This document shows, in pieces, positions 1-64,000 of a DNA stretch of 64,000 nucleotides. Position 1 is the first letter of the stretch. Each line of letters opens with the position of its first letter. The position numbers and the translations under genes are program-made. A model generated the notes under the pieces. The model did not search any database. It saw only the letters and a list, made by a program, of their open reading frames with translations, and was not told the origin of the DNA. Source of the stretch: an uncultured Oscillospiraceae bacterium (GTDB lineage Bacteria; Bacillota; Clostridia; Christensenellales; Aristaeellaceae); assembly GCA_964459985.1 (NCBI GenBank), contig CAYWOS010000007.1, positions 17,920-81,919 on the forward strand. The letters are read 5' to 3'.

Positions 1-660
1 GCGGATGCCGATGATGCGGTCGGCGTATTGCAGCGCCAGATCGACATGGTGGATGTTGATGACGACGGTGATGTTCATTTCCTTGTTGATGCGCTTGAAA
101 TCGTCCATCACGGCCTCCGCCATGATGGGGTCGAGCGCGGCGACGGGCTCGTCCGCCAGAATAATGCGCGGGGCCTGCGCCAACGTGCGCGCCAGCGCCA
201 CGCGCTGCTGCTGGCCGCCGGACAGCTGATCGGCGCGGATGTACGCCTTGTCCAGTATGCCGACCTTGTCCAGCGATTCAAGCGCGAAGATTTTGTCCTT
301 TTTCGAGTACAGCCCGAGCAGCACGCGCAGAATGCCCATGTCCGCCACGCGCGCCGAGAGCACGTTGTTGATCACCGACGTGCGGTTAACCAAATTGAAG
401 GACTGGAACACCATGCCGATCCTGCGGCGGAATTTGCGCAGCGCCCTGCCCTTGAGCGAGGACACGTCCACGTCGTCCACGGTCAATTTGCCCGCCGTGA
501 TATCGATCATTTTGTTGATCGTGCGGATCAGCGTGGATTTGCCCGCGCCGGACAGACCGATGATGGCGACGAACTCGCCCTGCTCGATGGACAGGCTCAC
601 GTCGTCCATGCCCTTGACGCCGTTGTTGTATACCTTATCGACATGCTCGAATTTTATCAT
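1..660 (-). CDS. phnC: phosphonate-type ABC transporter ATP-binding protein (PhnC-like), C-terminus cut by window edge
   Basis: Absent from the ORF track because it runs off the window. Reverse-complement translation from ATG at 660-658 gives MIKFEHVDKVYNNG. Walker A GLSGAGKST, signature LSGGQQQRVALA, Walker B ILADEP, and a PhnC-like NIHHVDLALQYADRIIG tail. Lies immediately downstream of the PhnD-like gene. Confidence 0.8.
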   Translation of the reverse strand, partial: MIKFEHVDKVYNNGVKGMDDVSLSIEQGEFVAIIGLSGAGKSTLIRTINKMIDITAGKLTVDDVDVSSLKGRALRKFRRRIGMVFQSFNLVNRTSVINNVLSARVADMGILRVLLGLYSKKDKIFALESLDKVGILDKAYIRADQLSGGQQQRVALARTLAQAPRIILADEPVAALDPIMAEAVMDDFKRINKEMNITVVINIHHVDLALQYADRIIGIR

Positions 661-756
661 GCTCGCGGCTCCAATATACAATCATGGCTCGCCCCAGCAA
701 ACCAAGCGGTTCCGCCGGGGCGAGCCGGCCTATGTGAGGGTTGTACGTTTGTCCGA

Positions 757-1791
757 TCAGTCGAAGATGGTCAACGAAGCACGGGTGCCGTCGTAATCGC
801 TGTCCGTCACGACCATGTAACCGGTGTGGCTGTAGGGCTTGACGCACGCCTTGCCCTCGTCGGTCTTGATGATGTTGAGGAACGCCTGCTGGATGGCGGC
901 CTTGAAATCGTCGTCGATATAGTCCGCGCAGCCCACCGAAATGGTGTCGTTCATGATCATATCGGTCACGCCGATGACCTTGAGGCAATCGAACACCGTC
1001 TTGCCTTCCTTGGCAAGCTCGGGATAGGTCGCTTCAAAGATCGTCGTCGCCCAGTCGTTTTGCCGCGTATCGGCAAAGCCGGCGTAGATATCGAGCTGGC
1101 CGGTCACGACCGACTCGCAGTTGCTGTTGTAGCTGCCGCCGAAGGTGGCGTGCGAGAGGCTCTCCACCGTCTTCTTGGCTTCGCCCACGCCTTCGCCGAA
1201 GTTCTTGTTCAGCCAGATGCTGGGATAGGTGTAGCTCGCGCCGGAAGTAACGGGACCAAGACCCCAGTTGGCGTCGTTCACGTCGTCCCAAGTCAGTTCG
1301 CCCTTGCGCGCCTTCTCCAACAGCGCGGCGCCCTTTTCGGTCAGGGCGTTGACATAGATCAGCGAACGGTAGCCGGACGCCACGTCATCCGATTTGCCGA
1401 CCACGACGTTCCAGTCGTCAAAGTTAGCGGAATCGACGCTCAACGCGGCGCGCGTCGAGGCGAGCGCGATCTTCACGCCGTCATCATGATACTGCACATA
1501 GCCAGTTGCGGTCAGGAAGCCGACGTCGATGGTGCCGGAAATCATCGCTTCGCCCACGACGGCGTAGCTGGTGCCGACGGAGATTTCAACATTCTTAACG
1601 GTATAGCCGCTCTTGGCCATCTCGTCGATCAGCATTTGCTTGAGCGGTTCGGAAGCCGTCATCATTTCCTCAACGCTGGCGCTGGGGACGAAGGCGACGG
1701 TCAGATTCTCGATCACCTTGTCCTCCGCGAACGCGGCGGTCGTGCCGAGAGCGAGAAGAAGCGCGAGAACCAGAGCAAGGGCTTTTCTCAT
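757..1791 (-). CDS. phnD: phosphonate/phosphite ABC transporter substrate-binding protein (PhnD-like)
   Basis: 344-aa ORF with signal peptide MRKALALVLALLLALGTTAAFA. PhnD-like segments TVAFVPS and GTIDVGFL. Followed by the PhnC-like ATPase. Confidence 0.7.
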   Translation of the reverse strand: MRKALALVLALLLALGTTAAFAEDKVIENLTVAFVPSASVEEMMTASEPLKQMLIDEMAKSGYTVKNVEISVGTSYAVVGEAMISGTIDVGFLTATGYVQYHDDGVKIALASTRAALSVDSANFDDWNVVVGKSDDVASGYRSLIYVNALTEKGAALLEKARKGELTWDDVNDANWGLGPVTSGASYTYPSIWLNKNFGEGVGEAKKTVESLSHATFGGSYNSNCESVVTGQLDIYAGFADTRQNDWATTIFEATYPELAKEGKTVFDCLKVIGVTDMIMNDTISVGCADYIDDDFKAAIQQAFLNIIKTDEGKACVKPYSHTGYMVVTDSDYDGTRASLTIFD

Positions 1792-1834
1792 CGTGTTTTC
1801 CTCCTATGTGTATTGGTCTGTGACTCCATACGAC

Positions 1835-1863
1835 AGTATACCGCATTTTTCATGCTTTGTCCA
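1835..1863 (-). promoter_or_regulatory. candidate sigma-A promoter for phnD (TGGACA-17-TATACT)
   Basis: Minus-strand reading: -35 TGGACA (1863-1858), 17-nt spacer, -10 TATACT (1840-1835). About 45 nt upstream of the phnD ATG. Confidence 0.35.
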
Positions 1864-1941
1864 CAGCAAACGCCGGCTGTAATTCTGACATATAACCGAT
1901 ATTTCCGTCACATTTGCGTAATAAACCGCGCCCGATTGCCG

Positions 1942-4881
1942 TCAGTCGGGCAGCAGTTCCCCGCCCCACCCGATCAGATCGTCCACGGAATAGCGCGGAT
2001 ACACGGCAAGATCGCCGTGTTCGCCCAGCAGCACAACCTCGTCCGTCAAGGGCAGATAGCAGCGCATATCGGGGATCACCGCGCGAAGGCGATAGGTTTC
2101 GGCGTCGACGTACAGTCCGGAATGCCCGTCTATTCCGATGAACATATACCCGCCGTCGGCGGTCACGCACATGGACGGCGCGTCGAGAAGCGACATGTCG
2201 GGCACGGAATAGCTCGTGATCACGCTGCCGTCCGCAGCGCTGACAAACAGAAATCTCCCTTCGCTCAATGTCAGCAGCAGCGCGCCGTCGCCCGGACAGA
2301 AACTGATCATATACGCAGCGCCCTTGGCAAGATCCAGATCGCTTTCCCAGCGCATCTTGCCGCTCTCGATATCGTACAGGCGCAAAACGCCCGCCTCGTC
2401 AAGCGAGGCGACCAGCGGGAGCGTGTTCCCAAGACAGAAGGGCGTCTGCATAAACGCGGTATTTCGAAATCCGCTCCTGACAAACCGCCACTTGCCCGTG
2501 ATCGTGTTGAGCAGCGCGAAGTCCGTCAAATCGGGCGAGTCCCCGCGCGTCATCCGAAGCATGGCGTACCCGTTCCCGCCGACGAAATATTCCCAGAAAA
2601 AGCTGATCGCCTCGTCAGGCAGCGCATACGTCTTTTCCGCCGCGCCGTTTATCCATACGCGCAGCGCGTTTTGATCCGTATTGGCCTGAACCTTGAGCAG
2701 CGCCCCGTTCGCGCCCAGACGGGCGAAACAGTTGCCGTACGTATCAACGTCGCCCTCCGCGCGCGGCAGGATCACGCTCGCCTCGCCGTCTTTCGGATAG
2801 AGCGTATTGCCGATCACGAAATCCATGTTATCATAGATATACGCGCAGAAAGTCAGCGCCGTACGCCCGATTGCGCGCTCCAGAACGATTTCCATGGTTT
2901 TCGTGTTCAGAACAATCGCCTGTTCGTCACGCGCGCACAGCAGATACTCGCCCGATGGCGACAGGCTGAACAGTTCGAAATCGCCGAGACCCGCCAGCGC
3001 GGCGGGCGTGACGCCGTGACCGTCGCCGACGTCGCGCAGGACGACGGCGCGCGATGAATCGCCGTCGGGCACGGCGGCGACAGCGCAGCCCTCCGCGTAT
3101 GTCCCGGCGGCGCTATACAGTTTTATATTAAGCTCGGCGACGACCGCGCCGTCCATGCCGACGACCGCGCCGTTGTCCGTCACGAACCGGGCCTCGCCGC
3201 GCGCTTCGTCCGTCCAGAACCCGGCGATGACATTGCCCGGAAGCGTTTGATCCGAAAGCGTTTCGCCGCTTTGCGCGTCCAGCGTGAGCGCGCGCGCGCC
3301 GACGGCGAAAGCGATTTGCTCAACGCCGTGCAGAAGCGTGACGCTTTGATCGCCCGAATACGGAGGCAGTTCCATCAGCCATTCCGTCGCGCCGGTTTTC
3401 ATGGAATAGCGCATCGCGCGCGCCTGCGCGCCGTCCATCACGGCGTACAGATCGCCCGCGTCCGTGATCGTCAGCCGGCCGTACCCGTCCGCCCGGCCTC
3501 CGGCGTACAGCGCCGCGCCCGCGCCCGATATGTCGATGGCCTTCGCATCGGCGTATCCCGCCGTCAAATCGAGCGCGAACAAATCGGTCATCTTCTCGTT
3601 CGAGCCAACCAGCACGGTCTTATCGGGAGAAAACGCGCCCGTTCCCATGGAAACGGTTTTGTCAAACCCGACGCGCCCGAGCGTCGCGCCGTCCGACAGC
3701 GACAGGAAGCACACTTCCTTCCGGCTCGCGTACGCCAGCACGGTTCCGTCGTCCGAAAGCACAGGCCAGCCGTTCATCTGCCACGCGTCGTGCGTCCATA
3801 GGATCTCGCCCGTCTCGGCGGACAGCATCCACAGGCCGTATCCGTCGGTAAACAGCACGGCGTTCATGTCGTCGAGGGCAAACAGCCTGTTGGCAGCGTA
3901 ATAATCAATCTCGCGCTCCCAGAGCAAACGCGCGCTCACGGCGTCAAAACACCTGATGGAGCCATACACATTCGTGGTCACAAGGCGCGTGCCCGACCCC
4001 GCGAACGTCAGGCTCATGATGTACAGGGACTGCGACACGTTCTGCGCCGGCTCGAACGCGACCGGCTGATAGGCGTACAGCGCGCGCGCCAGCGCGTACT
4101 CGGCGTCGGCGTCGTACGGACGCTCGCCCTTTGTTTTCGGCAGCGCGGCGATCGCGCTCCTGATCGCGCCGACGCGGTCGCCTTCCCCGAGCAGACGCAG
4201 CGATTCCGTCGTCAGCACGCGCGTTTCGCTGCGCTGCGCGGCGAGGAGCATGCGCGTGATATCGGCGTTCTTCAAAGCGAGCATCACGATGAACGCCGCC
4301 GCGACCGCGAACGCGGCCGCCGCAAGCGAGCCGAACACGCGGCGCTTGTACCTGCGTTCGCGCTGCGCGAGCGCGTCGTACGGGCAATCAAGGATCGCGG
4401 CGATCAGGCGCAGCGACTCGCCCTTGAGCAGGCGCAGCGAACCCCGCGCGGTCGCCGCGCGGATGTCCGCCGCCAACGGCTCGATGGGCATTTCGTCGCC
4501 CTCGCGCATGGCGAGGAGCGGCGCGGGGAAGGATTCCTCGGGCGTGCCGGACGCCAGCACCGCCAGCACGCGCTGATGTCCCTTCTTACTGACAAAATAC
4601 TCGATCTCGCGGCACACCCACAGAGATTTGGGCGTTTGCGGCGTGCAGACAACAATCAGAAATTCGGACTGATCAAGCGCGTGATAGATATCGCCTGACA
4701 GATCGCTCGAAAGCGGCAGCTCCGTCCTGTCCCGGAATACGTACCCCGGCTTCTTTTCGCCGTTTTTCCGCAGCGCGCGCGGCACGCGAAAATGCTCGAT
4801 GCGCGACTGAAGGCGTTCGGCGACCGATATGCTCAACGGCTCGTGACGATAGCTGATAAACGCGATGTACGTTCGATCCAT
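1942..4881 (-). CDS. membrane-anchored TIR-domain protein: N-terminal TIR, one TM helix, ~775-aa C-terminal beta-propeller-like (PQQ/BamB/WD40-like) domain
   Basis: The track ORF 1942..5409 is trimmed to the ATG at 4881 (aa 177 of the ORF), which has an AAGGGGA RBS. The upstream part overlaps the divergent gene 5044..7041. TIR hallmarks: IAFISYRHE, LIVVCTP, SLWVCREIEYF. RERRYKRR is followed by the hydrophobic helix VFGSLAAAAFAVAAAFIVMLAL. The remainder has recurring blade-like motifs (SARLLWERE, AETGEILWTHD, KTGATEWLME, ESGKMRWESD). Confidence 0.8.
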   Translation of the reverse strand: MDRTYIAFISYRHEPLSISVAERLQSRIEHFRVPRALRKNGEKKPGYVFRDRTELPLSSDLSGDIYHALDQSEFLIVVCTPQTPKSLWVCREIEYFVSKKGHQRVLAVLASGTPEESFPAPLLAMREGDEMPIEPLAADIRAATARGSLRLLKGESLRLIAAILDCPYDALAQRERRYKRRVFGSLAAAAFAVAAAFIVMLALKNADITRMLLAAQRSETRVLTTESLRLLGEGDRVGAIRSAIAALPKTKGERPYDADAEYALARALYAYQPVAFEPAQNVSQSLYIMSLTFAGSGTRLVTTNVYGSIRCFDAVSARLLWEREIDYYAANRLFALDDMNAVLFTDGYGLWMLSAETGEILWTHDAWQMNGWPVLSDDGTVLAYASRKEVCFLSLSDGATLGRVGFDKTVSMGTGAFSPDKTVLVGSNEKMTDLFALDLTAGYADAKAIDISGAGAALYAGGRADGYGRLTITDAGDLYAVMDGAQARAMRYSMKTGATEWLMELPPYSGDQSVTLLHGVEQIAFAVGARALTLDAQSGETLSDQTLPGNVIAGFWTDEARGEARFVTDNGAVVGMDGAVVAELNIKLYSAAGTYAEGCAVAAVPDGDSSRAVVLRDVGDGHGVTPAALAGLGDFELFSLSPSGEYLLCARDEQAIVLNTKTMEIVLERAIGRTALTFCAYIYDNMDFVIGNTLYPKDGEASVILPRAEGDVDTYGNCFARLGANGALLKVQANTDQNALRVWINGAAEKTYALPDEAISFFWEYFVGGNGYAMLRMTRGDSPDLTDFALLNTITGKWRFVRSGFRNTAFMQTPFCLGNTLPLVASLDEAGVLRLYDIESGKMRWESDLDLAKGAAYMISFCPGDGALLLTLSEGRFLFVSAADGSVITSYSVPDMSLLDAPSMCVTADGGYMFIGIDGHSGLYVDAETYRLRAVIPDMRCYLPLTDEVVLLGEHGDLAVYPRYSVDDLIGWGGELLPD

Positions 4882-4912
4882 GCGGACATCCCCTTCTTTT
4901 GTATCTGCGCGT

Positions 4913-4941
4913 ATTATACCGTTCCGGCCATGAATGCGCAA
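4913..4941 (-). promoter_or_regulatory. candidate sigma-A promoter of the TIR gene (TTGCGC-17-TATAAT)
   Basis: Minus-strand -35 TTGCGC (4941-4936), 17-nt spacer, -10 TATAAT (4918-4913). About 30 nt upstream of the ATG at 4881. Confidence 0.45.
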
Positions 4942-4981
4942 GCGTTTTCCGCGCGGCGGCGGGGCGGGTGAAATTTCCACG

Positions 4982-5010
4982 TTGCGCGGCGGGCAAATGT
5001 ATGCTAATGT
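4982..5010 (+). promoter_or_regulatory. weak candidate promoter for the GH120-like gene (TTGCGC-17-TAATGT)
   Basis: -35 at 4982-4987 and -10 at 5005-5010. AGGGGG RBS before the ATG at 5044. Confidence 0.3.
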
Positions 5011-5043
5011 GGGGAGCGATCGGAAGAACAGGGGGCGTTTGAT

Positions 5044-7041
5044 ATGATCTATTGCGTTGACGGGACGGCGCCGCGGACGGGCTGCGGAAGTCCCGAAGCG
5101 CCTTTCAGAACCATCGGCGAGGCGGCGCGGGCGGCGCTGCCGGGCGACGAAATCGTGATCGCGCCGGGGATCTACCGCGAATCGGTCGATCCGCCGCGCG
5201 GCGGCACGCCGGAAAAGCGCATCGTTTACCGCGCGAAAACGCCGGGGCAGGCCGTCCTGTCGGGGGCGGAAATCCTGAACGGATGGACGCGCGCGGGGGG
5301 AGACGTCTGGAAGGCCGTGATTCGCGGCGCTTTCACGCCGGACGACAATCCCTATACCGATTGCATTGACGGCGACTGGTTCTACAAAGACGCGGTGCGC
5401 CCGCTCCACAGGGGACAGGTGTTTGCGGACGACCGGCCGCTGATCGAGGCGGACGCCGGGGAGATTTCCGCGCCGACCGACGATATGCGGCTTTCATGCC
5501 CCGAGGGCTGCTGGCGCGCCGAGCAGACGGGCGAGGAAACGGCGTTTTACGTCAATCTTTACGGGCGCGACCCGCGCGCGGCCGTCATGGAATACACGGC
5601 GCGGCGGACGGTTTTCCATCCCGAAAAGACGCATATCGATTACATCACGCTGTCGGGGCTGGTGCTGTGCAAATCGGCCTGCCAGTGGGCGCCGCCCACC
5701 GCCCGTCAGGAGGGGCTGACCGGCCCCAACTGGGCGAAGGGCTGGGTGATCGAGGACTGCGAGGTCTACGGCGCGCGGTGCGTGGGGATCACAGTGGGCA
5801 AGCACGCGGAACCCGATTTTGACAACGAATGGACGAAAAAGCGGCGCAGGCACGGCGCGCAGACGCAGCGCGACACCGTCCTCCGGGCGCTGAACAACGG
5901 CTGGAGCAAAGAAACGATCGGCTGGCACGTCATCAGGCGCTGCCACATCCACGACTGCGGGCAGGCGGGCATCGCCGGGCACATGGGCGGCGCGTTTTCC
6001 GTCATCGAGGACAACCGCATTCATCATATCAATATGCCGCAGGAGCTGCAGGGCGCCGAGATCGGCGGCATCAAGCTGCACGCCGCCATCGACACCGTCC
6101 TTCGCAATAACCGAATCCATCACTGCACGCGCGGCATCTGGCTCGACTGGCAGGCGCAGGGCACGCGGGTGACGGGCAACATTCTCCACCACAACGAACC
6201 GCCCCGGGATCTGCCGATCAAAACGCAGCTCTGTCTGGGCGAGGATCTGTTCGTCGAGGTTTCGCACGGCCCCACGCTGATCGATCACAACCTGCTTTTG
6301 TCGCCCTGCGCGGGGCGCGTCAGCACGCAGGGCATCGCCTTTGCCCACAACCTGATCGCCGGCTCGCTGACCTTCGTGGGCGCGGGCACGAACAACGCCG
6401 GCCTCGACCATCCCGAATCGGCGCGTTATACCCCTTATCACGAACCGCACGACACAAAAATCGCCGGCTTTATGACCATACTGCACGGCGACGCGCGGTT
6501 TTACAACAACATCTTCGTTCAGCAGCCCGAGGACGCGCGCCTGTCGGCGTATATGGCGGGAAGCGGCAAGGCGGGCATGAACGGGATGCATTTGCGCTGC
6601 GGCACGGCGCCCTACGACGGCTATCCGACGCCCGAAGCGTACTTCGCCCGGTTCACGGAGGAAAACGTGCGGAGCAACCGCGCCATGTATTACGACAGGC
6701 TGCCTGTGTACGCCGGGGGCAACGTCTATTTCAACGGCGCGCGCCCCTGCGGCGCGGACGCGGACGCGGCGGTTGCGCGGGAAGCGGTCGGTTTCCGCAT
6801 GGAAAGCCGCGGCGGGGCATGGTATCTGATCACCGACGTTTTTTCGTCGCTGCCGCCCCGCAGCGCGCCCCTGATCGATACGGACAGGCTGGGAAAGGCG
6901 TTCGAGAGCGATCAGGCGTTTGACCGGCCCGACGGCGGCTTCCTGACGCTCGACCGCGACATGCTCGGCGTCCGGCGCGGGGAAACGTGCCTGTGCGGAC
7001 CCTTCGAGACGCCGCCGAAGGGCGATATCGCGCTGGATTGA
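5044..7041 (+). CDS. cytoplasmic right-handed parallel beta-helix glycosidase, GH120-like (XylC-type beta-xylosidase family), paralogue 1
   Basis: 665 aa, no signal peptide. Motifs: PFRTIGEAA..GDEIVIAPGIYRE, WAPPTA, NGWSKETIGWHVIR, GIKLHAAID, WLDWQAQGTRV, FVEVSHGP, AGFMTILHGDARFYNNIF. These match my recollection of Thermoanaerobacterium XylC (GH120). Roughly 45-50% identical by eye to 29337..31331. Confidence 0.6.
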   Translation: MIYCVDGTAPRTGCGSPEAPFRTIGEAARAALPGDEIVIAPGIYRESVDPPRGGTPEKRIVYRAKTPGQAVLSGAEILNGWTRAGGDVWKAVIRGAFTPDDNPYTDCIDGDWFYKDAVRPLHRGQVFADDRPLIEADAGEISAPTDDMRLSCPEGCWRAEQTGEETAFYVNLYGRDPRAAVMEYTARRTVFHPEKTHIDYITLSGLVLCKSACQWAPPTARQEGLTGPNWAKGWVIEDCEVYGARCVGITVGKHAEPDFDNEWTKKRRRHGAQTQRDTVLRALNNGWSKETIGWHVIRRCHIHDCGQAGIAGHMGGAFSVIEDNRIHHINMPQELQGAEIGGIKLHAAIDTVLRNNRIHHCTRGIWLDWQAQGTRVTGNILHHNEPPRDLPIKTQLCLGEDLFVEVSHGPTLIDHNLLLSPCAGRVSTQGIAFAHNLIAGSLTFVGAGTNNAGLDHPESARYTPYHEPHDTKIAGFMTILHGDARFYNNIFVQQPEDARLSAYMAGSGKAGMNGMHLRCGTAPYDGYPTPEAYFARFTEENVRSNRAMYYDRLPVYAGGNVYFNGARPCGADADAAVAREAVGFRMESRGGAWYLITDVFSSLPPRSAPLIDTDRLGKAFESDQAFDRPDGGFLTLDRDMLGVRRGETCLCGPFETPPKGDIALD

Positions 7042-7725
7042 TCAGCGCTTTTGCATGATCGCGGCGATCTGGGCGAAGTTCACCTGATTGAGCACGGCGA
7101 TGACATCCTTCATCCGCTTCATCTCAAATTTCTTGAGGATGCTGTTGACCTGACTTTTGATGGTCACTTCCGACACAAAGCGCGTCTTGGCGACCTCGCG
7201 GTACGAATCGCCGTTGTATATGCAGCAGAGCACTTCGAATTCGCTGTTGGTCATCTTGGTCAGAATATTGAGGATATACAAAAGGCTCGCCTTTTCGTCC
7301 TGAATGCGCTGAAACTCGGTGACGATCTTGGTGGCGACGTCGCTGCGGAGCTGGAGCTGGTTCTGGCTGACCTTTTCAATGGACGAGACGATCTTGGAGA
7401 TCGAATCGGTCTTGACGATGTAGTCCATCGCGCCGCTCGAATACGCCTGAAAGAGCATTTCGTCGTCCGAATGGATGGTCAGGATGATGATTTTGCAGCC
7501 GGGCAGCGTTTTATGAATGATGCGCGTGGCGTCGATGCCCGCCGTTTCGGTCTCCATCTGGATATCCATCAGGATGATGTCGGGGCGCTCGCGCGTGGCG
7601 AGCATCAGGCAGTCCCTGCCGCTTTCCGCCTCGCCCACGACCGTGAAATTCGGCTCGCGGTTCAGAATGCCGCGAAAATAGGCGCGAATCTCGGCGTTAT
7701 CGTCCGCCAACAAGATTCTGATCAT
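7042..7725 (-). CDS. response regulator, REC + LuxR/NarL-type HTH
   Basis: 227 aa. REC: MIRILLADDN, ILMDIQME. C-terminal HTH: SEFEVLCCIYNGDSYREVAKTRFVSEVTIKSQVNSILKKF. Lies 3 nt downstream of the kinase gene. Confidence 0.85.
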   Translation of the reverse strand: MIRILLADDNAEIRAYFRGILNREPNFTVVGEAESGRDCLMLATRERPDIILMDIQMETETAGIDATRIIHKTLPGCKIIILTIHSDDEMLFQAYSSGAMDYIVKTDSISKIVSSIEKVSQNQLQLRSDVATKIVTEFQRIQDEKASLLYILNILTKMTNSEFEVLCCIYNGDSYREVAKTRFVSEVTIKSQVNSILKKFEMKRMKDVIAVLNQVNFAQIAAIMQKR

Positions 7726-7728
7726 GGT

Positions 7729-9270
7729 TTACCTCCTTCTGCGCGACCGGGGAAGCAGGATCTCGACCTGCGTGAAGACATTCTGCTGGCTGCGGATGTG
7801 CATTTGCCCGTAATGCGCCCTGATCACGTTGAACACGTAGGACAGCCCGATGCCCCAGCTGTTTTTCTTGTTTTTCGTCGATACGTACGGCTGCTCGACC
7901 TTGTGCAGGATCTTGGCGGGAATGCCGCAGCCGTTGTCCCATACCGAAAAATACACCCAGTTGCGGCTGGTGTAGATCGTCAGGCGGATTTTAGGATGCT
8001 CCGGCGCGGCGGCGGCGAGCGCGTCCAGCGAGTTGATCAGTACGTTGCCCACGGCGTGGGTCATATGATAGATATCGAAAAAGAGCGGCAGCGTATCGCC
8101 GGGATAATCCCGTTCGATCTCGACGGATTCGGGCACGCGCAGATTGGCGAGCGCGGTTTCGACCGCGCCGATGAAATCGTTGCGGACGGTGCTGACGTTC
8201 ATGTCGTGCGCGTCGTTGAGCGTGCGCGCCAGATCGTCCATGTTCTGGTTGCACAGATCGAGGATTTTTTCCATCTTGCGGGCGCGCTCCAGCTCGTCCG
8301 CCGTTTCGAGCGCGTCCTGCGTCAGGATGCGGATGGTGAACAGCAGGTTCTTTTCGCTGTGCATCACGTTGCGCACGTTGGCGTACAGGGCGTTCAGATT
8401 CCTGCGGATTCCGCGCGATTTGAAAAAGCTGAGGATATAATCGTCGTGCAGGTGCATCAGCGTGACGAAGATCGCCACGAGCAGGATAAACGTGATGATG
8501 GGCAAAAGCGAGGTATAGAACACCGGCATCTGCAGGGGCAGCGTGAAGCGCCAGAAGCCGTACTGCATAACGTCCTGACAGGACACGCGGAACACGCCGG
8601 TGAAAAACAGCATGAAAAAGCTGATGTTCAATATAAGCAGCGTGCCCGCCAGCCGCAGCAGAAAGCCCGAAAGAAAGGTGATCCTGCCGCGCCGGTAATT
8701 GATCAGAAGGAACAGGACGGGCCACAGGAGATAGATCAGCACGCAGAATGTCATCGCCGAATCCGCCAGACGGATCAGCGAGACGAACTGCTGCATCCGC
8801 GCGGCATCCGTCAGCGTGTGATAATAATGGAAAAAGCGGTAGGCGGTCTGCGGATGATAAAAGACGAAAAACAAAAGCGGCAGGCCGATCAGGGGCACGT
8901 ACTGCAGTGCGAGCCGCCGCTTTTTGTCCGCCGCCTCGTCCAGCCTGACGCTGCTGCTGAAGGAGCGCACGAAACACACGATGCCCCCGAAATAGCCCAC
9001 GACGCCGGCGTTCCTGATGATCATCAGCGTGGACAAAGGGATTTTCATCATGGAATAGCACATCGCGTACAGCCGCGTCTCCAGCGAACGGATCAGGAAA
9101 TTGGCGGGCACCAGATAGTTGCTCACCCGCGCCACCTCAACCGTCAGCGAAAACATCGACAGCGTCATCGACACCACCAGCACGGCGTACAGGTAAAAGT
9201 ACTTATTGCGCCAGCCGTAGACCAGCAGCAGCGCGGTAAACAGCAAAAGGAGCAGGATGGTCATCGACAT
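7729..9270 (-). CDS. polytopic membrane sensor histidine kinase (no obvious extracytoplasmic domain)
   Basis: Track ORF trimmed to the ATG at 9270 (MSMTILLLL, GGAAGGAGG RBS). About 330 aa of multiple hydrophobic segments. H-box-like MHSEKNLLFT. HATPase N-box NVLINSLDA, G1 DNGCGI, G2 GIGLSY. Confidence 0.8.
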   Translation of the reverse strand: MSMTILLLLLFTALLLVYGWRNKYFYLYAVLVVSMTLSMFSLTVEVARVSNYLVPANFLIRSLETRLYAMCYSMMKIPLSTLMIIRNAGVVGYFGGIVCFVRSFSSSVRLDEAADKKRRLALQYVPLIGLPLLFFVFYHPQTAYRFFHYYHTLTDAARMQQFVSLIRLADSAMTFCVLIYLLWPVLFLLINYRRGRITFLSGFLLRLAGTLLILNISFFMLFFTGVFRVSCQDVMQYGFWRFTLPLQMPVFYTSLLPIITFILLVAIFVTLMHLHDDYILSFFKSRGIRRNLNALYANVRNVMHSEKNLLFTIRILTQDALETADELERARKMEKILDLCNQNMDDLARTLNDAHDMNVSTVRNDFIGAVETALANLRVPESVEIERDYPGDTLPLFFDIYHMTHAVGNVLINSLDALAAAAPEHPKIRLTIYTSRNWVYFSVWDNGCGIPAKILHKVEQPYVSTKNKKNSWGIGLSYVFNVIRAHYGQMHIRSQQNVFTQVEILLPRSRRRR

Positions 9271-9336
9271 GTCCCGCGCCTCCTTCCGTGCTCCGCATGA
9301 TCCCGTATACGGCGATATACATAACAAACCATTGTT

Positions 9337-9364
9337 ATTATACCAGAAAGGCATTCGTTTGCAA
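9337..9364 (-). promoter_or_regulatory. candidate promoter of the kinase/regulator operon (TTGCAA-16-TGgTATAAT, extended -10)
   Basis: Minus-strand -35 TTGCAA (9364-9359), 16-nt spacer, TGG + TATAAT (9345-9337). Confidence 0.45.
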
Positions 9365-9533
9365 GTTGTAAAAAACGTGCGCCTTTTTACGAAAAAAGCC
9401 CGAAAACCGCGCCGAAAAGCGGCGTCAGGCGCAAAAAAAACCAGTCTTGCGCAATGGACAAAAGCGTGAAATACTATGAGGCGTAGGGACGTTCCCATTT
9501 CGTCAGGTTCAACAGCATAAGGAGGAAAACGCC

Positions 9534-10889
9534 ATGAGAAAAACCCTGTCCTGGATTCTTGTCCTGTCCATGCTCCTGTCTCTGTGCGCGTTTGCCGGCG
9601 CTCTGGCGGACGACGTGACGACGATCACCGTCTGGTCCGACAACGCCCATGAGAAAGAGCTGCGCAACAAGCAGGTGGAAACCTTCAACGAAACGATCGG
9701 CAAGGAAAACGGCATCTTCGTGGAATACACGGTGTACGGCGACAACTATTCCGATTCCATCAAGATCGCCGCCCGTACCGACGAGGCGCCCGACATGTTC
9801 CGCGCCGACACCAAATGGATGCAGGATTTCGTGGACGCCGGCTATGTGACGCCGCTCACGAAGTTCCCGGGCGGCGACGAGCTGATCGCCAAGTTCGACG
9901 GCCTGCTCGCCAAGCAGTACCACATCTTCAACGGCGAAGTCTATACCCTGCCCTACAACCTGACCACCTATAAATTCGTGGTCAACGCCGATCTGTTCAA
10001 GGCGGCGGGGCTGGATATCCCCTACGACGGCTGGACGTGGGCCGACGTGCGCGCGTGCGCCAAGAAAATCACCGAAGTCGGCGCCGGCAAAGCGTACGGT
10101 TTCGGCCTGTCGCTCAAGTCCGCATGGACGCTTTCGAGCTATATCACCATGCCCGCCGGCTGCAACATCGGGCACTACGGCTACGACTGGAACGCCGGCA
10201 AGTTCAACTTCGCCGCGCTGACGCCCATCATCGAAGAGGTGTACGGCATGGCGCAGGTGGACGGCAGCGTGTTCCCGGGCTTTGAGGGACTGGACGGCGA
10301 CGGCGTTCGCGCGCAGTTCTCCGAAGGCCGCATCGGCATCATGGGCGCCGCCAGCTTCGACGCCGCCGTGTACAACGAGCAGTTCCCCGCCAAGTGCGAA
10401 TGGGCGGTCGTGCCCGAACCCGCCTTCACCGAGGAAGGCCATCCCTACAAGGAATTCGTGCAGCCCACCCAGCTGCTGGTCATGGGCAAGAAGGCGCTTG
10501 AGCATCCCGACAAGGCCATGATCGTGTACGACTACTTCTACAGCGACGAGTGCGCCGCCGCCATGTACGAGCAGGGCCTGTACGTGCCCATCCGCCAGCA
10601 GGCGATCGATCTGGCGACCAAGCAGCCCGACGCCAAGGGCTTTGCCGAATTCGCCGACATCGAGCAGAAGTTCGTCATGGGCGCCATGCCCGACACCCTG
10701 ATCTCCATCGAAGGCTCGGCGTACCGCGACGTGATCATCAGCCTGCTCTCCGGTCAGGCGGGCAGCGATGTGAAGGGTATGCTCGAGGATTGCGACGCGC
10801 GTTACAACAAGGCGCTCGAAGCCCTGACGCCCGAACAGCTGAACCTGTTCCGGCTGCCCGAAGGCACGAGCACCGAGCGCGCCAAGTAA
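9534..10889 (+). CDS. CUT1-family sugar ABC transporter substrate-binding protein
   Basis: 451 aa. Signal peptide with Cys (LLSLCAFAGALA). AAGGAGGA RBS. Followed by two MalFG-type permeases. Confidence 0.85.
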   Translation: MRKTLSWILVLSMLLSLCAFAGALADDVTTITVWSDNAHEKELRNKQVETFNETIGKENGIFVEYTVYGDNYSDSIKIAARTDEAPDMFRADTKWMQDFVDAGYVTPLTKFPGGDELIAKFDGLLAKQYHIFNGEVYTLPYNLTTYKFVVNADLFKAAGLDIPYDGWTWADVRACAKKITEVGAGKAYGFGLSLKSAWTLSSYITMPAGCNIGHYGYDWNAGKFNFAALTPIIEEVYGMAQVDGSVFPGFEGLDGDGVRAQFSEGRIGIMGAASFDAAVYNEQFPAKCEWAVVPEPAFTEEGHPYKEFVQPTQLLVMGKKALEHPDKAMIVYDYFYSDECAAAMYEQGLYVPIRQQAIDLATKQPDAKGFAEFADIEQKFVMGAMPDTLISIEGSAYRDVIISLLSGQAGSDVKGMLEDCDARYNKALEALTPEQLNLFRLPEGTSTERAK

Positions 10890-10907
10890 GGAACCTTTTT
10901 CCGGACG

Positions 10908-10937
10908 ACGGCAGGCGCGGGCAACTGCGCCTGCCGT
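10908..10937 (+). other. intercistronic stem-loop after the binding-protein gene
   Basis: ACGGCAGGCGC (10908-10918) pairs with GCGCCTGCCGT (10927-10937) around an 8-nt loop, followed by TTT. Confidence 0.5.
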
Positions 10938-10991
10938 TTCCGGGATACGAAGGACGCGCGCCGTCCGTTGATCAAGGCAAGGAGGAGCGGT

Positions 10992-11915
10992 ATGTTACAA
11001 TCGCGCGCGAAAGGCGTAAGGCGACTTTCCTTCAGGCAGGATTCCGTGCAGGCCGTGATGATGCTGGCGCCCATGCTCGTGGGGTTCGCGCTGTTCACGT
11101 ACGGGCCGATCCTCTATATTCTCAGGTTTTGCCTGTACAAGGCAAACGATTTCAAGGCGACATACAACGGCGTTGACAACTTTGTCCGTTTGTTTACCCG
11201 CGACGGCGCGTTCTGGGACGCCATGCTCAACACGCTGCTGCTCTCAGTGGGCAAATTGATCATCGAGCTTCCGCTCGCCATGGTGCTCGCCCTGCTGCTC
11301 AACCGCGGGCTGAAAGGCACGGGCTTTTTCCGCACGACGCTGTTCCTGCCCGCCATTACCTCGACCGCCATCGTCGGGTTGGTGTTTTCCCTGATGTTCG
11401 CCAGCTTCGACGGCATCGTCAACAACATCCTGCAAAACGTCGGACTGATCGCGCGCCCCATCAACTGGATGGGCAACAAATGGACGGCGCTGGAAATGCT
11501 GGGGATCGCCTCGATCTGGAATTACTTCCCCATCAACATGATCTATTTCCTGATGGCGCTTCAGTCCATCCCCCGCGAAATCTACGAATGCGCCGAGCTG
11601 GACGGCGTCACGCCCTGGAAACGGTTTTGGAAAATCACGCTGCCCATGATCGCCCCCATCGCGCAGGTGGTCGTCCTGATGGCGATCGTCGGCTCGCTCA
11701 AGGTATCCGATCTGGTGCTCGCCTCCACCAACGGCGCGCCGGGCGGCAAAACGGAAGTCATCATGACGTACGTGTTCAAATACTTCTTCGGCTATTCCGG
11801 ACGCGCGGTCGAGATCGGCTACGCCTCCGCCATGTCGGTGGTCACGGGAATTTTTCTCGCCCTGATATCGCTGATCTATATGCGCTCGACCAACAAAATG
11901 AATCAAATCTATTGA
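10992..11915 (+). CDS. sugar ABC transporter permease (MalF/UgpA-like)
   Basis: Track ORF 10968 (TTG) trimmed to the ATG at 10992, which follows an AAGGAGGA RBS. Multi-pass protein with EAA-like loop ECAELDGVTPWKRFWKITLPM. Confidence 0.85.
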   Translation: MLQSRAKGVRRLSFRQDSVQAVMMLAPMLVGFALFTYGPILYILRFCLYKANDFKATYNGVDNFVRLFTRDGAFWDAMLNTLLLSVGKLIIELPLAMVLALLLNRGLKGTGFFRTTLFLPAITSTAIVGLVFSLMFASFDGIVNNILQNVGLIARPINWMGNKWTALEMLGIASIWNYFPINMIYFLMALQSIPREIYECAELDGVTPWKRFWKITLPMIAPIAQVVVLMAIVGSLKVSDLVLASTNGAPGGKTEVIMTYVFKYFFGYSGRAVEIGYASAMSVVTGIFLALISLIYMRSTNKMNQIY

Positions 11916-11930
11916 GAGGAGGGCGGCGCA

Positions 11931-12782
11931 ATGACGATAACGACGCGGAAAAGGCTGACGGCGTGCCTGACCTATCTGGCGCTGGGCGTGATCTTCGTGT
12001 TTGTGATCTTTCCGGTCTTTTACACCTTCATGGGCTCGTTCAAGAGCAATCAGGAGCTGCTCACCTCGGGCAGCACGATCATCCCCGAGCGCTTCGTGCT
12101 GGACAACTACCGGCAGGCGTGGCGGCTCGCCAATTTTGCGCAGTACACATGGAACAGCGTGTACATGTCCTTCTTCATCGTGATCGGCACCGTGATCACG
12201 AGCACGGTGGCGGGCTACTGCTTCGAGCGGGGGCGCTTTAAGGGCAAGAATCTGCTGTTCACCGTCATCGTGTCCTCGATGTTCGTATCGCTGGGCAGCC
12301 TCACGCTGTACCCCACCGTCATGATCGCCAAGTTTTTCGGCATCAACAAATCGCTCTGGGGCGTCATCCTCATCCGCGTGCTGGGCATGAACGTGACCAA
12401 CCTGTTCATCACGCGCACCTACATCCGCACGCTCTCCCCCGAGATCGACGAGGCGGCGAAGATCGACGGCTGCTCGTTTTTCAGCACGTTCGTGCACATC
12501 ATCTTTCCCCTGCTCAAGCCCCTGATCGCCACCATCGCGATCCTCGAGTTCCGCCACAGCTGGAACGATTATATGATGCCGATGGTCTTCACCATGGCCA
12601 ATCCCGACCGCATGCCGCTCGTGGTGGGCGTCGTCAGCCTGAAAAGCTCGGGCGAGGCGGCGTCCTCGTGGAACCTGATGCTGGCGGGCACGGCGATCTC
12701 GATGATCCCCATGATCTTCGTGTACATGGTGTTCAACCGCTACTTCATCGCGGGCATGACGGCGGGCGCCGTAAAAGGATGA
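11931..12782 (+). CDS. sugar ABC transporter permease (MalG/UgpE-like)
   Basis: 283 aa. EAA-like loop DEAAKIDGCSFFSTFVHIIFPLLKP. Confidence 0.85.
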   Translation: MTITTRKRLTACLTYLALGVIFVFVIFPVFYTFMGSFKSNQELLTSGSTIIPERFVLDNYRQAWRLANFAQYTWNSVYMSFFIVIGTVITSTVAGYCFERGRFKGKNLLFTVIVSSMFVSLGSLTLYPTVMIAKFFGINKSLWGVILIRVLGMNVTNLFITRTYIRTLSPEIDEAAKIDGCSFFSTFVHIIFPLLKPLIATIAILEFRHSWNDYMMPMVFTMANPDRMPLVVGVVSLKSSGEAASSWNLMLAGTAISMIPMIFVYMVFNRYFIAGMTAGAVKG

Positions 12783-14815
12783 GCGGGGCGGGCGGTTTTG
12801 CCGGATCGGGCGCGGCGCGGTTCGGCGACGAGCGGCTGCGCGCGGCCTGCCGGGAGCGCGGCGTCGCCTGCGACTACATCCTGATCAGGGACGGGACGCT
12901 GCCGGAGGCGAGCTATGCCGCCGACGCGCGGGGCGATACGCACATCCTTCGCGCCGCCGACGAGGAGGGCGCGCTGGCGGCGCTGCTCGATCTGAAGGAC
13001 AGCGTGGAGGCGCGCGGCGCGCCCCTGCTCGATAAAGGGCTGCACGCGCCCGCGATCCGGCGCAGGGGGATCAAATTGAACGTGCCGCTCGACGTCCGCA
13101 CGCCGAGCTACTCCGACTGCGGCGACAGCGCGCAGGAGAACATCGCGGCGATGTGGGACGCGGCGTTCTGGCGCGGGCTGCTGGACAGGATGGCGCTCAA
13201 CCGCTACAACACGCTGACGCTGTGGAACCTGTGCCCCTTCCCGTCGATGGCGCGCGTTCCGGAGTACCCGGACGCCGCGCTTGACGACGTGATGGTTTCC
13301 TCGGCGATGGCGGGCGGCACGTCGCGCGCGCTGGGCTTTTATACGCCCGCGATGCATGACAACCTGATCTGCGTCAGGCGCATGACCATCGCGGAAAAAA
13401 CGGCGTTCTGGAACGGCGTGCTGGCGTACGCGCGCGATCGCTGCATCCGGGTGTATCTGTTCACGTGGAATCTGTACCTGTACGGGCTGGAGGACACGGG
13501 TTACGGGCTGACCGAGCGCGCGGACGACGGGGAAACGCGGCGGTACATCCGCGCCTCGACGGCGGCGCTGATGCGCGCGCTGCCTTTGCTCGCGGGCATC
13601 GGCGTCACGGCGGGCGAAAACCTGTGCGCCGAATGGACGGACAATCAGGACCTGCGCTGGGTGCGGGAAACCTACGGGCGCGGCGTCGAGGACGCGCTGG
13701 CGGACGATCCCGACCGCCGCTTTACCCTGATCCTGCGCACGCACATGACCACGCTCCCGCAGTTCCGGGAAGCCTTTTCCGACTACCGGGGCGAGGTCGA
13801 TATCAGCGTCAAGTACGCCATGGCGCACATGACGGCGACCGAGCGGCCGCGCTTCTGCGATGATCTGATCGCCGCCAAGCCGCCGGGCACGGGGATGTGG
13901 ATGACGCTCAGACAGGACGATTTCTACACCTTCCCGTGGGCGGACGACGAGTTTCTCGAAGCGCTCCTCCGGCAAATGCCCAAGGCCGACCTGCGCGGGT
14001 TCTACTACGGCGCGGACGGCGTGATCTGGGGCGTCGACCGGCAAAGCCGCGTCGAGGCGCTCAACGGACGGTACTTCATCGACAAGCATTTCTTCGCGTT
14101 CGCGCTGATCGGCCGGCTGGGCTGGCGCGGGACGGTATCCGACGCGGAAAAAATCGCCTGCCTCCGCGCCTTCCTGCCGGGGCTTCCGCCCGAAAAGCTG
14201 CTCGTCAGGCTTCGCCTCGCATCCCGCGCCGCGCGGCTGATCGGGCTGGCGCACTGGCGCAATTACGATTTGCAGTGGTATCCCGAGGCGTGCTGCTATC
14301 TGGACGAGCCCGACCGCACGACGGCGTTCGACGATCTGAACGAGTTCGTTCGCTGCGGCGCGTGCCCGGGCGCGGGCGTGGCGTCGGTGGCGGAAACGGC
14401 AGCGGGCGCGGGCGCGCAGCCCCGGAACGCGCTGGATGTCGCGGACGACATCCTCCGGTATGCCGATCTGGCGGACGCCGTGCCCCTGCCCGGGGGATCG
14501 GGCGACGCCGAGCGCGAAATGTGCGCCGATCTCGCGCGGATCACGCATCTGGCGCGATACTACGCGTGGAAACTGCGCGCGGCGGTCGCGCTGGCGCGCG
14601 GGCGGGCGCGCGGGGACGAGCGGGCGCTGCGCGACGCGGCGGGGCATATGCGCCGGGCGGAAGCGCATTGGCGGCGCTATTCCGCCGAAACGGCGGCATG
14701 GTACAAGCCCCGGCGGTTGAGCCGGCTGCGCGGCGTGGTCAGCCCGGACATGTGGGACGGGCGCGTGCAAAGGGATATCGATATCTGTGAAGACAGGAGG
14801 AACCATTCATGCTGA
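12779..14815 (+). CDS. hypothetical cytoplasmic protein, putative glycoside hydrolase (family not recognised)
   Basis: Track ORF 12668 trimmed to the ATG at 12779, which overlaps the permease stop (ATGA). No signal peptide. Segments RGIKLNVPLD, LNRYNTLTLWNLCPFPSM and IRVYLFTWNLYLYG suggest a TIM-barrel hydrolase, but I cannot place the family. Confidence 0.45.
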   Translation: MSGAGGFAGSGAARFGDERLRAACRERGVACDYILIRDGTLPEASYAADARGDTHILRAADEEGALAALLDLKDSVEARGAPLLDKGLHAPAIRRRGIKLNVPLDVRTPSYSDCGDSAQENIAAMWDAAFWRGLLDRMALNRYNTLTLWNLCPFPSMARVPEYPDAALDDVMVSSAMAGGTSRALGFYTPAMHDNLICVRRMTIAEKTAFWNGVLAYARDRCIRVYLFTWNLYLYGLEDTGYGLTERADDGETRRYIRASTAALMRALPLLAGIGVTAGENLCAEWTDNQDLRWVRETYGRGVEDALADDPDRRFTLILRTHMTTLPQFREAFSDYRGEVDISVKYAMAHMTATERPRFCDDLIAAKPPGTGMWMTLRQDDFYTFPWADDEFLEALLRQMPKADLRGFYYGADGVIWGVDRQSRVEALNGRYFIDKHFFAFALIGRLGWRGTVSDAEKIACLRAFLPGLPPEKLLVRLRLASRAARLIGLAHWRNYDLQWYPEACCYLDEPDRTTAFDDLNEFVRCGACPGAGVASVAETAAGAGAQPRNALDVADDILRYADLADAVPLPGGSGDAEREMCADLARITHLARYYAWKLRAAVALARGRARGDERALRDAAGHMRRAEAHWRRYSAETAAWYKPRRLSRLRGVVSPDMWDGRVQRDIDICEDRRNHSC

Positions 14816-15243
14816 CGCTCACAAGGGAAGCAAACGGAAGAATGATCGTGGTGTCCCTCGGACGGGGCGAAATGCTGCTGGAGGGCATCGAGCGGGCGAT
14901 CAGGGAAAACGGCGTCCGCGACGCCGTCGCGGTATCCTGCATCGGCACGCTGTCGTCGATGACGTGGCACCGCGTAATGACGCTCGACATGAAGCCCGAG
15001 GTCGAATACCCCGTCGTGCACGGGCCGCTTGAATTGTGCGCCGTGCAGGGGCTGGTGGTGAACGGCGCGCCGCACTTCCATCTGGTCTGCTCGGACAAAA
15101 ACGGCGTGTACGCGGGGCATCTGGAACCGGGCTGCGAGGTGCTCTATCTGGCGGAAATCGCGCTGATGGAACTGACGGGCAAGCCGCTGCGCAAGGCGAT
15201 CGACGAAAACGGGCTCAGCCAGTTGACGCCCGACGACGAATAA
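14809..15243 (+). CDS. PPC (DUF296) domain protein
   Basis: 144 aa. Fits the DUF296 pattern: GRMIVVSLGRGEMLLEGIERAIRENGV...GAPHFHLVCSDKNGVYAGHLEPGCEV. Overlaps the upstream stop by 7 nt. Confidence 0.6.
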   Translation: MLTLTREANGRMIVVSLGRGEMLLEGIERAIRENGVRDAVAVSCIGTLSSMTWHRVMTLDMKPEVEYPVVHGPLELCAVQGLVVNGAPHFHLVCSDKNGVYAGHLEPGCEVLYLAEIALMELTGKPLRKAIDENGLSQLTPDDE

Positions 15244-15255
15244 GGAGGAATCCAC

Positions 15256-15963
15256 ATGATGAACCGGGATGAACTGATCAGGGAAATCCGCAAGTATCGC
15301 TGCTCCGACCTGTCGGACGGCATGGACGCCCTCGGGCTTGTCGACAAAGGCACCATGAGCGAAAAAATGCGTCCTCTGCGTCCGGGCATGGAGTTCAAGG
15401 GCTACGCCTTCACGGTCAAGCTGCTGCGCAAGCAGGACGGCGTGAAAAGCTGCGCGACGGTGGAGGAATGGCGCGAGGAGCTGGGCAGGGGCTGCGGCGA
15501 CATCTATCGCTTCGTGGATGAAATCACGCCGGAAAGCGCCCGGGACATGGTCGTCGTGATCGATATGGACGGCGTTCGCGGCGGCGTGTGGGGCAGCGAG
15601 ATCGCCATGAACACCATGATTCGCGGCATCAGCGGCGCCGTCGTGGACGGCGGCTGCCGCGACAGCTATGAAACGAATCTGGAGGGCGCCAACGTGTTCT
15701 GCACAAGCCGCACCTTCACGCATTCCTACGGCCGCGTCACTTTCGGCGGCACGAACATCCCCGTCAACTGCGCGGGCGTTCAGGTCAAGCCGGGCGACAT
15801 CATCTGCGCCGACGACGACGGCGTGCTGGTAATTCCCTTCGAGCGCGCCGAGGAAGTGATGAAGTTCGCGCGGATGCAGCTGGAGGACGATATCAAAACG
15901 CGCGGCGACCACTATAAAAAGCTCGGTTTTGAACAAGACGACACGCTCAAGCGACTGGGGTGA
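15256..15963 (+). CDS. RraA-family protein (RraA / HMG-CHA aldolase / oxaloacetate decarboxylase fold)
   Basis: 235 aa. Family core GGVWGSEIAMNTMIRGISGAVVDGGCRD and GDIICADDDGVLVIP. Confidence 0.75.
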   Translation: MMNRDELIREIRKYRCSDLSDGMDALGLVDKGTMSEKMRPLRPGMEFKGYAFTVKLLRKQDGVKSCATVEEWREELGRGCGDIYRFVDEITPESARDMVVVIDMDGVRGGVWGSEIAMNTMIRGISGAVVDGGCRDSYETNLEGANVFCTSRTFTHSYGRVTFGGTNIPVNCAGVQVKPGDIICADDDGVLVIPFERAEEVMKFARMQLEDDIKTRGDHYKKLGFEQDDTLKRLG

Positions 15964-15967
15964 CGAT

Positions 15968-17197
15968 ATGACGGACAACGCCTTTGCGTGCAGGCGCGCG
16001 TCGCGCGCGATCCGCCTGATCGATCGGGAGGGCCGTCCGCTAAAGGGCGTCGGCGTCCGCGCCGAATTGACCTCCCACGAGTTCCTGTTCGGCTGCGGCG
16101 CGTTCGATCTGCTGCCCATGCTGGATGAAAACACGCCGGCCGACGAAAAAGCGCTGCTGCAGACGCTGTGGACGGCGTGGCGGGAAATCTTCAATTTCGG
16201 CACGCTCCCCTTCTATCAACGGAAGTACGAGCCGCAGGAAAACAAGCCGGACGTGCGACGCATGCTGCCCGCCGCGCGCGAGATGTCGCGGCTGCGCCTG
16301 ACCGCCAAGGGGCATCCCCTGTGCTGGCACACACAGTCGGCGCTCTGGCTGATGGGGCGAACGCCCGAAGAAGTCCTTGATAACCAGCTCAACCGCGTGA
16401 CGCGCGACGTGAGCGGGTACGCCGGACTGGTGGATATGTGGGACGTGATCAACGAAACGGTCATCATGCCCGAGTTCGTCAAGGAAGACAATGCCATCAC
16501 GCGTCTTTGCCGGATCAAGGGCCGCGTGCCGCTCATCAAAGCGCTGTTTGACGCCGCGCGCGCGGCGAACCCGCGCGCCGTGCTGCTCATCAACGATTTC
16601 AACCTCAGCCCCCGCTACGCGCGCGTGATCGCCGAATGTCTGGACGCCGGCGTGCCCATCGACGCCATCGGCCTGCAAACGCATCAGCATCAGGGCGCGA
16701 TGAGCGTGGAAAAGCTCGCCGAGATCGTCGACCGCTTCAGCGTTTTCGGGCTGCCGCTCCATTTCACGGAAAACACCTTCGTGTCGGGGCATTTGATGCC
16801 GCCCGAGATCGTGGATCTGAACGATTACAAAATCGCGGATTGGCCGAGCACCGCCCAAGGCGAGGAGAGGCAGAAGGACGATCTCCTTCGCATGATCGAT
16901 TTCCTGTTCGCCCGCCCGCAGGTCGCGGCGTTCACGACATGGTGCGTCGTGGACGGGCGCTGGCTGGGCGCGCCCGCCGGGCTTTTGAGAAAAGACGGCA
17001 GCAGAAAGCCCGCCTTCGACGCGCTCAAAAAGCGCGTGAAGCGGGACTGGCACACCGACGCCGCGCTGCAAACCGATCAGACGGGCGTATGCGTGCTGGA
17101 GGGCTTCCGGGGCGACTATCAGATCACGGCGCTCGGGAAAACGACGCCGATGAAGCTCCTGCCCAATGAGGACGAATTCGTGATCAGCATGCCGTAA
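15968..17197 (+). CDS. GH10-like glycoside hydrolase (endo-1,4-beta-xylanase family), cytoplasmic
   Basis: Trimmed to the ATG at 15968. No signal peptide. GH10-like motifs HEFLFGCGAF, GHPLCWHTQ, MWDVINETV, IGLQTHQH, LHFTENTF. Confidence 0.6.
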   Translation: MTDNAFACRRASRAIRLIDREGRPLKGVGVRAELTSHEFLFGCGAFDLLPMLDENTPADEKALLQTLWTAWREIFNFGTLPFYQRKYEPQENKPDVRRMLPAAREMSRLRLTAKGHPLCWHTQSALWLMGRTPEEVLDNQLNRVTRDVSGYAGLVDMWDVINETVIMPEFVKEDNAITRLCRIKGRVPLIKALFDAARAANPRAVLLINDFNLSPRYARVIAECLDAGVPIDAIGLQTHQHQGAMSVEKLAEIVDRFSVFGLPLHFTENTFVSGHLMPPEIVDLNDYKIADWPSTAQGEERQKDDLLRMIDFLFARPQVAAFTTWCVVDGRWLGAPAGLLRKDGSRKPAFDALKKRVKRDWHTDAALQTDQTGVCVLEGFRGDYQITALGKTTPMKLLPNEDEFVISMP

Positions 17198-17237
17198 AGC
17201 GCGCCGGGCGTCGACAGACGCGTGCGCGCGCCCGCGC

Positions 17238-17268
17238 AAACGCCGACGGTTTTCGCCGCCGGCGTTTT
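17238..17268. terminator. stem-loop between convergent genes (bidirectional terminator candidate)
   Basis: AACGCCG (17239-17245) pairs with CGGCGTT (17260-17266). A-run upstream and TTTT downstream. Confidence 0.4.
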
Positions 17269-17305
17269 GTACCGAAGAATGATGATGTTGAGCAGGCGCG
17301 GCGGC

Positions 17306-18097
17306 CTATTTCCTGTCGGGCAGGTATCCCAGACTTTCGGAGGCGCGGCGCGCGATATCGATCAGCGCCGCGATCCTGCCGCCGTCAATGCCTCTCATGC
17401 GCGCCGTCGGGCCGCTCACGCTCATGCCGGCGACGACGCGCCCGGTGTAGTTGCGGATGGGCACGGCGACGCACCGCACGCCGATCTCGCATTCCTCGTC
17501 GTCAAAGCCGTATCCGTCCCGCGCGATCTTTTCAAGCTCCCGGCAAAGCGCGTCCCTGCGCGTCAGCGTATGCTCGGTGACGCGGGGCAGCCCGCGCGCG
17601 GCGATCACGCGGTCGATCTCCTGCATGGAGTAATCCGACATCAGCACCTTGCCGATGCCGGTGGCGTGCATCGGCGCGGCGCTGCCGATGAACTGATGGA
17701 TGGACAGCGTCTGCCGCGCGCCGGATACGTTGTCAATGTAGACGATGCGGTCGTCCTCCTCGCGCGCGAGATGTGCGGATTCCCCGAACAGCCCGGCCGC
17801 CTCCGCCACATAGGCATGCAGCGCGGCGGACAGGCTGAACTGGCCGCGAACCATTTCGGCGATCCGGCAAATCTTGAGGTTCAGGCAATACCTGCCCGTA
17901 TCGGCGTCCTGCGAGAGATAACCGGCGTTGTTCAGCGCGCCGAGAAAACGCGTGACGGTGGCGGCGTTCATATGAAGGCGCTCCGCCAGATCGACAAGGC
18001 GAACGGGCGCGTCCTGCGCGGCGAGCGCCTCGATCACAAGGATCAGTTTTTCGGCGGTCTGGTTGGCGGCGGTTTTCTTTTCGGTCGTCAGCTCCAT
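17306..18097 (-). CDS. IclR-family transcriptional regulator
   Basis: 263 aa. N-terminal wHTH LVIEALAAQDAPVRLVDLAERLHMNAATVTRFLGALNNAGYL and an IclR effector domain. Divergent from the ThDP-enzyme operon. Confidence 0.85.
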   Translation of the reverse strand: MELTTEKKTAANQTAEKLILVIEALAAQDAPVRLVDLAERLHMNAATVTRFLGALNNAGYLSQDADTGRYCLNLKICRIAEMVRGQFSLSAALHAYVAEAAGLFGESAHLAREEDDRIVYIDNVSGARQTLSIHQFIGSAAPMHATGIGKVLMSDYSMQEIDRVIAARGLPRVTEHTLTRRDALCRELEKIARDGYGFDDEECEIGVRCVAVPIRNYTGRVVAGMSVSGPTARMRGIDGGRIAALIDIARRASESLGYLPDRK

Positions 18098-18216
18098 GGC
18101 GGATCGGGCCTCTTTCCGTTATGCCAAGGCAAAATCGTATCCGGCGGACAGCGCGGCATCGGTATTCCGGCGCGCGTTTCCCGCCCGCCGAACCCGAATC
18201 CCTCGGATTCGCGGAC

Positions 18217-18245
18217 AGTATACCATGAAACAAAGCAAAACTCAA
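18217..18245 (-). promoter_or_regulatory. candidate iclR promoter (TTGAGT-17-TGgTATACT)
   Basis: Minus-strand -35 at 18245-18240 and -10 TATACT at 18222-18217, preceded by TGG. Confidence 0.35.
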
Positions 18246-18320
18246 CAGCGAAATCGCAAAAACGCGTTTGAGACCGTCGATGTTTTTTGTACGAAACGCT
18301 GTAAAACCTTCCGACAGGCG

Positions 18321-18349
18321 TTGACAGTTCTGTGAAAACAGCTTATAAT
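18321..18349 (+). promoter_or_regulatory. perfect-consensus sigma-A promoter (TTGACA-17-TATAAT) for the ThDP-enzyme operon
   Basis: TTGACA at 18321-18326, 17-nt spacer, TATAAT at 18344-18349. Sits in an AT-rich island 117 nt upstream of the ATG at 18466. Confidence 0.55.
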
Positions 18350-18361
18350 GATTGTGCTAAT

Positions 18362-18388
18362 TGAAATCAAATTTCATTTTATGAAATT
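18362..18388. promoter_or_regulatory. candidate IclR operator: alternating half-sites TGAAAT / ATTTCA / TGAAAT
   Basis: TGAAAT 18362-18367, ATTTCA 18371-18376, TGAAAT 18382-18387. Includes the 8-bp inverted repeat AATTTCAT-ttt-ATGAAATT (18370-18388), just downstream of the -10 box. Confidence 0.35.
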
Positions 18389-18465
18389 GATGGAAAAGCG
18401 CGCGGCGGGCGGCGAACCGCTCGCGGACGCACGGAACGCCATGAAAAAGAACGGAGGAAAACGTT

Positions 18466-20145
18466 ATGAAAGTCGCGGAAGCCATCGTCAAAATCATGGA
18501 AAAAGAAGGGATCACGGACGCCTTCGGCATTCCCGGCGCGGGCATCAATCCCGTGTACAAGTATCTGGAGGGCGCGAAGATCAGCCATTATACCATGCGC
18601 CACGAGGAAGCGTGCCCGCACGCCGCCGGCGGCTATTACCGCGCGAGCCACAAAATCGCGCTCGCCATCTGCACGGCCGGTCCCGGCGCCACCAATTTCG
18701 TGACGGGCATGTACACCAACTATATCGATTCCATCCCCGTATTGGCGGTCACGGGACAGGCGAACACCTGGCAGATGGACATGGAGCCCTTCCAGTACGT
18801 TGATATCGCGGACATCTGCAAAACGGTGACCAAAACGGCGGTTTGCGTCAAGAACCCCGCCGATCTGCCCGAGGTTATGCGCAAGGCGTTCCACGCGATG
18901 CGGAGCGGCCGTCCCGGCCCGGCGCTGATCGATCTGCCGCTCGACGTGCAGATGGCGGACATCGATTTTGATATCAACGACTACGAGCCCCTGCCCGTCG
19001 TCAAGCCCGCGCCCGCGCCCGCCGATATCGCGGCGGTCGCCGACATGCTGGAAAGCGCGAAAAAACCCGTGATGATCATGGGCGGCGGCGTCGTGCTGGC
19101 GGAGGCGTGCGATCGCTTCATCCGTCTGGCGGAAACGCTTCAGATCCCCGTCATCACCACCTACATGGCCAAGGGCGGCCTGCCCGAGAATCATCCCCTG
19201 AACGCCGGTCACGCCGGCATTCAGGTCGGCCAGCCCAGCGGCAATCAGGTATTCCTCGATTCCGATCTGGTGCTGGGCGTCGGCTGCCGCTTCAACGACC
19301 GGCACACGGGCAATCTGCAGGTGTATCGCGGCGAGCGCAAATTCATCCACGTGGACATCGAGCCGCGCCAGATCGGCCGCGTGTTCCAGCCCGATCTGGG
19401 CGTCGTGTCGGACGCCGGGCTGTTCCTTGACGCCATGCTCGCGGAGGCCGCGCGGCGCGGCATGAAGCCCGTGAACCCCGCGCGCGCCGCGTCCATCGCG
19501 CAGATCCGCAGGGACACCGCGCGCAAAACCGATTACGATCAGATCCCGATGATGCCCCACCGCCTGTTCCGCGAGATCAACGAGGCGTTCGACGGCGACA
19601 CGATGTTCACCACGGGCTGCGGCATCACGCAGATCTGGTCGGGTCAGCTCCAGACCGCCGATCGGCCCATGCACTATCTGCCGGCGGGCGGCGCGGGCAC
19701 GCTGGGCTTCGAGGTGCCGGCCGCCTTCGGCGCCAAGGTCGCGCACGAAGAGAAAACCAGCGTCACGGTCGTCGGCGATTTCGGCTTCACCTTCCGCGGC
19801 GAAGAAATCGCCGTCGCGTCGGTCTACGGAAAACCCATCATCGTGGTGATCCTGAACAACGCCTACCTCGGGCTGATCCGCCAGAACCAGAAGGGCGCGT
19901 ACGGCTTCGAGTACGCCGTGGACATGCCCTATAATCAAGACGGGCGGATCGACTACCTGAAGGTGGCGGAGGGCTACGGCTGCGCGGCGGAGCGCGTGTT
20001 CACGCCCAAAGAGCTGGCGGACGCGCTGCGCAGGGCGAAGGCGTCCGGCCGAACGTATGTGATCGACGCGATCTGCGTCAAGGAACAGCTTTGCGATATG
20101 GGCAACTCGCTGGCGGCCGTCAAATCTTGGGCGCCCGAGGCGTAA
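18466..20145 (+). CDS. thiamine-diphosphate enzyme, glyoxylate carboligase (Gcl)-like
   Basis: 559 aa. Recalled E. coli Gcl-like blocks: FHAMRSGRPGPALIDLPLDVQMADIDFD..YEPLP, HVDIEPRQIGRVFQPDLGVVSDA, NNAYLGLIRQNQ, KVAEGYGC. It keeps the canonical cofactor-activating Glu (RHEEA), where E. coli Gcl has Val, so the substrate assignment is uncertain. Confidence 0.75.
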   Translation: MKVAEAIVKIMEKEGITDAFGIPGAGINPVYKYLEGAKISHYTMRHEEACPHAAGGYYRASHKIALAICTAGPGATNFVTGMYTNYIDSIPVLAVTGQANTWQMDMEPFQYVDIADICKTVTKTAVCVKNPADLPEVMRKAFHAMRSGRPGPALIDLPLDVQMADIDFDINDYEPLPVVKPAPAPADIAAVADMLESAKKPVMIMGGGVVLAEACDRFIRLAETLQIPVITTYMAKGGLPENHPLNAGHAGIQVGQPSGNQVFLDSDLVLGVGCRFNDRHTGNLQVYRGERKFIHVDIEPRQIGRVFQPDLGVVSDAGLFLDAMLAEAARRGMKPVNPARAASIAQIRRDTARKTDYDQIPMMPHRLFREINEAFDGDTMFTTGCGITQIWSGQLQTADRPMHYLPAGGAGTLGFEVPAAFGAKVAHEEKTSVTVVGDFGFTFRGEEIAVASVYGKPIIVVILNNAYLGLIRQNQKGAYGFEYAVDMPYNQDGRIDYLKVAEGYGCAAERVFTPKELADALRRAKASGRTYVIDAICVKEQLCDMGNSLAAVKSWAPEA

Positions 20146-20188
20146 GCGCGCCGGACGCCGACCGATTCGTGAAAGGGGATACATGTAA

Positions 20189-21085
20189 ATGAAGGAATCG
20201 CTGCACAAATACTTCCAAATGGGCACCATCCAATGGATGAGCCATCCCCGGCGGGACGTCGTTGATTCGGTGCGCGCCATCGCGTCCGACGATTTCTTCG
20301 ACGCGATCGAGCTGTGCCATTTCAAGGACGGCGACAAGCGCGATCAGGTCAAAAAAATCCTCGGGCAGAGCCACATGAAGGTCTGCTACGGCGCGCAGCC
20401 GACGCTGATGGGCAACAAGCTCAACCCCAACGATCTGGACGAGGCAGGGCGCGCGCGCGCGGAAAGCGCGCTGATCGAGTCGCTTAACGAAGCGGAATAC
20501 CTCGGCGCGCGCGGCATTGCGCTGCTCGCCGGCAAATGGTCGCCGGACACCAGAGAGCAGGCGTACGCGCAGCTCCTCAAAACGCTTCGCGCCGTGTGCG
20601 GGGCGGCGAAGCAAAAGGACATGATCGTCGAGCTTGAAGTATTCGACTACGACATGGACAAGGCGGCGCTGATCGGCCCCGCGCCGCTCGCGGCGCGCCT
20701 CGCGGCAGATATGCGCTGCACGCACGCGAACTTCGGCCTGATGGTCGATTTGAGCCATTTCCCCACCACCTACGAAACGAGCCGCGACGTGATCCGCACG
20801 CTGCGTCCCTACATCACCCACCTGCATCTGGGCAACGCCGTGGTCAAGCCCGGCTGCGCGGCCTACGGCGATATGCACCCGCGCTTCGGCTTCCCTAACG
20901 GCGCGAACGACACGCCCGAACTGACGGATTACTTCCGCGTGCTGAAGGACGAAGGCTTCTTCCGCGCGGACGATCCGCTGGTTTTGAGCCTCGAGGTCAA
21001 GCCGTGGGCGGACGAGGAAGAGGATCTCATTCTGGCGAACACCAAACGGGTCATCAACCGCGCGTGGAGCCTGCTGGAAGATTGA
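20189..21085 (+). CDS. sugar-phosphate isomerase/epimerase, xylose-isomerase-like TIM barrel
   Basis: 298 aa. Typical pattern: FDAIEL, IVELEVFDYD, MVDLSHF, ITHLHLGN, LSLEVKPW. Confidence 0.7.
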   Translation: MKESLHKYFQMGTIQWMSHPRRDVVDSVRAIASDDFFDAIELCHFKDGDKRDQVKKILGQSHMKVCYGAQPTLMGNKLNPNDLDEAGRARAESALIESLNEAEYLGARGIALLAGKWSPDTREQAYAQLLKTLRAVCGAAKQKDMIVELEVFDYDMDKAALIGPAPLAARLAADMRCTHANFGLMVDLSHFPTTYETSRDVIRTLRPYITHLHLGNAVVKPGCAAYGDMHPRFGFPNGANDTPELTDYFRVLKDEGFFRADDPLVLSLEVKPWADEEEDLILANTKRVINRAWSLLED

Positions 21086-21122
21086 GCGGGCGCCCGGCGC
21101 GGGCGAAAGGACGGATCATGCG

Positions 21123-22085
21123 GTGAACATTGTCATCTTGGACGGATACACGGAAAACCCCGGGGATTTATCGTGGGACGGGCTGAAGGCGTTCGGCGAC
21201 GTCACGGTGTACGACAGAACGGACGTCCGCGACGAAGCGCTGATCCGGCAAAGGATCGGCGACGCCGAAATCGTCCTGACCAATAAAACGCCGATTACCC
21301 GCGCAACGCTCGACGCGTGCCCCTCGATCGGCCTGATCAGCGTGCTGGCGACGGGCTACAACGTGATCGATATCGCGGCGGCGAGGGAAAAGGGCGTCGC
21401 CGTCTGCAACGTGCCCAATTACGGCACGGCGTCGGTCGCGCAGTTCGCCATCGCCATGCTGCTGGAAATCTGCCATCACGTGGCGGGACACAGCGACGCC
21501 GTGCACGGCGGCCGGTGGGGGGAGTGCCCCGACTTTTGCTTCTGGGATTATCCCCTGATCGAATTGGCGGGCAAAACGATGGGCATCATCGGGTTCGGCA
21601 GGATCGGGCAGCAGACGGGCGCCATCGCCAAGGCGCTGGGAATGCGCGTGATCGCATTCGATACCGCCCGGACGGAAAGCGGCCGCGCGATCGCGGCGTA
21701 CGTGACGCTGGACGAGCTATTGGCGCAGTCCGACGTGATCGCGCTGCACTGCCCGCTTTTCCCGCAGACCGAGGGCATCATCCGCCGCGAAACCATCGAT
21801 CAAATGAAGGACGGCGTGATCCTGCTCAACAACTCGCGCGGGCCGCTGATCGTCGAAAAGGATCTGGCCGACGCGCTCAACAGCGGCAAGGTGTACGCCG
21901 CCGCCGTCGACGTGGTTTCCTCCGAGCCGATCCGGGCGGACAATCCCCTGCTGTCCGCCAAAAACTGCTTTATTACCCCGCATATCTCTTGGGCGCCCAT
22001 CGAGAGCCGGCAAAGGATCATGGACATCACGATGGACAACGTGCGCGCGTATCTCTCGCGCCATATGATCAATCTGGTCACATAA
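21123..22085 (+). CDS. D-2-hydroxyacid dehydrogenase (glycerate dehydrogenase / hydroxypyruvate reductase-like)
   Basis: 320 aa, GTG start. NAD fold GIIGFGRIGQ. Catalytic-region motifs NNSRGPLI and ITPHISW. Confidence 0.8.
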   Translation: MNIVILDGYTENPGDLSWDGLKAFGDVTVYDRTDVRDEALIRQRIGDAEIVLTNKTPITRATLDACPSIGLISVLATGYNVIDIAAAREKGVAVCNVPNYGTASVAQFAIAMLLEICHHVAGHSDAVHGGRWGECPDFCFWDYPLIELAGKTMGIIGFGRIGQQTGAIAKALGMRVIAFDTARTESGRAIAAYVTLDELLAQSDVIALHCPLFPQTEGIIRRETIDQMKDGVILLNNSRGPLIVEKDLADALNSGKVYAAAVDVVSSEPIRADNPLLSAKNCFITPHISWAPIESRQRIMDITMDNVRAYLSRHMINLVT

Positions 22086-22231
22086 CGACGCGGGCGCGCC
22101 GGTCAACCGGCGCCCGCCCCGTGAACGCTGCCGACGAGGAAAGGCGGTCGAAGGACGCGGAACCCCCGGGCGCGGACAAGCGCCGCCCCGGGGAGCGCCG
22201 CGCCGCAAATTCCGGACGGGAGGGATCTCTG

Positions 22232-23755
22232 ATGCTGTACGCCATCGGCATTCTGATGTTTTCTTCCATCGTCCTGATTTTATTCGACCGGCACAGCCGT
22301 TACAGCGTTTTCTTTATCATGATGGCGGTGGGCTGCATCTTTTCGCTGCTGTCGCTTGTGTTCCACATCAGCGTGTTCGGCAACTACTACTTCTACACCT
22401 CCAATCCCCTGTACGCCTTCGACTATCGCCTGTACACCCTGTTGATCAAGCGCTTCCGCTTTCCGCTCGCGACGGTGCTCAGGTTTCTCAATATCGGGCA
22501 TTTCCTGTACCAGTTTTCCAACGGCCTGTTCGCGCTGGAGGTCTATTCGTGCCGGCAATGGCAGCGTCCGCGCCGCCGTGCGGGCGAGATGCTGCATCGC
22601 CTCGTGTTCATCGTGCCCGTCATAACGCTGATTTTCTGCGATCCGCTCGTGTCCAACAGGCTGTACATATTCTGCCATCTGCATCTGGGCGAGTACGCGC
22701 TGCTCAACGCCCTGACGATCCTGTACAAGGCGCTGTCGTTCCTGATCATCCTGCTGCCCGTCTTTGATCTCATCGCGTACGCCCGGATCATACACATCCC
22801 GGCCCTGCGCCAGCGCATCGTCGCCCTGACCGTCGTGCTGACCGCGCTGCAGACGGGCTATTCCCTTTTGTTTTACGTGGGCGCGTACAGCATATCCGCC
22901 GAAAAGGTATTTCGGAGCGGCTACTGGATATTTGAGAACAATCCCGTCAATCCGCAGAGAATCTATACCCTGCTGCCCATTCTGACGCTCGTGCTGATGG
23001 TGGGCTGCCTTGCCATCCTGCTGTCCTTCCGGCTCGATCTGTCGATGCGGCCGTTCCTTGGGAGGAAAGTGCAGAAAAACCTAAAGCTCATGAACGAAAC
23101 GCTGGGCGACGTGCTGCACTCGCACAAAAACCTGCTGTTCACGCTCAAGATCAATCTCCAGAAGGCGAAGCAGCGAAAGGAAAGCCAAAGCATTCCGGAG
23201 ATCGAAAGGATCGACAGGCTCGTCGGCGGCGCGCTCAACGATACCGCGCATATGCTGGACAGCATCAGCGCGCAGCCCTACGCCTTCCATCTGTACGATC
23301 TGTCCAAGATCATCCTCAAAGCCGTCGACGGCACGTGGACCGACGACAATACCGAAATCAGGCTGGACGAATCGGTCTATCAGAGCCGGATGGGATATTA
23401 CGACCATTATCATCTGGAGCAGGCGCTCATCAACATCCTCAACAACGCCGTCGAGGCCGTCATGAAGACCGACAAAAAAACGCACGTCATCCATGTGCGG
23501 ACGGCGTTTTTCTTCCGTTGGGTGGTGATCCTGATCTCCGACAACGGCGTGGGCATATCGCCTCTGGAGCGCAGCAAGCTCTTCCTGCCGCACTATTCCA
23601 GCAAGAACGGCCGCCTGAACTGGGGGCTCGGGCTGGCGTACGTCTATAAAGTGGTCAAGGCGCATCTGGGGCAGCTCAAGATCGTCAGCCGCGAGGGGGA
23701 ATACACCTCCGTCATGCTGATGCTGCCGTCTGTCAGGAAGGAGAGAGAGGAATGA
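22232..23755 (+). CDS. polytopic membrane sensor histidine kinase, paralogue of 7729..9270
   Basis: Track ORF 21317 is an artefactual N-terminal extension across the dehydrogenase gene. ATG at 22232 (MLYAIGILMF) follows GGGAGGGA. Multiple hydrophobic segments. H-box-like LHSHKNLLFT, N-box NILNNAVEA, G1 DNGVGI, G2 GLGLAY. Confidence 0.8.
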   Translation: MLYAIGILMFSSIVLILFDRHSRYSVFFIMMAVGCIFSLLSLVFHISVFGNYYFYTSNPLYAFDYRLYTLLIKRFRFPLATVLRFLNIGHFLYQFSNGLFALEVYSCRQWQRPRRRAGEMLHRLVFIVPVITLIFCDPLVSNRLYIFCHLHLGEYALLNALTILYKALSFLIILLPVFDLIAYARIIHIPALRQRIVALTVVLTALQTGYSLLFYVGAYSISAEKVFRSGYWIFENNPVNPQRIYTLLPILTLVLMVGCLAILLSFRLDLSMRPFLGRKVQKNLKLMNETLGDVLHSHKNLLFTLKINLQKAKQRKESQSIPEIERIDRLVGGALNDTAHMLDSISAQPYAFHLYDLSKIILKAVDGTWTDDNTEIRLDESVYQSRMGYYDHYHLEQALINILNNAVEAVMKTDKKTHVIHVRTAFFFRWVVILISDNGVGISPLERSKLFLPHYSSKNGRLNWGLGLAYVYKVVKAHLGQLKIVSREGEYTSVMLMLPSVRKEREE

Positions 23756-24423
23756 TCCGCGTAGTCATCGCCGACGACATGGAGGATATCCGCGAATACC
23801 TGCGCGAAATCTTTGCCGGCGTGCCCGACGAAATGGAAGTGGCGGCGACGGCGACGACCGGGAAGGAAGCGGTCGAGGCCGTCCTGCGCGAATCGCCCGA
23901 TATCGTGCTGATGGACATCCAGATGGAAACGCGCATGGCGGGCATCCAAGCGATCGAGACCATTCACCGGCTCAAGCCGTCGGTGCGGTGCATCGCCCTG
24001 ACCATTCACGAGAACGACGAATACCTGTTCCGCGCGTATCAGGCGGGCACGTCGGACTACATCATCAAAACCATGCAGCCCGGCGACATCCTGCAGGCGA
24101 TCCGCGACGTACATGAAAACGAGCTGATGCTCCGCCCGCAGGTCGCCAAAAAGATCATCGGCGAATACCAGCGCCTGCAGGCCAACCAGTCCCGCGTGCA
24201 GGACGTGCTCAAGATCATGATGCTGTTGAGCGCCACCGAGTACGAGGTGCTCAAGCTGGTCAACGACGGCTACAACTACCGCGCCATCTCGCAGATGCGC
24301 TATGTCGAGGAAACCACCGTCCGCTCGCAGATCAACCATATCCTCAAAAAGTTCGGCAAAAAGCATATGCGCGACGTCGTGCATATGCTGCGCGATATGG
24401 ACATCCTTCCGAAGCTCCAATGA
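23752..24423 (+). CDS. response regulator, REC + LuxR/NarL-type HTH, paralogue of 7042..7725
   Basis: 223 aa. ATGA overlap with the kinase stop. MIRVVIADD, VLMDIQME, HTH TEYEVLKLVNDGYNYRAISQMRYVEETTVRSQINHILKKF. Confidence 0.85.
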   Translation: MIRVVIADDMEDIREYLREIFAGVPDEMEVAATATTGKEAVEAVLRESPDIVLMDIQMETRMAGIQAIETIHRLKPSVRCIALTIHENDEYLFRAYQAGTSDYIIKTMQPGDILQAIRDVHENELMLRPQVAKKIIGEYQRLQANQSRVQDVLKIMMLLSATEYEVLKLVNDGYNYRAISQMRYVEETTVRSQINHILKKFGKKHMRDVVHMLRDMDILPKLQ

Positions 24424-24559
24424 CCGCGCGGCGCGCCCGCGCCGTCCGCCGGGGCGAAAAGTTGACGTTTTTTCCACCTTTTCAAACCAGATATGACGTG
24501 TCATACTGTACGCAGCAAGGTGGATACACTCGTACCGACAAAAAAGGAGGGTCCCGGTC

Positions 24560-25900
24560 ATGAAAAGAATGGTTGCCGTACTGTTGAGCCTGTTCCTTCT
24601 GGTCTCCTGCGCGAGCGCTCTGGCGGAAGCCAAGGAGCCCGTTACGATCACGGTGTGGTCCAACGACGCGCACAGCAAAAACGTGTTCACGTCCTTTGTT
24701 GAGAAATTCAACAACGGCGTGGGCAAGGATCTGGGCATTATCATCGAGCTGTCGGTGTTCGGCACCGACTATTACAGCGTATTGGACGTCGCCCTGTCCA
24801 CCGGCGATGCCCCGTACATCTTCAAGTGCAACAAGATCCCGCAGTATGCCCGCGCCGGCAAGCTGGTCGCGCTGGAGACGCTGCCCGGCGGCGACGAGCT
24901 GATCGCCCCCTACAAGGAGAAGAACTCCGAGGGCGTCGGCCTGGTCGACGGCAAAACCTACGCGCTGCCCTTCAAGGCGACCACCGTGGGTCTGGCGTAC
25001 AACGTCGAGATGTTCAAAAAGCTCAACCTCGAATTCCCCAAGACGTGGGATGAAATGCGCCACTGCGCCGAAGTCATCACCGAGAACGGCAACGGCCTGA
25101 TCTACGGCTACGGTCTGGGCATGACCTATGTGTCCTACCCGCTGTTCTTCATCCTGCCGCCCTCCTCCGCGTCCACGGGCATCATGCATTTCGACAATGC
25201 CGCCTGCCGCTACAACTTCTCGGCGCTCGCGCCCTACATGAAGCATCTGCTTCAGATCATCGACGACGGCAGCATGTTCCCGGGCTATGAGACGATGGAC
25301 GACGACACCAAGCGCGCCCAGTTCGCCGCCGGCAACATCGGCATGATCCCCGTCTTCTCCCCCGACGTGGGCGTTCTGACCACGCAGTTCCCCGCCACCT
25401 TCGAGTGGGCGGTCGGTCCCTATCCCACGCAGACCGAGGACGTCCGCTACAGGATGTACTCCAACCCCTCCACCTTCTATGTCGTCAACCAGAAGACCGT
25501 GGACGACGGTATGCAGGAAAAGGTCATGGCGGTCATGAAGGCGCTTCTGTCCGAGGAAAACCTGCTCAACCTCTTTGAGGAAGAGAAGGACATGATCACG
25601 CGCGACGACGTGAAGGCGCTCTCCACCAAGACCGAGGTTTCCCCGCAGTGGAAGGCGTTCGGCGACGGCTCCTACCGCTACACCGGCTTTGGCACGCCCG
25701 ACGGCCTGCTGAGCCTCGAAGGCAGCACGTACAAGGAAGTCTTCGATAAGATTCTGACCGGCCTCGTCGACGTCGACGAAGCGCTCGCCGATCTGGACGT
25801 CCGCTACAACGCGGCGCTGGACAAGGCGATCGAAAGCGGCAGCATCAAGATCGAGGATTACGCCGTCAAGGATCTGTCGAAGATCGTTTCCATGGAATAA
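24560..25900 (+). CDS. CUT1-family sugar ABC transporter substrate-binding lipoprotein
   Basis: 446 aa. Signal/lipobox LLVSCASALA. AAGGAGG RBS. Confidence 0.85.
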   Translation: MKRMVAVLLSLFLLVSCASALAEAKEPVTITVWSNDAHSKNVFTSFVEKFNNGVGKDLGIIIELSVFGTDYYSVLDVALSTGDAPYIFKCNKIPQYARAGKLVALETLPGGDELIAPYKEKNSEGVGLVDGKTYALPFKATTVGLAYNVEMFKKLNLEFPKTWDEMRHCAEVITENGNGLIYGYGLGMTYVSYPLFFILPPSSASTGIMHFDNAACRYNFSALAPYMKHLLQIIDDGSMFPGYETMDDDTKRAQFAAGNIGMIPVFSPDVGVLTTQFPATFEWAVGPYPTQTEDVRYRMYSNPSTFYVVNQKTVDDGMQEKVMAVMKALLSEENLLNLFEEEKDMITRDDVKALSTKTEVSPQWKAFGDGSYRYTGFGTPDGLLSLEGSTYKEVFDKILTGLVDVDEALADLDVRYNAALDKAIESGSIKIEDYAVKDLSKIVSME

Positions 25901-25926
25901 TTCGCTCTGCCGACCCGCAAAGCGAC

Positions 25927-25962
25927 GCGCGGCGGATACCCCTCGCGGGGTATCCGCCGCGC
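25927..25962 (+). other. perfect 16-bp stem-loop after the binding-protein gene
   Basis: GCGCGGCGGATACCCC (25927-25942), loop TCGC, GGGGTATCCGCCGCGC (25947-25962). There is no T-tract, so an mRNA stabiliser or partial terminator is more likely than a full terminator. Confidence 0.55.
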
Positions 25963-25986
25963 GGAACAGAATCAGTAAAGGCGGCG

Positions 25987-26931
25987 ATGGATGTGACAAG
26001 AGAAGCACTGAACAGCCGGGCGCGGCTGGCCAAGCTCGGACGCATGGATAAAACGCAGGAATTTCTCATGCTCTTGCCGATGTCCATCGGTTTCGCGCTG
26101 TTCGTTCTGTACCCGATCGTCTGGGTGATCCGGTGGGCGTGGTTCGAGTACGACGGCTACACGACGCCCGTGTTTATCGGCATGGAAAACTTTATCCGCG
26201 CCTTCTCGCGCGATCCCGCGTTCTGGGCGTCCCTCAAAAACACGCTGTTCATCGCCGTTGTGAAACTGGTGATCGAGATTCCCCTCGCCATGCTGCTGGC
26301 GGCGTTCCTGACGGGGAAAACCAAGTGCAGCACGACCTTCAGGGTTTCCTATTTCCTGCCGTCGGTATTGAGCGTCGCGGTGGTCGGTCTGATCTTCTCC
26401 ATCATGTTCAGCTCGTACAACGGCATCGTCAACGCCATGCTCCGAAGTCTGGGCTTTATCCGAAAGAACATCAACTTCCTCGGCAGGAAAAACAACGCCT
26501 TCATCGTGATCATTCTCGTATCCCTGTGGACGTCCTTCGGGCTCAACATGATCTACTTCATCATGGGATATCAGAACATTCCCAAGAGCCTGTACGAGTG
26601 CGCCTCCATCGACGGCGCCAACTCCGCGCAGCAATTCCTGCACATCACGCTGCCGCTGGTCGCCCCCGTGCTGCAGCTGGTGATCATGCTCAGCTTTCTT
26701 GGCACGCTGCGCATGACCGATTTAATCCTCGTGCTGACAAACGGCGCGCCGGGCGGCAGCACCGAGGTGGTCATGACGTATATCTTCAAATACTTCTTCC
26801 AGTACGGCGAGGCGCAGACGCGGACGCAGTTCGGCTACGCGTCGTCGCTGGCGGTCATCACCGCGATTATACTGGCCGGCGTCACGCTGATCTATCTGCG
26901 CATGTCCAAACGAATGAAAGAAATCCAGTGA
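25987..26931 (+). CDS. sugar ABC transporter permease (MalF-like)
   Basis: 314 aa. EAA-like loop ECASIDGANSAQQFLHITLPL. The start could instead be the internal ATG near 26044. Confidence 0.8.
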   Translation: MDVTREALNSRARLAKLGRMDKTQEFLMLLPMSIGFALFVLYPIVWVIRWAWFEYDGYTTPVFIGMENFIRAFSRDPAFWASLKNTLFIAVVKLVIEIPLAMLLAAFLTGKTKCSTTFRVSYFLPSVLSVAVVGLIFSIMFSSYNGIVNAMLRSLGFIRKNINFLGRKNNAFIVIILVSLWTSFGLNMIYFIMGYQNIPKSLYECASIDGANSAQQFLHITLPLVAPVLQLVIMLSFLGTLRMTDLILVLTNGAPGGSTEVVMTYIFKYFFQYGEAQTRTQFGYASSLAVITAIILAGVTLIYLRMSKRMKEIQ

Positions 26932-26948
26932 TCGGAGGAGAATGAAGC

Positions 26949-27797
26949 ATGCAGAAAGTATCAATCGTCCTTCTCCGCGTCCTGATGTATACGTTTTTGT
27001 CCGTCATGCTGGTGTTCGCGCTGTTTCCCGTCGTGTATATCCTGTTGTCCTCGTTCAAGACGAACGCGGACATTCTGGTCGGCGGCACCAACATCATCCC
27101 GTCCTCATGGCATATTGAAAACTACGCGCAGGCGTGGCAGCTCGCCAATTTCGGCACGCTGACCATGAACAGCGTAATCTACACGTTTTTTATCGTGCTG
27201 GGCTGCATCGGCACGAGCACGATCGCGGGCTATGTCTTTTCGCGCGGGAAAACGCGCTTTACCAAGGTCATGAACAAAATGGTGCTGTTCTCGATGTTCA
27301 TATCGATCGGCACGCTGGCGCTCTATCCGCAGCTTCGCGTAGCCAAGGCGATCGGCTTGAGCGGCACGCTGCTGGGGCCCATTCTCATCCGCGTGCTGGG
27401 CATGAACGCCACGCAGGTGTTCATCGCCACGGGCAACGTGGAGCAGATCCCGCGCGAACTGGACGAGGCCGCCAAAATAGACGGCTGCGGGTTCTTCACC
27501 ACCTTCGTGCGCATCGTGTTTCCTCTGCTCAAGCCGCTCATCGCGACCATCGGCCTGCTGGCGTTCCGCATGGCATGGAGCGATTACCTGCTGCCGTATG
27601 TGTTCACCATCTCCAAGCGCAGCATGTGGACGCTGGTCGTGGGGCTTGTCAACCTGAAATCCGGCGGCGAATCCGCCTCGTCCTGGAATCTGATGTTCGC
27701 GGGCATCGGGATCTCGATATTGCCCATGACCGTCGTGTATCTGATTCTGAATAAATTCTTCATCGCCGGATTGACCGACGGCGCCGTAAAAGGCTGA
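26949..27797 (+). CDS. sugar ABC transporter permease (MalG-like)
   Basis: 282 aa. GGAGGAG RBS. EAA-like loop DEAAKIDGCGFFTTFVRIVFPLLKP. Confidence 0.85.
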   Translation: MQKVSIVLLRVLMYTFLSVMLVFALFPVVYILLSSFKTNADILVGGTNIIPSSWHIENYAQAWQLANFGTLTMNSVIYTFFIVLGCIGTSTIAGYVFSRGKTRFTKVMNKMVLFSMFISIGTLALYPQLRVAKAIGLSGTLLGPILIRVLGMNATQVFIATGNVEQIPRELDEAAKIDGCGFFTTFVRIVFPLLKPLIATIGLLAFRMAWSDYLLPYVFTISKRSMWTLVVGLVNLKSGGESASSWNLMFAGIGISILPMTVVYLILNKFFIAGLTDGAVKG

Positions 27798-27815
27798 TCA
27801 CAAGGAGGAAATCAA

Positions 27816-29252
27816 ATGAAAACGTATCGCGAGGAACTGAACACGCCGATTGAAAGCGGGTACGACGTTATTGTCGCCGGCGGCGGCTCGGCAGGCTTCG
27901 GCGCGGCGCTGAACGCGGCGCGCAACGGCGCGAAAACGCTGCTGATCGAGCGCGAGTACATGATCGGCGGCATCATGACGGCCGGCCTGATGGCAAAAAT
28001 CGCCATCGAGCCGTTTATGACGGGCATCCCGACCGAGTTCCTGATGCGGCTGGGCAAAGAAAAAATGGCCATCCCCTACGAATCCTTCCCTGCGCCGTGG
28101 CCGCCCTCCGAAATGGTGGAGGTGCCGGTCGACGCCGAAACAAGCAAGCTGGTGGCGGAAGATATGCTCACCGAGGCGGGCGCCGTCCTTCTGTACGGCA
28201 CGACCGTCGTGGGCGCGGTCCGGGAGGGCGACAGGGTCACGGGCGTGATCGTCGAGAATAAGAGCGGCCGCAGCGTGATCCCCGGCAAGGTATTCATCGA
28301 CGCGAGCGGCGACGGCGACCTGTGCGCCTACGCGGGCGCCGAGTTCGAGTTCGGCGTCGGCGGCAACGGCATCTGCTCCGCCTCCAACATGCTCAGCCGC
28401 ATCGCGGGCGTCAACCTCGCGGAAACGTTCGACTATCTCGAGGCGCATCCCGGCGAAATCACGCATCGCAACCGCCGCGGCGAGCCGTCCGATTTCCTGA
28501 CGGCGGACATCCTGCGCGCCTACGCGCTGTGCGAACATCCGCAGTTTATTCAGGTGGGCGGCTTCAACGAAACCGTCGCGCGCGTGATGGACGATCCCGC
28601 CGTCAGCGACTGGGAGAAAAACGTGCTCAAGCTGCGCGGCGGCGTGCACTTTATGAACACGCCGATCCGGGATCAGGTGCTGATCAACGCCGGGCGTTAT
28701 CAGGGGCTGAACGGGCTGAACGCCTACGCGATCTCCGAGGCCATCGTCGAATGCCGCCGGCAGAACTGGTGCGTGTTCAAATTCCTCAAAAAGTACATCC
28801 CGGGCTTTGAAAACGCGACGCTCGCCGAAACGGGCGCGATTCTGGGCATCCGCGAAACGCGCAGGGTGAAGTGCGATTACTGGCACACGATCGAGGATTT
28901 CAAGAACAGGGCGCGCTTTGACGACGCGATCCTGCGCAGCGACGACAGCGTGGAATTCCATAATCCGTCGGGCGCGGGCATTCATTTCGAATTGTACACA
29001 AAGGGCGAATACGAGGAAATTTCGTACCGCAGCATACTGGTCAAGGGACTTGACAACCTGATGGTGGCGGGTCGCTGCTGGTCGGCCGATCAGCTGGCGC
29101 TGTCCGCCAACCGCAACATCGGTTTCTGCATCGGCATGGGTCAGGCGGCGGGCATGGCGGCGGCCATGGCGGTCAAGGGCGGCGTCGACATCCGCGGCAT
29201 CGACGTCAAGGCGCTGCAAAAGGCCGTTTATCCCCTGAAGGAACAGGCGTAA
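27816..29252 (+). CDS. FAD-dependent oxidoreductase (FAD_oxidored / pfam12831-like), cytoplasmic
   Basis: 478 aa. Dinucleotide-binding N-terminus YDVIVAGGGSAGFGAALNAARNG. DASGDGDL motif. C-terminal GRCWSAD...GQAAGMAAA. Confidence 0.75.
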   Translation: MKTYREELNTPIESGYDVIVAGGGSAGFGAALNAARNGAKTLLIEREYMIGGIMTAGLMAKIAIEPFMTGIPTEFLMRLGKEKMAIPYESFPAPWPPSEMVEVPVDAETSKLVAEDMLTEAGAVLLYGTTVVGAVREGDRVTGVIVENKSGRSVIPGKVFIDASGDGDLCAYAGAEFEFGVGGNGICSASNMLSRIAGVNLAETFDYLEAHPGEITHRNRRGEPSDFLTADILRAYALCEHPQFIQVGGFNETVARVMDDPAVSDWEKNVLKLRGGVHFMNTPIRDQVLINAGRYQGLNGLNAYAISEAIVECRRQNWCVFKFLKKYIPGFENATLAETGAILGIRETRRVKCDYWHTIEDFKNRARFDDAILRSDDSVEFHNPSGAGIHFELYTKGEYEEISYRSILVKGLDNLMVAGRCWSADQLALSANRNIGFCIGMGQAAGMAAAMAVKGGVDIRGIDVKALQKAVYPLKEQA

Positions 29253-29265
29253 AAACAAACCGAAC

Positions 29266-29311
29266 AAAACGTCCGGCCCCTGCGAGACGATCGCAAGAGC
29301 CGGACGTTTTT
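29266..29311. terminator. bidirectional rho-independent terminator between convergent genes
   Basis: AAAACGTCCGGC (29266-29277) pairs with GCCGGACGTTTT (29299-29310). Inner TGCGA/TCGCA pairing. A-run and T-run on the two sides. Confidence 0.6.
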
Positions 29312-29336
29312 CATGCGGCGGGCGTCCTTTCGGGCG

Positions 29337-31331
29337 TTACGGGCGCCAAAGCCCCTTGGACGCCTCCGAAGCGTCGGCAAAGGGGCCGGGCAAAGGCCTG
29401 TCGCCGCGCCGCTCGCCGAAGTAATCGGTATCGAACACGATCGGCGTGCCGTCCGGGTTCTCAAAGCGCTGCTCCGGCTCGAAGGCTTTGCCCAGCGTGT
29501 CGCTGTCGATCAGGCGGGCGCGAAAATCGCCGAGCAGATCGTACAGATCGGTTTTCAGGAAATACGCGCCGTCCTTCTCCGTCCATTCGATCTTCGCGTC
29601 CTTTTCGGCGACGAGCATTTCCTTTTCGTGTTTGCACACGGTCGCGCCGTTCAGGTAAACGTTGCCCTCCACCCACACGGGCAAATGCCCGAAGTGATAG
29701 GGCGCCAGCGCGCCCATATTCGGCTCGCTGTCCATCATGAAATGCGAAAGCCATTCGTCGTAGGTCGGGAAGATATCAAAGGGCGCGGTGCCGACGACCT
29801 CGTAATCGGCGTTCATCGGCGTCCTGTTCGGATCGGTCACGGGGTAATGCTGCACGAAGATATTGTTGTAGATGCGGTCGTCGCCGTGCAGGATGGTCAT
29901 GAAGCCCGCGACCTCGGTGCGGTGACGGATGTGATAGGGCGTGTAGCGCGGCTCGCGCTGACCGTTGACGACGCTGTCCACGCCCGCGTTGATAAGCGAG
30001 AACGAGCCGAGCATCAGGTTATGAACGCAGGCGATGCCTTGACTGGGCATAACGACGGAGACCTTGGACAGAAGAATATTGTCGTCAACCAGCGACGGGC
30101 CGTGGCTGACCTCGATGAACACGTCGCAGTTGAACATCGCGCCCTTCGCCTGCGGCACGCCCTCGGGGCGGTGGTTGTCATGCATCAGATTGCGGGAAAT
30201 GCGCGTGCCCTGCGCCTGCCAGTCGCACCACACGCCCATGATGCAGTGATGGATGTGGTTGCGGCGAATGGTCACGTCGATGGCGGCGTGCAGTTTGATG
30301 CCCGCCGTTTCCGCGCCGCCGAGCTGCTGCGAATTGCAGATGTGATGGATATGGCAGTCCTCGATCACGGAAAACACGCCGCCCATGCGCCCCACGATGC
30401 CCGTCTGTTCGCAGTGGTGGACTTCGCACCGGCGGATGATGTGTCCGCCGACGTTTTCCTTGAGCCAGCCGTGATATTGCCCCCGGCACACGGCGTCGCG
30501 CTCCATCTGCGTGGGGCTTTTGACGTGCTTGGTGTAGAAATACATGTCGTTCTCGGGATCGCGGTATTTGCCCAGCGAGATGCCGCAGCACCGGCTGTTG
30601 CACACCTCGCAGTCCTCGATGATCCAGCCCCGGCTCCAGTGCGGGCCGATCATGCCGTCCTGATACGCCGCCGGCGGCGCCCACGTCGTCGCCGCCTTGT
30701 CGATCTTAAAGCCCGAAACCGTGATGTATCCCACGCCCGTTTTGTCGGGCATGAAGCAGTTGCGGCGCACGGCGATCTCGACGTTCTCGGCGTTGGGGTT
30801 CTTGCCGTGGAAATTGGCGTACAGAACCGTTTCGCCGCCGTCCTGCTCGGTGTACCATTGATAGGTCGATTCCTCCCGGTTCCACGCGCAGGGATCGGGC
30901 GCGCCCTCGGCGCATTCCTCGAGCGATACGGTTTCATACATCATCCGGTCGTTCAGATACACCGCGCCCGTGTGCCGCACGGTCGGCGCGAAGTACCAGT
31001 CGCCGCAGACGTAGGTGGTGTAGGGATTGTATTCGCCGAACACCGCGTTATCCACACGCGCCGTCCACACGTCGCCCTTGAAAAGCGTCCAGCCCGTCAG
31101 TTTTTCCGCGCCCGTGATGACCGCGCCGAGCGGCGTTTCGGAGCGATAGGTAATCCGCCTGTTCTCCTCGCCCGCGTTGATCGGGTTGACGTATTCCCGG
31201 TACACGCCCGGGCGCACGATAATCTCGTCCCCCGCGACCGCGACGCGCGCGGCGTCGCCGATGCGCGCAAAGGGCGCGTCCATGCTTCCGTCGCCAAAGG
31301 GTTTCGCGTTCGCGCCGACATAGTAAATCAT
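29337..31331 (-). CDS. cytoplasmic right-handed parallel beta-helix glycosidase, GH120-like, paralogue 2
   Basis: Track ORF trimmed to the ATG at 31331 (MIYYVGANA), preceded by AGGGGGA. This aligns with the start of paralogue 1 (MIYCVDGTA). Same motif set: WAPPAA, GIKLHAAID, WCDWQAQGTR, FIEVSHGP, AGFMTILHGDDRIYNNIF. Confidence 0.6.
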   Translation of the reverse strand: MIYYVGANAKPFGDGSMDAPFARIGDAARVAVAGDEIIVRPGVYREYVNPINAGEENRRITYRSETPLGAVITGAEKLTGWTLFKGDVWTARVDNAVFGEYNPYTTYVCGDWYFAPTVRHTGAVYLNDRMMYETVSLEECAEGAPDPCAWNREESTYQWYTEQDGGETVLYANFHGKNPNAENVEIAVRRNCFMPDKTGVGYITVSGFKIDKAATTWAPPAAYQDGMIGPHWSRGWIIEDCEVCNSRCCGISLGKYRDPENDMYFYTKHVKSPTQMERDAVCRGQYHGWLKENVGGHIIRRCEVHHCEQTGIVGRMGGVFSVIEDCHIHHICNSQQLGGAETAGIKLHAAIDVTIRRNHIHHCIMGVWCDWQAQGTRISRNLMHDNHRPEGVPQAKGAMFNCDVFIEVSHGPSLVDDNILLSKVSVVMPSQGIACVHNLMLGSFSLINAGVDSVVNGQREPRYTPYHIRHRTEVAGFMTILHGDDRIYNNIFVQHYPVTDPNRTPMNADYEVVGTAPFDIFPTYDEWLSHFMMDSEPNMGALAPYHFGHLPVWVEGNVYLNGATVCKHEKEMLVAEKDAKIEWTEKDGAYFLKTDLYDLLGDFRARLIDSDTLGKAFEPEQRFENPDGTPIVFDTDYFGERRGDRPLPGPFADASEASKGLWRP

Positions 31332-31371
31332 CCGATGAATCCCCCTCATATTCGTCATATTCCGAAACGCT

Positions 31372-32452
<1,081 letters not shown>

Positions 32453-32460
<8 letters not shown>

Positions 32461-34171
32461 TCTCCTTCACGCGCGTTTTCTTGCTGGTGCCGAAGTACTT
32501 AAGCCCCAGATTCATCAGGAGGATCGCCGCGTACACAATGGCGATCAGAATGGTCGCGTAGGCGCACGCCACGCCGTAATACCCCTTCTCGGCAAACTCG
32601 TTGATCTGGCAGGTAATCAGCAGATACCGCGGCGTGACCAATAGGATGATGGCGCTGATGGCGGTGATGGAGCGCACGAAGGTCGTGACCAGCCCGCTGA
32701 AGAAGGAATCCTTGATGAGCGGCAGCGTGACGGTAGCGAACACCTTGCCGCTCCCCGCGCCCAGATCGTACGCCGATTCCTCGATGGATTTATCGATCTG
32801 CCGGAGCGCCGAAATGCCGCTCCGCGTACCGACGGGCAGCGAGCGCACGATGAACACGATGACCAGGATCGCGCCCGTGCCGTACAGCCCCTGCATGATC
32901 CCCGTGCGGAACAGCCCGTTGGCGAAACCCCGGATATAGCCGATGCCGAGCACCGTGCCGGGCACCGCCATCGCCAGAATGGACACGAACTCGATCAGCC
33001 CGCGCGTGCGGAAGCGCTTTTTCACCACCAGATAGGAGATGATCATGGAAAACAGCGCCGTGATCGGCGAGGCGATCAGCGATAGAACGAACGAATCGCG
33101 GAACGCCTTGAACCCGCTGTATTTGAACACGTAATCGAACCATTTGAGGCTGAGCGAATAATCGCGCCCCCACAGCTTGAACAGCGCGCCGAAGGGAATG
33201 GACACGTACATGAGCAAAACGAACGCCGACAGCGCCGCGCACAGCACGGTCAGCGGGACGCGCACCGAGCGGTCGGAGATGGGCGCGCGCGCGCGCGACG
33301 CCTTGCCCGTCAGCGTGGCGGCGGTTTTCTTTTCAAGATAATACTTCTGCACGATGAACAGCCCGAACGTCAGCGCCAACAGCACCACCGCCATCGCCGC
33401 CGCGCCGGTGGTATCGTACGCGCCGGTGACCTGCAGATAAATCGTGGTCGCCAGCGTATCGAAGCTGCCGCCGATGATCATGGGGTTGGCGAAATCGGCG
33501 ACCGATTCGATGAACGTCACCAGAAACGCGTTGCCCAGCCCGGGCAGCATGAGCGGCAGCGTCACGGTCGCGAACACCTTAAAGCGCGACGCGCCGATAT
33601 CGCGCGCCGCCTCCTCCATCGAAGGATCGATGTTCTTGAGCAGCCCCTTGAGCATCAGATAGCACACGGGGAAGAACGTGAGCGTCTGCACGATCACGAT
33701 GCCCCACAGCCCGTAGATATCGCTGTCGAAGATACCCAGCAGCGTGCGCGTGATCAGCCCGCTCCGCCCGAACAAAAGGATCATGGACAAAGACAGCACG
33801 AAGGGCGGCGACACGACGGGCAGCACGGACACGACGTCGAACATCTTTTTAAGCGCCCGGCTGCGCACGCGCACATAGCAGTCCACATACGCGAACAAAA
33901 GGCCGATCAGCGTGGACAGAAAGCCGGTGATCATGCCCAGCACCAGCGTGTTCCCCAGCGCGCCGCGAAAGCGCGATAATCCCAGCACGCGCGAGAACAC
34001 CGAGAGCGTCAGTCCCTGCTCGGCGTCGTACACGCTGTCGGTCAGGAGCATCGCCAGAGGATACAGAATAAACAGGGACAAAAGGATCAGCAGCACGATG
34101 ATCGTGCCGATCAGCACGGGATCGCCCAGGAGCTTTTTCCTGTCGAGCCGCGCGCTCCTCGCCGTCGTCAC
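32453..34171 (-). CDS. fused two-domain ABC permease (FbpB/AfuB-like)
   Basis: 572 aa with two EAA loops: MEEAARDIGASRFKVFATVTLP and IEESAYDLGAGSGKVFATVTLP. Confidence 0.8.
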
Positions 34172-34267
34172 AGGGATTCCCCCTTTAGCCGTCAGACTGA
34201 TAAGCGGTCGTACAGAATAATGGGTGGGACGCCTTGCGCCGCCCCACCCATTGCCCGCGATTGCAGA

Positions 34268-35338
34268 TTATTCGGTCTTGAAGCGATCGTCCTTCTCGAC
34301 GGCCGCGAAGAAGTCCTCGACGTACTTGGAGGTGTTCTGCTTGGCGTCCTCAAAGTCGTAATCGATCACGTTCTCGGGATCGAGGCCGTATTCGGTCGCT
34401 TCCTTGGGCTGCTCGGCGTTGTCGATGACGAGGAACTGGAAGGATTCGTTTTCCTTGGCGATGTTCACGCATTCGGGCGACAGCGCGTACTCGATCCACA
34501 GTTTGGCGGCGTTCATGTGCTTGGCGCCCTTGAAGATGGCGGTCGCGCCGATTTCATAGCTCGTGCCGCTCGCCGGGATGACCAGCGCGATGTTGTCGTA
34601 GCCCATGAGGATCTGGGTGATGCCGTCATGCAGGAAGCCCACGCCGATCACGCACTCGCCGATGCCGACCTTCTTGGAGGGGCCGGAGCCGGACTTGGTG
34701 TACTGCGCGATATTGCCGTTGAGCGCCTTGAAGTACTCCATCGCGGCGTCGTGACCCTTCATCTGCACCATGGTGTTGATGACGAGCTTCGCCGTGCCGG
34801 CGGTGTTGGGGTTGGACAGCCAGATCAGGCCCTTGTACTCGGGCTTGAGCAGATCGTCCCAATCCTTGGGTGCTTCGAGGTTCAGGCGCTTGAGCTCCTC
34901 GGTGTTGACCATGAAGCCCAGAATGCCCTTGTAAATGCCGTACCAGCAGCCGTCGGCGTCGCGGTACTTGGCGTCGAGCAGATGCGCGGCGTTCTTCGCC
35001 TCGTACGCCTCGAGCAGGCCGGCGGCGGCGCTCTCGTTATACGGATCGGTCGTGCCGCCGAACCACACGTCGGCGGAGGGGTTGCCGTTCTCTTCCTTGA
35101 TCTTGGAAGCCACCTCGCCGGTGGACAGGCGCTGATAGCTCACCTTGATGCCGTAGATTTTCTCGAAGTTCTGGCAGGCGGCGGAGAGGTACGCTTCCTC
35201 GCAGGAGCCGTACACCGTCAGTTCGCCTTCCGCTTTCGCGGCGGCAACCAGATCGGCGTCGATGGTCTCGGCCAGCGAAACCCCCGTCAGGGACAGGAGC
35301 ATCGCCAGTGCCAGCAGGGTGCAGAGCAGTTTCTTCAT
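34268..35338 (-). CDS. Fe3+/AfuA-type periplasmic-binding-protein homologue (ligand unknown)
   Basis: Track ORF trimmed to the ATG at 35338 (MKKLLCTLLALAMLLSLTGVSLA), preceded by GAAGGAGAA. Family-1 SBP adjacent to an FbpBC-type permease and ATPase. Confidence 0.75.
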   Translation of the reverse strand: MKKLLCTLLALAMLLSLTGVSLAETIDADLVAAAKAEGELTVYGSCEEAYLSAACQNFEKIYGIKVSYQRLSTGEVASKIKEENGNPSADVWFGGTTDPYNESAAAGLLEAYEAKNAAHLLDAKYRDADGCWYGIYKGILGFMVNTEELKRLNLEAPKDWDDLLKPEYKGLIWLSNPNTAGTAKLVINTMVQMKGHDAAMEYFKALNGNIAQYTKSGSGPSKKVGIGECVIGVGFLHDGITQILMGYDNIALVIPASGTSYEIGATAIFKGAKHMNAAKLWIEYALSPECVNIAKENESFQFLVIDNAEQPKEATEYGLDPENVIDYDFEDAKQNTSKYVEDFFAAVEKDDRFKTE

Positions 35339-35413
35339 ATGGTTTTCTCCTTCAACGATATTCCCGATCGCCGCCGTTCCGTCGTACAGAACAGACAAAC
35401 GATCCATGCGATT

Positions 35414-35442
35414 ATTATACAGTTTGTTGAAGATGCTGTCAA
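35414..35442 (-). promoter_or_regulatory. perfect-consensus sigma-A promoter (TTGACA-17-TATAAT) for the Fe3+-type ABC operon
   Basis: Minus-strand TTGACA (35442-35437), 17-nt spacer, TATAAT (35419-35414). Confidence 0.55.
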
Positions 35443-35508
35443 TACCCATCGCGCCGCGCGGCGGGCGCGCGTGAAATGACGATTCATCGGACGCCGCGCC
35501 GAATTGGG

Positions 35509-35537
35509 TTGCGCGTTGCGTATATTTGTGATAAAAT
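35509..35537 (+). promoter_or_regulatory. candidate promoter for the c-di-GMP protein gene (TTGCGC-17-TGaTAAAAT)
   Basis: -35 at 35509-35514, extended -10 TG at 35529-35530, -10 TAAAAT at 35532-35537. The ~145-nt leader contains a 12-bp stem (ACGGCCG/GCGCC ... GGCGC/GGCCGT). Confidence 0.35.
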
Positions 35538-35684
35538 AACGGTATCAACTGCGATAAACGGCCGGTGCGCCCCGTCCCGAAAGAGAAGCGGCGCGGCCGT
35601 CCAAATCATTCGGATACGGCGTTTACAAACGACGATTGCTCACCGGCTTGATATCGGGCGCGCGAGGGGACGGAGGGACAGACG

Positions 35685-38600
35685 ATGCGGCGAACCATTT
35701 TGATCGTTGACGACAACCGGATCAACCGCGTATTATTGAAAAAAACGCTGGAAAGCGATTACAGCGTACTGGAGGCGGAAAACGGCGAGGAAGCGCTCGC
35801 GCTGATCCGCCGCGAGCACGCGCGCCTTTCCGCCGTGCTGCTGGACATCGTCATGCCGCGCATGGACGGTTACGAGGTTCTGCGGGCGATCCGGGACGAC
35901 GTGCTGCTCTCCTCCATTCCCGTCATCATGGTCACGGGTTCGGAGGACGAAAAATCGCGGGTCAAGGCGCTGTCCTTCGGGGCGAACGATTTTATTCTCA
36001 AGCCCTTCAGCCCGGACATCGTCCGGCATTGCCTCAAAAACAACATCGCGCTGCGCGAAACGGCGTCCTCGCTGAACGCCTTCCAGCGCGACAAGCTGAC
36101 CGGGCTGTACAACCGCGAGGCGTTCTTTGAAAAGGTCACGGCGGCGGTCCGGGAGCGCGAGCCGGGCTACTACATTCTTTCCTGTTTTGATATCGACAAC
36201 TTCAAGCTCATCAACGATCAGTTCGGCGCGGCGGAGGGCGACCGCATTCTCCGCGAGATCGGGCGCGTCATGAGCGAGGATATGAAAAAGCTCGGCGGTA
36301 TCGGCGGCCGGATCGCGGCGGATAACTTTTCCTGCCTGTTCCCGGCCGCGAACAGCGATATGTCCATCACGCGCTTTATCCGGCAGGACCGCATGACGTT
36401 TTCGGAAAAGCAGGCGATCACGCTCAGCGTGGGGCGGTATATCGTCGTCGATCCTTCGCTGCCCGCCAGCGCGCTGTACGACAGGGCGTACATCGCCAAG
36501 CAGTCGATCAAGGGGCGCTACGACGAGCATATCGCGTATTTCGACGACGCCATGCTCGAAAAGCTGCTGCGCGATCAGCAGATCATCGCCGATATGGACG
36601 AGGCGATCGCCGGGCATCAGTTCGAGGTGTGGTACCAGCCGCAGGGCAACCACGCCACCGGCGCGCTGGTGGGCGCCGAGGCGCTCGTGCGCTGGCGGCA
36701 CCCGCGGCACGGCCTGATCCCGCCGGACAACTTCATCCCCCTGTTCGAGCAGAACGGCTTCGTATACGAATTGGACAAGTACGTCTGGCGGAGCGTTTGC
36801 GGCAGCTTACGAAAATGGATTGACGAGGGGCGCAATCCCCTGCCCGTGTCGGTCAATCTGTCCCGATACGACGTGTTCCGCCCCGATCTGCTCGGCGTAC
36901 TGACGGGGCTGCTCAAGGAATACGATCTCCCCATCGGCCTTCTGCGTCTGGAGATTACCGAATCCGCCTTCGCGCAGTCCGCCGACGTGATCGTCAGCGT
37001 CGTGAAACGGCTGATCGAGGAAGGCTTCACCGTCGAGATCGACGATTTCGGGAGCGGGTATTCCTCGCTCAACACGCTCAAAAACGTGCCCGCGCAGATC
37101 GTCAAGCTCGACATGCGCTTTCTGGAGAGCGACGACGACACCGGGCGCGGCGGGAACATTCTGGAATCCATCGTCCGCATGACCAAATGGCTGGGCATGT
37201 CGACCATCGCGGAGGGCGTCGAGGAAAGGTCGCAGGCGGACTATCTGCTGTCGGTCGGCTGCAACTACATTCAGGGCTATCTGTACGCCAGACCCATGCC
37301 CGTCGAAGCGTATGAGGCGTACTGCCTCAAGACCGGCAAGGAGGAGCGCCTGATCACCGTCGAATCGGTCGAGCATCTGGACAGCAATTCCTTCTGGGAC
37401 CCCAAAAGCATGGACACGCTTATCTTCAACAGCTTTGTCGGCAGCGCGTGCATACTGGAATATCACAACGACTCGATCGAACTGGTGCGCGTGACGGAAA
37501 AATACATCGAGGCCATCGGCAGCGCCTCCATGAGCGCCGGGGACGCGCTGAAGCTCGATTGGTACGCGCACATGAACGCCGAAAGCGCCGCGCGCATCAT
37601 CGCCGATCTTCGCCGGTCGATCGACAAAAAAACCGAGGTCACGGGCGAGTACGTGTTCCTCGATCTGCCCGGCTGTCCGCATGAGACGCACCTGCGCTCC
37701 ACATTGCGGGTAATCGCCTCGACCGGCGGGCGGCATCTGGTCTACTGCACCAACGAAAACATCACGGCGCAGCGCGAGGCCGAGCAAAAAGAAAGGAACA
37801 CCGCGCGCGAACTGGCGCAGATGATTCAGGACATGCCCGGCGGTTACGTCAAAATGCGCATCACGCCGGACGGCGTGATTCCCGTGTTCGTCAACGACGA
37901 ATTGTGCCGCATCTGCGGCATGACCCACGATCAGGTTATGTCCATCTACGCGGCGGACGCCTATGCCGGCGTGCATCCGGACGATCTCAAGCCCGTCCGG
38001 GAGGCGGTCGCGCGCACGGCGGACAACCGCTCCACCGTATCGCTGCGCGTGCGGCTGCGCAACGGACAGGGCGATTACACAAGCGTGCAGGTTTTCTACC
38101 GCGTGAGCGAGGACGCCGACGGCGCGCTCATCCTGAACGGCTATTACGCCGACGCAAGCGAGCAGATCAAGGACGAAAACAAGCAAAAAGCGCTGCTGGA
38201 CAACCTGCCCAGCGGCGCGGGCGTGTACGAGTTCAGGGACGGCGCCATGCGCCTGATCTATCAGAACAAGAGCTATTGGGATCTCGTCGGCTTGAGCGAG
38301 GAGAAATACCTCGATTCCGCGCCCATGTCCGCCATTCATCCCGACGATCTTCCGTCGGTCATGCGCGAATTGAGCGCGGCGGTCGCCGAGCAAAGGGACG
38401 TATCGTGCAGCATCCGTCTGCGCCACCTGACGCTCGGCTTCCGTCCCGTCCATCTGGCGGGCAGGATCGTGCGCGCAAAAGACGACGCGCTCCTGATCTA
38501 CGCCACCTTCACGCCGATATCCAGCGAGGAATTGGCGTACAGGGAAATGCTGCCCATGGCGCTGTCCGCGGAGCAGATGATCGAGGATATGCCGGGCGGC

Positions 38601-39806
38601 TTCGCCAAAATGCTGATCACCGGCACGGCCATCAAGCCCGTGTGCCTGAACGAGGAATTGTGCCGCCTGTGCGGCATGACGCGCGAAAAGTTCTTCGCGC
38701 TCTATCGGGACGACGCCTACGCCGGCGTGCATCCCGACGACGCCGCCTACACGCACACCGTCATCAGCGAGGCGATCCGGAAGCGCTCGACGCTCTCGCT
38801 GCACATCCGCCTGATCAACGGCCGCGGCGGGTATACGCCCCTCAAGGCGTTCTACCGCGTGACGGAGGACGCGAGCGGGCTGTACCTGAACGGCTATTAC
38901 ACCGACGCGACCGAAACGGACGCGATGGAGGAGCAGCGCCGCGAGCTGCTTGAAAACCTGCCCTGCGGCGCCGGGATTTACGAGGTGACGGGCGACGGCA
39001 TCCGCGCCACCTATCTGAACAAGCAATACCGCATGTACCTCAAGCGCAGCATCGGCGATCTGAACGAAGCGCCGGTGTTCGAGGTCGTGCATCCCGACGA
39101 TATCGACAAGCTCAAAGCGGCGCTGCAAAAGGCGCTGTCGGTGGAAAAGGAAGGCGCCTGCGATATCCGCGTGATGGACGGCGAGGGCGGGTACATTCCC
39201 TTCCATCTGGTGGGGCGGGTCATCGAGCATCACCGCGACAAAACGGCCATTTACGTCACCTACACGCCGATCACCGAAAAGGAAATGCTGCTGCAAAAGC
39301 GCGCCGAGACGGACGGCATGACCGGGCTGTACAACAAGGCGACCGCCGAGGCGATGATCGCCGAGCGCCTGTCCTCCGGGAACGGCACGCCCTGCGCGAT
39401 GATGATCATGGACATCGACAACCTCAAATCCATCAACGATTCCATCGGCCACCCGCAGGGCGACCGCGCCATCTGCCTGATCGCGGACACGCTGAAAACG
39501 CAGTTCCGCAAGACGGATATCGTCGGCCGCATCGGCGGCGACGAGTTCGCCGTTTTTCTGGAGGGCGTGGAAGACGCCGAAAAGCTCAAGGATATGGCGT
39601 CCGCCCTGCTGACGAGGCTGTCCGCCGTCATGGTTGGCGCGGCGGACGACTATCCCGTCCGCGCCTGCATCGGTATCGCCGAGGGCGTATCGGGCAAGAC
39701 ATCCTTCCATGAGCTGTACGAGCAGGCGGACAAAGCGCTCTACGCCGCCAAGCATAACGGGAAGAACAAATACGCCGTCTATACGGACGGCGGGCAGCCC
39801 GCCTGA
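35685..39806 (+). CDS. multidomain c-di-GMP turnover protein: REC - degenerate GGDEF - EAL - about five PAS-like modules - GGDEF
   Basis: 1373 aa. REC (LIVDDN, LLDIVMPRMDG). First GGDEF degenerate (GGRIAADNFS). EAL motifs intact (EALVRW, EITES, DDFGSGYSSL, KLD, EGVE, QGY). Terminal GGDEF intact (GRIGGDEFAVF) with an RKTD I-site 5 residues upstream. Confidence 0.85.
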   Translation: MRRTILIVDDNRINRVLLKKTLESDYSVLEAENGEEALALIRREHARLSAVLLDIVMPRMDGYEVLRAIRDDVLLSSIPVIMVTGSEDEKSRVKALSFGANDFILKPFSPDIVRHCLKNNIALRETASSLNAFQRDKLTGLYNREAFFEKVTAAVREREPGYYILSCFDIDNFKLINDQFGAAEGDRILREIGRVMSEDMKKLGGIGGRIAADNFSCLFPAANSDMSITRFIRQDRMTFSEKQAITLSVGRYIVVDPSLPASALYDRAYIAKQSIKGRYDEHIAYFDDAMLEKLLRDQQIIADMDEAIAGHQFEVWYQPQGNHATGALVGAEALVRWRHPRHGLIPPDNFIPLFEQNGFVYELDKYVWRSVCGSLRKWIDEGRNPLPVSVNLSRYDVFRPDLLGVLTGLLKEYDLPIGLLRLEITESAFAQSADVIVSVVKRLIEEGFTVEIDDFGSGYSSLNTLKNVPAQIVKLDMRFLESDDDTGRGGNILESIVRMTKWLGMSTIAEGVEERSQADYLLSVGCNYIQGYLYARPMPVEAYEAYCLKTGKEERLITVESVEHLDSNSFWDPKSMDTLIFNSFVGSACILEYHNDSIELVRVTEKYIEAIGSASMSAGDALKLDWYAHMNAESAARIIADLRRSIDKKTEVTGEYVFLDLPGCPHETHLRSTLRVIASTGGRHLVYCTNENITAQREAEQKERNTARELAQMIQDMPGGYVKMRITPDGVIPVFVNDELCRICGMTHDQVMSIYAADAYAGVHPDDLKPVREAVARTADNRSTVSLRVRLRNGQGDYTSVQVFYRVSEDADGALILNGYYADASEQIKDENKQKALLDNLPSGAGVYEFRDGAMRLIYQNKSYWDLVGLSEEKYLDSAPMSAIHPDDLPSVMRELSAAVAEQRDVSCSIRLRHLTLGFRPVHLAGRIVRAKDDALLIYATFTPISSEELAYREMLPMALSAEQMIEDMPGGFAKMLITGTAIKPVCLNEELCRLCGMTREKFFALYRDDAYAGVHPDDAAYTHTVISEAIRKRSTLSLHIRLINGRGGYTPLKAFYRVTEDASGLYLNGYYTDATETDAMEEQRRELLENLPCGAGIYEVTGDGIRATYLNKQYRMYLKRSIGDLNEAPVFEVVHPDDIDKLKAALQKALSVEKEGACDIRVMDGEGGYIPFHLVGRVIEHHRDKTAIYVTYTPITEKEMLLQKRAETDGMTGLYNKATAEAMIAERLSSGNGTPCAMMIMDIDNLKSINDSIGHPQGDRAICLIADTLKTQFRKTDIVGRIGGDEFAVFLEGVEDAEKLKDMASALLTRLSAVMVGAADDYPVRACIGIAEGVSGKTSFHELYEQADKALYAAKHNGKNKYAVYTDGGQPA
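37815..39330 (+). repeat. in-frame tandem duplication (2 x 756 nt = 2 x 252 aa, two PAS-like modules each) inside the c-di-GMP gene
   Basis: Anchors ATGATTCAGGACATGCCCGGCGG at 37821 and ATGATCGAGGATATGCCGGGCGG at 38577. GACGCCTATGCCGGCGTGCATCC at 37956 and GACGCCTACGCCGGCGTGCATCC at 38712. Both offsets are exactly 756 nt. Protein units are roughly 40% identical by eye. Confidence 0.75.
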
Positions 39807-39813
39807 CCGCCGG

Positions 39814-40799
39814 CTATTGATCGTCTTCCGCGCCGGGCGAAATCGCCGCGTTCTCCCCGCCCCGGGGCGCGGAGAAGGACGCCGCGCCACGGCCGAGGCA
39901 TTCCAGAAGGATATGATAGAAATCCTCGAAATAGCTCGTGCTGTGCGCATCCACCCGGTCGCAAAGGTAGAAATGCCGCTTCAGATCGGCATCCGTGATC
40001 GGATAATAATGAACCGTCCGGCTCAAATCGAGATCGGGCACGCGTGAAAGATACACGTCCGGGCACAGCATCACGGCGTTCATCACCGCCGTCAGGCGGC
40101 GGCACGCCTCGAAATTATGCGATTCCAGTATGATTTCGGGGCGAATATCGTTCATCAGGAACAGCCTGTCCTGAACCGCGCGGATGCTGTGGCCGGACGA
40201 CAGGCTGATAAACTTTTCGTTTCGCGCCTCCAGCAAGCTGATGGGCGTGCCGCTTTTGATGCGCCGCGCCAGATCGGTCACGGGCGAAGCGATCAACAGG
40301 ATCTCCTCGTTTTCAATCAGGCGGTAGCGCAGGCGCGGATTGGACGGCTCGGTCGTGATCAGCGCCATGTCGCACGTCTGATCGAGCACCATTTTTCAAG
40401 CGTATTGGAGCCGTACTCCTCCAGCCCGACGTGAATATGCGGGTAGCGCCGCAAAAACTCGGGCAGCACACGCGGCAGGATCTGCACGCCGCGCTGGAGC
40501 GAAATGCCCAGCCGGATCGTTCCGTACACTTCGCCCTTGATGTCGTTGATGTGGTTGATCATTCTCTCCTGAATCGCCGTCAGCTGACGAACGGTGTCCA
40601 AGTATACCCGTCCGACCTGCGTCAGACGCAGCGGGCTGGAGGATCGGTCGAAGATCGGCGCGCCAAGCTCGGTTTCCACCTGCTTGACCACCTGACTGAG
40701 CGCGGGCTGCGATATGAACACCTGATTCGCCGCTTCCGTGATGCTCCCCGCGCGTTCGATCGCCTGCAGGTAAAAAAAGTGTTTCGGATGGAAAAGCAT
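39814..40799 (-). pseudogene. LysR-family transcriptional regulator interrupted by a frameshift in a homopolymer
   Basis: The HTH half (from the ATG at 40799, MLFHPKHFFYLQAIERAGSITEAANQVFISQPALSQ) runs to ...LEEYGSNTLEKW. The effector half (39814..40392, MVLDQTCDMALITT...) is in another frame. One extra A in the A5 run (T5 at 40392-40396 on the + strand) would restore LEKMVLDQ. Confidence 0.7.
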
Positions 40800-40808
40800 A
40801 GCGTCCTC

Positions 40809-40859
40809 CATAAGCATTCTCTTATGTATCGCATAAGAAAAAAGCAATTTGCCTTATGC
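40809..40859. promoter_or_regulatory. two inverted repeats built from CATAAG/CTTATG (candidate LysR boxes)
   Basis: CATAAG (40809-40814) N6 CTTATG (40821-40826). GCATAAG (40831-40837) N15 CTTATGC (40853-40859). Located between the divergent LysR gene and the ABC operon. Confidence 0.4.
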
Positions 40860-41007
40860 GCACGTTCAGTATATCATACGTTTGGAAGGAAATACACCAT
40901 TCCGCACACATTTTACGGTGCGCTGAACGGTGATTCGCTCCGTTCCGCTTTCCCCCGATTCTGTGCGGCATCGCCGCGTCAGATACAAATGAAAGGAGTC
41001 ACCCGTC

Positions 41008-42276
41008 ATGAAGAAACTTCTCGCATTGGTCGTTCTCATGGCAATGCTGTTCAGCGTTGCCGGCGTGCCGGCGCTCGCGGACGCGATCGACGACATGGGC
41101 CCCGTCACCATCCAGCTCTCCTACAAAGGCAGCGCGAGCGAGGTTGCGCTCCGCGAAAAAATGGGTCAGATGTACATGGACAAGCATCCGAACGTGACCA
41201 TCGAATGGATCACGCTCGGCTCGAATATCGCCCAGAAGCTGATGGTGCTTGCGTCCGGCAACGAGCTGCCCGACGTGATCTACCTCAACGAGGACGTGTT
41301 GAGCTTTGCTTCCCGCAACATCCTCTACCCCATGAACGACCTGATCGCGCGCGACAATTTCGACACGAGCGTTTTCTACAAGGAGCTGCTCGACGTGTGC
41401 ACGCTGGACGGCAAGGTCTACGCGCTGCCGCAGGAAGTCTCCCCCTATGTCGTTTATTACAACATTGATATGTTCGAAGCCGCCGGCGTGCCGCTCCCGA
41501 CGGACGACTGGACGCTGGACGAGTTCTACGCCGCCTGCGCGGCGCTGACCGACGCCGAAAAGGGCATCTACGGCATCCGCATGCCGATCAACTGGTCGGA
41601 CCGTCAGCTCAACTACTTCGCGCGTTTTGACGCCCCCGTTTTCACCGAGGACGGCAAAGAGGTCGCCTTCAACAATGAAAAGGGTCTGGCGGCGCTCAAA
41701 TTCCTGAACAAGATGGTCGTCGAAGACAAGGTCGCCACCTCGCCCGCCGACGCGATCGCCATCGGCAGCTCCTTCGGCTCGATGTTCCGCAACCAGCAGA
41801 TCGCCATGGAAGAATCCGGGCTGTGGAGCCTGCCGGGATTCCTCTCCACGCCGCTCGAGTTCCGCTGGGACGTCGTGATGGCGCCCAAGGGAGCCAAGCA
41901 GGCCTCCAAGGCCGGCGTGCTGAACTGGGCGATTTCCGCCGACAGCGAGCATGTTGACCTGGCGTGGGACATCATCAAGTTCTTCACCAGCACCGAGGGC
42001 ATGTGCGAAATCGCCTCCGCGTGTATGGCGCTTCCGGGCAGCGCGGACGAGACGGCCAATGCCATCATCGCGCAGCAGGAAATCCCCGGCAACATCGAAG
42101 CGTTCGTCAAGATGGCGAGCCTGCTCGATCTGTCCGACCAGCGCACCACCAAGAAGACCGAAACGCTGAACGAATTCAACATCCTCGTCGAGCAGATGCT
42201 CAACGGCGATCTGACCCCGGAGGATACCCTCGCGCAGATGACGGAGAACATGAACGCCGTCCTCGCCGAAGACTGA
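41008..42276 (+). CDS. CUT1-family sugar ABC transporter substrate-binding protein
   Basis: 422 aa. Signal peptide MKKLLALVVLMAMLFSVAGVPALA. AAAGGAG RBS. Confidence 0.85.
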   Translation: MKKLLALVVLMAMLFSVAGVPALADAIDDMGPVTIQLSYKGSASEVALREKMGQMYMDKHPNVTIEWITLGSNIAQKLMVLASGNELPDVIYLNEDVLSFASRNILYPMNDLIARDNFDTSVFYKELLDVCTLDGKVYALPQEVSPYVVYYNIDMFEAAGVPLPTDDWTLDEFYAACAALTDAEKGIYGIRMPINWSDRQLNYFARFDAPVFTEDGKEVAFNNEKGLAALKFLNKMVVEDKVATSPADAIAIGSSFGSMFRNQQIAMEESGLWSLPGFLSTPLEFRWDVVMAPKGAKQASKAGVLNWAISADSEHVDLAWDIIKFFTSTEGMCEIASACMALPGSADETANAIIAQQEIPGNIEAFVKMASLLDLSDQRTTKKTETLNEFNILVEQMLNGDLTPEDTLAQMTENMNAVLAED

Positions 42277-42288
42277 TCGATCTCCCTC

Positions 42289-42322
42289 GGGGCGCGGCGG
42301 GGCGAAAGCCTTACCGCGCCCC
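42289..42322 (+). other. stem-loop after the binding-protein gene
   Basis: GGGGCGCGG (42289-42297) pairs with CCGCGCCCC (42314-42322), followed by a T-rich stretch. Confidence 0.45.
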
Positions 42323-42355
42323 TCTGTCTTTCTTATCAGATCGGAGGAATCGCTT

Positions 42356-43258
42356 ATGCACGCGAACATCGCCGCGCAGGGCAGATTAAAGAGGAGCCTG
42401 GATTCGGAGTCAACATGGGGCGTATTGTTCATTCTGCCGGCCGTTATCGGCTTTATCGTGTTCATCGCCTTTCCGATCGGCATGTCTTTTTATTACAGCC
42501 TGACGAAATTTGACGGCATCATCACGCCGAAATACATCGGCTTTGCGAATTACCAGACCCTGTTCACCAACAAACGGTTCTACAACTCGCTGTGGAACAC
42601 CATTTACTTTTCCATCGGCACGGTGCCGACGGGCACGCTGCTTTCCCTGATTGCCGCCGTCGCGCTCAACCGAAAAATGCGGATGATGAAGTTCTACCGC
42701 ACGGCGTTCTTCATGCCCGTGGTCGTATCGCTCGTGTCCATTTCCATGGTATGGCAGTGGATGTATCAAAAGGATTACGGCATCATCAACACGGCGCTGG
42801 GCGCGCTGAATCTGTATCAGCCGCCGTGGCTCGGCAGCAAGTACTGGGCAATGCCGGCGCTGTGGATCATGACGGTCTGGAAGAATCTGGGCTTTAACGC
42901 CATTCTCTTTCTGGCCGGGCTGCAGGGCATATCGCCCAGCATTTACGAATCGGCGGCGCTGGACGGCGCCAACGCGGTCCAGAAATTCCGCTACATCACG
43001 CTGCCGCTCATATCGCATACCACGACGTTCGTGCTGATCAATTCGCTGATCAAGGCCTTCCAGACATTCGACACCATCTACATCATGACCTCCGGCGGGC
43101 CGAGCCAGTCGACGGAAGTCATCAGCTTTTTGATCTACACCAACGCGTTTTCGTACTACAAGCAGGGCCTTGCGTGCGCCATGGCGTACGTCCTGTTCGT
43201 CATCATATTCGCTTTCACGATGATACGCATTCTGTATAAAGAGCGGAGGGAGGCGTGA
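42356..43258 (+). CDS. sugar ABC transporter permease (MalF-like)
   Basis: 300 aa. GGAGGA RBS. EAA-like loop ESAALDGANAVQKFRYITLPL. Confidence 0.85.
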   Translation: MHANIAAQGRLKRSLDSESTWGVLFILPAVIGFIVFIAFPIGMSFYYSLTKFDGIITPKYIGFANYQTLFTNKRFYNSLWNTIYFSIGTVPTGTLLSLIAAVALNRKMRMMKFYRTAFFMPVVVSLVSISMVWQWMYQKDYGIINTALGALNLYQPPWLGSKYWAMPALWIMTVWKNLGFNAILFLAGLQGISPSIYESAALDGANAVQKFRYITLPLISHTTTFVLINSLIKAFQTFDTIYIMTSGGPSQSTEVISFLIYTNAFSYYKQGLACAMAYVLFVIIFAFTMIRILYKERREA

Positions 43259-43260
43259 CC

Positions 43261-44121
43261 ATGTCCGTACACGATCTGAACGGCCGCCGATATACGCATG
43301 GCGTCTATCTGACGAAAAAATGCCTCGCCCACGCGCTCATGATCGCGCTTTCATTCCTGATGCTTTTCCCGTTCATCTGGATGCTCTCCATCTCCTTCAA
43401 GAACGAAAACGAGCTGTTCGCCATCCCCGTCCATCTCTTCCCGCGCGTCCCGACGGCGGAGGGCTACCGCAAAATGTGGACGGCTTACCCGTGGATGCAG
43501 TACGCCTTCAACACGCTTAAAATCTCCGTTCTCACCATCGTCGGGCAGCTGCTCGTTTCCTCGATGGCGGCGTACTCCTTCGCGCGGCTGCGTTACAAGG
43601 GGCGCGAGGTCATCTTCATCATCTTTCTGGGAACGATGATGGTTCCCTTTCAGGTGCTGATGGTATCGCAGTTCAAGATCATCAAGCTGTTCGGCTGGAT
43701 CAATCAGCACGCGTCGCTGTGGGTGCCCAGCGCGTTAAGCGTGTTCGGCATCTTCATGCTCCGCCAGTTTTTCCTGACCATTCCCAAGGATCTCGAGGAA
43801 GCGGCGCGCATCGACGGCTGCGGCTATCCCCGCATCTACGCCAGGATCATCCTGCCGATCGCCAAGCCCGCGCTGACGGCGCTGACGGTCATCACCTTTA
43901 TGTCCTCATGGAACGAATACCTGCGTCCGCTCATCTACATCAATTCGGACGCGAAATGGACGATGACGATGGGGCTGGGTCGATTCCGCGGCACGTACAT
44001 CATCGAATGGAACCAGCTCATGGCGGGGACGGTCATATCGGTCGCGCCCATCGTGCTCATCTTTTTGCTCGGGCAGCGCTTCTTTATCGAGGGCATCGCC
44101 ATGAGCGGTATGAAGGAATAA
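43261..44121 (+). CDS. sugar ABC transporter permease (MalG-like)
   Basis: The track start GTG 43255 overlaps the upstream stop. ATG 43261 is preferred because it has GGAGGGAGG 8 nt upstream. EAA-like loop EEAARIDGCGYPRIYARIILPI. Confidence 0.85.
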   Translation: MSVHDLNGRRYTHGVYLTKKCLAHALMIALSFLMLFPFIWMLSISFKNENELFAIPVHLFPRVPTAEGYRKMWTAYPWMQYAFNTLKISVLTIVGQLLVSSMAAYSFARLRYKGREVIFIIFLGTMMVPFQVLMVSQFKIIKLFGWINQHASLWVPSALSVFGIFMLRQFFLTIPKDLEEAARIDGCGYPRIYARIILPIAKPALTALTVITFMSSWNEYLRPLIYINSDAKWTMTMGLGRFRGTYIIEWNQLMAGTVISVAPIVLIFLLGQRFFIEGIAMSGMKE

Positions 44122-44193
44122 ACGTTCCGGGAACGGATTCGCAAATCGCTCCCGCGCCCGCCGCCGGCGCAAGGCGGCAAAGGAGACAGCCAT

Positions 44194-45570
44194 ATGCGCA
44201 TTCCAGAGGCAAGCCCTCTCTCGCAGGGGATCAGCCCCGACGCGATCGACCGCCTGATCCGCCGCGCGCTGAACGCCGGGATCGAGCTGCACGCCTACCG
44301 TATCGTGAGAAACGGCCGCCTGATCGCCGCCGGGCGCGTCGCGCCCTATGACGACAGCCTTCCGCATCTGACCTGCTCGCTGTCCAAAAGCCTGACGTGC
44401 ATGGCGATCGGCCTGATGATCGATCAGGGCAAACTGCGCCTTGACGACACGGTGGGCGCGGTGCTGAACGACGAAAGCCACGCCCCGGGATGGGATCGCG
44501 TCAGGGTTTCGCATCTGCTGACCATGACATCGGGGTTGACGGACGATCCGAGAAGACGGTTCGTCGATCCGGCGGAAACGAGCTGGCTGCGCTGCTGCCT
44601 TGAAACGGAACCGGGCGAGCAGCCGGGACGGACATTCCGCTACATGAGCGCGAACAGCTTCCTCCTGTCGGCGATGGTGTCGAAAATCACGGGACGCTCG
44701 CTGCGCGATTATCTGGACGAAGCGCTGTTTACGCCCATGGGCATGGAGGACGTGCGCTGGGAGGCAAGCCCCGAAGGCATCTCGGCGGGCGCGTTCGGCC
44801 TCTGGCTGACGGTCGATCAGATGGCGGCGCTCGCCTGCCTGTTCCTCGCGGACGGCGTGTGGAACGGCCGCCGGTTGATCCCCGCCGGCTTTATCCGGGA
44901 CGCGGCTTCCCGGCATGTCGATTCGGATTCCGGTCAGTTCACCCACCGCCAGCAGGTTTGCGGCTACGGATATCAGTTCTGGATCGGCGCGGGCGGCGCG
45001 AGCCGCGCGGACGGATACGCCGGGCAGTTCATTACGCTGGACTTTGAGAATCGCTTTTCCCTGATTACGACGGCGGGCACGGCGGGCGCGTACGATTTGC
45101 TCGATATCGCCGACGAGGAACTGCGCCCGGCGCCCGGGCCGGCGGATTGCCCGGCGGACGGCGCCGCCGAAAGGCGGGAATGGGCGCTGCCCGCGCCCGC
45201 CTGCGACGAAAAAGACGTCGCGCCCTTTATCGGCCGCTTCCGCGACGAGCGCGGCGACCGCCTGACGGTCGCGGTGCGCGGCGACCGCCTGACGATCGAC
45301 GGCGACGGCTTTTGCCGCGTCGAGGCGGGCGTCGGGCGATGGCAGATCGGGCAATACAGCGCCGCGAGCATCACGGCGCAGGCCGCCGCCGCCGCCCGCG
45401 AGGGCGACGCGCTGCGCGTCACGCTGCGCAGCCTGCAAACGCCGTACTCATACGATCTGCTGCTCACGCGCTGCGACGACGGCGTCGAAGCGCGGCTCAT
45501 CCCGCGCCTGATCAGCCGTCTGGACGCGTTCCGCTTCCCGGCCATCCGCCGGTATTCGCGCGCGGAATAG
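44194..45570 (+). CDS. serine hydrolase, beta-lactamase/transpeptidase fold (class C-like), cytoplasmic
   Basis: 458 aa. S-x-x-K motif in HLTCSLSKSLTCMAIG. LLTMTSGL motif. No signal peptide. Confidence 0.7.
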   Translation: MRIPEASPLSQGISPDAIDRLIRRALNAGIELHAYRIVRNGRLIAAGRVAPYDDSLPHLTCSLSKSLTCMAIGLMIDQGKLRLDDTVGAVLNDESHAPGWDRVRVSHLLTMTSGLTDDPRRRFVDPAETSWLRCCLETEPGEQPGRTFRYMSANSFLLSAMVSKITGRSLRDYLDEALFTPMGMEDVRWEASPEGISAGAFGLWLTVDQMAALACLFLADGVWNGRRLIPAGFIRDAASRHVDSDSGQFTHRQQVCGYGYQFWIGAGGASRADGYAGQFITLDFENRFSLITTAGTAGAYDLLDIADEELRPAPGPADCPADGAAERREWALPAPACDEKDVAPFIGRFRDERGDRLTVAVRGDRLTIDGDGFCRVEAGVGRWQIGQYSAASITAQAAAAAREGDALRVTLRSLQTPYSYDLLLTRCDDGVEARLIPRLISRLDAFRFPAIRRYSRAE

Positions 45571-45738
45571 CCCCCCGCGCGGCAAAACAAGCGCCATATC
45601 ACACGCCGCCCCCGCGCGGCGGCGCGCGACGTAGTAACCCGCGCCCGCGATCAAATACCGCGTCCATACGAAAACCGCGCCCCCGCGCCGCCGGAAGCAT
45701 TCCGGACGATCGTCGGGGGCACGGTTCGTTTGATCGGT

Positions 45739-46497
45739 TCAGCCGCGCGCGTAGTACATTTTCAGGAATTTCGTCAGGCATTCGTTCCAGAAATACCAAT
45801 CGTGCAGCCCGTCCCAGTTCTCGGCGCGGACGGAAAACGAAAGCTCGTTGAGCTTATCGCGGAAGGCCTGCCAGTAGGACGAAAGCGGGTCCTGATACCC
45901 CATGGCCATATAGATCCGCGGCTTGACGGGCGACAGCGCGCAGGCCTCGGCGATGGGAAAGAGATCGGCCTGACCCGCGTTTTCAAAGTCGAGGCCCAGA
46001 ATCGCCTTCATCTCGTGGTAATCCCGTTCGTCGTCATGGACCAGCTTGCGCCGGATAGCGCAGCTCGAGGAAAACGACCCGCACAGCCCGTACTGATCGG
46101 GACGGCGAAGCGCACACTTGAGCGCGCCGTAGCCGCCCATCGAATTGCCCGCGACCGCCGTGTCCTCGCGTTTGTCCGATATCGGCAGCAGCTTGCGCAT
46201 CATCGCCGGCAGTTCTTCGGTGATATAGCTGTAATAGGGCAGCCCGTACCGCTCGTCCTCGTACCAGCTCTTCTGCACCTCGGGAATCACGCAGAAAATG
46301 TTGTATTCGTTGACGAAGATCGGCAGCATGGTCTGATCCGACCAGCAATGGTGATCGTCCGTCTTGCCGTGCAGCAGGTACAGCACCTTGTACGGCATGT
46401 ACTCGGGCTTCAGCTCGTTCGGGAAAACAATGGTAACGCCCGTGCGCATTTCCATGCGCTGAGACAAAACGGAACCGTGGAACACCGACATGGACAT
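45739..46497 (-). CDS. alpha/beta-hydrolase esterase (CE1 / esterase D-like)
   Basis: Track ORF trimmed to MSMSVFHG (the alternative ATG is at 46491). YLLHG motif. Nucleophile elbow GNSMGG. Confidence 0.7.
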   Translation of the reverse strand: MSMSVFHGSVLSQRMEMRTGVTIVFPNELKPEYMPYKVLYLLHGKTDDHHCWSDQTMLPIFVNEYNIFCVIPEVQKSWYEDERYGLPYYSYITEELPAMMRKLLPISDKREDTAVAGNSMGGYGALKCALRRPDQYGLCGSFSSSCAIRRKLVHDDERDYHEMKAILGLDFENAGQADLFPIAEACALSPVKPRIYMAMGYQDPLSSYWQAFRDKLNELSFSVRAENWDGLHDWYFWNECLTKFLKMYYARG

Positions 46498-46601
46498 CGC
46501 CCTTCTTTCGTTTGCCGACGTATTGGGAGGCATCGCGGGAATATTCTGCGTTCGCGGCGCGTTTCCTGCGCGCGGCGCGGCCGGCGGCCATATTTAACAA
46601 A

Positions 46602-49600
46602 TCACGACCGGTACAGCCGGAGCGTCAGCACCTTGAACGGCGTAAAGCGGAGAGCGATTTCGCCATTCCGCACGGGCAGGGGCGAAATCGGGTTTTCGAG
46701 CATGTCGCACAGCGCCGCGCCGCGAAGCGGGAAGCCGACGGACAGCCGCGCGTCGGTCGCCGTCCGCTTGCTCTCGTACAAGCGGACGATCAGATCGCCG
46801 CTTTGGTCGTCCGCCGCCTTGACGGTTTCGGGAATGACGTTGTCCCGATCGACGGAGAAGGCGCTGAACGCGGGCGCGCTTCCGCCGCGCAGTACGACGG
46901 GAACATTCAGCTCGTACCCCTGCCGCACGGCGTCGCAGCCGAGCCACGCGCCCTCCCACGCCGCAAACGCGTAGGTAAAGCGATGAACGCCTTGATCGGC
47001 GCGCATTTCGGGCGCGGCGGGCGCGCGCAGCAGCGTCAGCTCGACGGCGCTGCCGTTGACGCTGACGCCGTACTTGCCGTCGTTGAGCACCGCCATGCCG
47101 CGTCCCGACTCGCACAGCGCGGTGTAGCGATGGTTGCACACCTCGAAGCGATCCTTGTCGTACTGCCGGCTGCGGTGCGTCGGACGCCGGACAAAGCCGA
47201 ACTGCATTTCGTTGAGCGCGGTATCGCTCCGTACGCCGGCGTCGAAGGACACCTTGAGCAGCCGGTGCAATTCGTGCCAGTCCACCGTGGTATCGAATTC
47301 GACGCGCGTCGCGCCGGCGGACAGCGAAACGACCTGCTCGATCGTCGAGTGTTCGCCCGCGTGCCGGAAGCGCAGCGCCGCCGTCACGCCCTCCGGCGTC
47401 ACGATCTCCCCGGAAAACGCCCCGTCCAGCGCGACGGGCTGGTCGATATAGCAGCTGTCGATATCCCACGCGTCAAAGGTGCGCGGCACATCCTTGAACA
47501 TTTCGAATCGGTTCATGACGCCGGTGAACGCCGCGCCCGTATCCTTGAGCACGTACGATTCGATCACGCCGCGCTCGCCGAACACGACGGCGATTCTGTC
47601 GTTTTCGAGGATCATTCGGCCGTCCGCTTGGTGCGCGCGCGCGACGGGCGCGTTCAGGCCGTTGTCGGAGGGCAGCAGCGATACGTGCCCCATCGGCGGT
47701 ACGGCGACGAGCGCCGCGCCGCCGCGCACGGCGATTTCCTCGCCCTCGATGGTTTTCGCGCCGCGCGTAAAGGCGTCGGGCAGCGATACGACCGCGCGGC
47801 GCGCCCACGGCAGCGAGTTGAACGCCGTGACGCCCTCGCCCGCGATCAGCGCGTCCATCGCGCCGTGCGCGAGCGCCGAAACGTCTTCATGGATCGCTTC
47901 GTGCGCCGCCCGCGCCTCCTCGTACACGCGGGCGATGGAGGAGCCGGGCAGAATGTCGTGGAACTGGTGCAAAAGCACGCCTTTCCAATTCTCGGTCAAC
48001 GCGGCGAAGGGATACGCCCTGCCCGTCCGCGCAAGCGCGAGCGCGCCCCACATCTCGGCCTCGCGCAGCGTCAGCTCGTTTCTGCGGTTCCAGCGCTTGA
48101 TACTCGCCTGCGAGGTGTACGTCCCGCGATGCGCCGAAAAGTACAATTCGCCCTCCCATGTGTCCTTGGGCCCGCCCTTTTCCTCCAGATCAGAAAACAG
48201 CTTCACGGGCGAAGCCATCTCGACGCGCGGCGCGCCCTCGAGGTTTCTCTCGCGCAGCGCGTACTCGATATCGTCGCGGCACGGGCCGCCGCCGCCGTCG
48301 CCGTAGCCGAAGGGAATGAGGAAGCTGTCCAGATTGCGTGTCTGCGCGCGGCTTTTCCAGACGTCGCACATTTCCTTGGGGTCCATGTGATAGGTATAGC
48401 TGGTGGGCAGGAAGGAGACGATCTCGCTGCCGTCCATGCCGCGCCAGTTGAAGTAGTGGTACGGGAAGCGCTCGCCGTCGTTGTAGCTCCAGAAAATCTT
48501 CTGCGTCACCAGATACCGAACGCCGCAGCCCTTGAGCAATTGCGGCAGCGCCGCCGTATAGCCGAAGGTGTCGGGCAGCCAGAGCATCCGGCTCTCGACG
48601 CCGAATTCCTCGCGATAAAAGCGTTTGCCGATCGCCAACTGCCTGATCAGCGCTTCGCCGCCCGCCATATTGGTATCGGGTTCGACATACATCGCGCCCT
48701 CGGCGATCCAGCGCCCCGCTTTGATCGCCGCGCGGATCTTTTCGTACAGCTTCGGGTAATGCGCCCGGCACATTTCGTACGCGGCGGGCTGGCTTTGGAT
48801 GAACAGGTATTCGGGATATCTGTCGAGCAGACGCAGCTGCTGGGCGAAGGTGCGCGCCGTTTTGCGGAAGGTTTCCCGCATCGGCCACAGCCACGCCAGA
48901 TCGATGTGCGCGTTGCCCACGGCGTAGTACCTCGGCGCGCTGTCGCCGTTCTCCGCCGCGAGCGCCGGCGCGAGGACGGCGCGCGCCGCCCTGTAATCGC
49001 GGATGCGCGCTTCGGGCGGCTGCTCGAAATCAACGGCGAAAGTAAACTTTTCCAGCGCGTCGGCGATATTCGCGGCGCGCAGCGATTCCTCGGGCAGGCA
49101 CGGGAGCAATTCCCACAGCGTCATGGCGTCCATATACAGCTGATAGGCGTCCGCGTTCCATACGCCGATGCCCGAATGCCCGACGACGGCGCGCCCGCCC
49201 GTCCTGTCGGGCGGCGCGTATTCGCCGCCCATGACCGGCCCCGTGGCGCAGCCGGGGAAATCATGCCCGGCGTACACCTCAAAGAGCAAGTCATAGACCG
49301 CGCCCGCCTCGCCCGCGCGCGTCAGCACATTGTCCTCGTAAAAATGATGCGGCGTGCGCACCCATTCGGCGCGCCGCGTGCCGAATTCCTCGCCGTTGAC
49401 GAACAGCGTCGCCTCGCCCGACAGATCCAGGTTCATGACGACCGCGCGTCCCTGCGCGGCCTCGGGCAGCGTGACGCGCGCCTTGAGCCACAGATACTCC
49501 CACGTTTCGCCCCAGCGCTCGCCCTCGCGGACGGGCACGAAATCGCGGCCTGCCGCTTCCTCCGGCGTCAGATGCTCGAAGGTGCGGAAGCCCGTGAAAT

Positions 49601-49691
49601 CAACGGGCGCGATTTCATGATACAGATCATCGGCGAGCGCCGCCATCCAATGCCTGACGCGATCCCTGTACTCCGGTCGCAAAACACCCAT
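46602..49691 (-). CDS. GH38 alpha-mannosidase, cytoplasmic
   Basis: 1029 aa. GH38 N-domain GNAHIDLAWLWP, WLPDTFGY, FGYGDGGGGP. GGAGGG RBS. Confidence 0.85.
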   Translation of the reverse strand: MGVLRPEYRDRVRHWMAALADDLYHEIAPVDFTGFRTFEHLTPEEAAGRDFVPVREGERWGETWEYLWLKARVTLPEAAQGRAVVMNLDLSGEATLFVNGEEFGTRRAEWVRTPHHFYEDNVLTRAGEAGAVYDLLFEVYAGHDFPGCATGPVMGGEYAPPDRTGGRAVVGHSGIGVWNADAYQLYMDAMTLWELLPCLPEESLRAANIADALEKFTFAVDFEQPPEARIRDYRAARAVLAPALAAENGDSAPRYYAVGNAHIDLAWLWPMRETFRKTARTFAQQLRLLDRYPEYLFIQSQPAAYEMCRAHYPKLYEKIRAAIKAGRWIAEGAMYVEPDTNMAGGEALIRQLAIGKRFYREEFGVESRMLWLPDTFGYTAALPQLLKGCGVRYLVTQKIFWSYNDGERFPYHYFNWRGMDGSEIVSFLPTSYTYHMDPKEMCDVWKSRAQTRNLDSFLIPFGYGDGGGGPCRDDIEYALRERNLEGAPRVEMASPVKLFSDLEEKGGPKDTWEGELYFSAHRGTYTSQASIKRWNRRNELTLREAEMWGALALARTGRAYPFAALTENWKGVLLHQFHDILPGSSIARVYEEARAAHEAIHEDVSALAHGAMDALIAGEGVTAFNSLPWARRAVVSLPDAFTRGAKTIEGEEIAVRGGAALVAVPPMGHVSLLPSDNGLNAPVARAHQADGRMILENDRIAVVFGERGVIESYVLKDTGAAFTGVMNRFEMFKDVPRTFDAWDIDSCYIDQPVALDGAFSGEIVTPEGVTAALRFRHAGEHSTIEQVVSLSAGATRVEFDTTVDWHELHRLLKVSFDAGVRSDTALNEMQFGFVRRPTHRSRQYDKDRFEVCNHRYTALCESGRGMAVLNDGKYGVSVNGSAVELTLLRAPAAPEMRADQGVHRFTYAFAAWEGAWLGCDAVRQGYELNVPVVLRGGSAPAFSAFSVDRDNVIPETVKAADDQSGDLIVRLYESKRTATDARLSVGFPLRGAALCDMLENPISPLPVRNGEIALRFTPFKVLTLRLYRS

Positions 49692-49721
49692 AGTATTCCC
49701 TCCGATATATGAATGATGGAT

Positions 49722-51077
49722 TTACAGCGCGAGCCTGAACGCCGGCGCGAGCGGACGCTGACCGGCGAGCGCTCGCGGCAGCGCGACGGTCACGCCGTCG
49801 GCGTCGCATGAAAAGGCGGGGCTTTCGCCCGTCGAAAGCTCGACGACGGCTTTCGCGCCGCCCTGCCACGGAATGCGCAGCGTTTCGCCGAGCGTTTCGC
49901 CCTCGGGCAGGCGCATTACGGCGTACGCGGCGCCGTTTTTGCGCGTGAACGCCCATTCGCCGCGCTCGTAGGGCGGGCAGACGCGCGTGCCGTAGATCGC
50001 CTCGCCGTTCCGCGCCAGCCATTCGCCCAGCCCGCGCGCCGATTCCATGGCACGACGCGGCAGGCGGCCGTCGGGCTGCGGCGCGATATTGAGCGCCAGA
50101 TTGCCGCCGCGACAGACGACGGAAATCAGCAGATGCGCAAGCGTTCGCGGTGATTTATAGTCGTCGTCGAAGGAATAGGCGAAGCCGCGCCCGACGGAAA
50201 CGCAGCTTTCCCAAGGCACGCCGATCACGCGGTCGGGCACGCTCTGCTCGGGCGTGATGTAGTTTTCGTACGCGCCGCCAACCGTGCGGTCGGCGAAGAG
50301 CAGCCCGGGATTCCTTTTGCGCAGGCGCGCGGCGAGCGCGTCCAAACGGATGTCCTGCCCGTTCTGCGGCGCGACCTGCCCGCCGTCGAGCCACAGGATG
50401 TCCACCGGCCCGTACTTCTCGGCCAGCTCGCAAAGCTGCGCGTGCGTGAACGCCACAAAGCGATCCCACAGTTCGGGATGCTTTTTCGGGTCGTAGGTCG
50501 GGTTGCGCGAGTACGCCACGGGCTTTTCCATACCCTTGGCCCAGTACCACGGGCAATGCCAGTCCGCCTTGGAAAAGTACGGCGCGATCGCGATGCCCTC
50601 GGCGCGGAAAGCGTCAAAGGCGTGGCGGACGATATCGGCGTACCGGTGCGTATGGAAGGGGCAAAGGGGGCTTGTCACCTTGTAATCGGTTTCGTCGGTA
50701 TCGAACAGGCAAAAGCCGTCGTGATGCTTGGTGGTGAGGATATAGTAGCGAAAGCCGCATTCCTTGGCGAACCGCGCCCATTTCTCCGGCTCGAAGCGGA
50801 GCGGGTTGAAGGATTTCATCAGATCGAAATACTGCTGCCTGAACCGCTCGCCGTCCGCCTCCCATGTGTAGTCGGTGCGCGACCAGTGCGCATCGCCGTC
50901 CGATATCGGCCAGCTCTCGCACATGCCCATTTGCGAGTACACGCCGAAATGCATCATCAGCGCCAGCTTCTGATCCTGAAACCACTGAAGCCTGTCCCGC
51001 ACCGCCTGTTCGGCGGGGACGACATAGCTTTCCTCCGCGCTGCAGCCATGCATTCCTTCGTTAATGAGATCGGCCAT
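49722..51077 (-). CDS. GH29 alpha-L-fucosidase, cytoplasmic
   Basis: 451 aa. TTKHHDGFCLFDT and DILWLDGG motifs. The start lies 1 nt after the GH18 stop. Confidence 0.85.
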   Translation of the reverse strand: MADLINEGMHGCSAEESYVVPAEQAVRDRLQWFQDQKLALMMHFGVYSQMGMCESWPISDGDAHWSRTDYTWEADGERFRQQYFDLMKSFNPLRFEPEKWARFAKECGFRYYILTTKHHDGFCLFDTDETDYKVTSPLCPFHTHRYADIVRHAFDAFRAEGIAIAPYFSKADWHCPWYWAKGMEKPVAYSRNPTYDPKKHPELWDRFVAFTHAQLCELAEKYGPVDILWLDGGQVAPQNGQDIRLDALAARLRKRNPGLLFADRTVGGAYENYITPEQSVPDRVIGVPWESCVSVGRGFAYSFDDDYKSPRTLAHLLISVVCRGGNLALNIAPQPDGRLPRRAMESARGLGEWLARNGEAIYGTRVCPPYERGEWAFTRKNGAAYAVMRLPEGETLGETLRIPWQGGAKAVVELSTGESPAFSCDADGVTVALPRALAGQRPLAPAFRLAL

Positions 51078-51078
51078 G

Positions 51079-52095
51079 CTACGCCTCCCCGTCCCTGCCG
51101 AGCGCCCGCGCCATCGCGGTCAGCAACCGCCGCGTCCCGTCGCAGCCGTGCTCCCAGTACATGATGCCGAGCAGCCCTTTTTCCAGAAGATAGCGACACT
51201 TGGCGGCGATCGAAAGCTCGTCGTCATAGCTGATCAGTTCGCCGTCCCTGTACAGCCACGGCGCCTGCGCCGATTCGTCCCAATACCGCGTCCAGCCGTT
51301 CTTCCCGATATAGTCCGCGGCGAGCACCCCGTAGTCCGGCCCGCCCTGCCCGACTGTGCCGGCGGGCATGAACATCCCGTGATCGGTATCGGGAACGCCG
51401 CCCCAGCGCCGCGCGTAGAACGCCGCGCCGACAATCATTTTTTCATACGGCACGCCCGCCGCGTGAAACGCCTCGACGGTGGAGGACATGCAGACGCGCG
51501 GGTCGCCTTTTTCTGAAGGGAAGGGCGCGGTGTGATGCCCCGCTTCGCTGCAAAAGCCCGAGCGCATGTCGTACGTCATGAGCTGCACGTAGTCCAGCGG
51601 CCCGTGCGCCCGCGCCATCTCGGTATCGCGGACAAAATGGTCGAGCGCGCCCGCCGCGATGGAAACGATCCTGTCCCTGAACGCGTCGCGCAGCGCCCGC
51701 AACAGCAGCGTGAAATTTTCCCTGTCGCGCGGATCGGCGTCGATACCCGCCGAATCATTGCACGGATACTCCCAGTCGATATCCACGCCGTCAAGCGCGT
51801 GCTCGTCGCAGATGCGGCGGCAGCTTGCGGCAAACGCGCGGCGTCCCTCTTCGGTCAGCGCCATATCGGAAAACCCGCCCGCGCCCCAACCGCCGACGGA
51901 CAGCACCAGTTTGATCTCTTTGTTCCACGCCCGAATGCGGGGAAGGCAGGACAAATGCTTGAGATGCCCGACGTCCGCCAGCCCGTTTTTGACCACGCCG
52001 AAAGCGATATTGATATGCGTGAGCATGCGCGCGTCCCGCTCGGTCACGCCGGGCAGCGCATCGTCGGTCACATAGCCGAGAATATACGGTTTCAT
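51079..52095 (-). CDS. GH18 family enzyme (endo-beta-N-acetylglucosaminidase/chitinase-like), cytoplasmic
   Basis: 338 aa. Catalytic motif DGVDIDWEYP and SVGGWG. No signal peptide. Confidence 0.8.
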   Translation of the reverse strand: MKPYILGYVTDDALPGVTERDARMLTHINIAFGVVKNGLADVGHLKHLSCLPRIRAWNKEIKLVLSVGGWGAGGFSDMALTEEGRRAFAASCRRICDEHALDGVDIDWEYPCNDSAGIDADPRDRENFTLLLRALRDAFRDRIVSIAAGALDHFVRDTEMARAHGPLDYVQLMTYDMRSGFCSEAGHHTAPFPSEKGDPRVCMSSTVEAFHAAGVPYEKMIVGAAFYARRWGGVPDTDHGMFMPAGTVGQGGPDYGVLAADYIGKNGWTRYWDESAQAPWLYRDGELISYDDELSIAAKCRYLLEKGLLGIMYWEHGCDGTRRLLTAMARALGRDGEA

Positions 52096-52133
52096 CCTGT
52101 CATCCTCCCGAAAAATGATGAGGTCTCCGCTCC

Positions 52134-52162
52134 ATTATACGGCATCCGCCGATCGGTGTACA
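52134..52162 (-). promoter_or_regulatory. candidate internal promoter for the GH18-GH29-GH38 genes (TGTACA-17-TATAAT)
   Basis: Minus-strand -35 at 52162-52157 and -10 TATAAT at 52139-52134. Confidence 0.35.
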
Positions 52163-52175
52163 GCACGAAATATAC

Positions 52176-52244
52176 GCATAGCCGCCGCGACGCGCGGCGG
52201 CTATGCCGATGAAAGGCGCGCTCCCGCCGAGGGCGGGAGCGCGC
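52176..52244 (-). terminator. two tandem strong stem-loops after the binding-protein gene
   Basis: GCATAGCCGCCGCG (52176-52189) pairs with CGCGGCGGCTATGC (52193-52206). GCGCGCTCCCGCC (52216-52228) pairs with GGCGGGAGCGCGC (52232-52244). Only short T-tracts on the minus strand. Confidence 0.5.
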
Positions 52245-52254
52245 GGCAGGCGAA

Positions 52255-53817
52255 TTACTTGAGGGTTTCAACGCCCAGCGTGCGCGCGTAGATTTCGGTC
52301 AGCTCGGGAACGCCGTAGGTCACCAGCTGATTCACATACGCGTCCCAGCCCTCGGCGATATCGGCCTCGCCGCTGATGAACTGCGCCTGAATGGTCTCGA
52401 CATAGGAATTGATGTCGGTGGCGAGAACGGCGGAGCGGTTCATATCGGCTTCGTTGCTGACCCATACCTTATCGATGGTCTCGTTGAGGTACGCCCTGTA
52501 CAATTCGTCGGCGATGTCCATTTCCTTGTATTCGGGCGTGGCGTCCGCCGAGGCGACCAATTGCATGTCGCGCATGTACTTGGGCAGCGACTGGCAGTAG
52601 AAATTGCTCCAGGAGTACTTGTCCTTCTTCGCCTGATCCCAATCGGCGGTATTCGCGGACTGGTAGACGTCCTCCTCGAGCTTTTCGATGTTGATGCCCA
52701 AGGGGCCCCACTGGATCTGCGCCGAATTGTCCTTGGTGAAGGTATTGTCAAACCAGCGGACGATGATCGCCGCCGTCTGCTCGTCGCACTTGTCGGTCAG
52801 GGCGACCTGCGTACGGAAGAAGGTGACGCCGTAGCTGTTGCGGTGGAACAGGGGCTTGTCGCAGTCCGGGCTGGTCAGCACGGGAAGCGGCTTATACGGC
52901 GTGTACTGATCGACCCAATCGAAGAAATCGCCCGAGCCGTACGCGATGCTGACGCCGTACAGGCCCTGCTTGCCCTTGGCTTTCCACATGGCGAGGTCCT
53001 GCGTGAAGAGCTCGGGGTCGATGAGCTTTTCGTCGTACAGATCGTTGAAGAACTCAAGGAACGCCTTGTATTCCGGCGTGTTGGCGGAGAAACGGAGCTT
53101 GCCGTCCACCAGCTCGAAGTACGGATAGGTGGCGGTCCGGGACACATCGACGCCGAACCAGCCGGCGAGCATCCCGATGTTCAGGTTGTTGGGGTCGCCC
53201 GAGAAGGGGATTTCGTCGTTCGGGTCGCCGTTGCCGTTGGCGTCCTTGTCGCGGAAGGCGATCAGAACGTTCTTGAATTCCTCGGTCGTGGTCGGCATGT
53301 TCAGGCCGAGACGGTCAAGCCATTCCTGATTGATGTAGGGCTTGAAGGTGCACTCCGGCTCGCCGATGACGTAGGGAATGGTGTAGATATGCCCGTCGGG
53401 CAGCGTGAACGCCTTGCGGACGGCCTCGTTCTCGAGGATTTCCGTGATATTGGGCGCGTACTTGGCGAACAGCTCCTCAAGAGGGATGATCGTGCCGTCG
53501 GCGCTCAAATCCAGAATGTCCTGCGTGCCGAGCAGCCAGCCGCCGATGACCTCGGGATAGTCGCCGCCGTTGAGGAAGACGCCCATTTTTTCAAGCGCCG
53601 TCTGATACGGGAAGCACATGAACTCGACCTTGACGCCCGTTTGCTCTTCCAGCACGGGCAGCATGATCTTGTCTTCGACAAGGCCCGATTCGTCCACCAG
53701 AATGGTGAAGCCTTCGCCCGCCGTAACAATGGGGAGACCGGTCTCGTTGAAGTCCGCCAGCGCCGTGCAGGAGCACAGCACGAGCAGCGTCAACAGAAGG
53801 GCAGCGAGTTTCTTCAT
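52255..53817 (-). CDS. large extracellular solute-binding lipoprotein (LplA-like, CUT1)
   Basis: 520 aa. Lipoprotein signal MKKLAALLLTLLVLCSC. Confidence 0.8.
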   Translation of the reverse strand: MKKLAALLLTLLVLCSCTALADFNETGLPIVTAGEGFTILVDESGLVEDKIMLPVLEEQTGVKVEFMCFPYQTALEKMGVFLNGGDYPEVIGGWLLGTQDILDLSADGTIIPLEELFAKYAPNITEILENEAVRKAFTLPDGHIYTIPYVIGEPECTFKPYINQEWLDRLGLNMPTTTEEFKNVLIAFRDKDANGNGDPNDEIPFSGDPNNLNIGMLAGWFGVDVSRTATYPYFELVDGKLRFSANTPEYKAFLEFFNDLYDEKLIDPELFTQDLAMWKAKGKQGLYGVSIAYGSGDFFDWVDQYTPYKPLPVLTSPDCDKPLFHRNSYGVTFFRTQVALTDKCDEQTAAIIVRWFDNTFTKDNSAQIQWGPLGINIEKLEEDVYQSANTADWDQAKKDKYSWSNFYCQSLPKYMRDMQLVASADATPEYKEMDIADELYRAYLNETIDKVWVSNEADMNRSAVLATDINSYVETIQAQFISGEADIAEGWDAYVNQLVTYGVPELTEIYARTLGVETLK

Positions 53818-53880
53818 GGTTGTTACCTCCTTTTTATTGGCGCGTCCGCGCCGCGATAAGCGCCCGGAACGGGGCGCGTA

Positions 53881-54810
53881 TCATCCCTTGATGGCGCCGA
53901 TCATGACGCCCTTGACGAAAAACCTCTGCACGAACGGGTAGATGGCAAGCACGGGAAGGGTGGAAATAATGATCAGGGAATACTTCATCATTTCGACCAT
54001 CGCCTCGAGCCGCTCCTTTTCCGCCTGCTGCTCGGGCGTGTAGACCTTGACCGTGTTGCCCCATGAGTTTTGAAGCAGGATATTGCGCAATTCGAGCTGA
54101 AGCGGCCATTTCGCGCGGTCGGTGATGTACAAAAGCGCGCTGAAATACGAATTCCAATGGCCGATGCCGTAATAGAGCACCAGAATGGCGATGATGGCGC
54201 CCGAGAGCGGCAGCACGATGCGCAGGAAAAAGCGCGTGTTCCCGCAGCCGTCCAGCTGCGCCGCCTCGCGCAGCTCGCCCGGTATGTTGGTGATGAAGAA
54301 CGTCCGCGCCACGATCATGTTGTACACGCCGATCGATCCCGGAATGACCAGCGCCCACATGCTGTCCAGCAGCCCGGTGTTGCGCACGATCAGGTAGGTC
54401 GGCATCATGCCGCCGCCGATGAACATGGTGACCATGTAGAAGATCGTCACGAACTTGCGGGCGAAGAAATCCTTGCGCGAAAGCGCGTAGCTGGTGGGCA
54501 GCGTGAGCAGCAGGTTGATCGACACGCCCACGACGGTGTACAAAAGCGAATTGGTGAAGCCGCGGACGATGGTTTCCTCCTCGAGCACCTTCTGATAGCC
54601 CTCGAGGGAAAACCCGATGGGATAAAGCGTCACCTTGCCGGCGGCGACGGCGATGGGGTCGCTGACGGAGGAAATGACGACAAAATAGAGCGGATACGCG
54701 ACGATCAGCATGGCGAGGGACAGCAGGATGAACAGCGCGATATCGAAATTGCGGTCGCTGGCGCATCGGGAGAGCTTCTTGCGGCGGGGCTTGGCGACGG
54801 ACAGGCTCAT
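53881..54810 (-). CDS. sugar ABC transporter permease (LplC-like)
   Basis: 309 aa. EAA-like loop REAAQLDGCGNTRFFLRIVLPL. Confidence 0.85.
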   Translation of the reverse strand: MSLSVAKPRRKKLSRCASDRNFDIALFILLSLAMLIVAYPLYFVVISSVSDPIAVAAGKVTLYPIGFSLEGYQKVLEEETIVRGFTNSLLYTVVGVSINLLLTLPTSYALSRKDFFARKFVTIFYMVTMFIGGGMMPTYLIVRNTGLLDSMWALVIPGSIGVYNMIVARTFFITNIPGELREAAQLDGCGNTRFFLRIVLPLSGAIIAILVLYYGIGHWNSYFSALLYITDRAKWPLQLELRNILLQNSWGNTVKVYTPEQQAEKERLEAMVEMMKYSLIIISTLPVLAIYPFVQRFFVKGVMIGAIKG

Positions 54811-54823
54811 TCTCTTTCCCCCC

Positions 54824-55750
54824 TCACCACAGGCTGTTGTCCGACATTTTGCCGACGATGGCGTTGACGGAAACGAGCAGTATCGCGTTGACGACCGAAT
54901 TGAACAGATCGATCGCCGTCGAGAAGGATATGTCGCGCTTGATCAGGCCGATTTCGTACACATAGGTCGATATGATCTGGGAAACGCCCTTGTTCAGATC
55001 GTTTTGCAGCGCGTACGCCTTCTCGAACCCGATCGACAGGACGCTGCCGACGTTGAGGATGAGCAGCATGCACGCCACCGGCGCGAGCTGCGGCAAATCG
55101 ATGTGCCGCATTCGCTGGAGCTTGGTCGCGCCGTCGACGATCGCCGCCTCGTGGTACTCCGGGCTGACGCCGGCGAGCGCCGCGAAGTAGATGACCGAGT
55201 TCCATCCCATCGACTGCCAGATGCCCGACCAGACGTAGATGTGGCGCCACATGTACGCCTTGCCCATGAAATTGATCGGATCGCCCCCGAGCGTGCGGAT
55301 CATGGTGTTGACGACGCCGACGCGCGGGCTTAAAAACAGGATGATCATGCCGCACATGACGACGGTGGAAATGAAATGCGGCGCGTAGGTGATCGCCTGA
55401 ATCACGCGGCGGTAGCGCTTGTGGCGGAAGGAATTGAGCATCAGCGCCAGCAAGATGGCGATGGGAAACCCCGCGATCAGCGAATACACGCTCAAAACGA
55501 GGGTGTTGGATATGACGGGCCAAGCGTTCGCCGAGGAAAAGAAACGCCTGAAGTTGTCCAGCCCGACCCACGCGCTGCCCCAGATCCCCCGCTTGTACTT
55601 GAAGTTGCGGAAGGCGATCTGCACGCCGTAAATCGGGATATAGTGGTAGATCAGCGTGACGATCATGCCGGGAAGGCAAAACAGGAGCAAATCGAAATCG
55701 GACCGCACACGCTTCCAACGGCGGCTCGGCGTTCGCGCGGCACGGATCAA
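54824..55750 (-). CDS. sugar ABC transporter permease (LplB-like)
   Basis: The track start (GTG 55822) has no RBS. TTG at 55750 has GAGGAGGAA 8 nt upstream and retains the family N-terminus RRWKRVRSDFDLLLFCLPGMIVTLIYHYIPIYGVQIAF. Confidence 0.75.
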   Translation of the reverse strand: MIRAARTPSRRWKRVRSDFDLLLFCLPGMIVTLIYHYIPIYGVQIAFRNFKYKRGIWGSAWVGLDNFRRFFSSANAWPVISNTLVLSVYSLIAGFPIAILLALMLNSFRHKRYRRVIQAITYAPHFISTVVMCGMIILFLSPRVGVVNTMIRTLGGDPINFMGKAYMWRHIYVWSGIWQSMGWNSVIYFAALAGVSPEYHEAAIVDGATKLQRMRHIDLPQLAPVACMLLILNVGSVLSIGFEKAYALQNDLNKGVSQIISTYVYEIGLIKRDISFSTAIDLFNSVVNAILLVSVNAIVGKMSDNSLW

Positions 55751-55980
55751 GCGGCATTCCTCCTCTGCGTCTCTCTCGACCGGAAGCACATTAATTTCAA
55801 GCTCGAAATAATCATAGCACACAGTCGCCCGTATTGCAATACCCCTTGCCGCATATTTTTTTGCGGATCAGATACAATAGACTGTCGGGAAATATTTTGA
55901 CCAGTATTTTCATGCCAGATTTTGTATACTGGCCGTTTTTCCCGCGTTTTTTCTATATATTTCACGTTTGAAATTATATA

Positions 55981-56009
55981 TTGCATTTGCAAATCGGCTG
56001 TGCTATAAT
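55981..56009 (+). promoter_or_regulatory. candidate promoter of the ROK-cutC genes (TTGCAT-17-TATAAT)
   Basis: TTGCAT at 55981-55986 and TATAAT at 56004-56009, in an AT-rich divergent region. Overlaps the 10-bp palindrome ATTTGCAAAT (55985-55994). Confidence 0.5.
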
Positions 56010-56037
56010 AGCCGGGTAGAATGAACCGAAGGCTGCG

Positions 56038-57171
56038 GTGAGCATCATGCGAACGATACACGGGCAGAACGTCGCCTCCGTCAAGCAGGAAAACATCCGG
56101 CTGGCGCTCGATGTGATCGAGCGTCATCAACCCCTGTCGCGCACCGAGATCGCCGCGCTGACCGATATCAGCCCCGCCAGCATCACGCGCATCGTCGGCG
56201 CGCTGATCGGCTGCGGCCTGGTCTTTGAAAGCGAAACCATCGCCACGGGGCAGCGCGGGCGCAAGGCCATCCGCCTGTCCATGCGAAGCGACGGCATGTA
56301 CGCCGCCGGCGTGTGCGTCGAGGCGGCGCGGCTGGTCGTCTGCGTCATCGACGGCCTTCGCGCGGTGCAGGCCGTCCGCTCCGTTCCCCTTGATATGCCG
56401 CGCCCGACGCCCGAGGATGTCGCCCGCGCCGCGCTCGCCGCGCTCAAGGATATGCCGTATTGCAGCCGCGTATCCGCCGTCGGGGTCAGCGTGGCGGGCA
56501 TCGTCGATCCCGAGAGCGGGAAGGTGGCGCGCTCGGATCAGATGGGCTGGGAAAACGTGGCGCTGGGCGAGGTATTCTCAAGCGCGTTCGGCGTCCGCGC
56601 ATGGGTTGAAAACGACGTCAAGGCGTGCCTGATCGGCGAAAAGCAGCGCATGGGCACGCGGGGGGACGACGATATCGCCTACATTCTGGTAGGCACGGGC
56701 GTGGGCGTCGCCGCCGTATCGAACGGCGCGCTTGTGCGCGGCGCGCTCAACGAGTCGGGCGAGATCGAGCATCTTCCCTTCCCGTACGGCGACGATACGC
56801 TGGCGGCGCATCTTGTGGAAACGCGGCTGGTCGAGCGCGCGCGCGCCGCCGATCCTTCCGTGCGCGACGTCGGCGACATCATGGCGGCCCGCGCCCTGCG
56901 CGTTCCCTGGGCGGTCATGCTCACGGACGATTTCAAGCGCCATCTTCGTTTCGTCGTCGATCTGGTCAACGGGCTGTTCAATCCCAAGACCGTCGTGCTC
57001 GGCGGATCGATCATTCCGCGCGTCGCGCCGCTCATCGCCGACTGGGTGGAAAGCGGGCGCGTCCAGACGGGAGAGGATTACGAACACGCGTGCACCATCG
57101 GCGCGGCGCAGCTTTCCATGCGGCACGCCATCCACGCGCTCATCAGGGAAGAAAGCGGGGGAACGCCATGA
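56038..57171 (+). CDS. ROK-family transcriptional regulator (zinc-motif-less)
   Basis: 377 aa, GTG start (the alternative ATG is at 56047). N-terminal wHTH LSRTEIAALTDISPASITRIVGAL. ROK sugar-kinase-fold body. The canonical CxCGxxGC zinc motif is absent (region reads GEIEHLPFPYGDDTLAAHL). Confidence 0.75.
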   Translation: MSIMRTIHGQNVASVKQENIRLALDVIERHQPLSRTEIAALTDISPASITRIVGALIGCGLVFESETIATGQRGRKAIRLSMRSDGMYAAGVCVEAARLVVCVIDGLRAVQAVRSVPLDMPRPTPEDVARAALAALKDMPYCSRVSAVGVSVAGIVDPESGKVARSDQMGWENVALGEVFSSAFGVRAWVENDVKACLIGEKQRMGTRGDDDIAYILVGTGVGVAAVSNGALVRGALNESGEIEHLPFPYGDDTLAAHLVETRLVERARAADPSVRDVGDIMAARALRVPWAVMLTDDFKRHLRFVVDLVNGLFNPKTVVLGGSIIPRVAPLIADWVESGRVQTGEDYEHACTIGAAQLSMRHAIHALIREESGGTP

Positions 57172-57917
57172 ATCGCCTATTGATCGAGGTCTGCTGCGGC
57201 TCGGCGGACGACGCGATCGCCGCGCAGGCGGGCGGCGCCGATCGGATCGAGCTCAACAGCAATCTGTTTCACGGCGGGCTGACGCCGAGCGTCGGCACGC
57301 TCGATATCGTAAAAAGCAGGCTGACCATCCCCGTTATGGCGATGGTGCGGCCCAGGCAGGGCGGGTTTTGCTATACCGACGTCGAGTTCGAGGTCATGAA
57401 GGCCGATCTGCGCGCGCTGATCGCCCACGGCGCCGACGGTATCGTCACGGGCGTGCTGCGCGCCGACGGGACGATCGACGAAGATCGCTCGGCGCGTCTG
57501 CGCGACATCGCGGGCGACAAGCCCTGCGTTTTCCACCGCGCCATCGACGTGACGCCGGACTGGAAGCGCGCGCTCGAAACGCTGATCCGTCTGGGCTTTA
57601 CGCGCGTGCTCACAAGCGGGCAGGAGAGCGACGTATTTTTCGGCATGGAAACGGTGCGCGACATGCGCCTGTTCGCCGGCGACGCCATCGAGATCCTGCC
57701 CGGCGCGGGCGTGACCGCGAAAAACGCAAGGCGCGTCGCCGAAATCACGGGCTGCGGGCAATTACACGTCGCCGCTTTCCGCGCCTGCCGGGATTCCTCC
57801 ACGGAAAACAATCGCGGGATCTATTACGGCGGCGCGCTCTATCCCTCCGAAACGCTCTACGACGTGATCGATTCGGATTATATCGCGCGCGTCCGCGAGA
57901 ACGCGGCATTTTCCTGA
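57168..57917 (+). CDS. cutC: CutC-family TIM-barrel protein (so-called copper homeostasis protein)
   Basis: ATG at 57168 overlaps the ROK stop (ATGA). MNRLLIEVCCGSADDAIAAQAGGADRIELNSNLFHGGLTPS is the family N-terminus. Confidence 0.75.
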   Translation: MNRLLIEVCCGSADDAIAAQAGGADRIELNSNLFHGGLTPSVGTLDIVKSRLTIPVMAMVRPRQGGFCYTDVEFEVMKADLRALIAHGADGIVTGVLRADGTIDEDRSARLRDIAGDKPCVFHRAIDVTPDWKRALETLIRLGFTRVLTSGQESDVFFGMETVRDMRLFAGDAIEILPGAGVTAKNARRVAEITGCGQLHVAAFRACRDSSTENNRGIYYGGALYPSETLYDVIDSDYIARVRENAAFS

Positions 57918-57929
57918 AAAACGCGTGAT

Positions 57930-57969
57930 AAAAAGGACTGCCGCGCGGAAGCGAACGGCGGTCCTTTTT
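57930..57969. terminator. bidirectional terminator between convergent cutC and the activase gene
   Basis: AAAAAGGACTGCCG (57930-57943) pairs with CGGCGGTCCTTTTT (57956-57969), with one G-U. Nested in an outer AAAAACGCGT / ACGCGTTTTT pairing. Confidence 0.5.
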
Positions 57970-57996
57970 GTTGCATGACGCGTTTTTTCGCGGCGG

Positions 57997-58902
57997 TCAG
58001 CCGATCTTGGCGCTTTCGCAGCCGTACCCGATCAGGGCGGCAAGCCAGCGCGCTTTGACGGCGTCCGTCGTCATGTCGTGCGAAAGCATGTCCTCCTCCG
58101 CGCGCCCCACGCGCGCGCCCTTTTCCCTGCCCATGTTGTGATACGCCATGATTTCGACGCCCTCGACGGCGGGCGTCCGCGCCGCCAGCGCGGCGATGCC
58201 GCGCAGATGCTCGTCGGAATCGTTGACGCCCTCGATCAGGGGGCAGCGCAGGATAATCCGCGCGCCCTGATCGTTCAGCCGTCGCAGGTTGTTGAGAATC
58301 AGATCGTTGGATACGCCGGTCAGCCGCCTATGCGCCTCGGGAGAAGTCGCCTTGTAATCGTAGAGGAACAGATCGGTCACGGACGACGCGCGCGCCATGT
58401 CCGCCCACGGCGCGAAACCGCTCGTCTCCATACACGTATGGATGCCGCGCGCGCGGCAGGCGGCCAGCAGCGCGACCGCAAACGCGGGCTGCGCCATCGG
58501 CTCGCCGCCCGATACCGTCACACCGCCGCCCGAGGCGTCGTAGTACGCCCTGTCAGCCTCAACCGTTCGCAGGATTTCGTCGACGTCCGCGCGCCTGCCG
58601 ACCACCTTCAGCGCGCCCGCCGGGCAGCGCGCGGCGCAGCGCCCGCACGCGGCGCATCGGTCGCGGTCGATCAAATGCCCGCCGCCTTCTATGCGGTGCG
58701 CGCCGACGGGACAGGCGTCCGCGCAGCGTCCGCACACTACGCACGCGCGCGCGTCATAGGACAATTCGGGCGCGGGATTCCACGATTCGGGATTGTGGCA
58801 CCACGCGCAGCGAAGCGGACAGCCCTTCAAAAAGACGGTGGTGCGCACGCCCGGCCCGTCCTGAAACGAACAGCGCTGGATATCGAAAATCACGCCGCGC
58901 AT
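57997..58902 (-). CDS. glycyl-radical enzyme activating protein (radical SAM, with two extra ferredoxin-like clusters)
   Basis: 301 aa. [12 protein letters not shown] (Cx3Cx2C), [12 protein letters not shown] and [21 protein letters not shown]. Confidence 0.85.
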
Positions 58903-58970
58903 GGCATCCTCCCCGCAAAGATCGCGCGCCCCGCCGTCGGCGCGGCGCGCCGCGCAAAAGCCCCGTCAAG

Positions 58971-59026
58971 CAGCCCGCGATCAGCCGTTCAAGCCCGTCA
59001 GCCCGCGATCAATCAGCCCGTGATCG
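58971..59026. repeat. three direct copies of a 12/13-mer in the GRE-activase spacer
   Basis: CAGCCCGCGATCA at 58971-58983 and 58999-59011. CAGCCCGTGATCG at 59014-59026. A related AAGCCCGTCA lies at 58991-59000. Confidence 0.6.
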
Positions 59027-59058
59027 ATTCCCCGCGAGAAACACCCCGCGTTCCGCAA

Positions 59059-61245
59059 TCAATACAGCGTCCGCGAAAGCACTTCCTGCTGCACGTCCTT
59101 TTCCAATTCGACAAACCGCGCCGAAAAGCCGCCCACGCGCACCAGCAGGCTCCGATACCTGTCCGGCTCGGCGAGCGCGTTTTCCAGATCGCGCCGACCG
59201 ACGACGGTGATCATCGCCTGCGTGCCGCCCCCGGCGAAATAGGCGTCCGTCAGCGCGCGAACCTTGTCGGGCATCTGCGCAAACAGCGCGCGGGAGAACT
59301 TCATGTTCTGCACCGCGCCGGCGTGGTGCTCGCAGGGCAATTTCAGGATGGAATTGAGCATGGCGGTCGGCCCGTTTTTGTCCATGCCGCCCGTCGGGTT
59401 GACGGCGTTCGCCATGAACGCGCGCGCGCGGCGGCCGTCGGCGGAAGCGCCGGTGAACCGGCCCAGATACGTGTTGGCGGAATTGTTGATGACCACCATC
59501 AAAAAGGACGAAAGCCCCACGCGCGACGCCTGCGCGCGGATGGTGTCCGCCATGAAAACATGCAGATCTCGCGCGATATCGTCGACCTGATCGTCGTCAT
59601 TGCCGAACTTGGGCGCGGCAAGCAGCAGCGCGCGCTCCGCCTCATACCCGACGAAATCGTTCGAGAGCGCTTTAAGCAGCCGATCCTTCGATACGGAACC
59701 GTCGCGGTACACGCATTTCCTGATGGCGGCGAGGCTGTCCGTCGCGTTAATGTTCCCGTACGATTCCAGCGTCGCGCCCAGCCCGTCGATACCGCCCGAC
59801 AGCATTCCGCGCCCGCGCTCGACGCAGCCGTCGTACAAAAGGCTCATCATCAGGAAGGGCGCCTGTTTCGCCGTTTCGGTCAGGATACATTGTTCGACCT
59901 CGGCGAGCCGCTCGATATAGTGCGTCAATTGGCGCTTGTACGCGGCGTACAGCTCGTCAAAGGTGTCAAACGCCTCGAGCCCGCCCGTTTTGATCCCCAT
60001 ATCGCGCCCGAACAGCAAATCCTTGCCGTCCGTCAGGGTGACTTCGAGCGCCTTGAGCAGATTGATGACGCCGTTGGGCGAACCGAAGGATTTGTGATCG
60101 ATGATGTACTCGCCGCAGCCGAAGGGCACGTACTGCTCGGCGGTTTCGCGCGGCAGCCCGAAGGCCTCCATGACGGCGGGGACGTTCACATCGTCGTTGT
60201 AGAGCATGGGATAGGTCGCGCCCGTGCCGATGACGGCGTACGCCTTGTCAAGCAGCGCGGGGGACTGTCCATTGTAAAAGCGCAGAGACAATTGCGGCTC
60301 GATGTCGCGCACGCGCGACGCCGCTTCCATGCACAGCATGGCGGCGCGGTCGGCGGCGGCGCCGTTTTTACGTCCCATGCCGCCGATGATGACGCGGCCG
60401 TGATACACCGTTTTCCGCGCCACCATGAGCCGAAACAGCCCGCACAGGCACTCGAGCGCGCATTCGTCGTCCGTATCGTCGGTCAGATACGGCGCGAGGA
60501 GATCGTCCAGCCGCCCGTAATCCATCACGCCGGCGAGACAGGCGTACAGCCACATCAACTGGATCGCCTGCGAAAGCGTTCGCGGCGCGTGATCGGCGAT
60601 ATACCCAAGGTCCTCCGCCATGCGCGTTTTGCCGAGCGCTTCTGCCTGCGCGGCGTATGCGAGGCAGCAGTCGCGCACGAGCGAAACGACCTCGCGCAGC
60701 GCGTCGTACAGGCCTTCCTCGGCGTCTTGATTGCTCTTCGCGCAGGCGTCGATCCTGTCCGCCAGCCCGTTCAGCCCCAGCGACATCAGTTCCTCAAAAT
60801 TGAGGTACGCGCCCGTCATGCGGTAGAGCGGGAAGGCGACGCCCACGTCGCCCGCGAACGAATCGGACGGCATCGCCTCGCGCACGGCGTCGGAAAACGC
60901 GCGCTTGACGTGCGCGGTGGTGTTTTCACGCTCCCAGAACGCCATCGCGTCCCCGATCTCGCGCGCTTCCTCCGGCGAAGCATCCTCAAGCGCTTGCTCA
61001 AACACGTCGCGGCGATAGAAAAATCCCATGCCGTGCGGCAGGCTGTACAGCGTTACGTCGGGCGAAAAGCCCACGCCCGCCCATTCCATTTTGAGCGTGC
61101 GGCCGGCGAACAAATCGCCTTCCTCGATGGCGGGCAGCATCGCGGGATAGATCGCGCGCAGCGCGCGCGCCTCGCGCAGAGGCGGCGGCAGACGCCAACT
61201 CTCCCGGCAGACCTTCGTAAACGCAAGCTCGAATTCAAGCGGCAT
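59059..61245 (-). CDS. glycyl radical enzyme (PFL-fold), short form, Cys-x-Glu eliminase-type active site; substrate unknown
   Basis: 728 aa. C-terminal glycyl-radical motif LLVRVGGFSARF (Gly706, nt 59128-59130). Thiyl loop VPFGCGEY (Cys377, nt 60115-60117, Glu379). Other GRE blocks: GTGATYPMLYNDD, GASADGRRA, NPTGGMDKNGPTAMLNS, NMKF. AAAGGAG RBS 12 nt after the cupin gene stop. Confidence 0.85.
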   Translation of the reverse strand: MPLEFELAFTKVCRESWRLPPPLREARALRAIYPAMLPAIEEGDLFAGRTLKMEWAGVGFSPDVTLYSLPHGMGFFYRRDVFEQALEDASPEEAREIGDAMAFWERENTTAHVKRAFSDAVREAMPSDSFAGDVGVAFPLYRMTGAYLNFEELMSLGLNGLADRIDACAKSNQDAEEGLYDALREVVSLVRDCCLAYAAQAEALGKTRMAEDLGYIADHAPRTLSQAIQLMWLYACLAGVMDYGRLDDLLAPYLTDDTDDECALECLCGLFRLMVARKTVYHGRVIIGGMGRKNGAAADRAAMLCMEAASRVRDIEPQLSLRFYNGQSPALLDKAYAVIGTGATYPMLYNDDVNVPAVMEAFGLPRETAEQYVPFGCGEYIIDHKSFGSPNGVINLLKALEVTLTDGKDLLFGRDMGIKTGGLEAFDTFDELYAAYKRQLTHYIERLAEVEQCILTETAKQAPFLMMSLLYDGCVERGRGMLSGGIDGLGATLESYGNINATDSLAAIRKCVYRDGSVSKDRLLKALSNDFVGYEAERALLLAAPKFGNDDDQVDDIARDLHVFMADTIRAQASRVGLSSFLMVVINNSANTYLGRFTGASADGRRARAFMANAVNPTGGMDKNGPTAMLNSILKLPCEHHAGAVQNMKFSRALFAQMPDKVRALTDAYFAGGGTQAMITVVGRRDLENALAEPDRYRSLLVRVGGFSARFVELEKDVQQEVLSRTLY

Positions 61246-61257
61246 GGCGGCGCTCCT

Positions 61258-62476
<1,219 letters not shown>

Positions 62477-62530
62477 GGGAAAGTCTCCTTTCAATTTATA
62501 CACCGAAGCGCTTGCCGCGCTTTGTGTTCG

Positions 62531-64000
62531 TCATTGCGCCGAGAGCAGCAGGCAGCCGTAGGCGGGAATTTCGGCCGCGCCGTCCGCCAGCGCGCCCTCG
62601 CCGTACAGCACGGTGTACGCGCCGTCGGGCAAGGAATAGGCAACCGGGGTTTTGCCGAGATTGACCAGCGCCAGCCGCCGCGACGCGGCGTTTTCGCGCT
62701 CAAAGGCGATCAGCGCGCCCTCGCAGGGCAGGTATACCGTGTCCATGTCGTCCGACAGCCATTGTTTGCGCGCCGCGAACAGGTCGGTAAAGAACGCCGT
62801 CAGGTCAAACCCCGCCTTGAAATGGTACAGATCGCTGTTTTCGTCGCCCATGTACAGGAAGGGCACGCCGTCGATCAGGCTCATGAGCGTCCACAGCGCC
62901 TTCGCCTTTTCCTCGCCGTACACGGCGGTGGCGCGCATTTGATCCCACGTCCACGAAACGGTGTCGTGATTGCCCAAGAAACGCAGCTTGAGCTGCCCGG
63001 GCACCGAGGACAGGCGCTCGCTCTCCAGCCAGTCGGAAAGCGTCCGCGCGAAGGTTTCCTCGTCGCATCCCCTTTCGCGCATGTCGTACATCAGCCGGTA
63101 GAGGGGCATATCGTAGAATATATCGGTCACGGCGGCGTAGAAAGGCGCGGGATGGAAGTTTTCGGGCAGCAGGAGCGGCGTTTTCCCGCTCTCCGCAAAT
63201 CCCTCGCGGATGGCGGTCACGATGCCGACGCCGCCCTTCAGTCCCGAGGAGGAAGCGCGGTTGCCCGCCTGCGGCTGCCAGTTCGACAGCCCGCCCATCG
63301 CGCAGTCGACGCGCCCGCCGTCCACCGAAAAGCGCGCGACGTGCTCGGCGATCAAAGCCTTCGTGTACGCCTGATAATCGGCGTTCGCCATGTCAAAGCT
63401 CACGCAGTCCCACTCGATCTGCTTCTCGCCGTTTCGCGCGACGCTGCACCACTCGGGATGCTCCGCCGCCAGCGCGTCCTCGGGGAAAGGCCCGTGCGGC
63501 ACGTAATCAAACAGCACGTTCATGCCCAGCCCGTGCGCGGTATCGACGTAGTATCTAACGTCCTCGTCGCCGCCGTAGCGCTTGTCGATCAGACGCTGAT
63601 CGGTCGGCTCGTACACGCCGCGCCCGGTATGCTCGAAGATGGGCAGAATCCAGACGCTTTCAACGCCCATCTGCGCGAGCGCGGGCAGCGAATCGGCGTA
63701 CGCGCGCATGGTTTTGGTATCGCGGAAGCCGCTGTCCATCGTGCCCGCCGGATGGCAGGAATACATCGGGCCGCTCTGATAGCCGGTGTCGGGCGCGTGA
63801 TAGCCAAGCTCCGCGTACAGCGCCTGCACGGGCGCGTAGGCGTCCGCGCCCGTCAATTGCAGGTACATGTCGCCGGCGCGCAGCGTTTCGCCGGGCATAA
63901 TCAACGCCTCGACCATCGCCAGATTGCTCACGTACAGCGCGCCCTCGCGATCGGAATACACGCCGCACGACCATTTTTCCTCGGTGTCGAGGAACAGGAC
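62531..64000 (-). CDS. GH13-like alpha-amylase-family enzyme, N-terminus outside the window
   Basis: The frame stays open to nt 64000 (1470 nt = 490 codons). GH13 regions: NVLFDYVPHG (I), GGRVDCAMG (II), LLPENF (III), FLGNHD (IV). Confidence 0.7.
   Translation of the reverse strand, partial: VLFLDTEEKWSCGVYSDREGALYVSNLAMVEALIMPGETLRAGDMYLQLTGADAYAPVQALYAELGYHAPDTGYQSGPMYSCHPAGTMDSGFRDTKTMRAYADSLPALAQMGVESVWILPIFEHTGRGVYEPTDQRLIDKRYGGDEDVRYYVDTAHGLGMNVLFDYVPHGPFPEDALAAEHPEWCSVARNGEKQIEWDCVSFDMANADYQAYTKALIAEHVARFSVDGGRVDCAMGGLSNWQPQAGNRASSSGLKGGVGIVTAIREGFAESGKTPLLLPENFHPAPFYAAVTDIFYDMPLYRLMYDMRERGCDEETFARTLSDWLESERLSSVPGQLKLRFLGNHDTVSWTWDQMRATAVYGEEKAKALWTLMSLIDGVPFLYMGDENSDLYHFKAGFDLTAFFTDLFAARKQWLSDDMDTVYLPCEGALIAFERENAASRRLALVNLGKTPVAYSLPDGAYTVLYGEGALADGAAEIPAYGCLLLSAQ

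Follow-up and report, generated by a model that had tools for sequence, protein, structure and literature searches.

The locus

The window, that is, the whole 64,000-nucleotide stretch of DNA that was analysed, carries on its minus strand a gene (1942-4881) for a protein of 979 aa, followed by a stop codon, in which a TIR domain, a predicted transmembrane (TM) helix and a tandem beta-propeller follow one another. The protein was called identically in three independent metagenome assemblies, and the GC content of its gene (63% versus 62% for the window) is native. As had been read from the sequence in the first-pass annotation, the gene is located between phosphonate-uptake and glycosidase genes; further neighbours belong to a two-component system and a sugar ABC transporter. 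The features of the locus are as follows:

757-1791, minus strand: gene for a phosphonate-binding SBP, neighbour of the TIR-propeller gene
1942..1986, minus strand: C-terminal helix, aa 966-979, and stop (AF2 helix 966-976; family-conserved P.YS.E(D)L motif at the C-terminus)
1987..3006, minus strand: beta-propeller 2, aa ~626-965, boundary approximate (Beta-prop_EMC1_N, AF2, Foldseek)
3007..4071, minus strand: beta-propeller 1, aa ~271-625, boundary approximate (Pfam PQQ_2, 51.7 bits; AF2 strands, Foldseek)
4072..4185, minus strand: helical cap, aa 233-270, before the first blade, with the conserved motif ALP...RPY...AE.AL..AL.Y (alignment, AF2)
4186..4272, minus strand: predicted extracytoplasmic helical stalk, aa 204-232, continuous with the TM helix (AF2)
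4273..4329, minus strand: predicted single TM helix, aa 185-203, SLAAAAFAVAAAFIVMLAL (Kyte-Doolittle 19-mer mean 2.48; the sole such segment)
4330..4386, minus strand: juxtamembrane segment, aa 166-184, with the invariant C-P-Y-D-x-L motif and the basic cluster RERRYKRR (positive-inside signal)
4387..4881, minus strand: TIR domain, predicted to be cytoplasmic, aa 1-165 (Pfam, family profile, AF2 models, Foldseek)
4606..4608, minus strand: codon GAG of E92, putatively catalytic, helix aC, motif W88-x-x-x-E92 (alignments A1, A2, A3)
4889..4896, minus strand: Shine-Dalgarno sequence GAAGGGGA (read in the sequence; 7-nt spacer to ATG 4881)
4913..4941, minus strand: putative promoter, TTGCGC (4936-4941), 17-nt spacer, TATAAT (4913-4918) (read in the sequence)
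5044-7041, plus strand: gene for a GH120-like beta-helix protein, divergent neighbour of the TIR-propeller gene

A longer ORF with a GTG start reaches position 5409 and thereby overlaps the divergent GH120-like gene; hence, ATG 4881 is the supported start, in line with the earlier choice of this codon, with its ribosome-binding site and with the N-terminal M-x-R-x-Y-I-A-F that the homologues share with the 979-aa protein. The promoter letters previously pointed out are indeed present, with a perfect -10 hexamer and a weak -35 hexamer (TTGCGC) that agrees with the consensus at three of six positions; because this is below the threshold of the consensus promoter scan, the site was not listed there. 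No convincing intrinsic terminator was seen after the stop codon. The downstream SBP gene has a promoter-like site of its own (1835-1863, minus strand).

The TIR domain

In the 979-aa protein, two TIR profiles score above their cut-offs, namely Pfam TIR_2 (PF13676; 29.0 bits, cut-off 28), as had been anticipated, and ThsB_TIR (24.8 bits, cut-off 21.2). Among solved TIR domains, the family profile matches 7uxr (2e-6), followed by Roq1, L6, TcpB and AbTir, and it also matches the TIRs of animal TLR1, TLR2, TLR6 and TLR10 as well as PdTIR. The TIR-only AF2 model (pLDDT 87, pTM 0.85) adopts a flavodoxin-like alpha/beta fold, in which five parallel strands and five helices alternate in the order bA (5-10), aA (15-30), bB (47-50), aB (63-71), bC (72-79), aC (87-100), bD (105-109), aD (114-123), bE (136-139), aE (145-164). 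In a Foldseek search of this model against the PDB, all top 50 matches were TIR domains, TLR1, MAL and the MyD88 and TRIF filaments among them, while the best matches by sequence and structure are NADase TIRs (7uxr, Roq1, RUN1, SARM1/TIR-1, AbTir). Profile and structure thus bear out the earlier assignment of a TIR-like domain, the extent of which, however, had been underestimated: it spans aa 1-165 and does not end near aa 135. A sigma-70 region-4-like HTH in front of the membrane was also considered, given a resemblance of aa 131-175 to sigma-E region 4 (E 0.24; 2h27, 1or7), as was a weak Pfam match to HTH_28 (E 0.11); both were dismissed as chance resemblances, because these residues form strand bE and helix aE in both AF2 models.

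W88 and E92 do not vary among 44 relatives drawn from several phyla; S86 and D51 are also conserved across phyla. In the alignment, E92 coincides with the Glu that Roq1, L6 and 7uxr have in their W-C-x-x-E-L helix, that is, with the catalytic position of plant and bacterial NADase TIRs, so that its designation as the conserved Glu stands. Since a Glu in helix aC occurs also in some scaffold-type animal TIRs, the conservation of E92 is no proof of catalysis.

The predicted membrane helix and the stalk

The basic cluster RERRYKRR is, as described before, followed by one hydrophobic helix. A hydrophobic 19-mer (Kyte-Doolittle mean 1.96-2.85) occurs exactly once per protein in the 32 aligned relatives, always in the same position; the segment consists of 19-22 uncharged residues, with its hydrophobicity conserved and its sequence not. 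In the same 32 relatives, the 15 residues before the helix contain 5-7 K/R versus 1-5 after it, so that the positive-inside pattern noted earlier, with the TIR on the K/R-rich side, is kept throughout. No N-terminal signal peptide was detected in the 979-aa protein, and in the AF2 model residues 168-232 form a single unbroken helix that has the TIR at one end and the propellers at the other. Hydropathy, flank charges and the AF2 helix all point to a single-pass, N-in/C-out topology, which is as such a prediction.

The stalk shows a peculiar regularity. Counted from CPYDxL to ALP..RP, the two motifs lie 74, 81, 88, 95, 102 or 221 residues apart (74+7n) in 108 of 111 proteins; the window protein belongs to the minimal length class (74). 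As judged from sequence, this heptad-quantised spacing implies a putative register-locked coiled coil that would run through the membrane. The 7-residue steps could stem partly from tandem duplication of 7-aa repeat units and not from selection for register, and the length classes may represent few independent events.

The ectodomain

The suggestion that the C-terminal repeats form two propellers agrees with the models. PQQ_2 scores above its Pfam cut-off in the 979-aa protein, and Beta-prop_EMC1_N (32.8 bits) falls just under its cut-off of 34; the full-length AF2 model (pLDDT 87.4) contains ~62 strands between aa 275 and 962, or ~15 blades, arranged as a tandem propeller, for which Foldseek retrieves tandem WD40 proteins (EML-type, Utp21, Apaf-1, COPI) with E values of 1e-20 to 1e-24. 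The ectodomain is acidic (100 D+E versus 59 K+R).

The family and its evolution

The family is large and uncharacterised. It comprises at least 572 loci in species-representative genomes (Lachnospiraceae, Oscillospiraceae and relatives; gut and rumen), with several paralogues that differ in their ectodomains per genome. Searches of Pfam, NCBIfam, PADLOC and the available literature brought up no characterised homologue, the existence of which would have counted against the first reading, and a full-text literature search yielded no description of the TIR-TM-propeller family or of the TIR-DHH pairing considered below.

The two halves of the protein diverge to very different degrees: all-pairs identity is 56% for the TIR versus 19-20% for the propellers. 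A word-index search with the ectodomain alone matched only the 99%-identical P0001, apparently a sign of extreme ectodomain divergence; a full HMMER scan with the ectodomain gave 196 matches at E <= 1e-3, almost all of the same architecture, the few exceptions being kinase/NACHT variants. Between orthologues, dN/dS is low in the ectodomain (0.07-0.21) as well as in the TIR (0.03-0.08), so both halves are under purifying selection and, therefore, functional. Diversifying selection on the ectodomain was considered and rejected on these values, which are whole-domain averages; with no positive selection at that level, an arms-race ligand is not indicated. Tandem paralogues have in common a 5' cassette that was homogenised recently, while their ectodomains differ; in locus L034, the cassette (dS 0.15, 97% identity) contrasts with the ectodomain (dS 1.24, 35%), for which recombination or gene conversion of the cassette is the better explanation.

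The membrane module is combined with other heads and other repeats. Specifically, the TM-stalk-cap-propeller part follows a Pkinase domain and a P-loop/NACHT NTPase in P0180 and P0186, and a Pkinase domain and a TIR in P0069 and P0225; the Pkinase domain is limited to these four relatives, with no Pkinase match in the window protein. In distant relatives from other phyla, what follows the TIR-TM module is a classical WD40 or TPR array. The cap motif is present in the distant WD40 relatives and in the kinase-NACHT relatives, too.

Gene neighbourhoods

The gene had been described as stand-alone, which holds in this window and fails in about half of the related loci, where a gene for an NrnA-like DHH/DHHA1 phosphodiesterase is adjacent. 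Such a neighbour occurs in 33 of 80 TIR-anchored loci; conversely, 44 of 80 DHH-anchored loci contain the TIR gene, as do 13 of the 14 that have long enough flanks and a DHH protein at least 53% identical to the query. The partner matches NrnA, Rv2837c and TM1595 and keeps all catalytic DHH/GGGH motifs. In the 64-kb window, tblastn found no DHH homologue, and no other candidate effector was found adjoining the TIR gene; thus, a signalling output would have no identified receiver here. Nor does a second TIR-only adaptor gene recur in the neighbourhoods of related loci.

The earlier statement that no partner effector is in view holds as regards ThsA (SIR2/SLOG or Macro-TM), which is absent beside the window gene, and no such cluster was seen near the 80 related loci. 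PADLOC matches to ThsB are marginal (E 0.0098 and 0.075), and the SAVED_TIR match (E 2.4e-5) does not extend beyond the TIR part (aa 7-109). Neither a SAVED nor a STING domain was found in the protein, nor a cyclase gene nearby. Assignment to a defence system was tried and dropped, PADLOC giving no system-level match for either the TIR protein or the DHH partner. No defence islands were found around the family loci, in agreement with what had been seen in the window; the surrounding genes have housekeeping or surface functions (transporters, glycosidases, sortases, pilins). A phage or prophage origin was rejected as well, since the 2.9 million viral contigs of IMG/VR contain no relatives. The abortive-infection role once thought conceivable accordingly finds no support in this context.

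Comparison with known systems

The TIR of the family shares its fold and the W-x-x-x-E helix aC with enzymatic TIRs (AbTir, 7uxr, ThsB, RUN1, L6, Roq1, SARM1/TIR-1). The latter are soluble or cytoplasmic and respond to intracellular cues via NLR, SAVED, STING, ARM or stand-alone domains, whereas in the window protein a coiled coil appears to hold the TIR at the membrane, and the TIR is linked to a double propeller that would be extracytoplasmic. The window locus also differs from Thoeris, which has a ThsA partner, and from the CBASS/Pycsar effectors (TIR-SAVED, TIR-STING, PycTIR), which combine a fused cyclic-nucleotide sensor with an adjacent cyclase, neither of which was found in the protein or beside its gene.

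Animal Toll-like and IL-1 receptors are likewise single-pass proteins with a repeat-built ectodomain outside and the TIR inside, and their activation by ectodomain-driven juxtaposition of TIRs is the logic that we infer for the window protein, too. The polarity, however, is opposite: the window protein would be of type II, with an N-terminal TIR and no signal peptide, its ectodomain is a tandem beta-propeller in place of LRR or Ig repeats, no adaptor TIRs are known for it, and its TIR has kept the enzymatic motif. Accordingly, of the Toll-like-receptor topology proposed at first, the inside/outside logic is retained and the sequence order and the type of repeat are not. The likeness is one of convergent architecture, not of orthology or whole-receptor homology.

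Similar in layout are the bacterial receptor Ser/Thr kinases PknB (PASTA) and PknD, the latter with an extracellular beta-propeller: as in the family, an N-terminal cytoplasmic catalytic head is followed by one TM helix and a C-terminal extracytoplasmic sensor. Unlike them, the window protein has no kinase domain and a TIR as its output, although some relatives carry Pkinase. The soluble bacterial conflict proteins of the TIR-WD40, TIR-TPR and STAND (NACHT/NB-ARC)-WD40 types, known from comparative genomics, are cytoplasmic and often have vWA-MoxR or GTPase partners (PMC7159879, PMC8195603). They resemble the family in the N-terminal effector head, the C-terminal repeat sensor and the paralogous expansion, and differ in that the family has a membrane helix and a heptad-locked stalk between head and sensor; no description of a TIR-TM-propeller receptor was found in these two papers. 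Finally, the DHH partner found in relatives has the catalytic DHH and GGGH motifs in common with NrnA, Rv2837c/CnpB, TM1595 and Pde2, its profile covering residues ~5-307 of these enzymes, but is distinguished by the genomic link to the TIR receptor and by an extra conserved C-terminal domain of ~180 aa, for which Pfam, NCBIfam, PADLOC and the PDB sequences offer no match.

A receptor scenario and its alternatives

On balance, we consider it somewhat probable that the gene product is a receptor of type II that passes the membrane once, with the TIR inside and the propellers on the cell surface, which would signal from the outside in; its most likely function, as far as sequence and models can tell, would be to control TIR assembly and NAD+ cleavage. 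The following chain of events can be envisaged. The N-terminal TIR domain would stay in the cytoplasm, and the single helix would cross the membrane and continue as an extracytoplasmic coiled-coil stalk, bearing the helical cap and the two propellers on the surface of the Gram-positive (Clostridia) cell. Binding of an extracellular or cell-envelope ligand by the propellers might alter how the parallel coiled coil packs or clusters and so bring the cytoplasmic TIRs into head-to-tail assemblies, which known TIR enzymes need to form the active site. The assembled TIR would then cleave NAD+, resulting either in its depletion or in an ADP-ribose-derived signal. In many relatives, the NrnA-like DHH/DHHA1 phosphodiesterase encoded next to the TIR gene, itself cytoplasmic, probably breaks down the nucleotide product or reacts to it; the window copy would work without a DHH neighbour or with one encoded elsewhere. 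The output could be either defence against phages or competitors or ordinary sensing of the envelope and the environment. More tentatively, and with less than even likelihood, the family might be a functional prokaryotic counterpart of Toll-like receptors: the binding of a phage, competitor, host or envelope cue outside would be passed on through a register-locked transmembrane coiled coil and would switch on the cytoplasmic TIR enzyme, whose NAD-derived product would act as a second messenger that the linked DHH/DHHA1 protein turns over or reads.

Several other readings have to be weighed against this receptor. TIR domains of animal TLRs and adaptors are classically described as assembly or scaffold domains, and, within the same architecture, the TIR could be a non-enzymatic platform that recruits another cytoplasmic protein. 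The profile matches to TLR1, TLR2, TLR6 and TLR10, the Foldseek matches to TLR1, MAL and the MyD88 and TRIF filaments, and the absence of a reader of an NAD-derived signal next to the window gene would fit this reading; yet the invariant WxxxE together with S86 and D51, conserved across phyla, is what characterises the enzymatic TIRs of bacteria and plants, the top sequence and structure matches are NADases, the recurrent partner is a nucleotide phosphodiesterase, as fits a nucleotide product, and the related loci lack a recurrent TIR-only adaptor gene, so that we regard a scaffold as quite unlikely. It is also unlikely, although a shade less so, that the protein is an anti-phage sentinel in which phage adsorption or damage to the surface propellers triggers NAD+ depletion and thereby kills the infected cell. 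NAD-cleaving TIRs commonly serve as effectors of abortive infection (PMC11350192), and both the swapping of heads (TIR, NACHT-like NTPase, kinase) on the same ectodomain, typical of conflict systems, and the several paralogues with different ectodomains per genome speak for such a role. Against it stand the lack of a PADLOC system match beyond the TIR domain itself, the housekeeping and surface genes in place of defence islands, the absence of relatives among the viral contigs, the native GC content, and the purifying selection on the ectodomain between orthologues.

Two further readings would place the TIR or the propellers in another compartment. Bacterial WD40 and TPR arrays are mostly cytoplasmic, and distant relatives have classical WD40 or TPR repeats after the same helix, which could mean that the helix does not span the membrane and that the protein is a soluble cytoplasmic TIR-WD40 sensor. 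This is made very improbable by the 19-22 uncharged residues with a Kyte-Doolittle mean of 2.0-2.9 at the same position in every relative examined, by the conserved Arg/Lys cluster that flanks the helix on the TIR side only, and by a hydrophobicity that is conserved even though the sequence of the helix is not. Least credible of all is the idea that the protein is secreted or exposed on the surface and, like TcpB, TcpC or TirS, serves in virulence or host modulation by acting on host TLR signalling. The family profile does match TcpB and PdTIR, and the organisms are gut and rumen commensals; however, the TIR occupies the N-terminus without a signal peptide and is found on the K/R-rich, cytoplasmic flank of the helix, and a protein of ~1000 aa with a large propeller ectodomain is unlike the small soluble Tcp proteins.

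Implications

What is new here are the heptad spacing, the contrast in divergence between TIR and propellers, the kinase-NACHT and kinase-TIR heads, and the DHH/DHHA1 neighbour. To our knowledge, the known bacterial TIR systems (Thoeris, CBASS/Pycsar effectors, SPARTA, TIR-NLRs, SpbK) sense intracellular events, and the outside-in layout has previously been associated with animal TLR and IL-1 receptors. If the receptor scenario is true, the wiring of a TIR to an extracytoplasmic sensor would mean that bacteria, too, use TIR chemistry for outside-in signalling. The kinase-NACHT versions suggest that bacteria may also possess STAND/NLR-like proteins that span the membrane. For the mechanism, concrete and testable handles are offered by the heptad-locked stalk and by the DHH phosphodiesterase partner that recurs in relatives. 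Since the family is large and concentrated in gut and rumen Lachnospiraceae and Oscillospiraceae, its biology would bear on microbiome ecology. A functional counterpart of Toll-like receptors, if real, would represent a new receptor-coupled nucleotide signalling pathway that is abundant in the gut microbiome.

The gene and its expression

The minus-strand ORF at 1942-4881 encodes a protein of 979 amino acids that is built, in this order, from a TIR domain, one membrane helix and a tandem propeller. The start at ATG 4881 chosen in the first-pass annotation holds: homologues begin at the equivalent Met, and a longer GTG ORF, reaching to 5409, enters the divergent gene at 5044-7041 (+). The promoter read upstream of it is present as well, with a perfect -10 element and a -35 element matching at only 3 of 6 positions, which is why a consensus promoter scan did not report it. 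The gene had also been called monocistronic; this is plausible, given that a separate promoter-like site (1835-1863) precedes the phosphonate-binding-protein gene downstream (757-1791, minus strand), but no clear terminator was found for the TIR gene itself. With a GC content of 63% vs 62% for the window, the gene is compositionally native, and three metagenome assemblies, independent of one another, contain exactly this protein, all with the same GH120-like neighbour.

Signals of the gene and segments of the protein
4936-4941, minus strand: putative -35 element, TTGCGC (17-nt spacer; read in the sequence)
4913-4918, minus strand: putative -10 element, TATAAT (read in the sequence)
7 nt before ATG 4881, minus strand: Shine-Dalgarno sequence, GAAGGGGA (read in the sequence)
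Before the membrane helix: invariant motif C166-P-Y-D-x-L171, then the basic cluster RERRYKRR
aa 185-203: membrane helix, SLAAAAFAVAAAFIVMLAL, directly after the basic cluster
aa 233-270: small helical cap (AF2)
aa ~271-965: about 62 strands, forming about 15 four-stranded blades (AF2)

An enzymatic-type TIR domain

Pfam, a family profile, AF2 and Foldseek agree on the TIR domain that had been recognized at the N-terminus. The protein scores above the curated Pfam cut-offs for both TIR_2 and ThsB_TIR, and a profile built from 30 N-terminal regions of the family matches the solved TIR domains 7uxr (2.2e-6) and Roq1 (4.4e-6), along with AtTIR, L6, TcpB, PdTIR and AbTir, and likewise TLR1, TLR2 and TLR6. 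The canonical bA-aA...bE-aE order is seen over aa 1-165 in the AF2 models of both the full protein (pLDDT 87.4, pTM 0.75) and aa 1-180 alone (pLDDT 87.0, pTM 0.85); the end originally placed at about aa 135 was thus too early, as bE and aE extend to aa 165. All of the best 50 Foldseek matches to the TIR-only model are TIR domains, including those of RUN1, TIR-1/SARM1, RPP1, RPS4, TLR1 and AbTir. The conserved glutamate singled out earlier, E92, is invariant together with W88 (WVCRE) in 44 relatives, proteobacterial and actinobacterial ones included, and falls, in the alignments, on the glutamate of WCLEEL (Roq1), WCLMEL (L6) and WTEYEL (7uxr). In TIRs that cleave NAD, this Glu is the catalytic one.

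A resemblance of aa 131-175 (4357-4491, minus strand; IESLPEDLR...IAAIMDCPVGTVRSR) to sigma-E region 4, with 18 of 44 residues identical (E 0.24), was considered and set aside: the AF2 models have TIR strand bE and helix aE there, and the likeness is probably due to chance.

Membrane topology and the ectodomain

The basic cluster is followed, as the first reading had it, by a single hydrophobic helix: exactly one such segment occurs, at the same position, in all 32 aligned relatives. Lys and Arg number 5-7 in the 15 residues before this helix and 1-5 after it, there is no N-terminal signal peptide in the window protein, and a folded domain of 165 residues precedes the helix. The sole consistent topology is a predicted N-in/C-out (type II) arrangement, with the TIR domain inside and the propellers outside.

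The suggestion of two propellers is confirmed by the roughly 15 blades of the AF2 model and by Foldseek, where the ectodomain finds proteins with tandem WD40 propellers (EML-type microtubule inner proteins, Utp21, Apaf-1 and COPI) at E 1e-20 to 1e-24 and about 10% identity. Pfam gives PQQ_2 at 51.7 bits, with Beta-prop_EMC1_N just under the cut-off, and an ectodomain-only search of 1.84 billion representatives yielded 196 proteins at E <= 1e-3. A 99%-identical metagenome variant (P0001) lacks GMDGAVV (aa 575-581; 3139-3159, minus strand), a strain-level 21-nt indel in a propeller-1 loop at a short direct repeat (GAVV-GMDGAVV).

A stalk kept in heptad register

In the AF2 model, one helix (aa 168-232) encloses the membrane segment and leads to the cap. 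The spacing between the juxtamembrane motif and the cap motif (A/S)LP...RP, measured in 111 family members, falls into classes of 74 residues (54 proteins, and the value of the window protein), 81 (17), 88 (10), 95 (12), 102 (14) and 221 (1). All six classes fit 74+7n, with only 3 of the 111 proteins off register, so that the stalk has taken up insertions in whole heptads. Such spacing marks a parallel coiled coil that runs on without a break and keeps the phase between the ectodomain and the cytoplasmic domain. Duplication of a 7-residue repeat could partly account for the heptad steps, and the length classes may go back to few independent events; in either case, the register has been preserved. 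Of the new observations, the heptad spacing speaks most strongly for a mechanical coupling of the two halves, as in other coiled-coil transmembrane sensors.

Family, selection and modular reuse

A word-index search returned 126 relatives, dozens of them of about 1000-1100 residues with the same Pfam pattern and named, where at all, solely 'TIR domain-containing protein'; a scan of one genome per species confirmed at least 572 loci. The best 80 of these belong to Lachnospiraceae, Butyrivibrio, Roseburia, Oscillospiraceae/Ruminococcaceae, Christensenellaceae and Erysipelotrichaceae, the majority of them with a rumen or gut origin; cultured Butyrivibrio strains are represented, and MB2005, YAB3001 and WCD3002 are cultivable carriers in that genus. 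Among the genome matches listed, MAGs of Ruminococcaceae/Oscillospiraceae and Gemmiger come nearest to the window protein, and a high-GC member of that group is the probable source of the window. No relative was found in 2.9 million viral contigs.

All-pairs identity falls from 56% in the TIR domain through 46% in the juxtamembrane and membrane segment and 40% in the stalk and cap to 19-20% in the propellers. When close orthologues are compared, the TIR domain shows a dN/dS of 0.03-0.08 and the ectodomain one of 0.07-0.21. Purifying selection acts on both, and the ectodomain is functional, if less constrained than the TIR domain, with no arms-race signal at the whole-domain level. Several genomes carry two or more copies, some in tandem. 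In one tandem pair (L034: 3752-7120 and 7123-10470) identity is 97% between the cytoplasmic parts, at a dS of 0.15, and 35% between the ectodomains, at a dS of 1.24; another pair (L025: 7968-10862 and 11172-14024) similarly combines near-identical cytoplasmic cassettes with very different ectodomains. The L034 pattern indicates that the 5' cassette was homogenized or exchanged by recombination or gene conversion while distinct ectodomains were retained, and such paralogues would amount to a receptor repertoire with a single output.

Relatives from other phyla keep the TIR domain, the basic cluster, one hydrophobic helix and the cap motif, after which classical WD40 repeats or TPRs follow. Conversely, in Clostridia the same unit of basic cluster, membrane helix, stalk, cap and tandem propeller is found behind a Pkinase domain that is joined either to a TIR domain (P0069, P0225) or to a P-loop NTPase of NACHT-like type (P0180, P0186). 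The membrane-propeller unit thus behaves as an exchangeable sensor. The swapped heads are of the domain kinds used in immune and conflict signalling, and the four Clostridial proteins look like membrane-spanning STAND/NLR-like receptors.

A phosphodiesterase partner in relatives

When all ORFs around the best 80 of the at least 572 loci were clustered, one neighbour family stood out, a DHH/DHHA1 protein of about 500 residues, adjacent in 33 of the 80. The clusters that rank next, with 15 and 11 loci, seem to consist of antisense ORFs lying inside the genes of the DHH protein and the TIR receptor, and genuine further neighbours, generic ABC ATPases for instance, reach 11 of these loci at most. 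In a reciprocal scan of metagenomes that started from the DHH family, 44 of 80 loci had a TIR receptor no more than 6 kb away. The share was 20 of 29 where each side offered 3.5 kb of flank or more, and 13 of 14 when, in addition, the DHH protein was at least 53% identical to the query. Most pairs have the order DHH>TIR>, with gaps of 7-100 nt, and TIR>DHH>, convergent and divergent arrangements are also seen; that the adjacency survives such rearrangement argues for a functional linkage. The gene of this cytoplasmic protein directly adjoins that of the TIR receptor in about half of the related loci. None of the catalytic motifs (DHH, GGGH) has been lost in the partner; its residues ~5-307 match nucleotide phosphodiesterases of the NrnA, Rv2837c and TM1595 type, and the conserved C-terminal ~180 residues match nothing known. 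The 64-kb window contains no DHH gene; one may lie elsewhere in the genome.

Examples of the DHH partner in related loci
L019, 6484-7995: DHH gene (TIR gene at 7995-11027)
L033, 6439-7950: DHH gene
L013, 11018-12580: DHH gene
L089-L168: further examples

Genomic neighbourhood

The gene is surrounded by those for a phosphonate-binding protein, a two-component system, sugar uptake and glycosidases. The stretch 5044-17200 represents a plant-polysaccharide utilization neighbourhood, with a gene content that would suit a bacterium degrading fibre in the gut or rumen.

Neighbouring genes in the window
5044-7041, plus strand: GH120-like beta-helix protein
7042-7725, minus strand: LuxR-type response regulator
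7729-9498, minus strand: histidine kinase
9534-10889, plus strand: sugar-binding protein of an ABC transporter
10968-12782, plus strand: two ABC permeases
15929-17197, plus strand: GH10 xylanase

Long ORFs with no Pfam match at E <= 1e-3 lie at 12668-14815 (+), overlapped by 12740-14806 (-), at 14677-16203 (-) and at 17222-18271 (+); the window, at 62% GC, is rich in ORFs that overlap on opposite strands, and these are candidate genes.

In the neighbourhoods of four relatives, housekeeping genes occur together with genes for sortases, a SpaA-type pilin, a PMT glycosyltransferase and an LRR/Big_2 surface protein of 2142 residues. The surface machinery (L082: 10338-14600; L083: 5813-6910; L081: 1379-7807), which includes an LPXTG-anchored SpaA pilin and an LRR_5/Big_2 protein, may be there by coincidence. 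Neither the window nor these four neighbourhoods bears the marks of a defence island, in line with the earlier reading, and PADLOC matched nothing in the window protein except the TIR domain.

Interpretation

The computation establishes the architecture, the conservation of the catalytic motif and of the topology signal, and the heptad-locked coupling. It also establishes that both halves are under selection, that modules are reused and that relatives are linked to the DHH gene. Mechanistically, an extracellular ligand can be envisaged to bind the ectodomain and either alter the coiled coil or cluster the receptors, whereupon the TIR domains would assemble into active oligomers and cleave NAD+; the DHH enzyme would then remove or read the nucleotide product of the TIR domain.

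Four main rivals have to be weighed against this scheme. The TIR domain could serve as a scaffold only; against this reading stand the invariant W88 and E92 and the nucleotide phosphodiesterase as recurrent partner. Alternatively, the receptor could be a dedicated anti-phage sentinel, as its TIR domain and the conflict-type heads on related proteins might suggest; the outcome may be cell suicide or defence, or a reversible signal, and since defence context and phage association are absent and the partner is a phosphodiesterase, the balance tips slightly away from a mere suicide switch and towards signalling that is regulated. A soluble protein is poorly supported, given the membrane segment common to the aligned relatives, and so is a Tcp-like host effector, even though TcpB is among the profile matches.

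Neither the TIR-membrane-propeller family nor its pairing with DHH proteins was found described in Pfam, NCBIfam or PADLOC names, or in the papers searched, comparative-genomic surveys of bacterial TIR, WD40 and STAND systems included. The TIR domain, the membrane helix and the propeller are already known as parts; what is new is their combination into a predicted register-locked transmembrane receptor with an enzymatic-type TIR.
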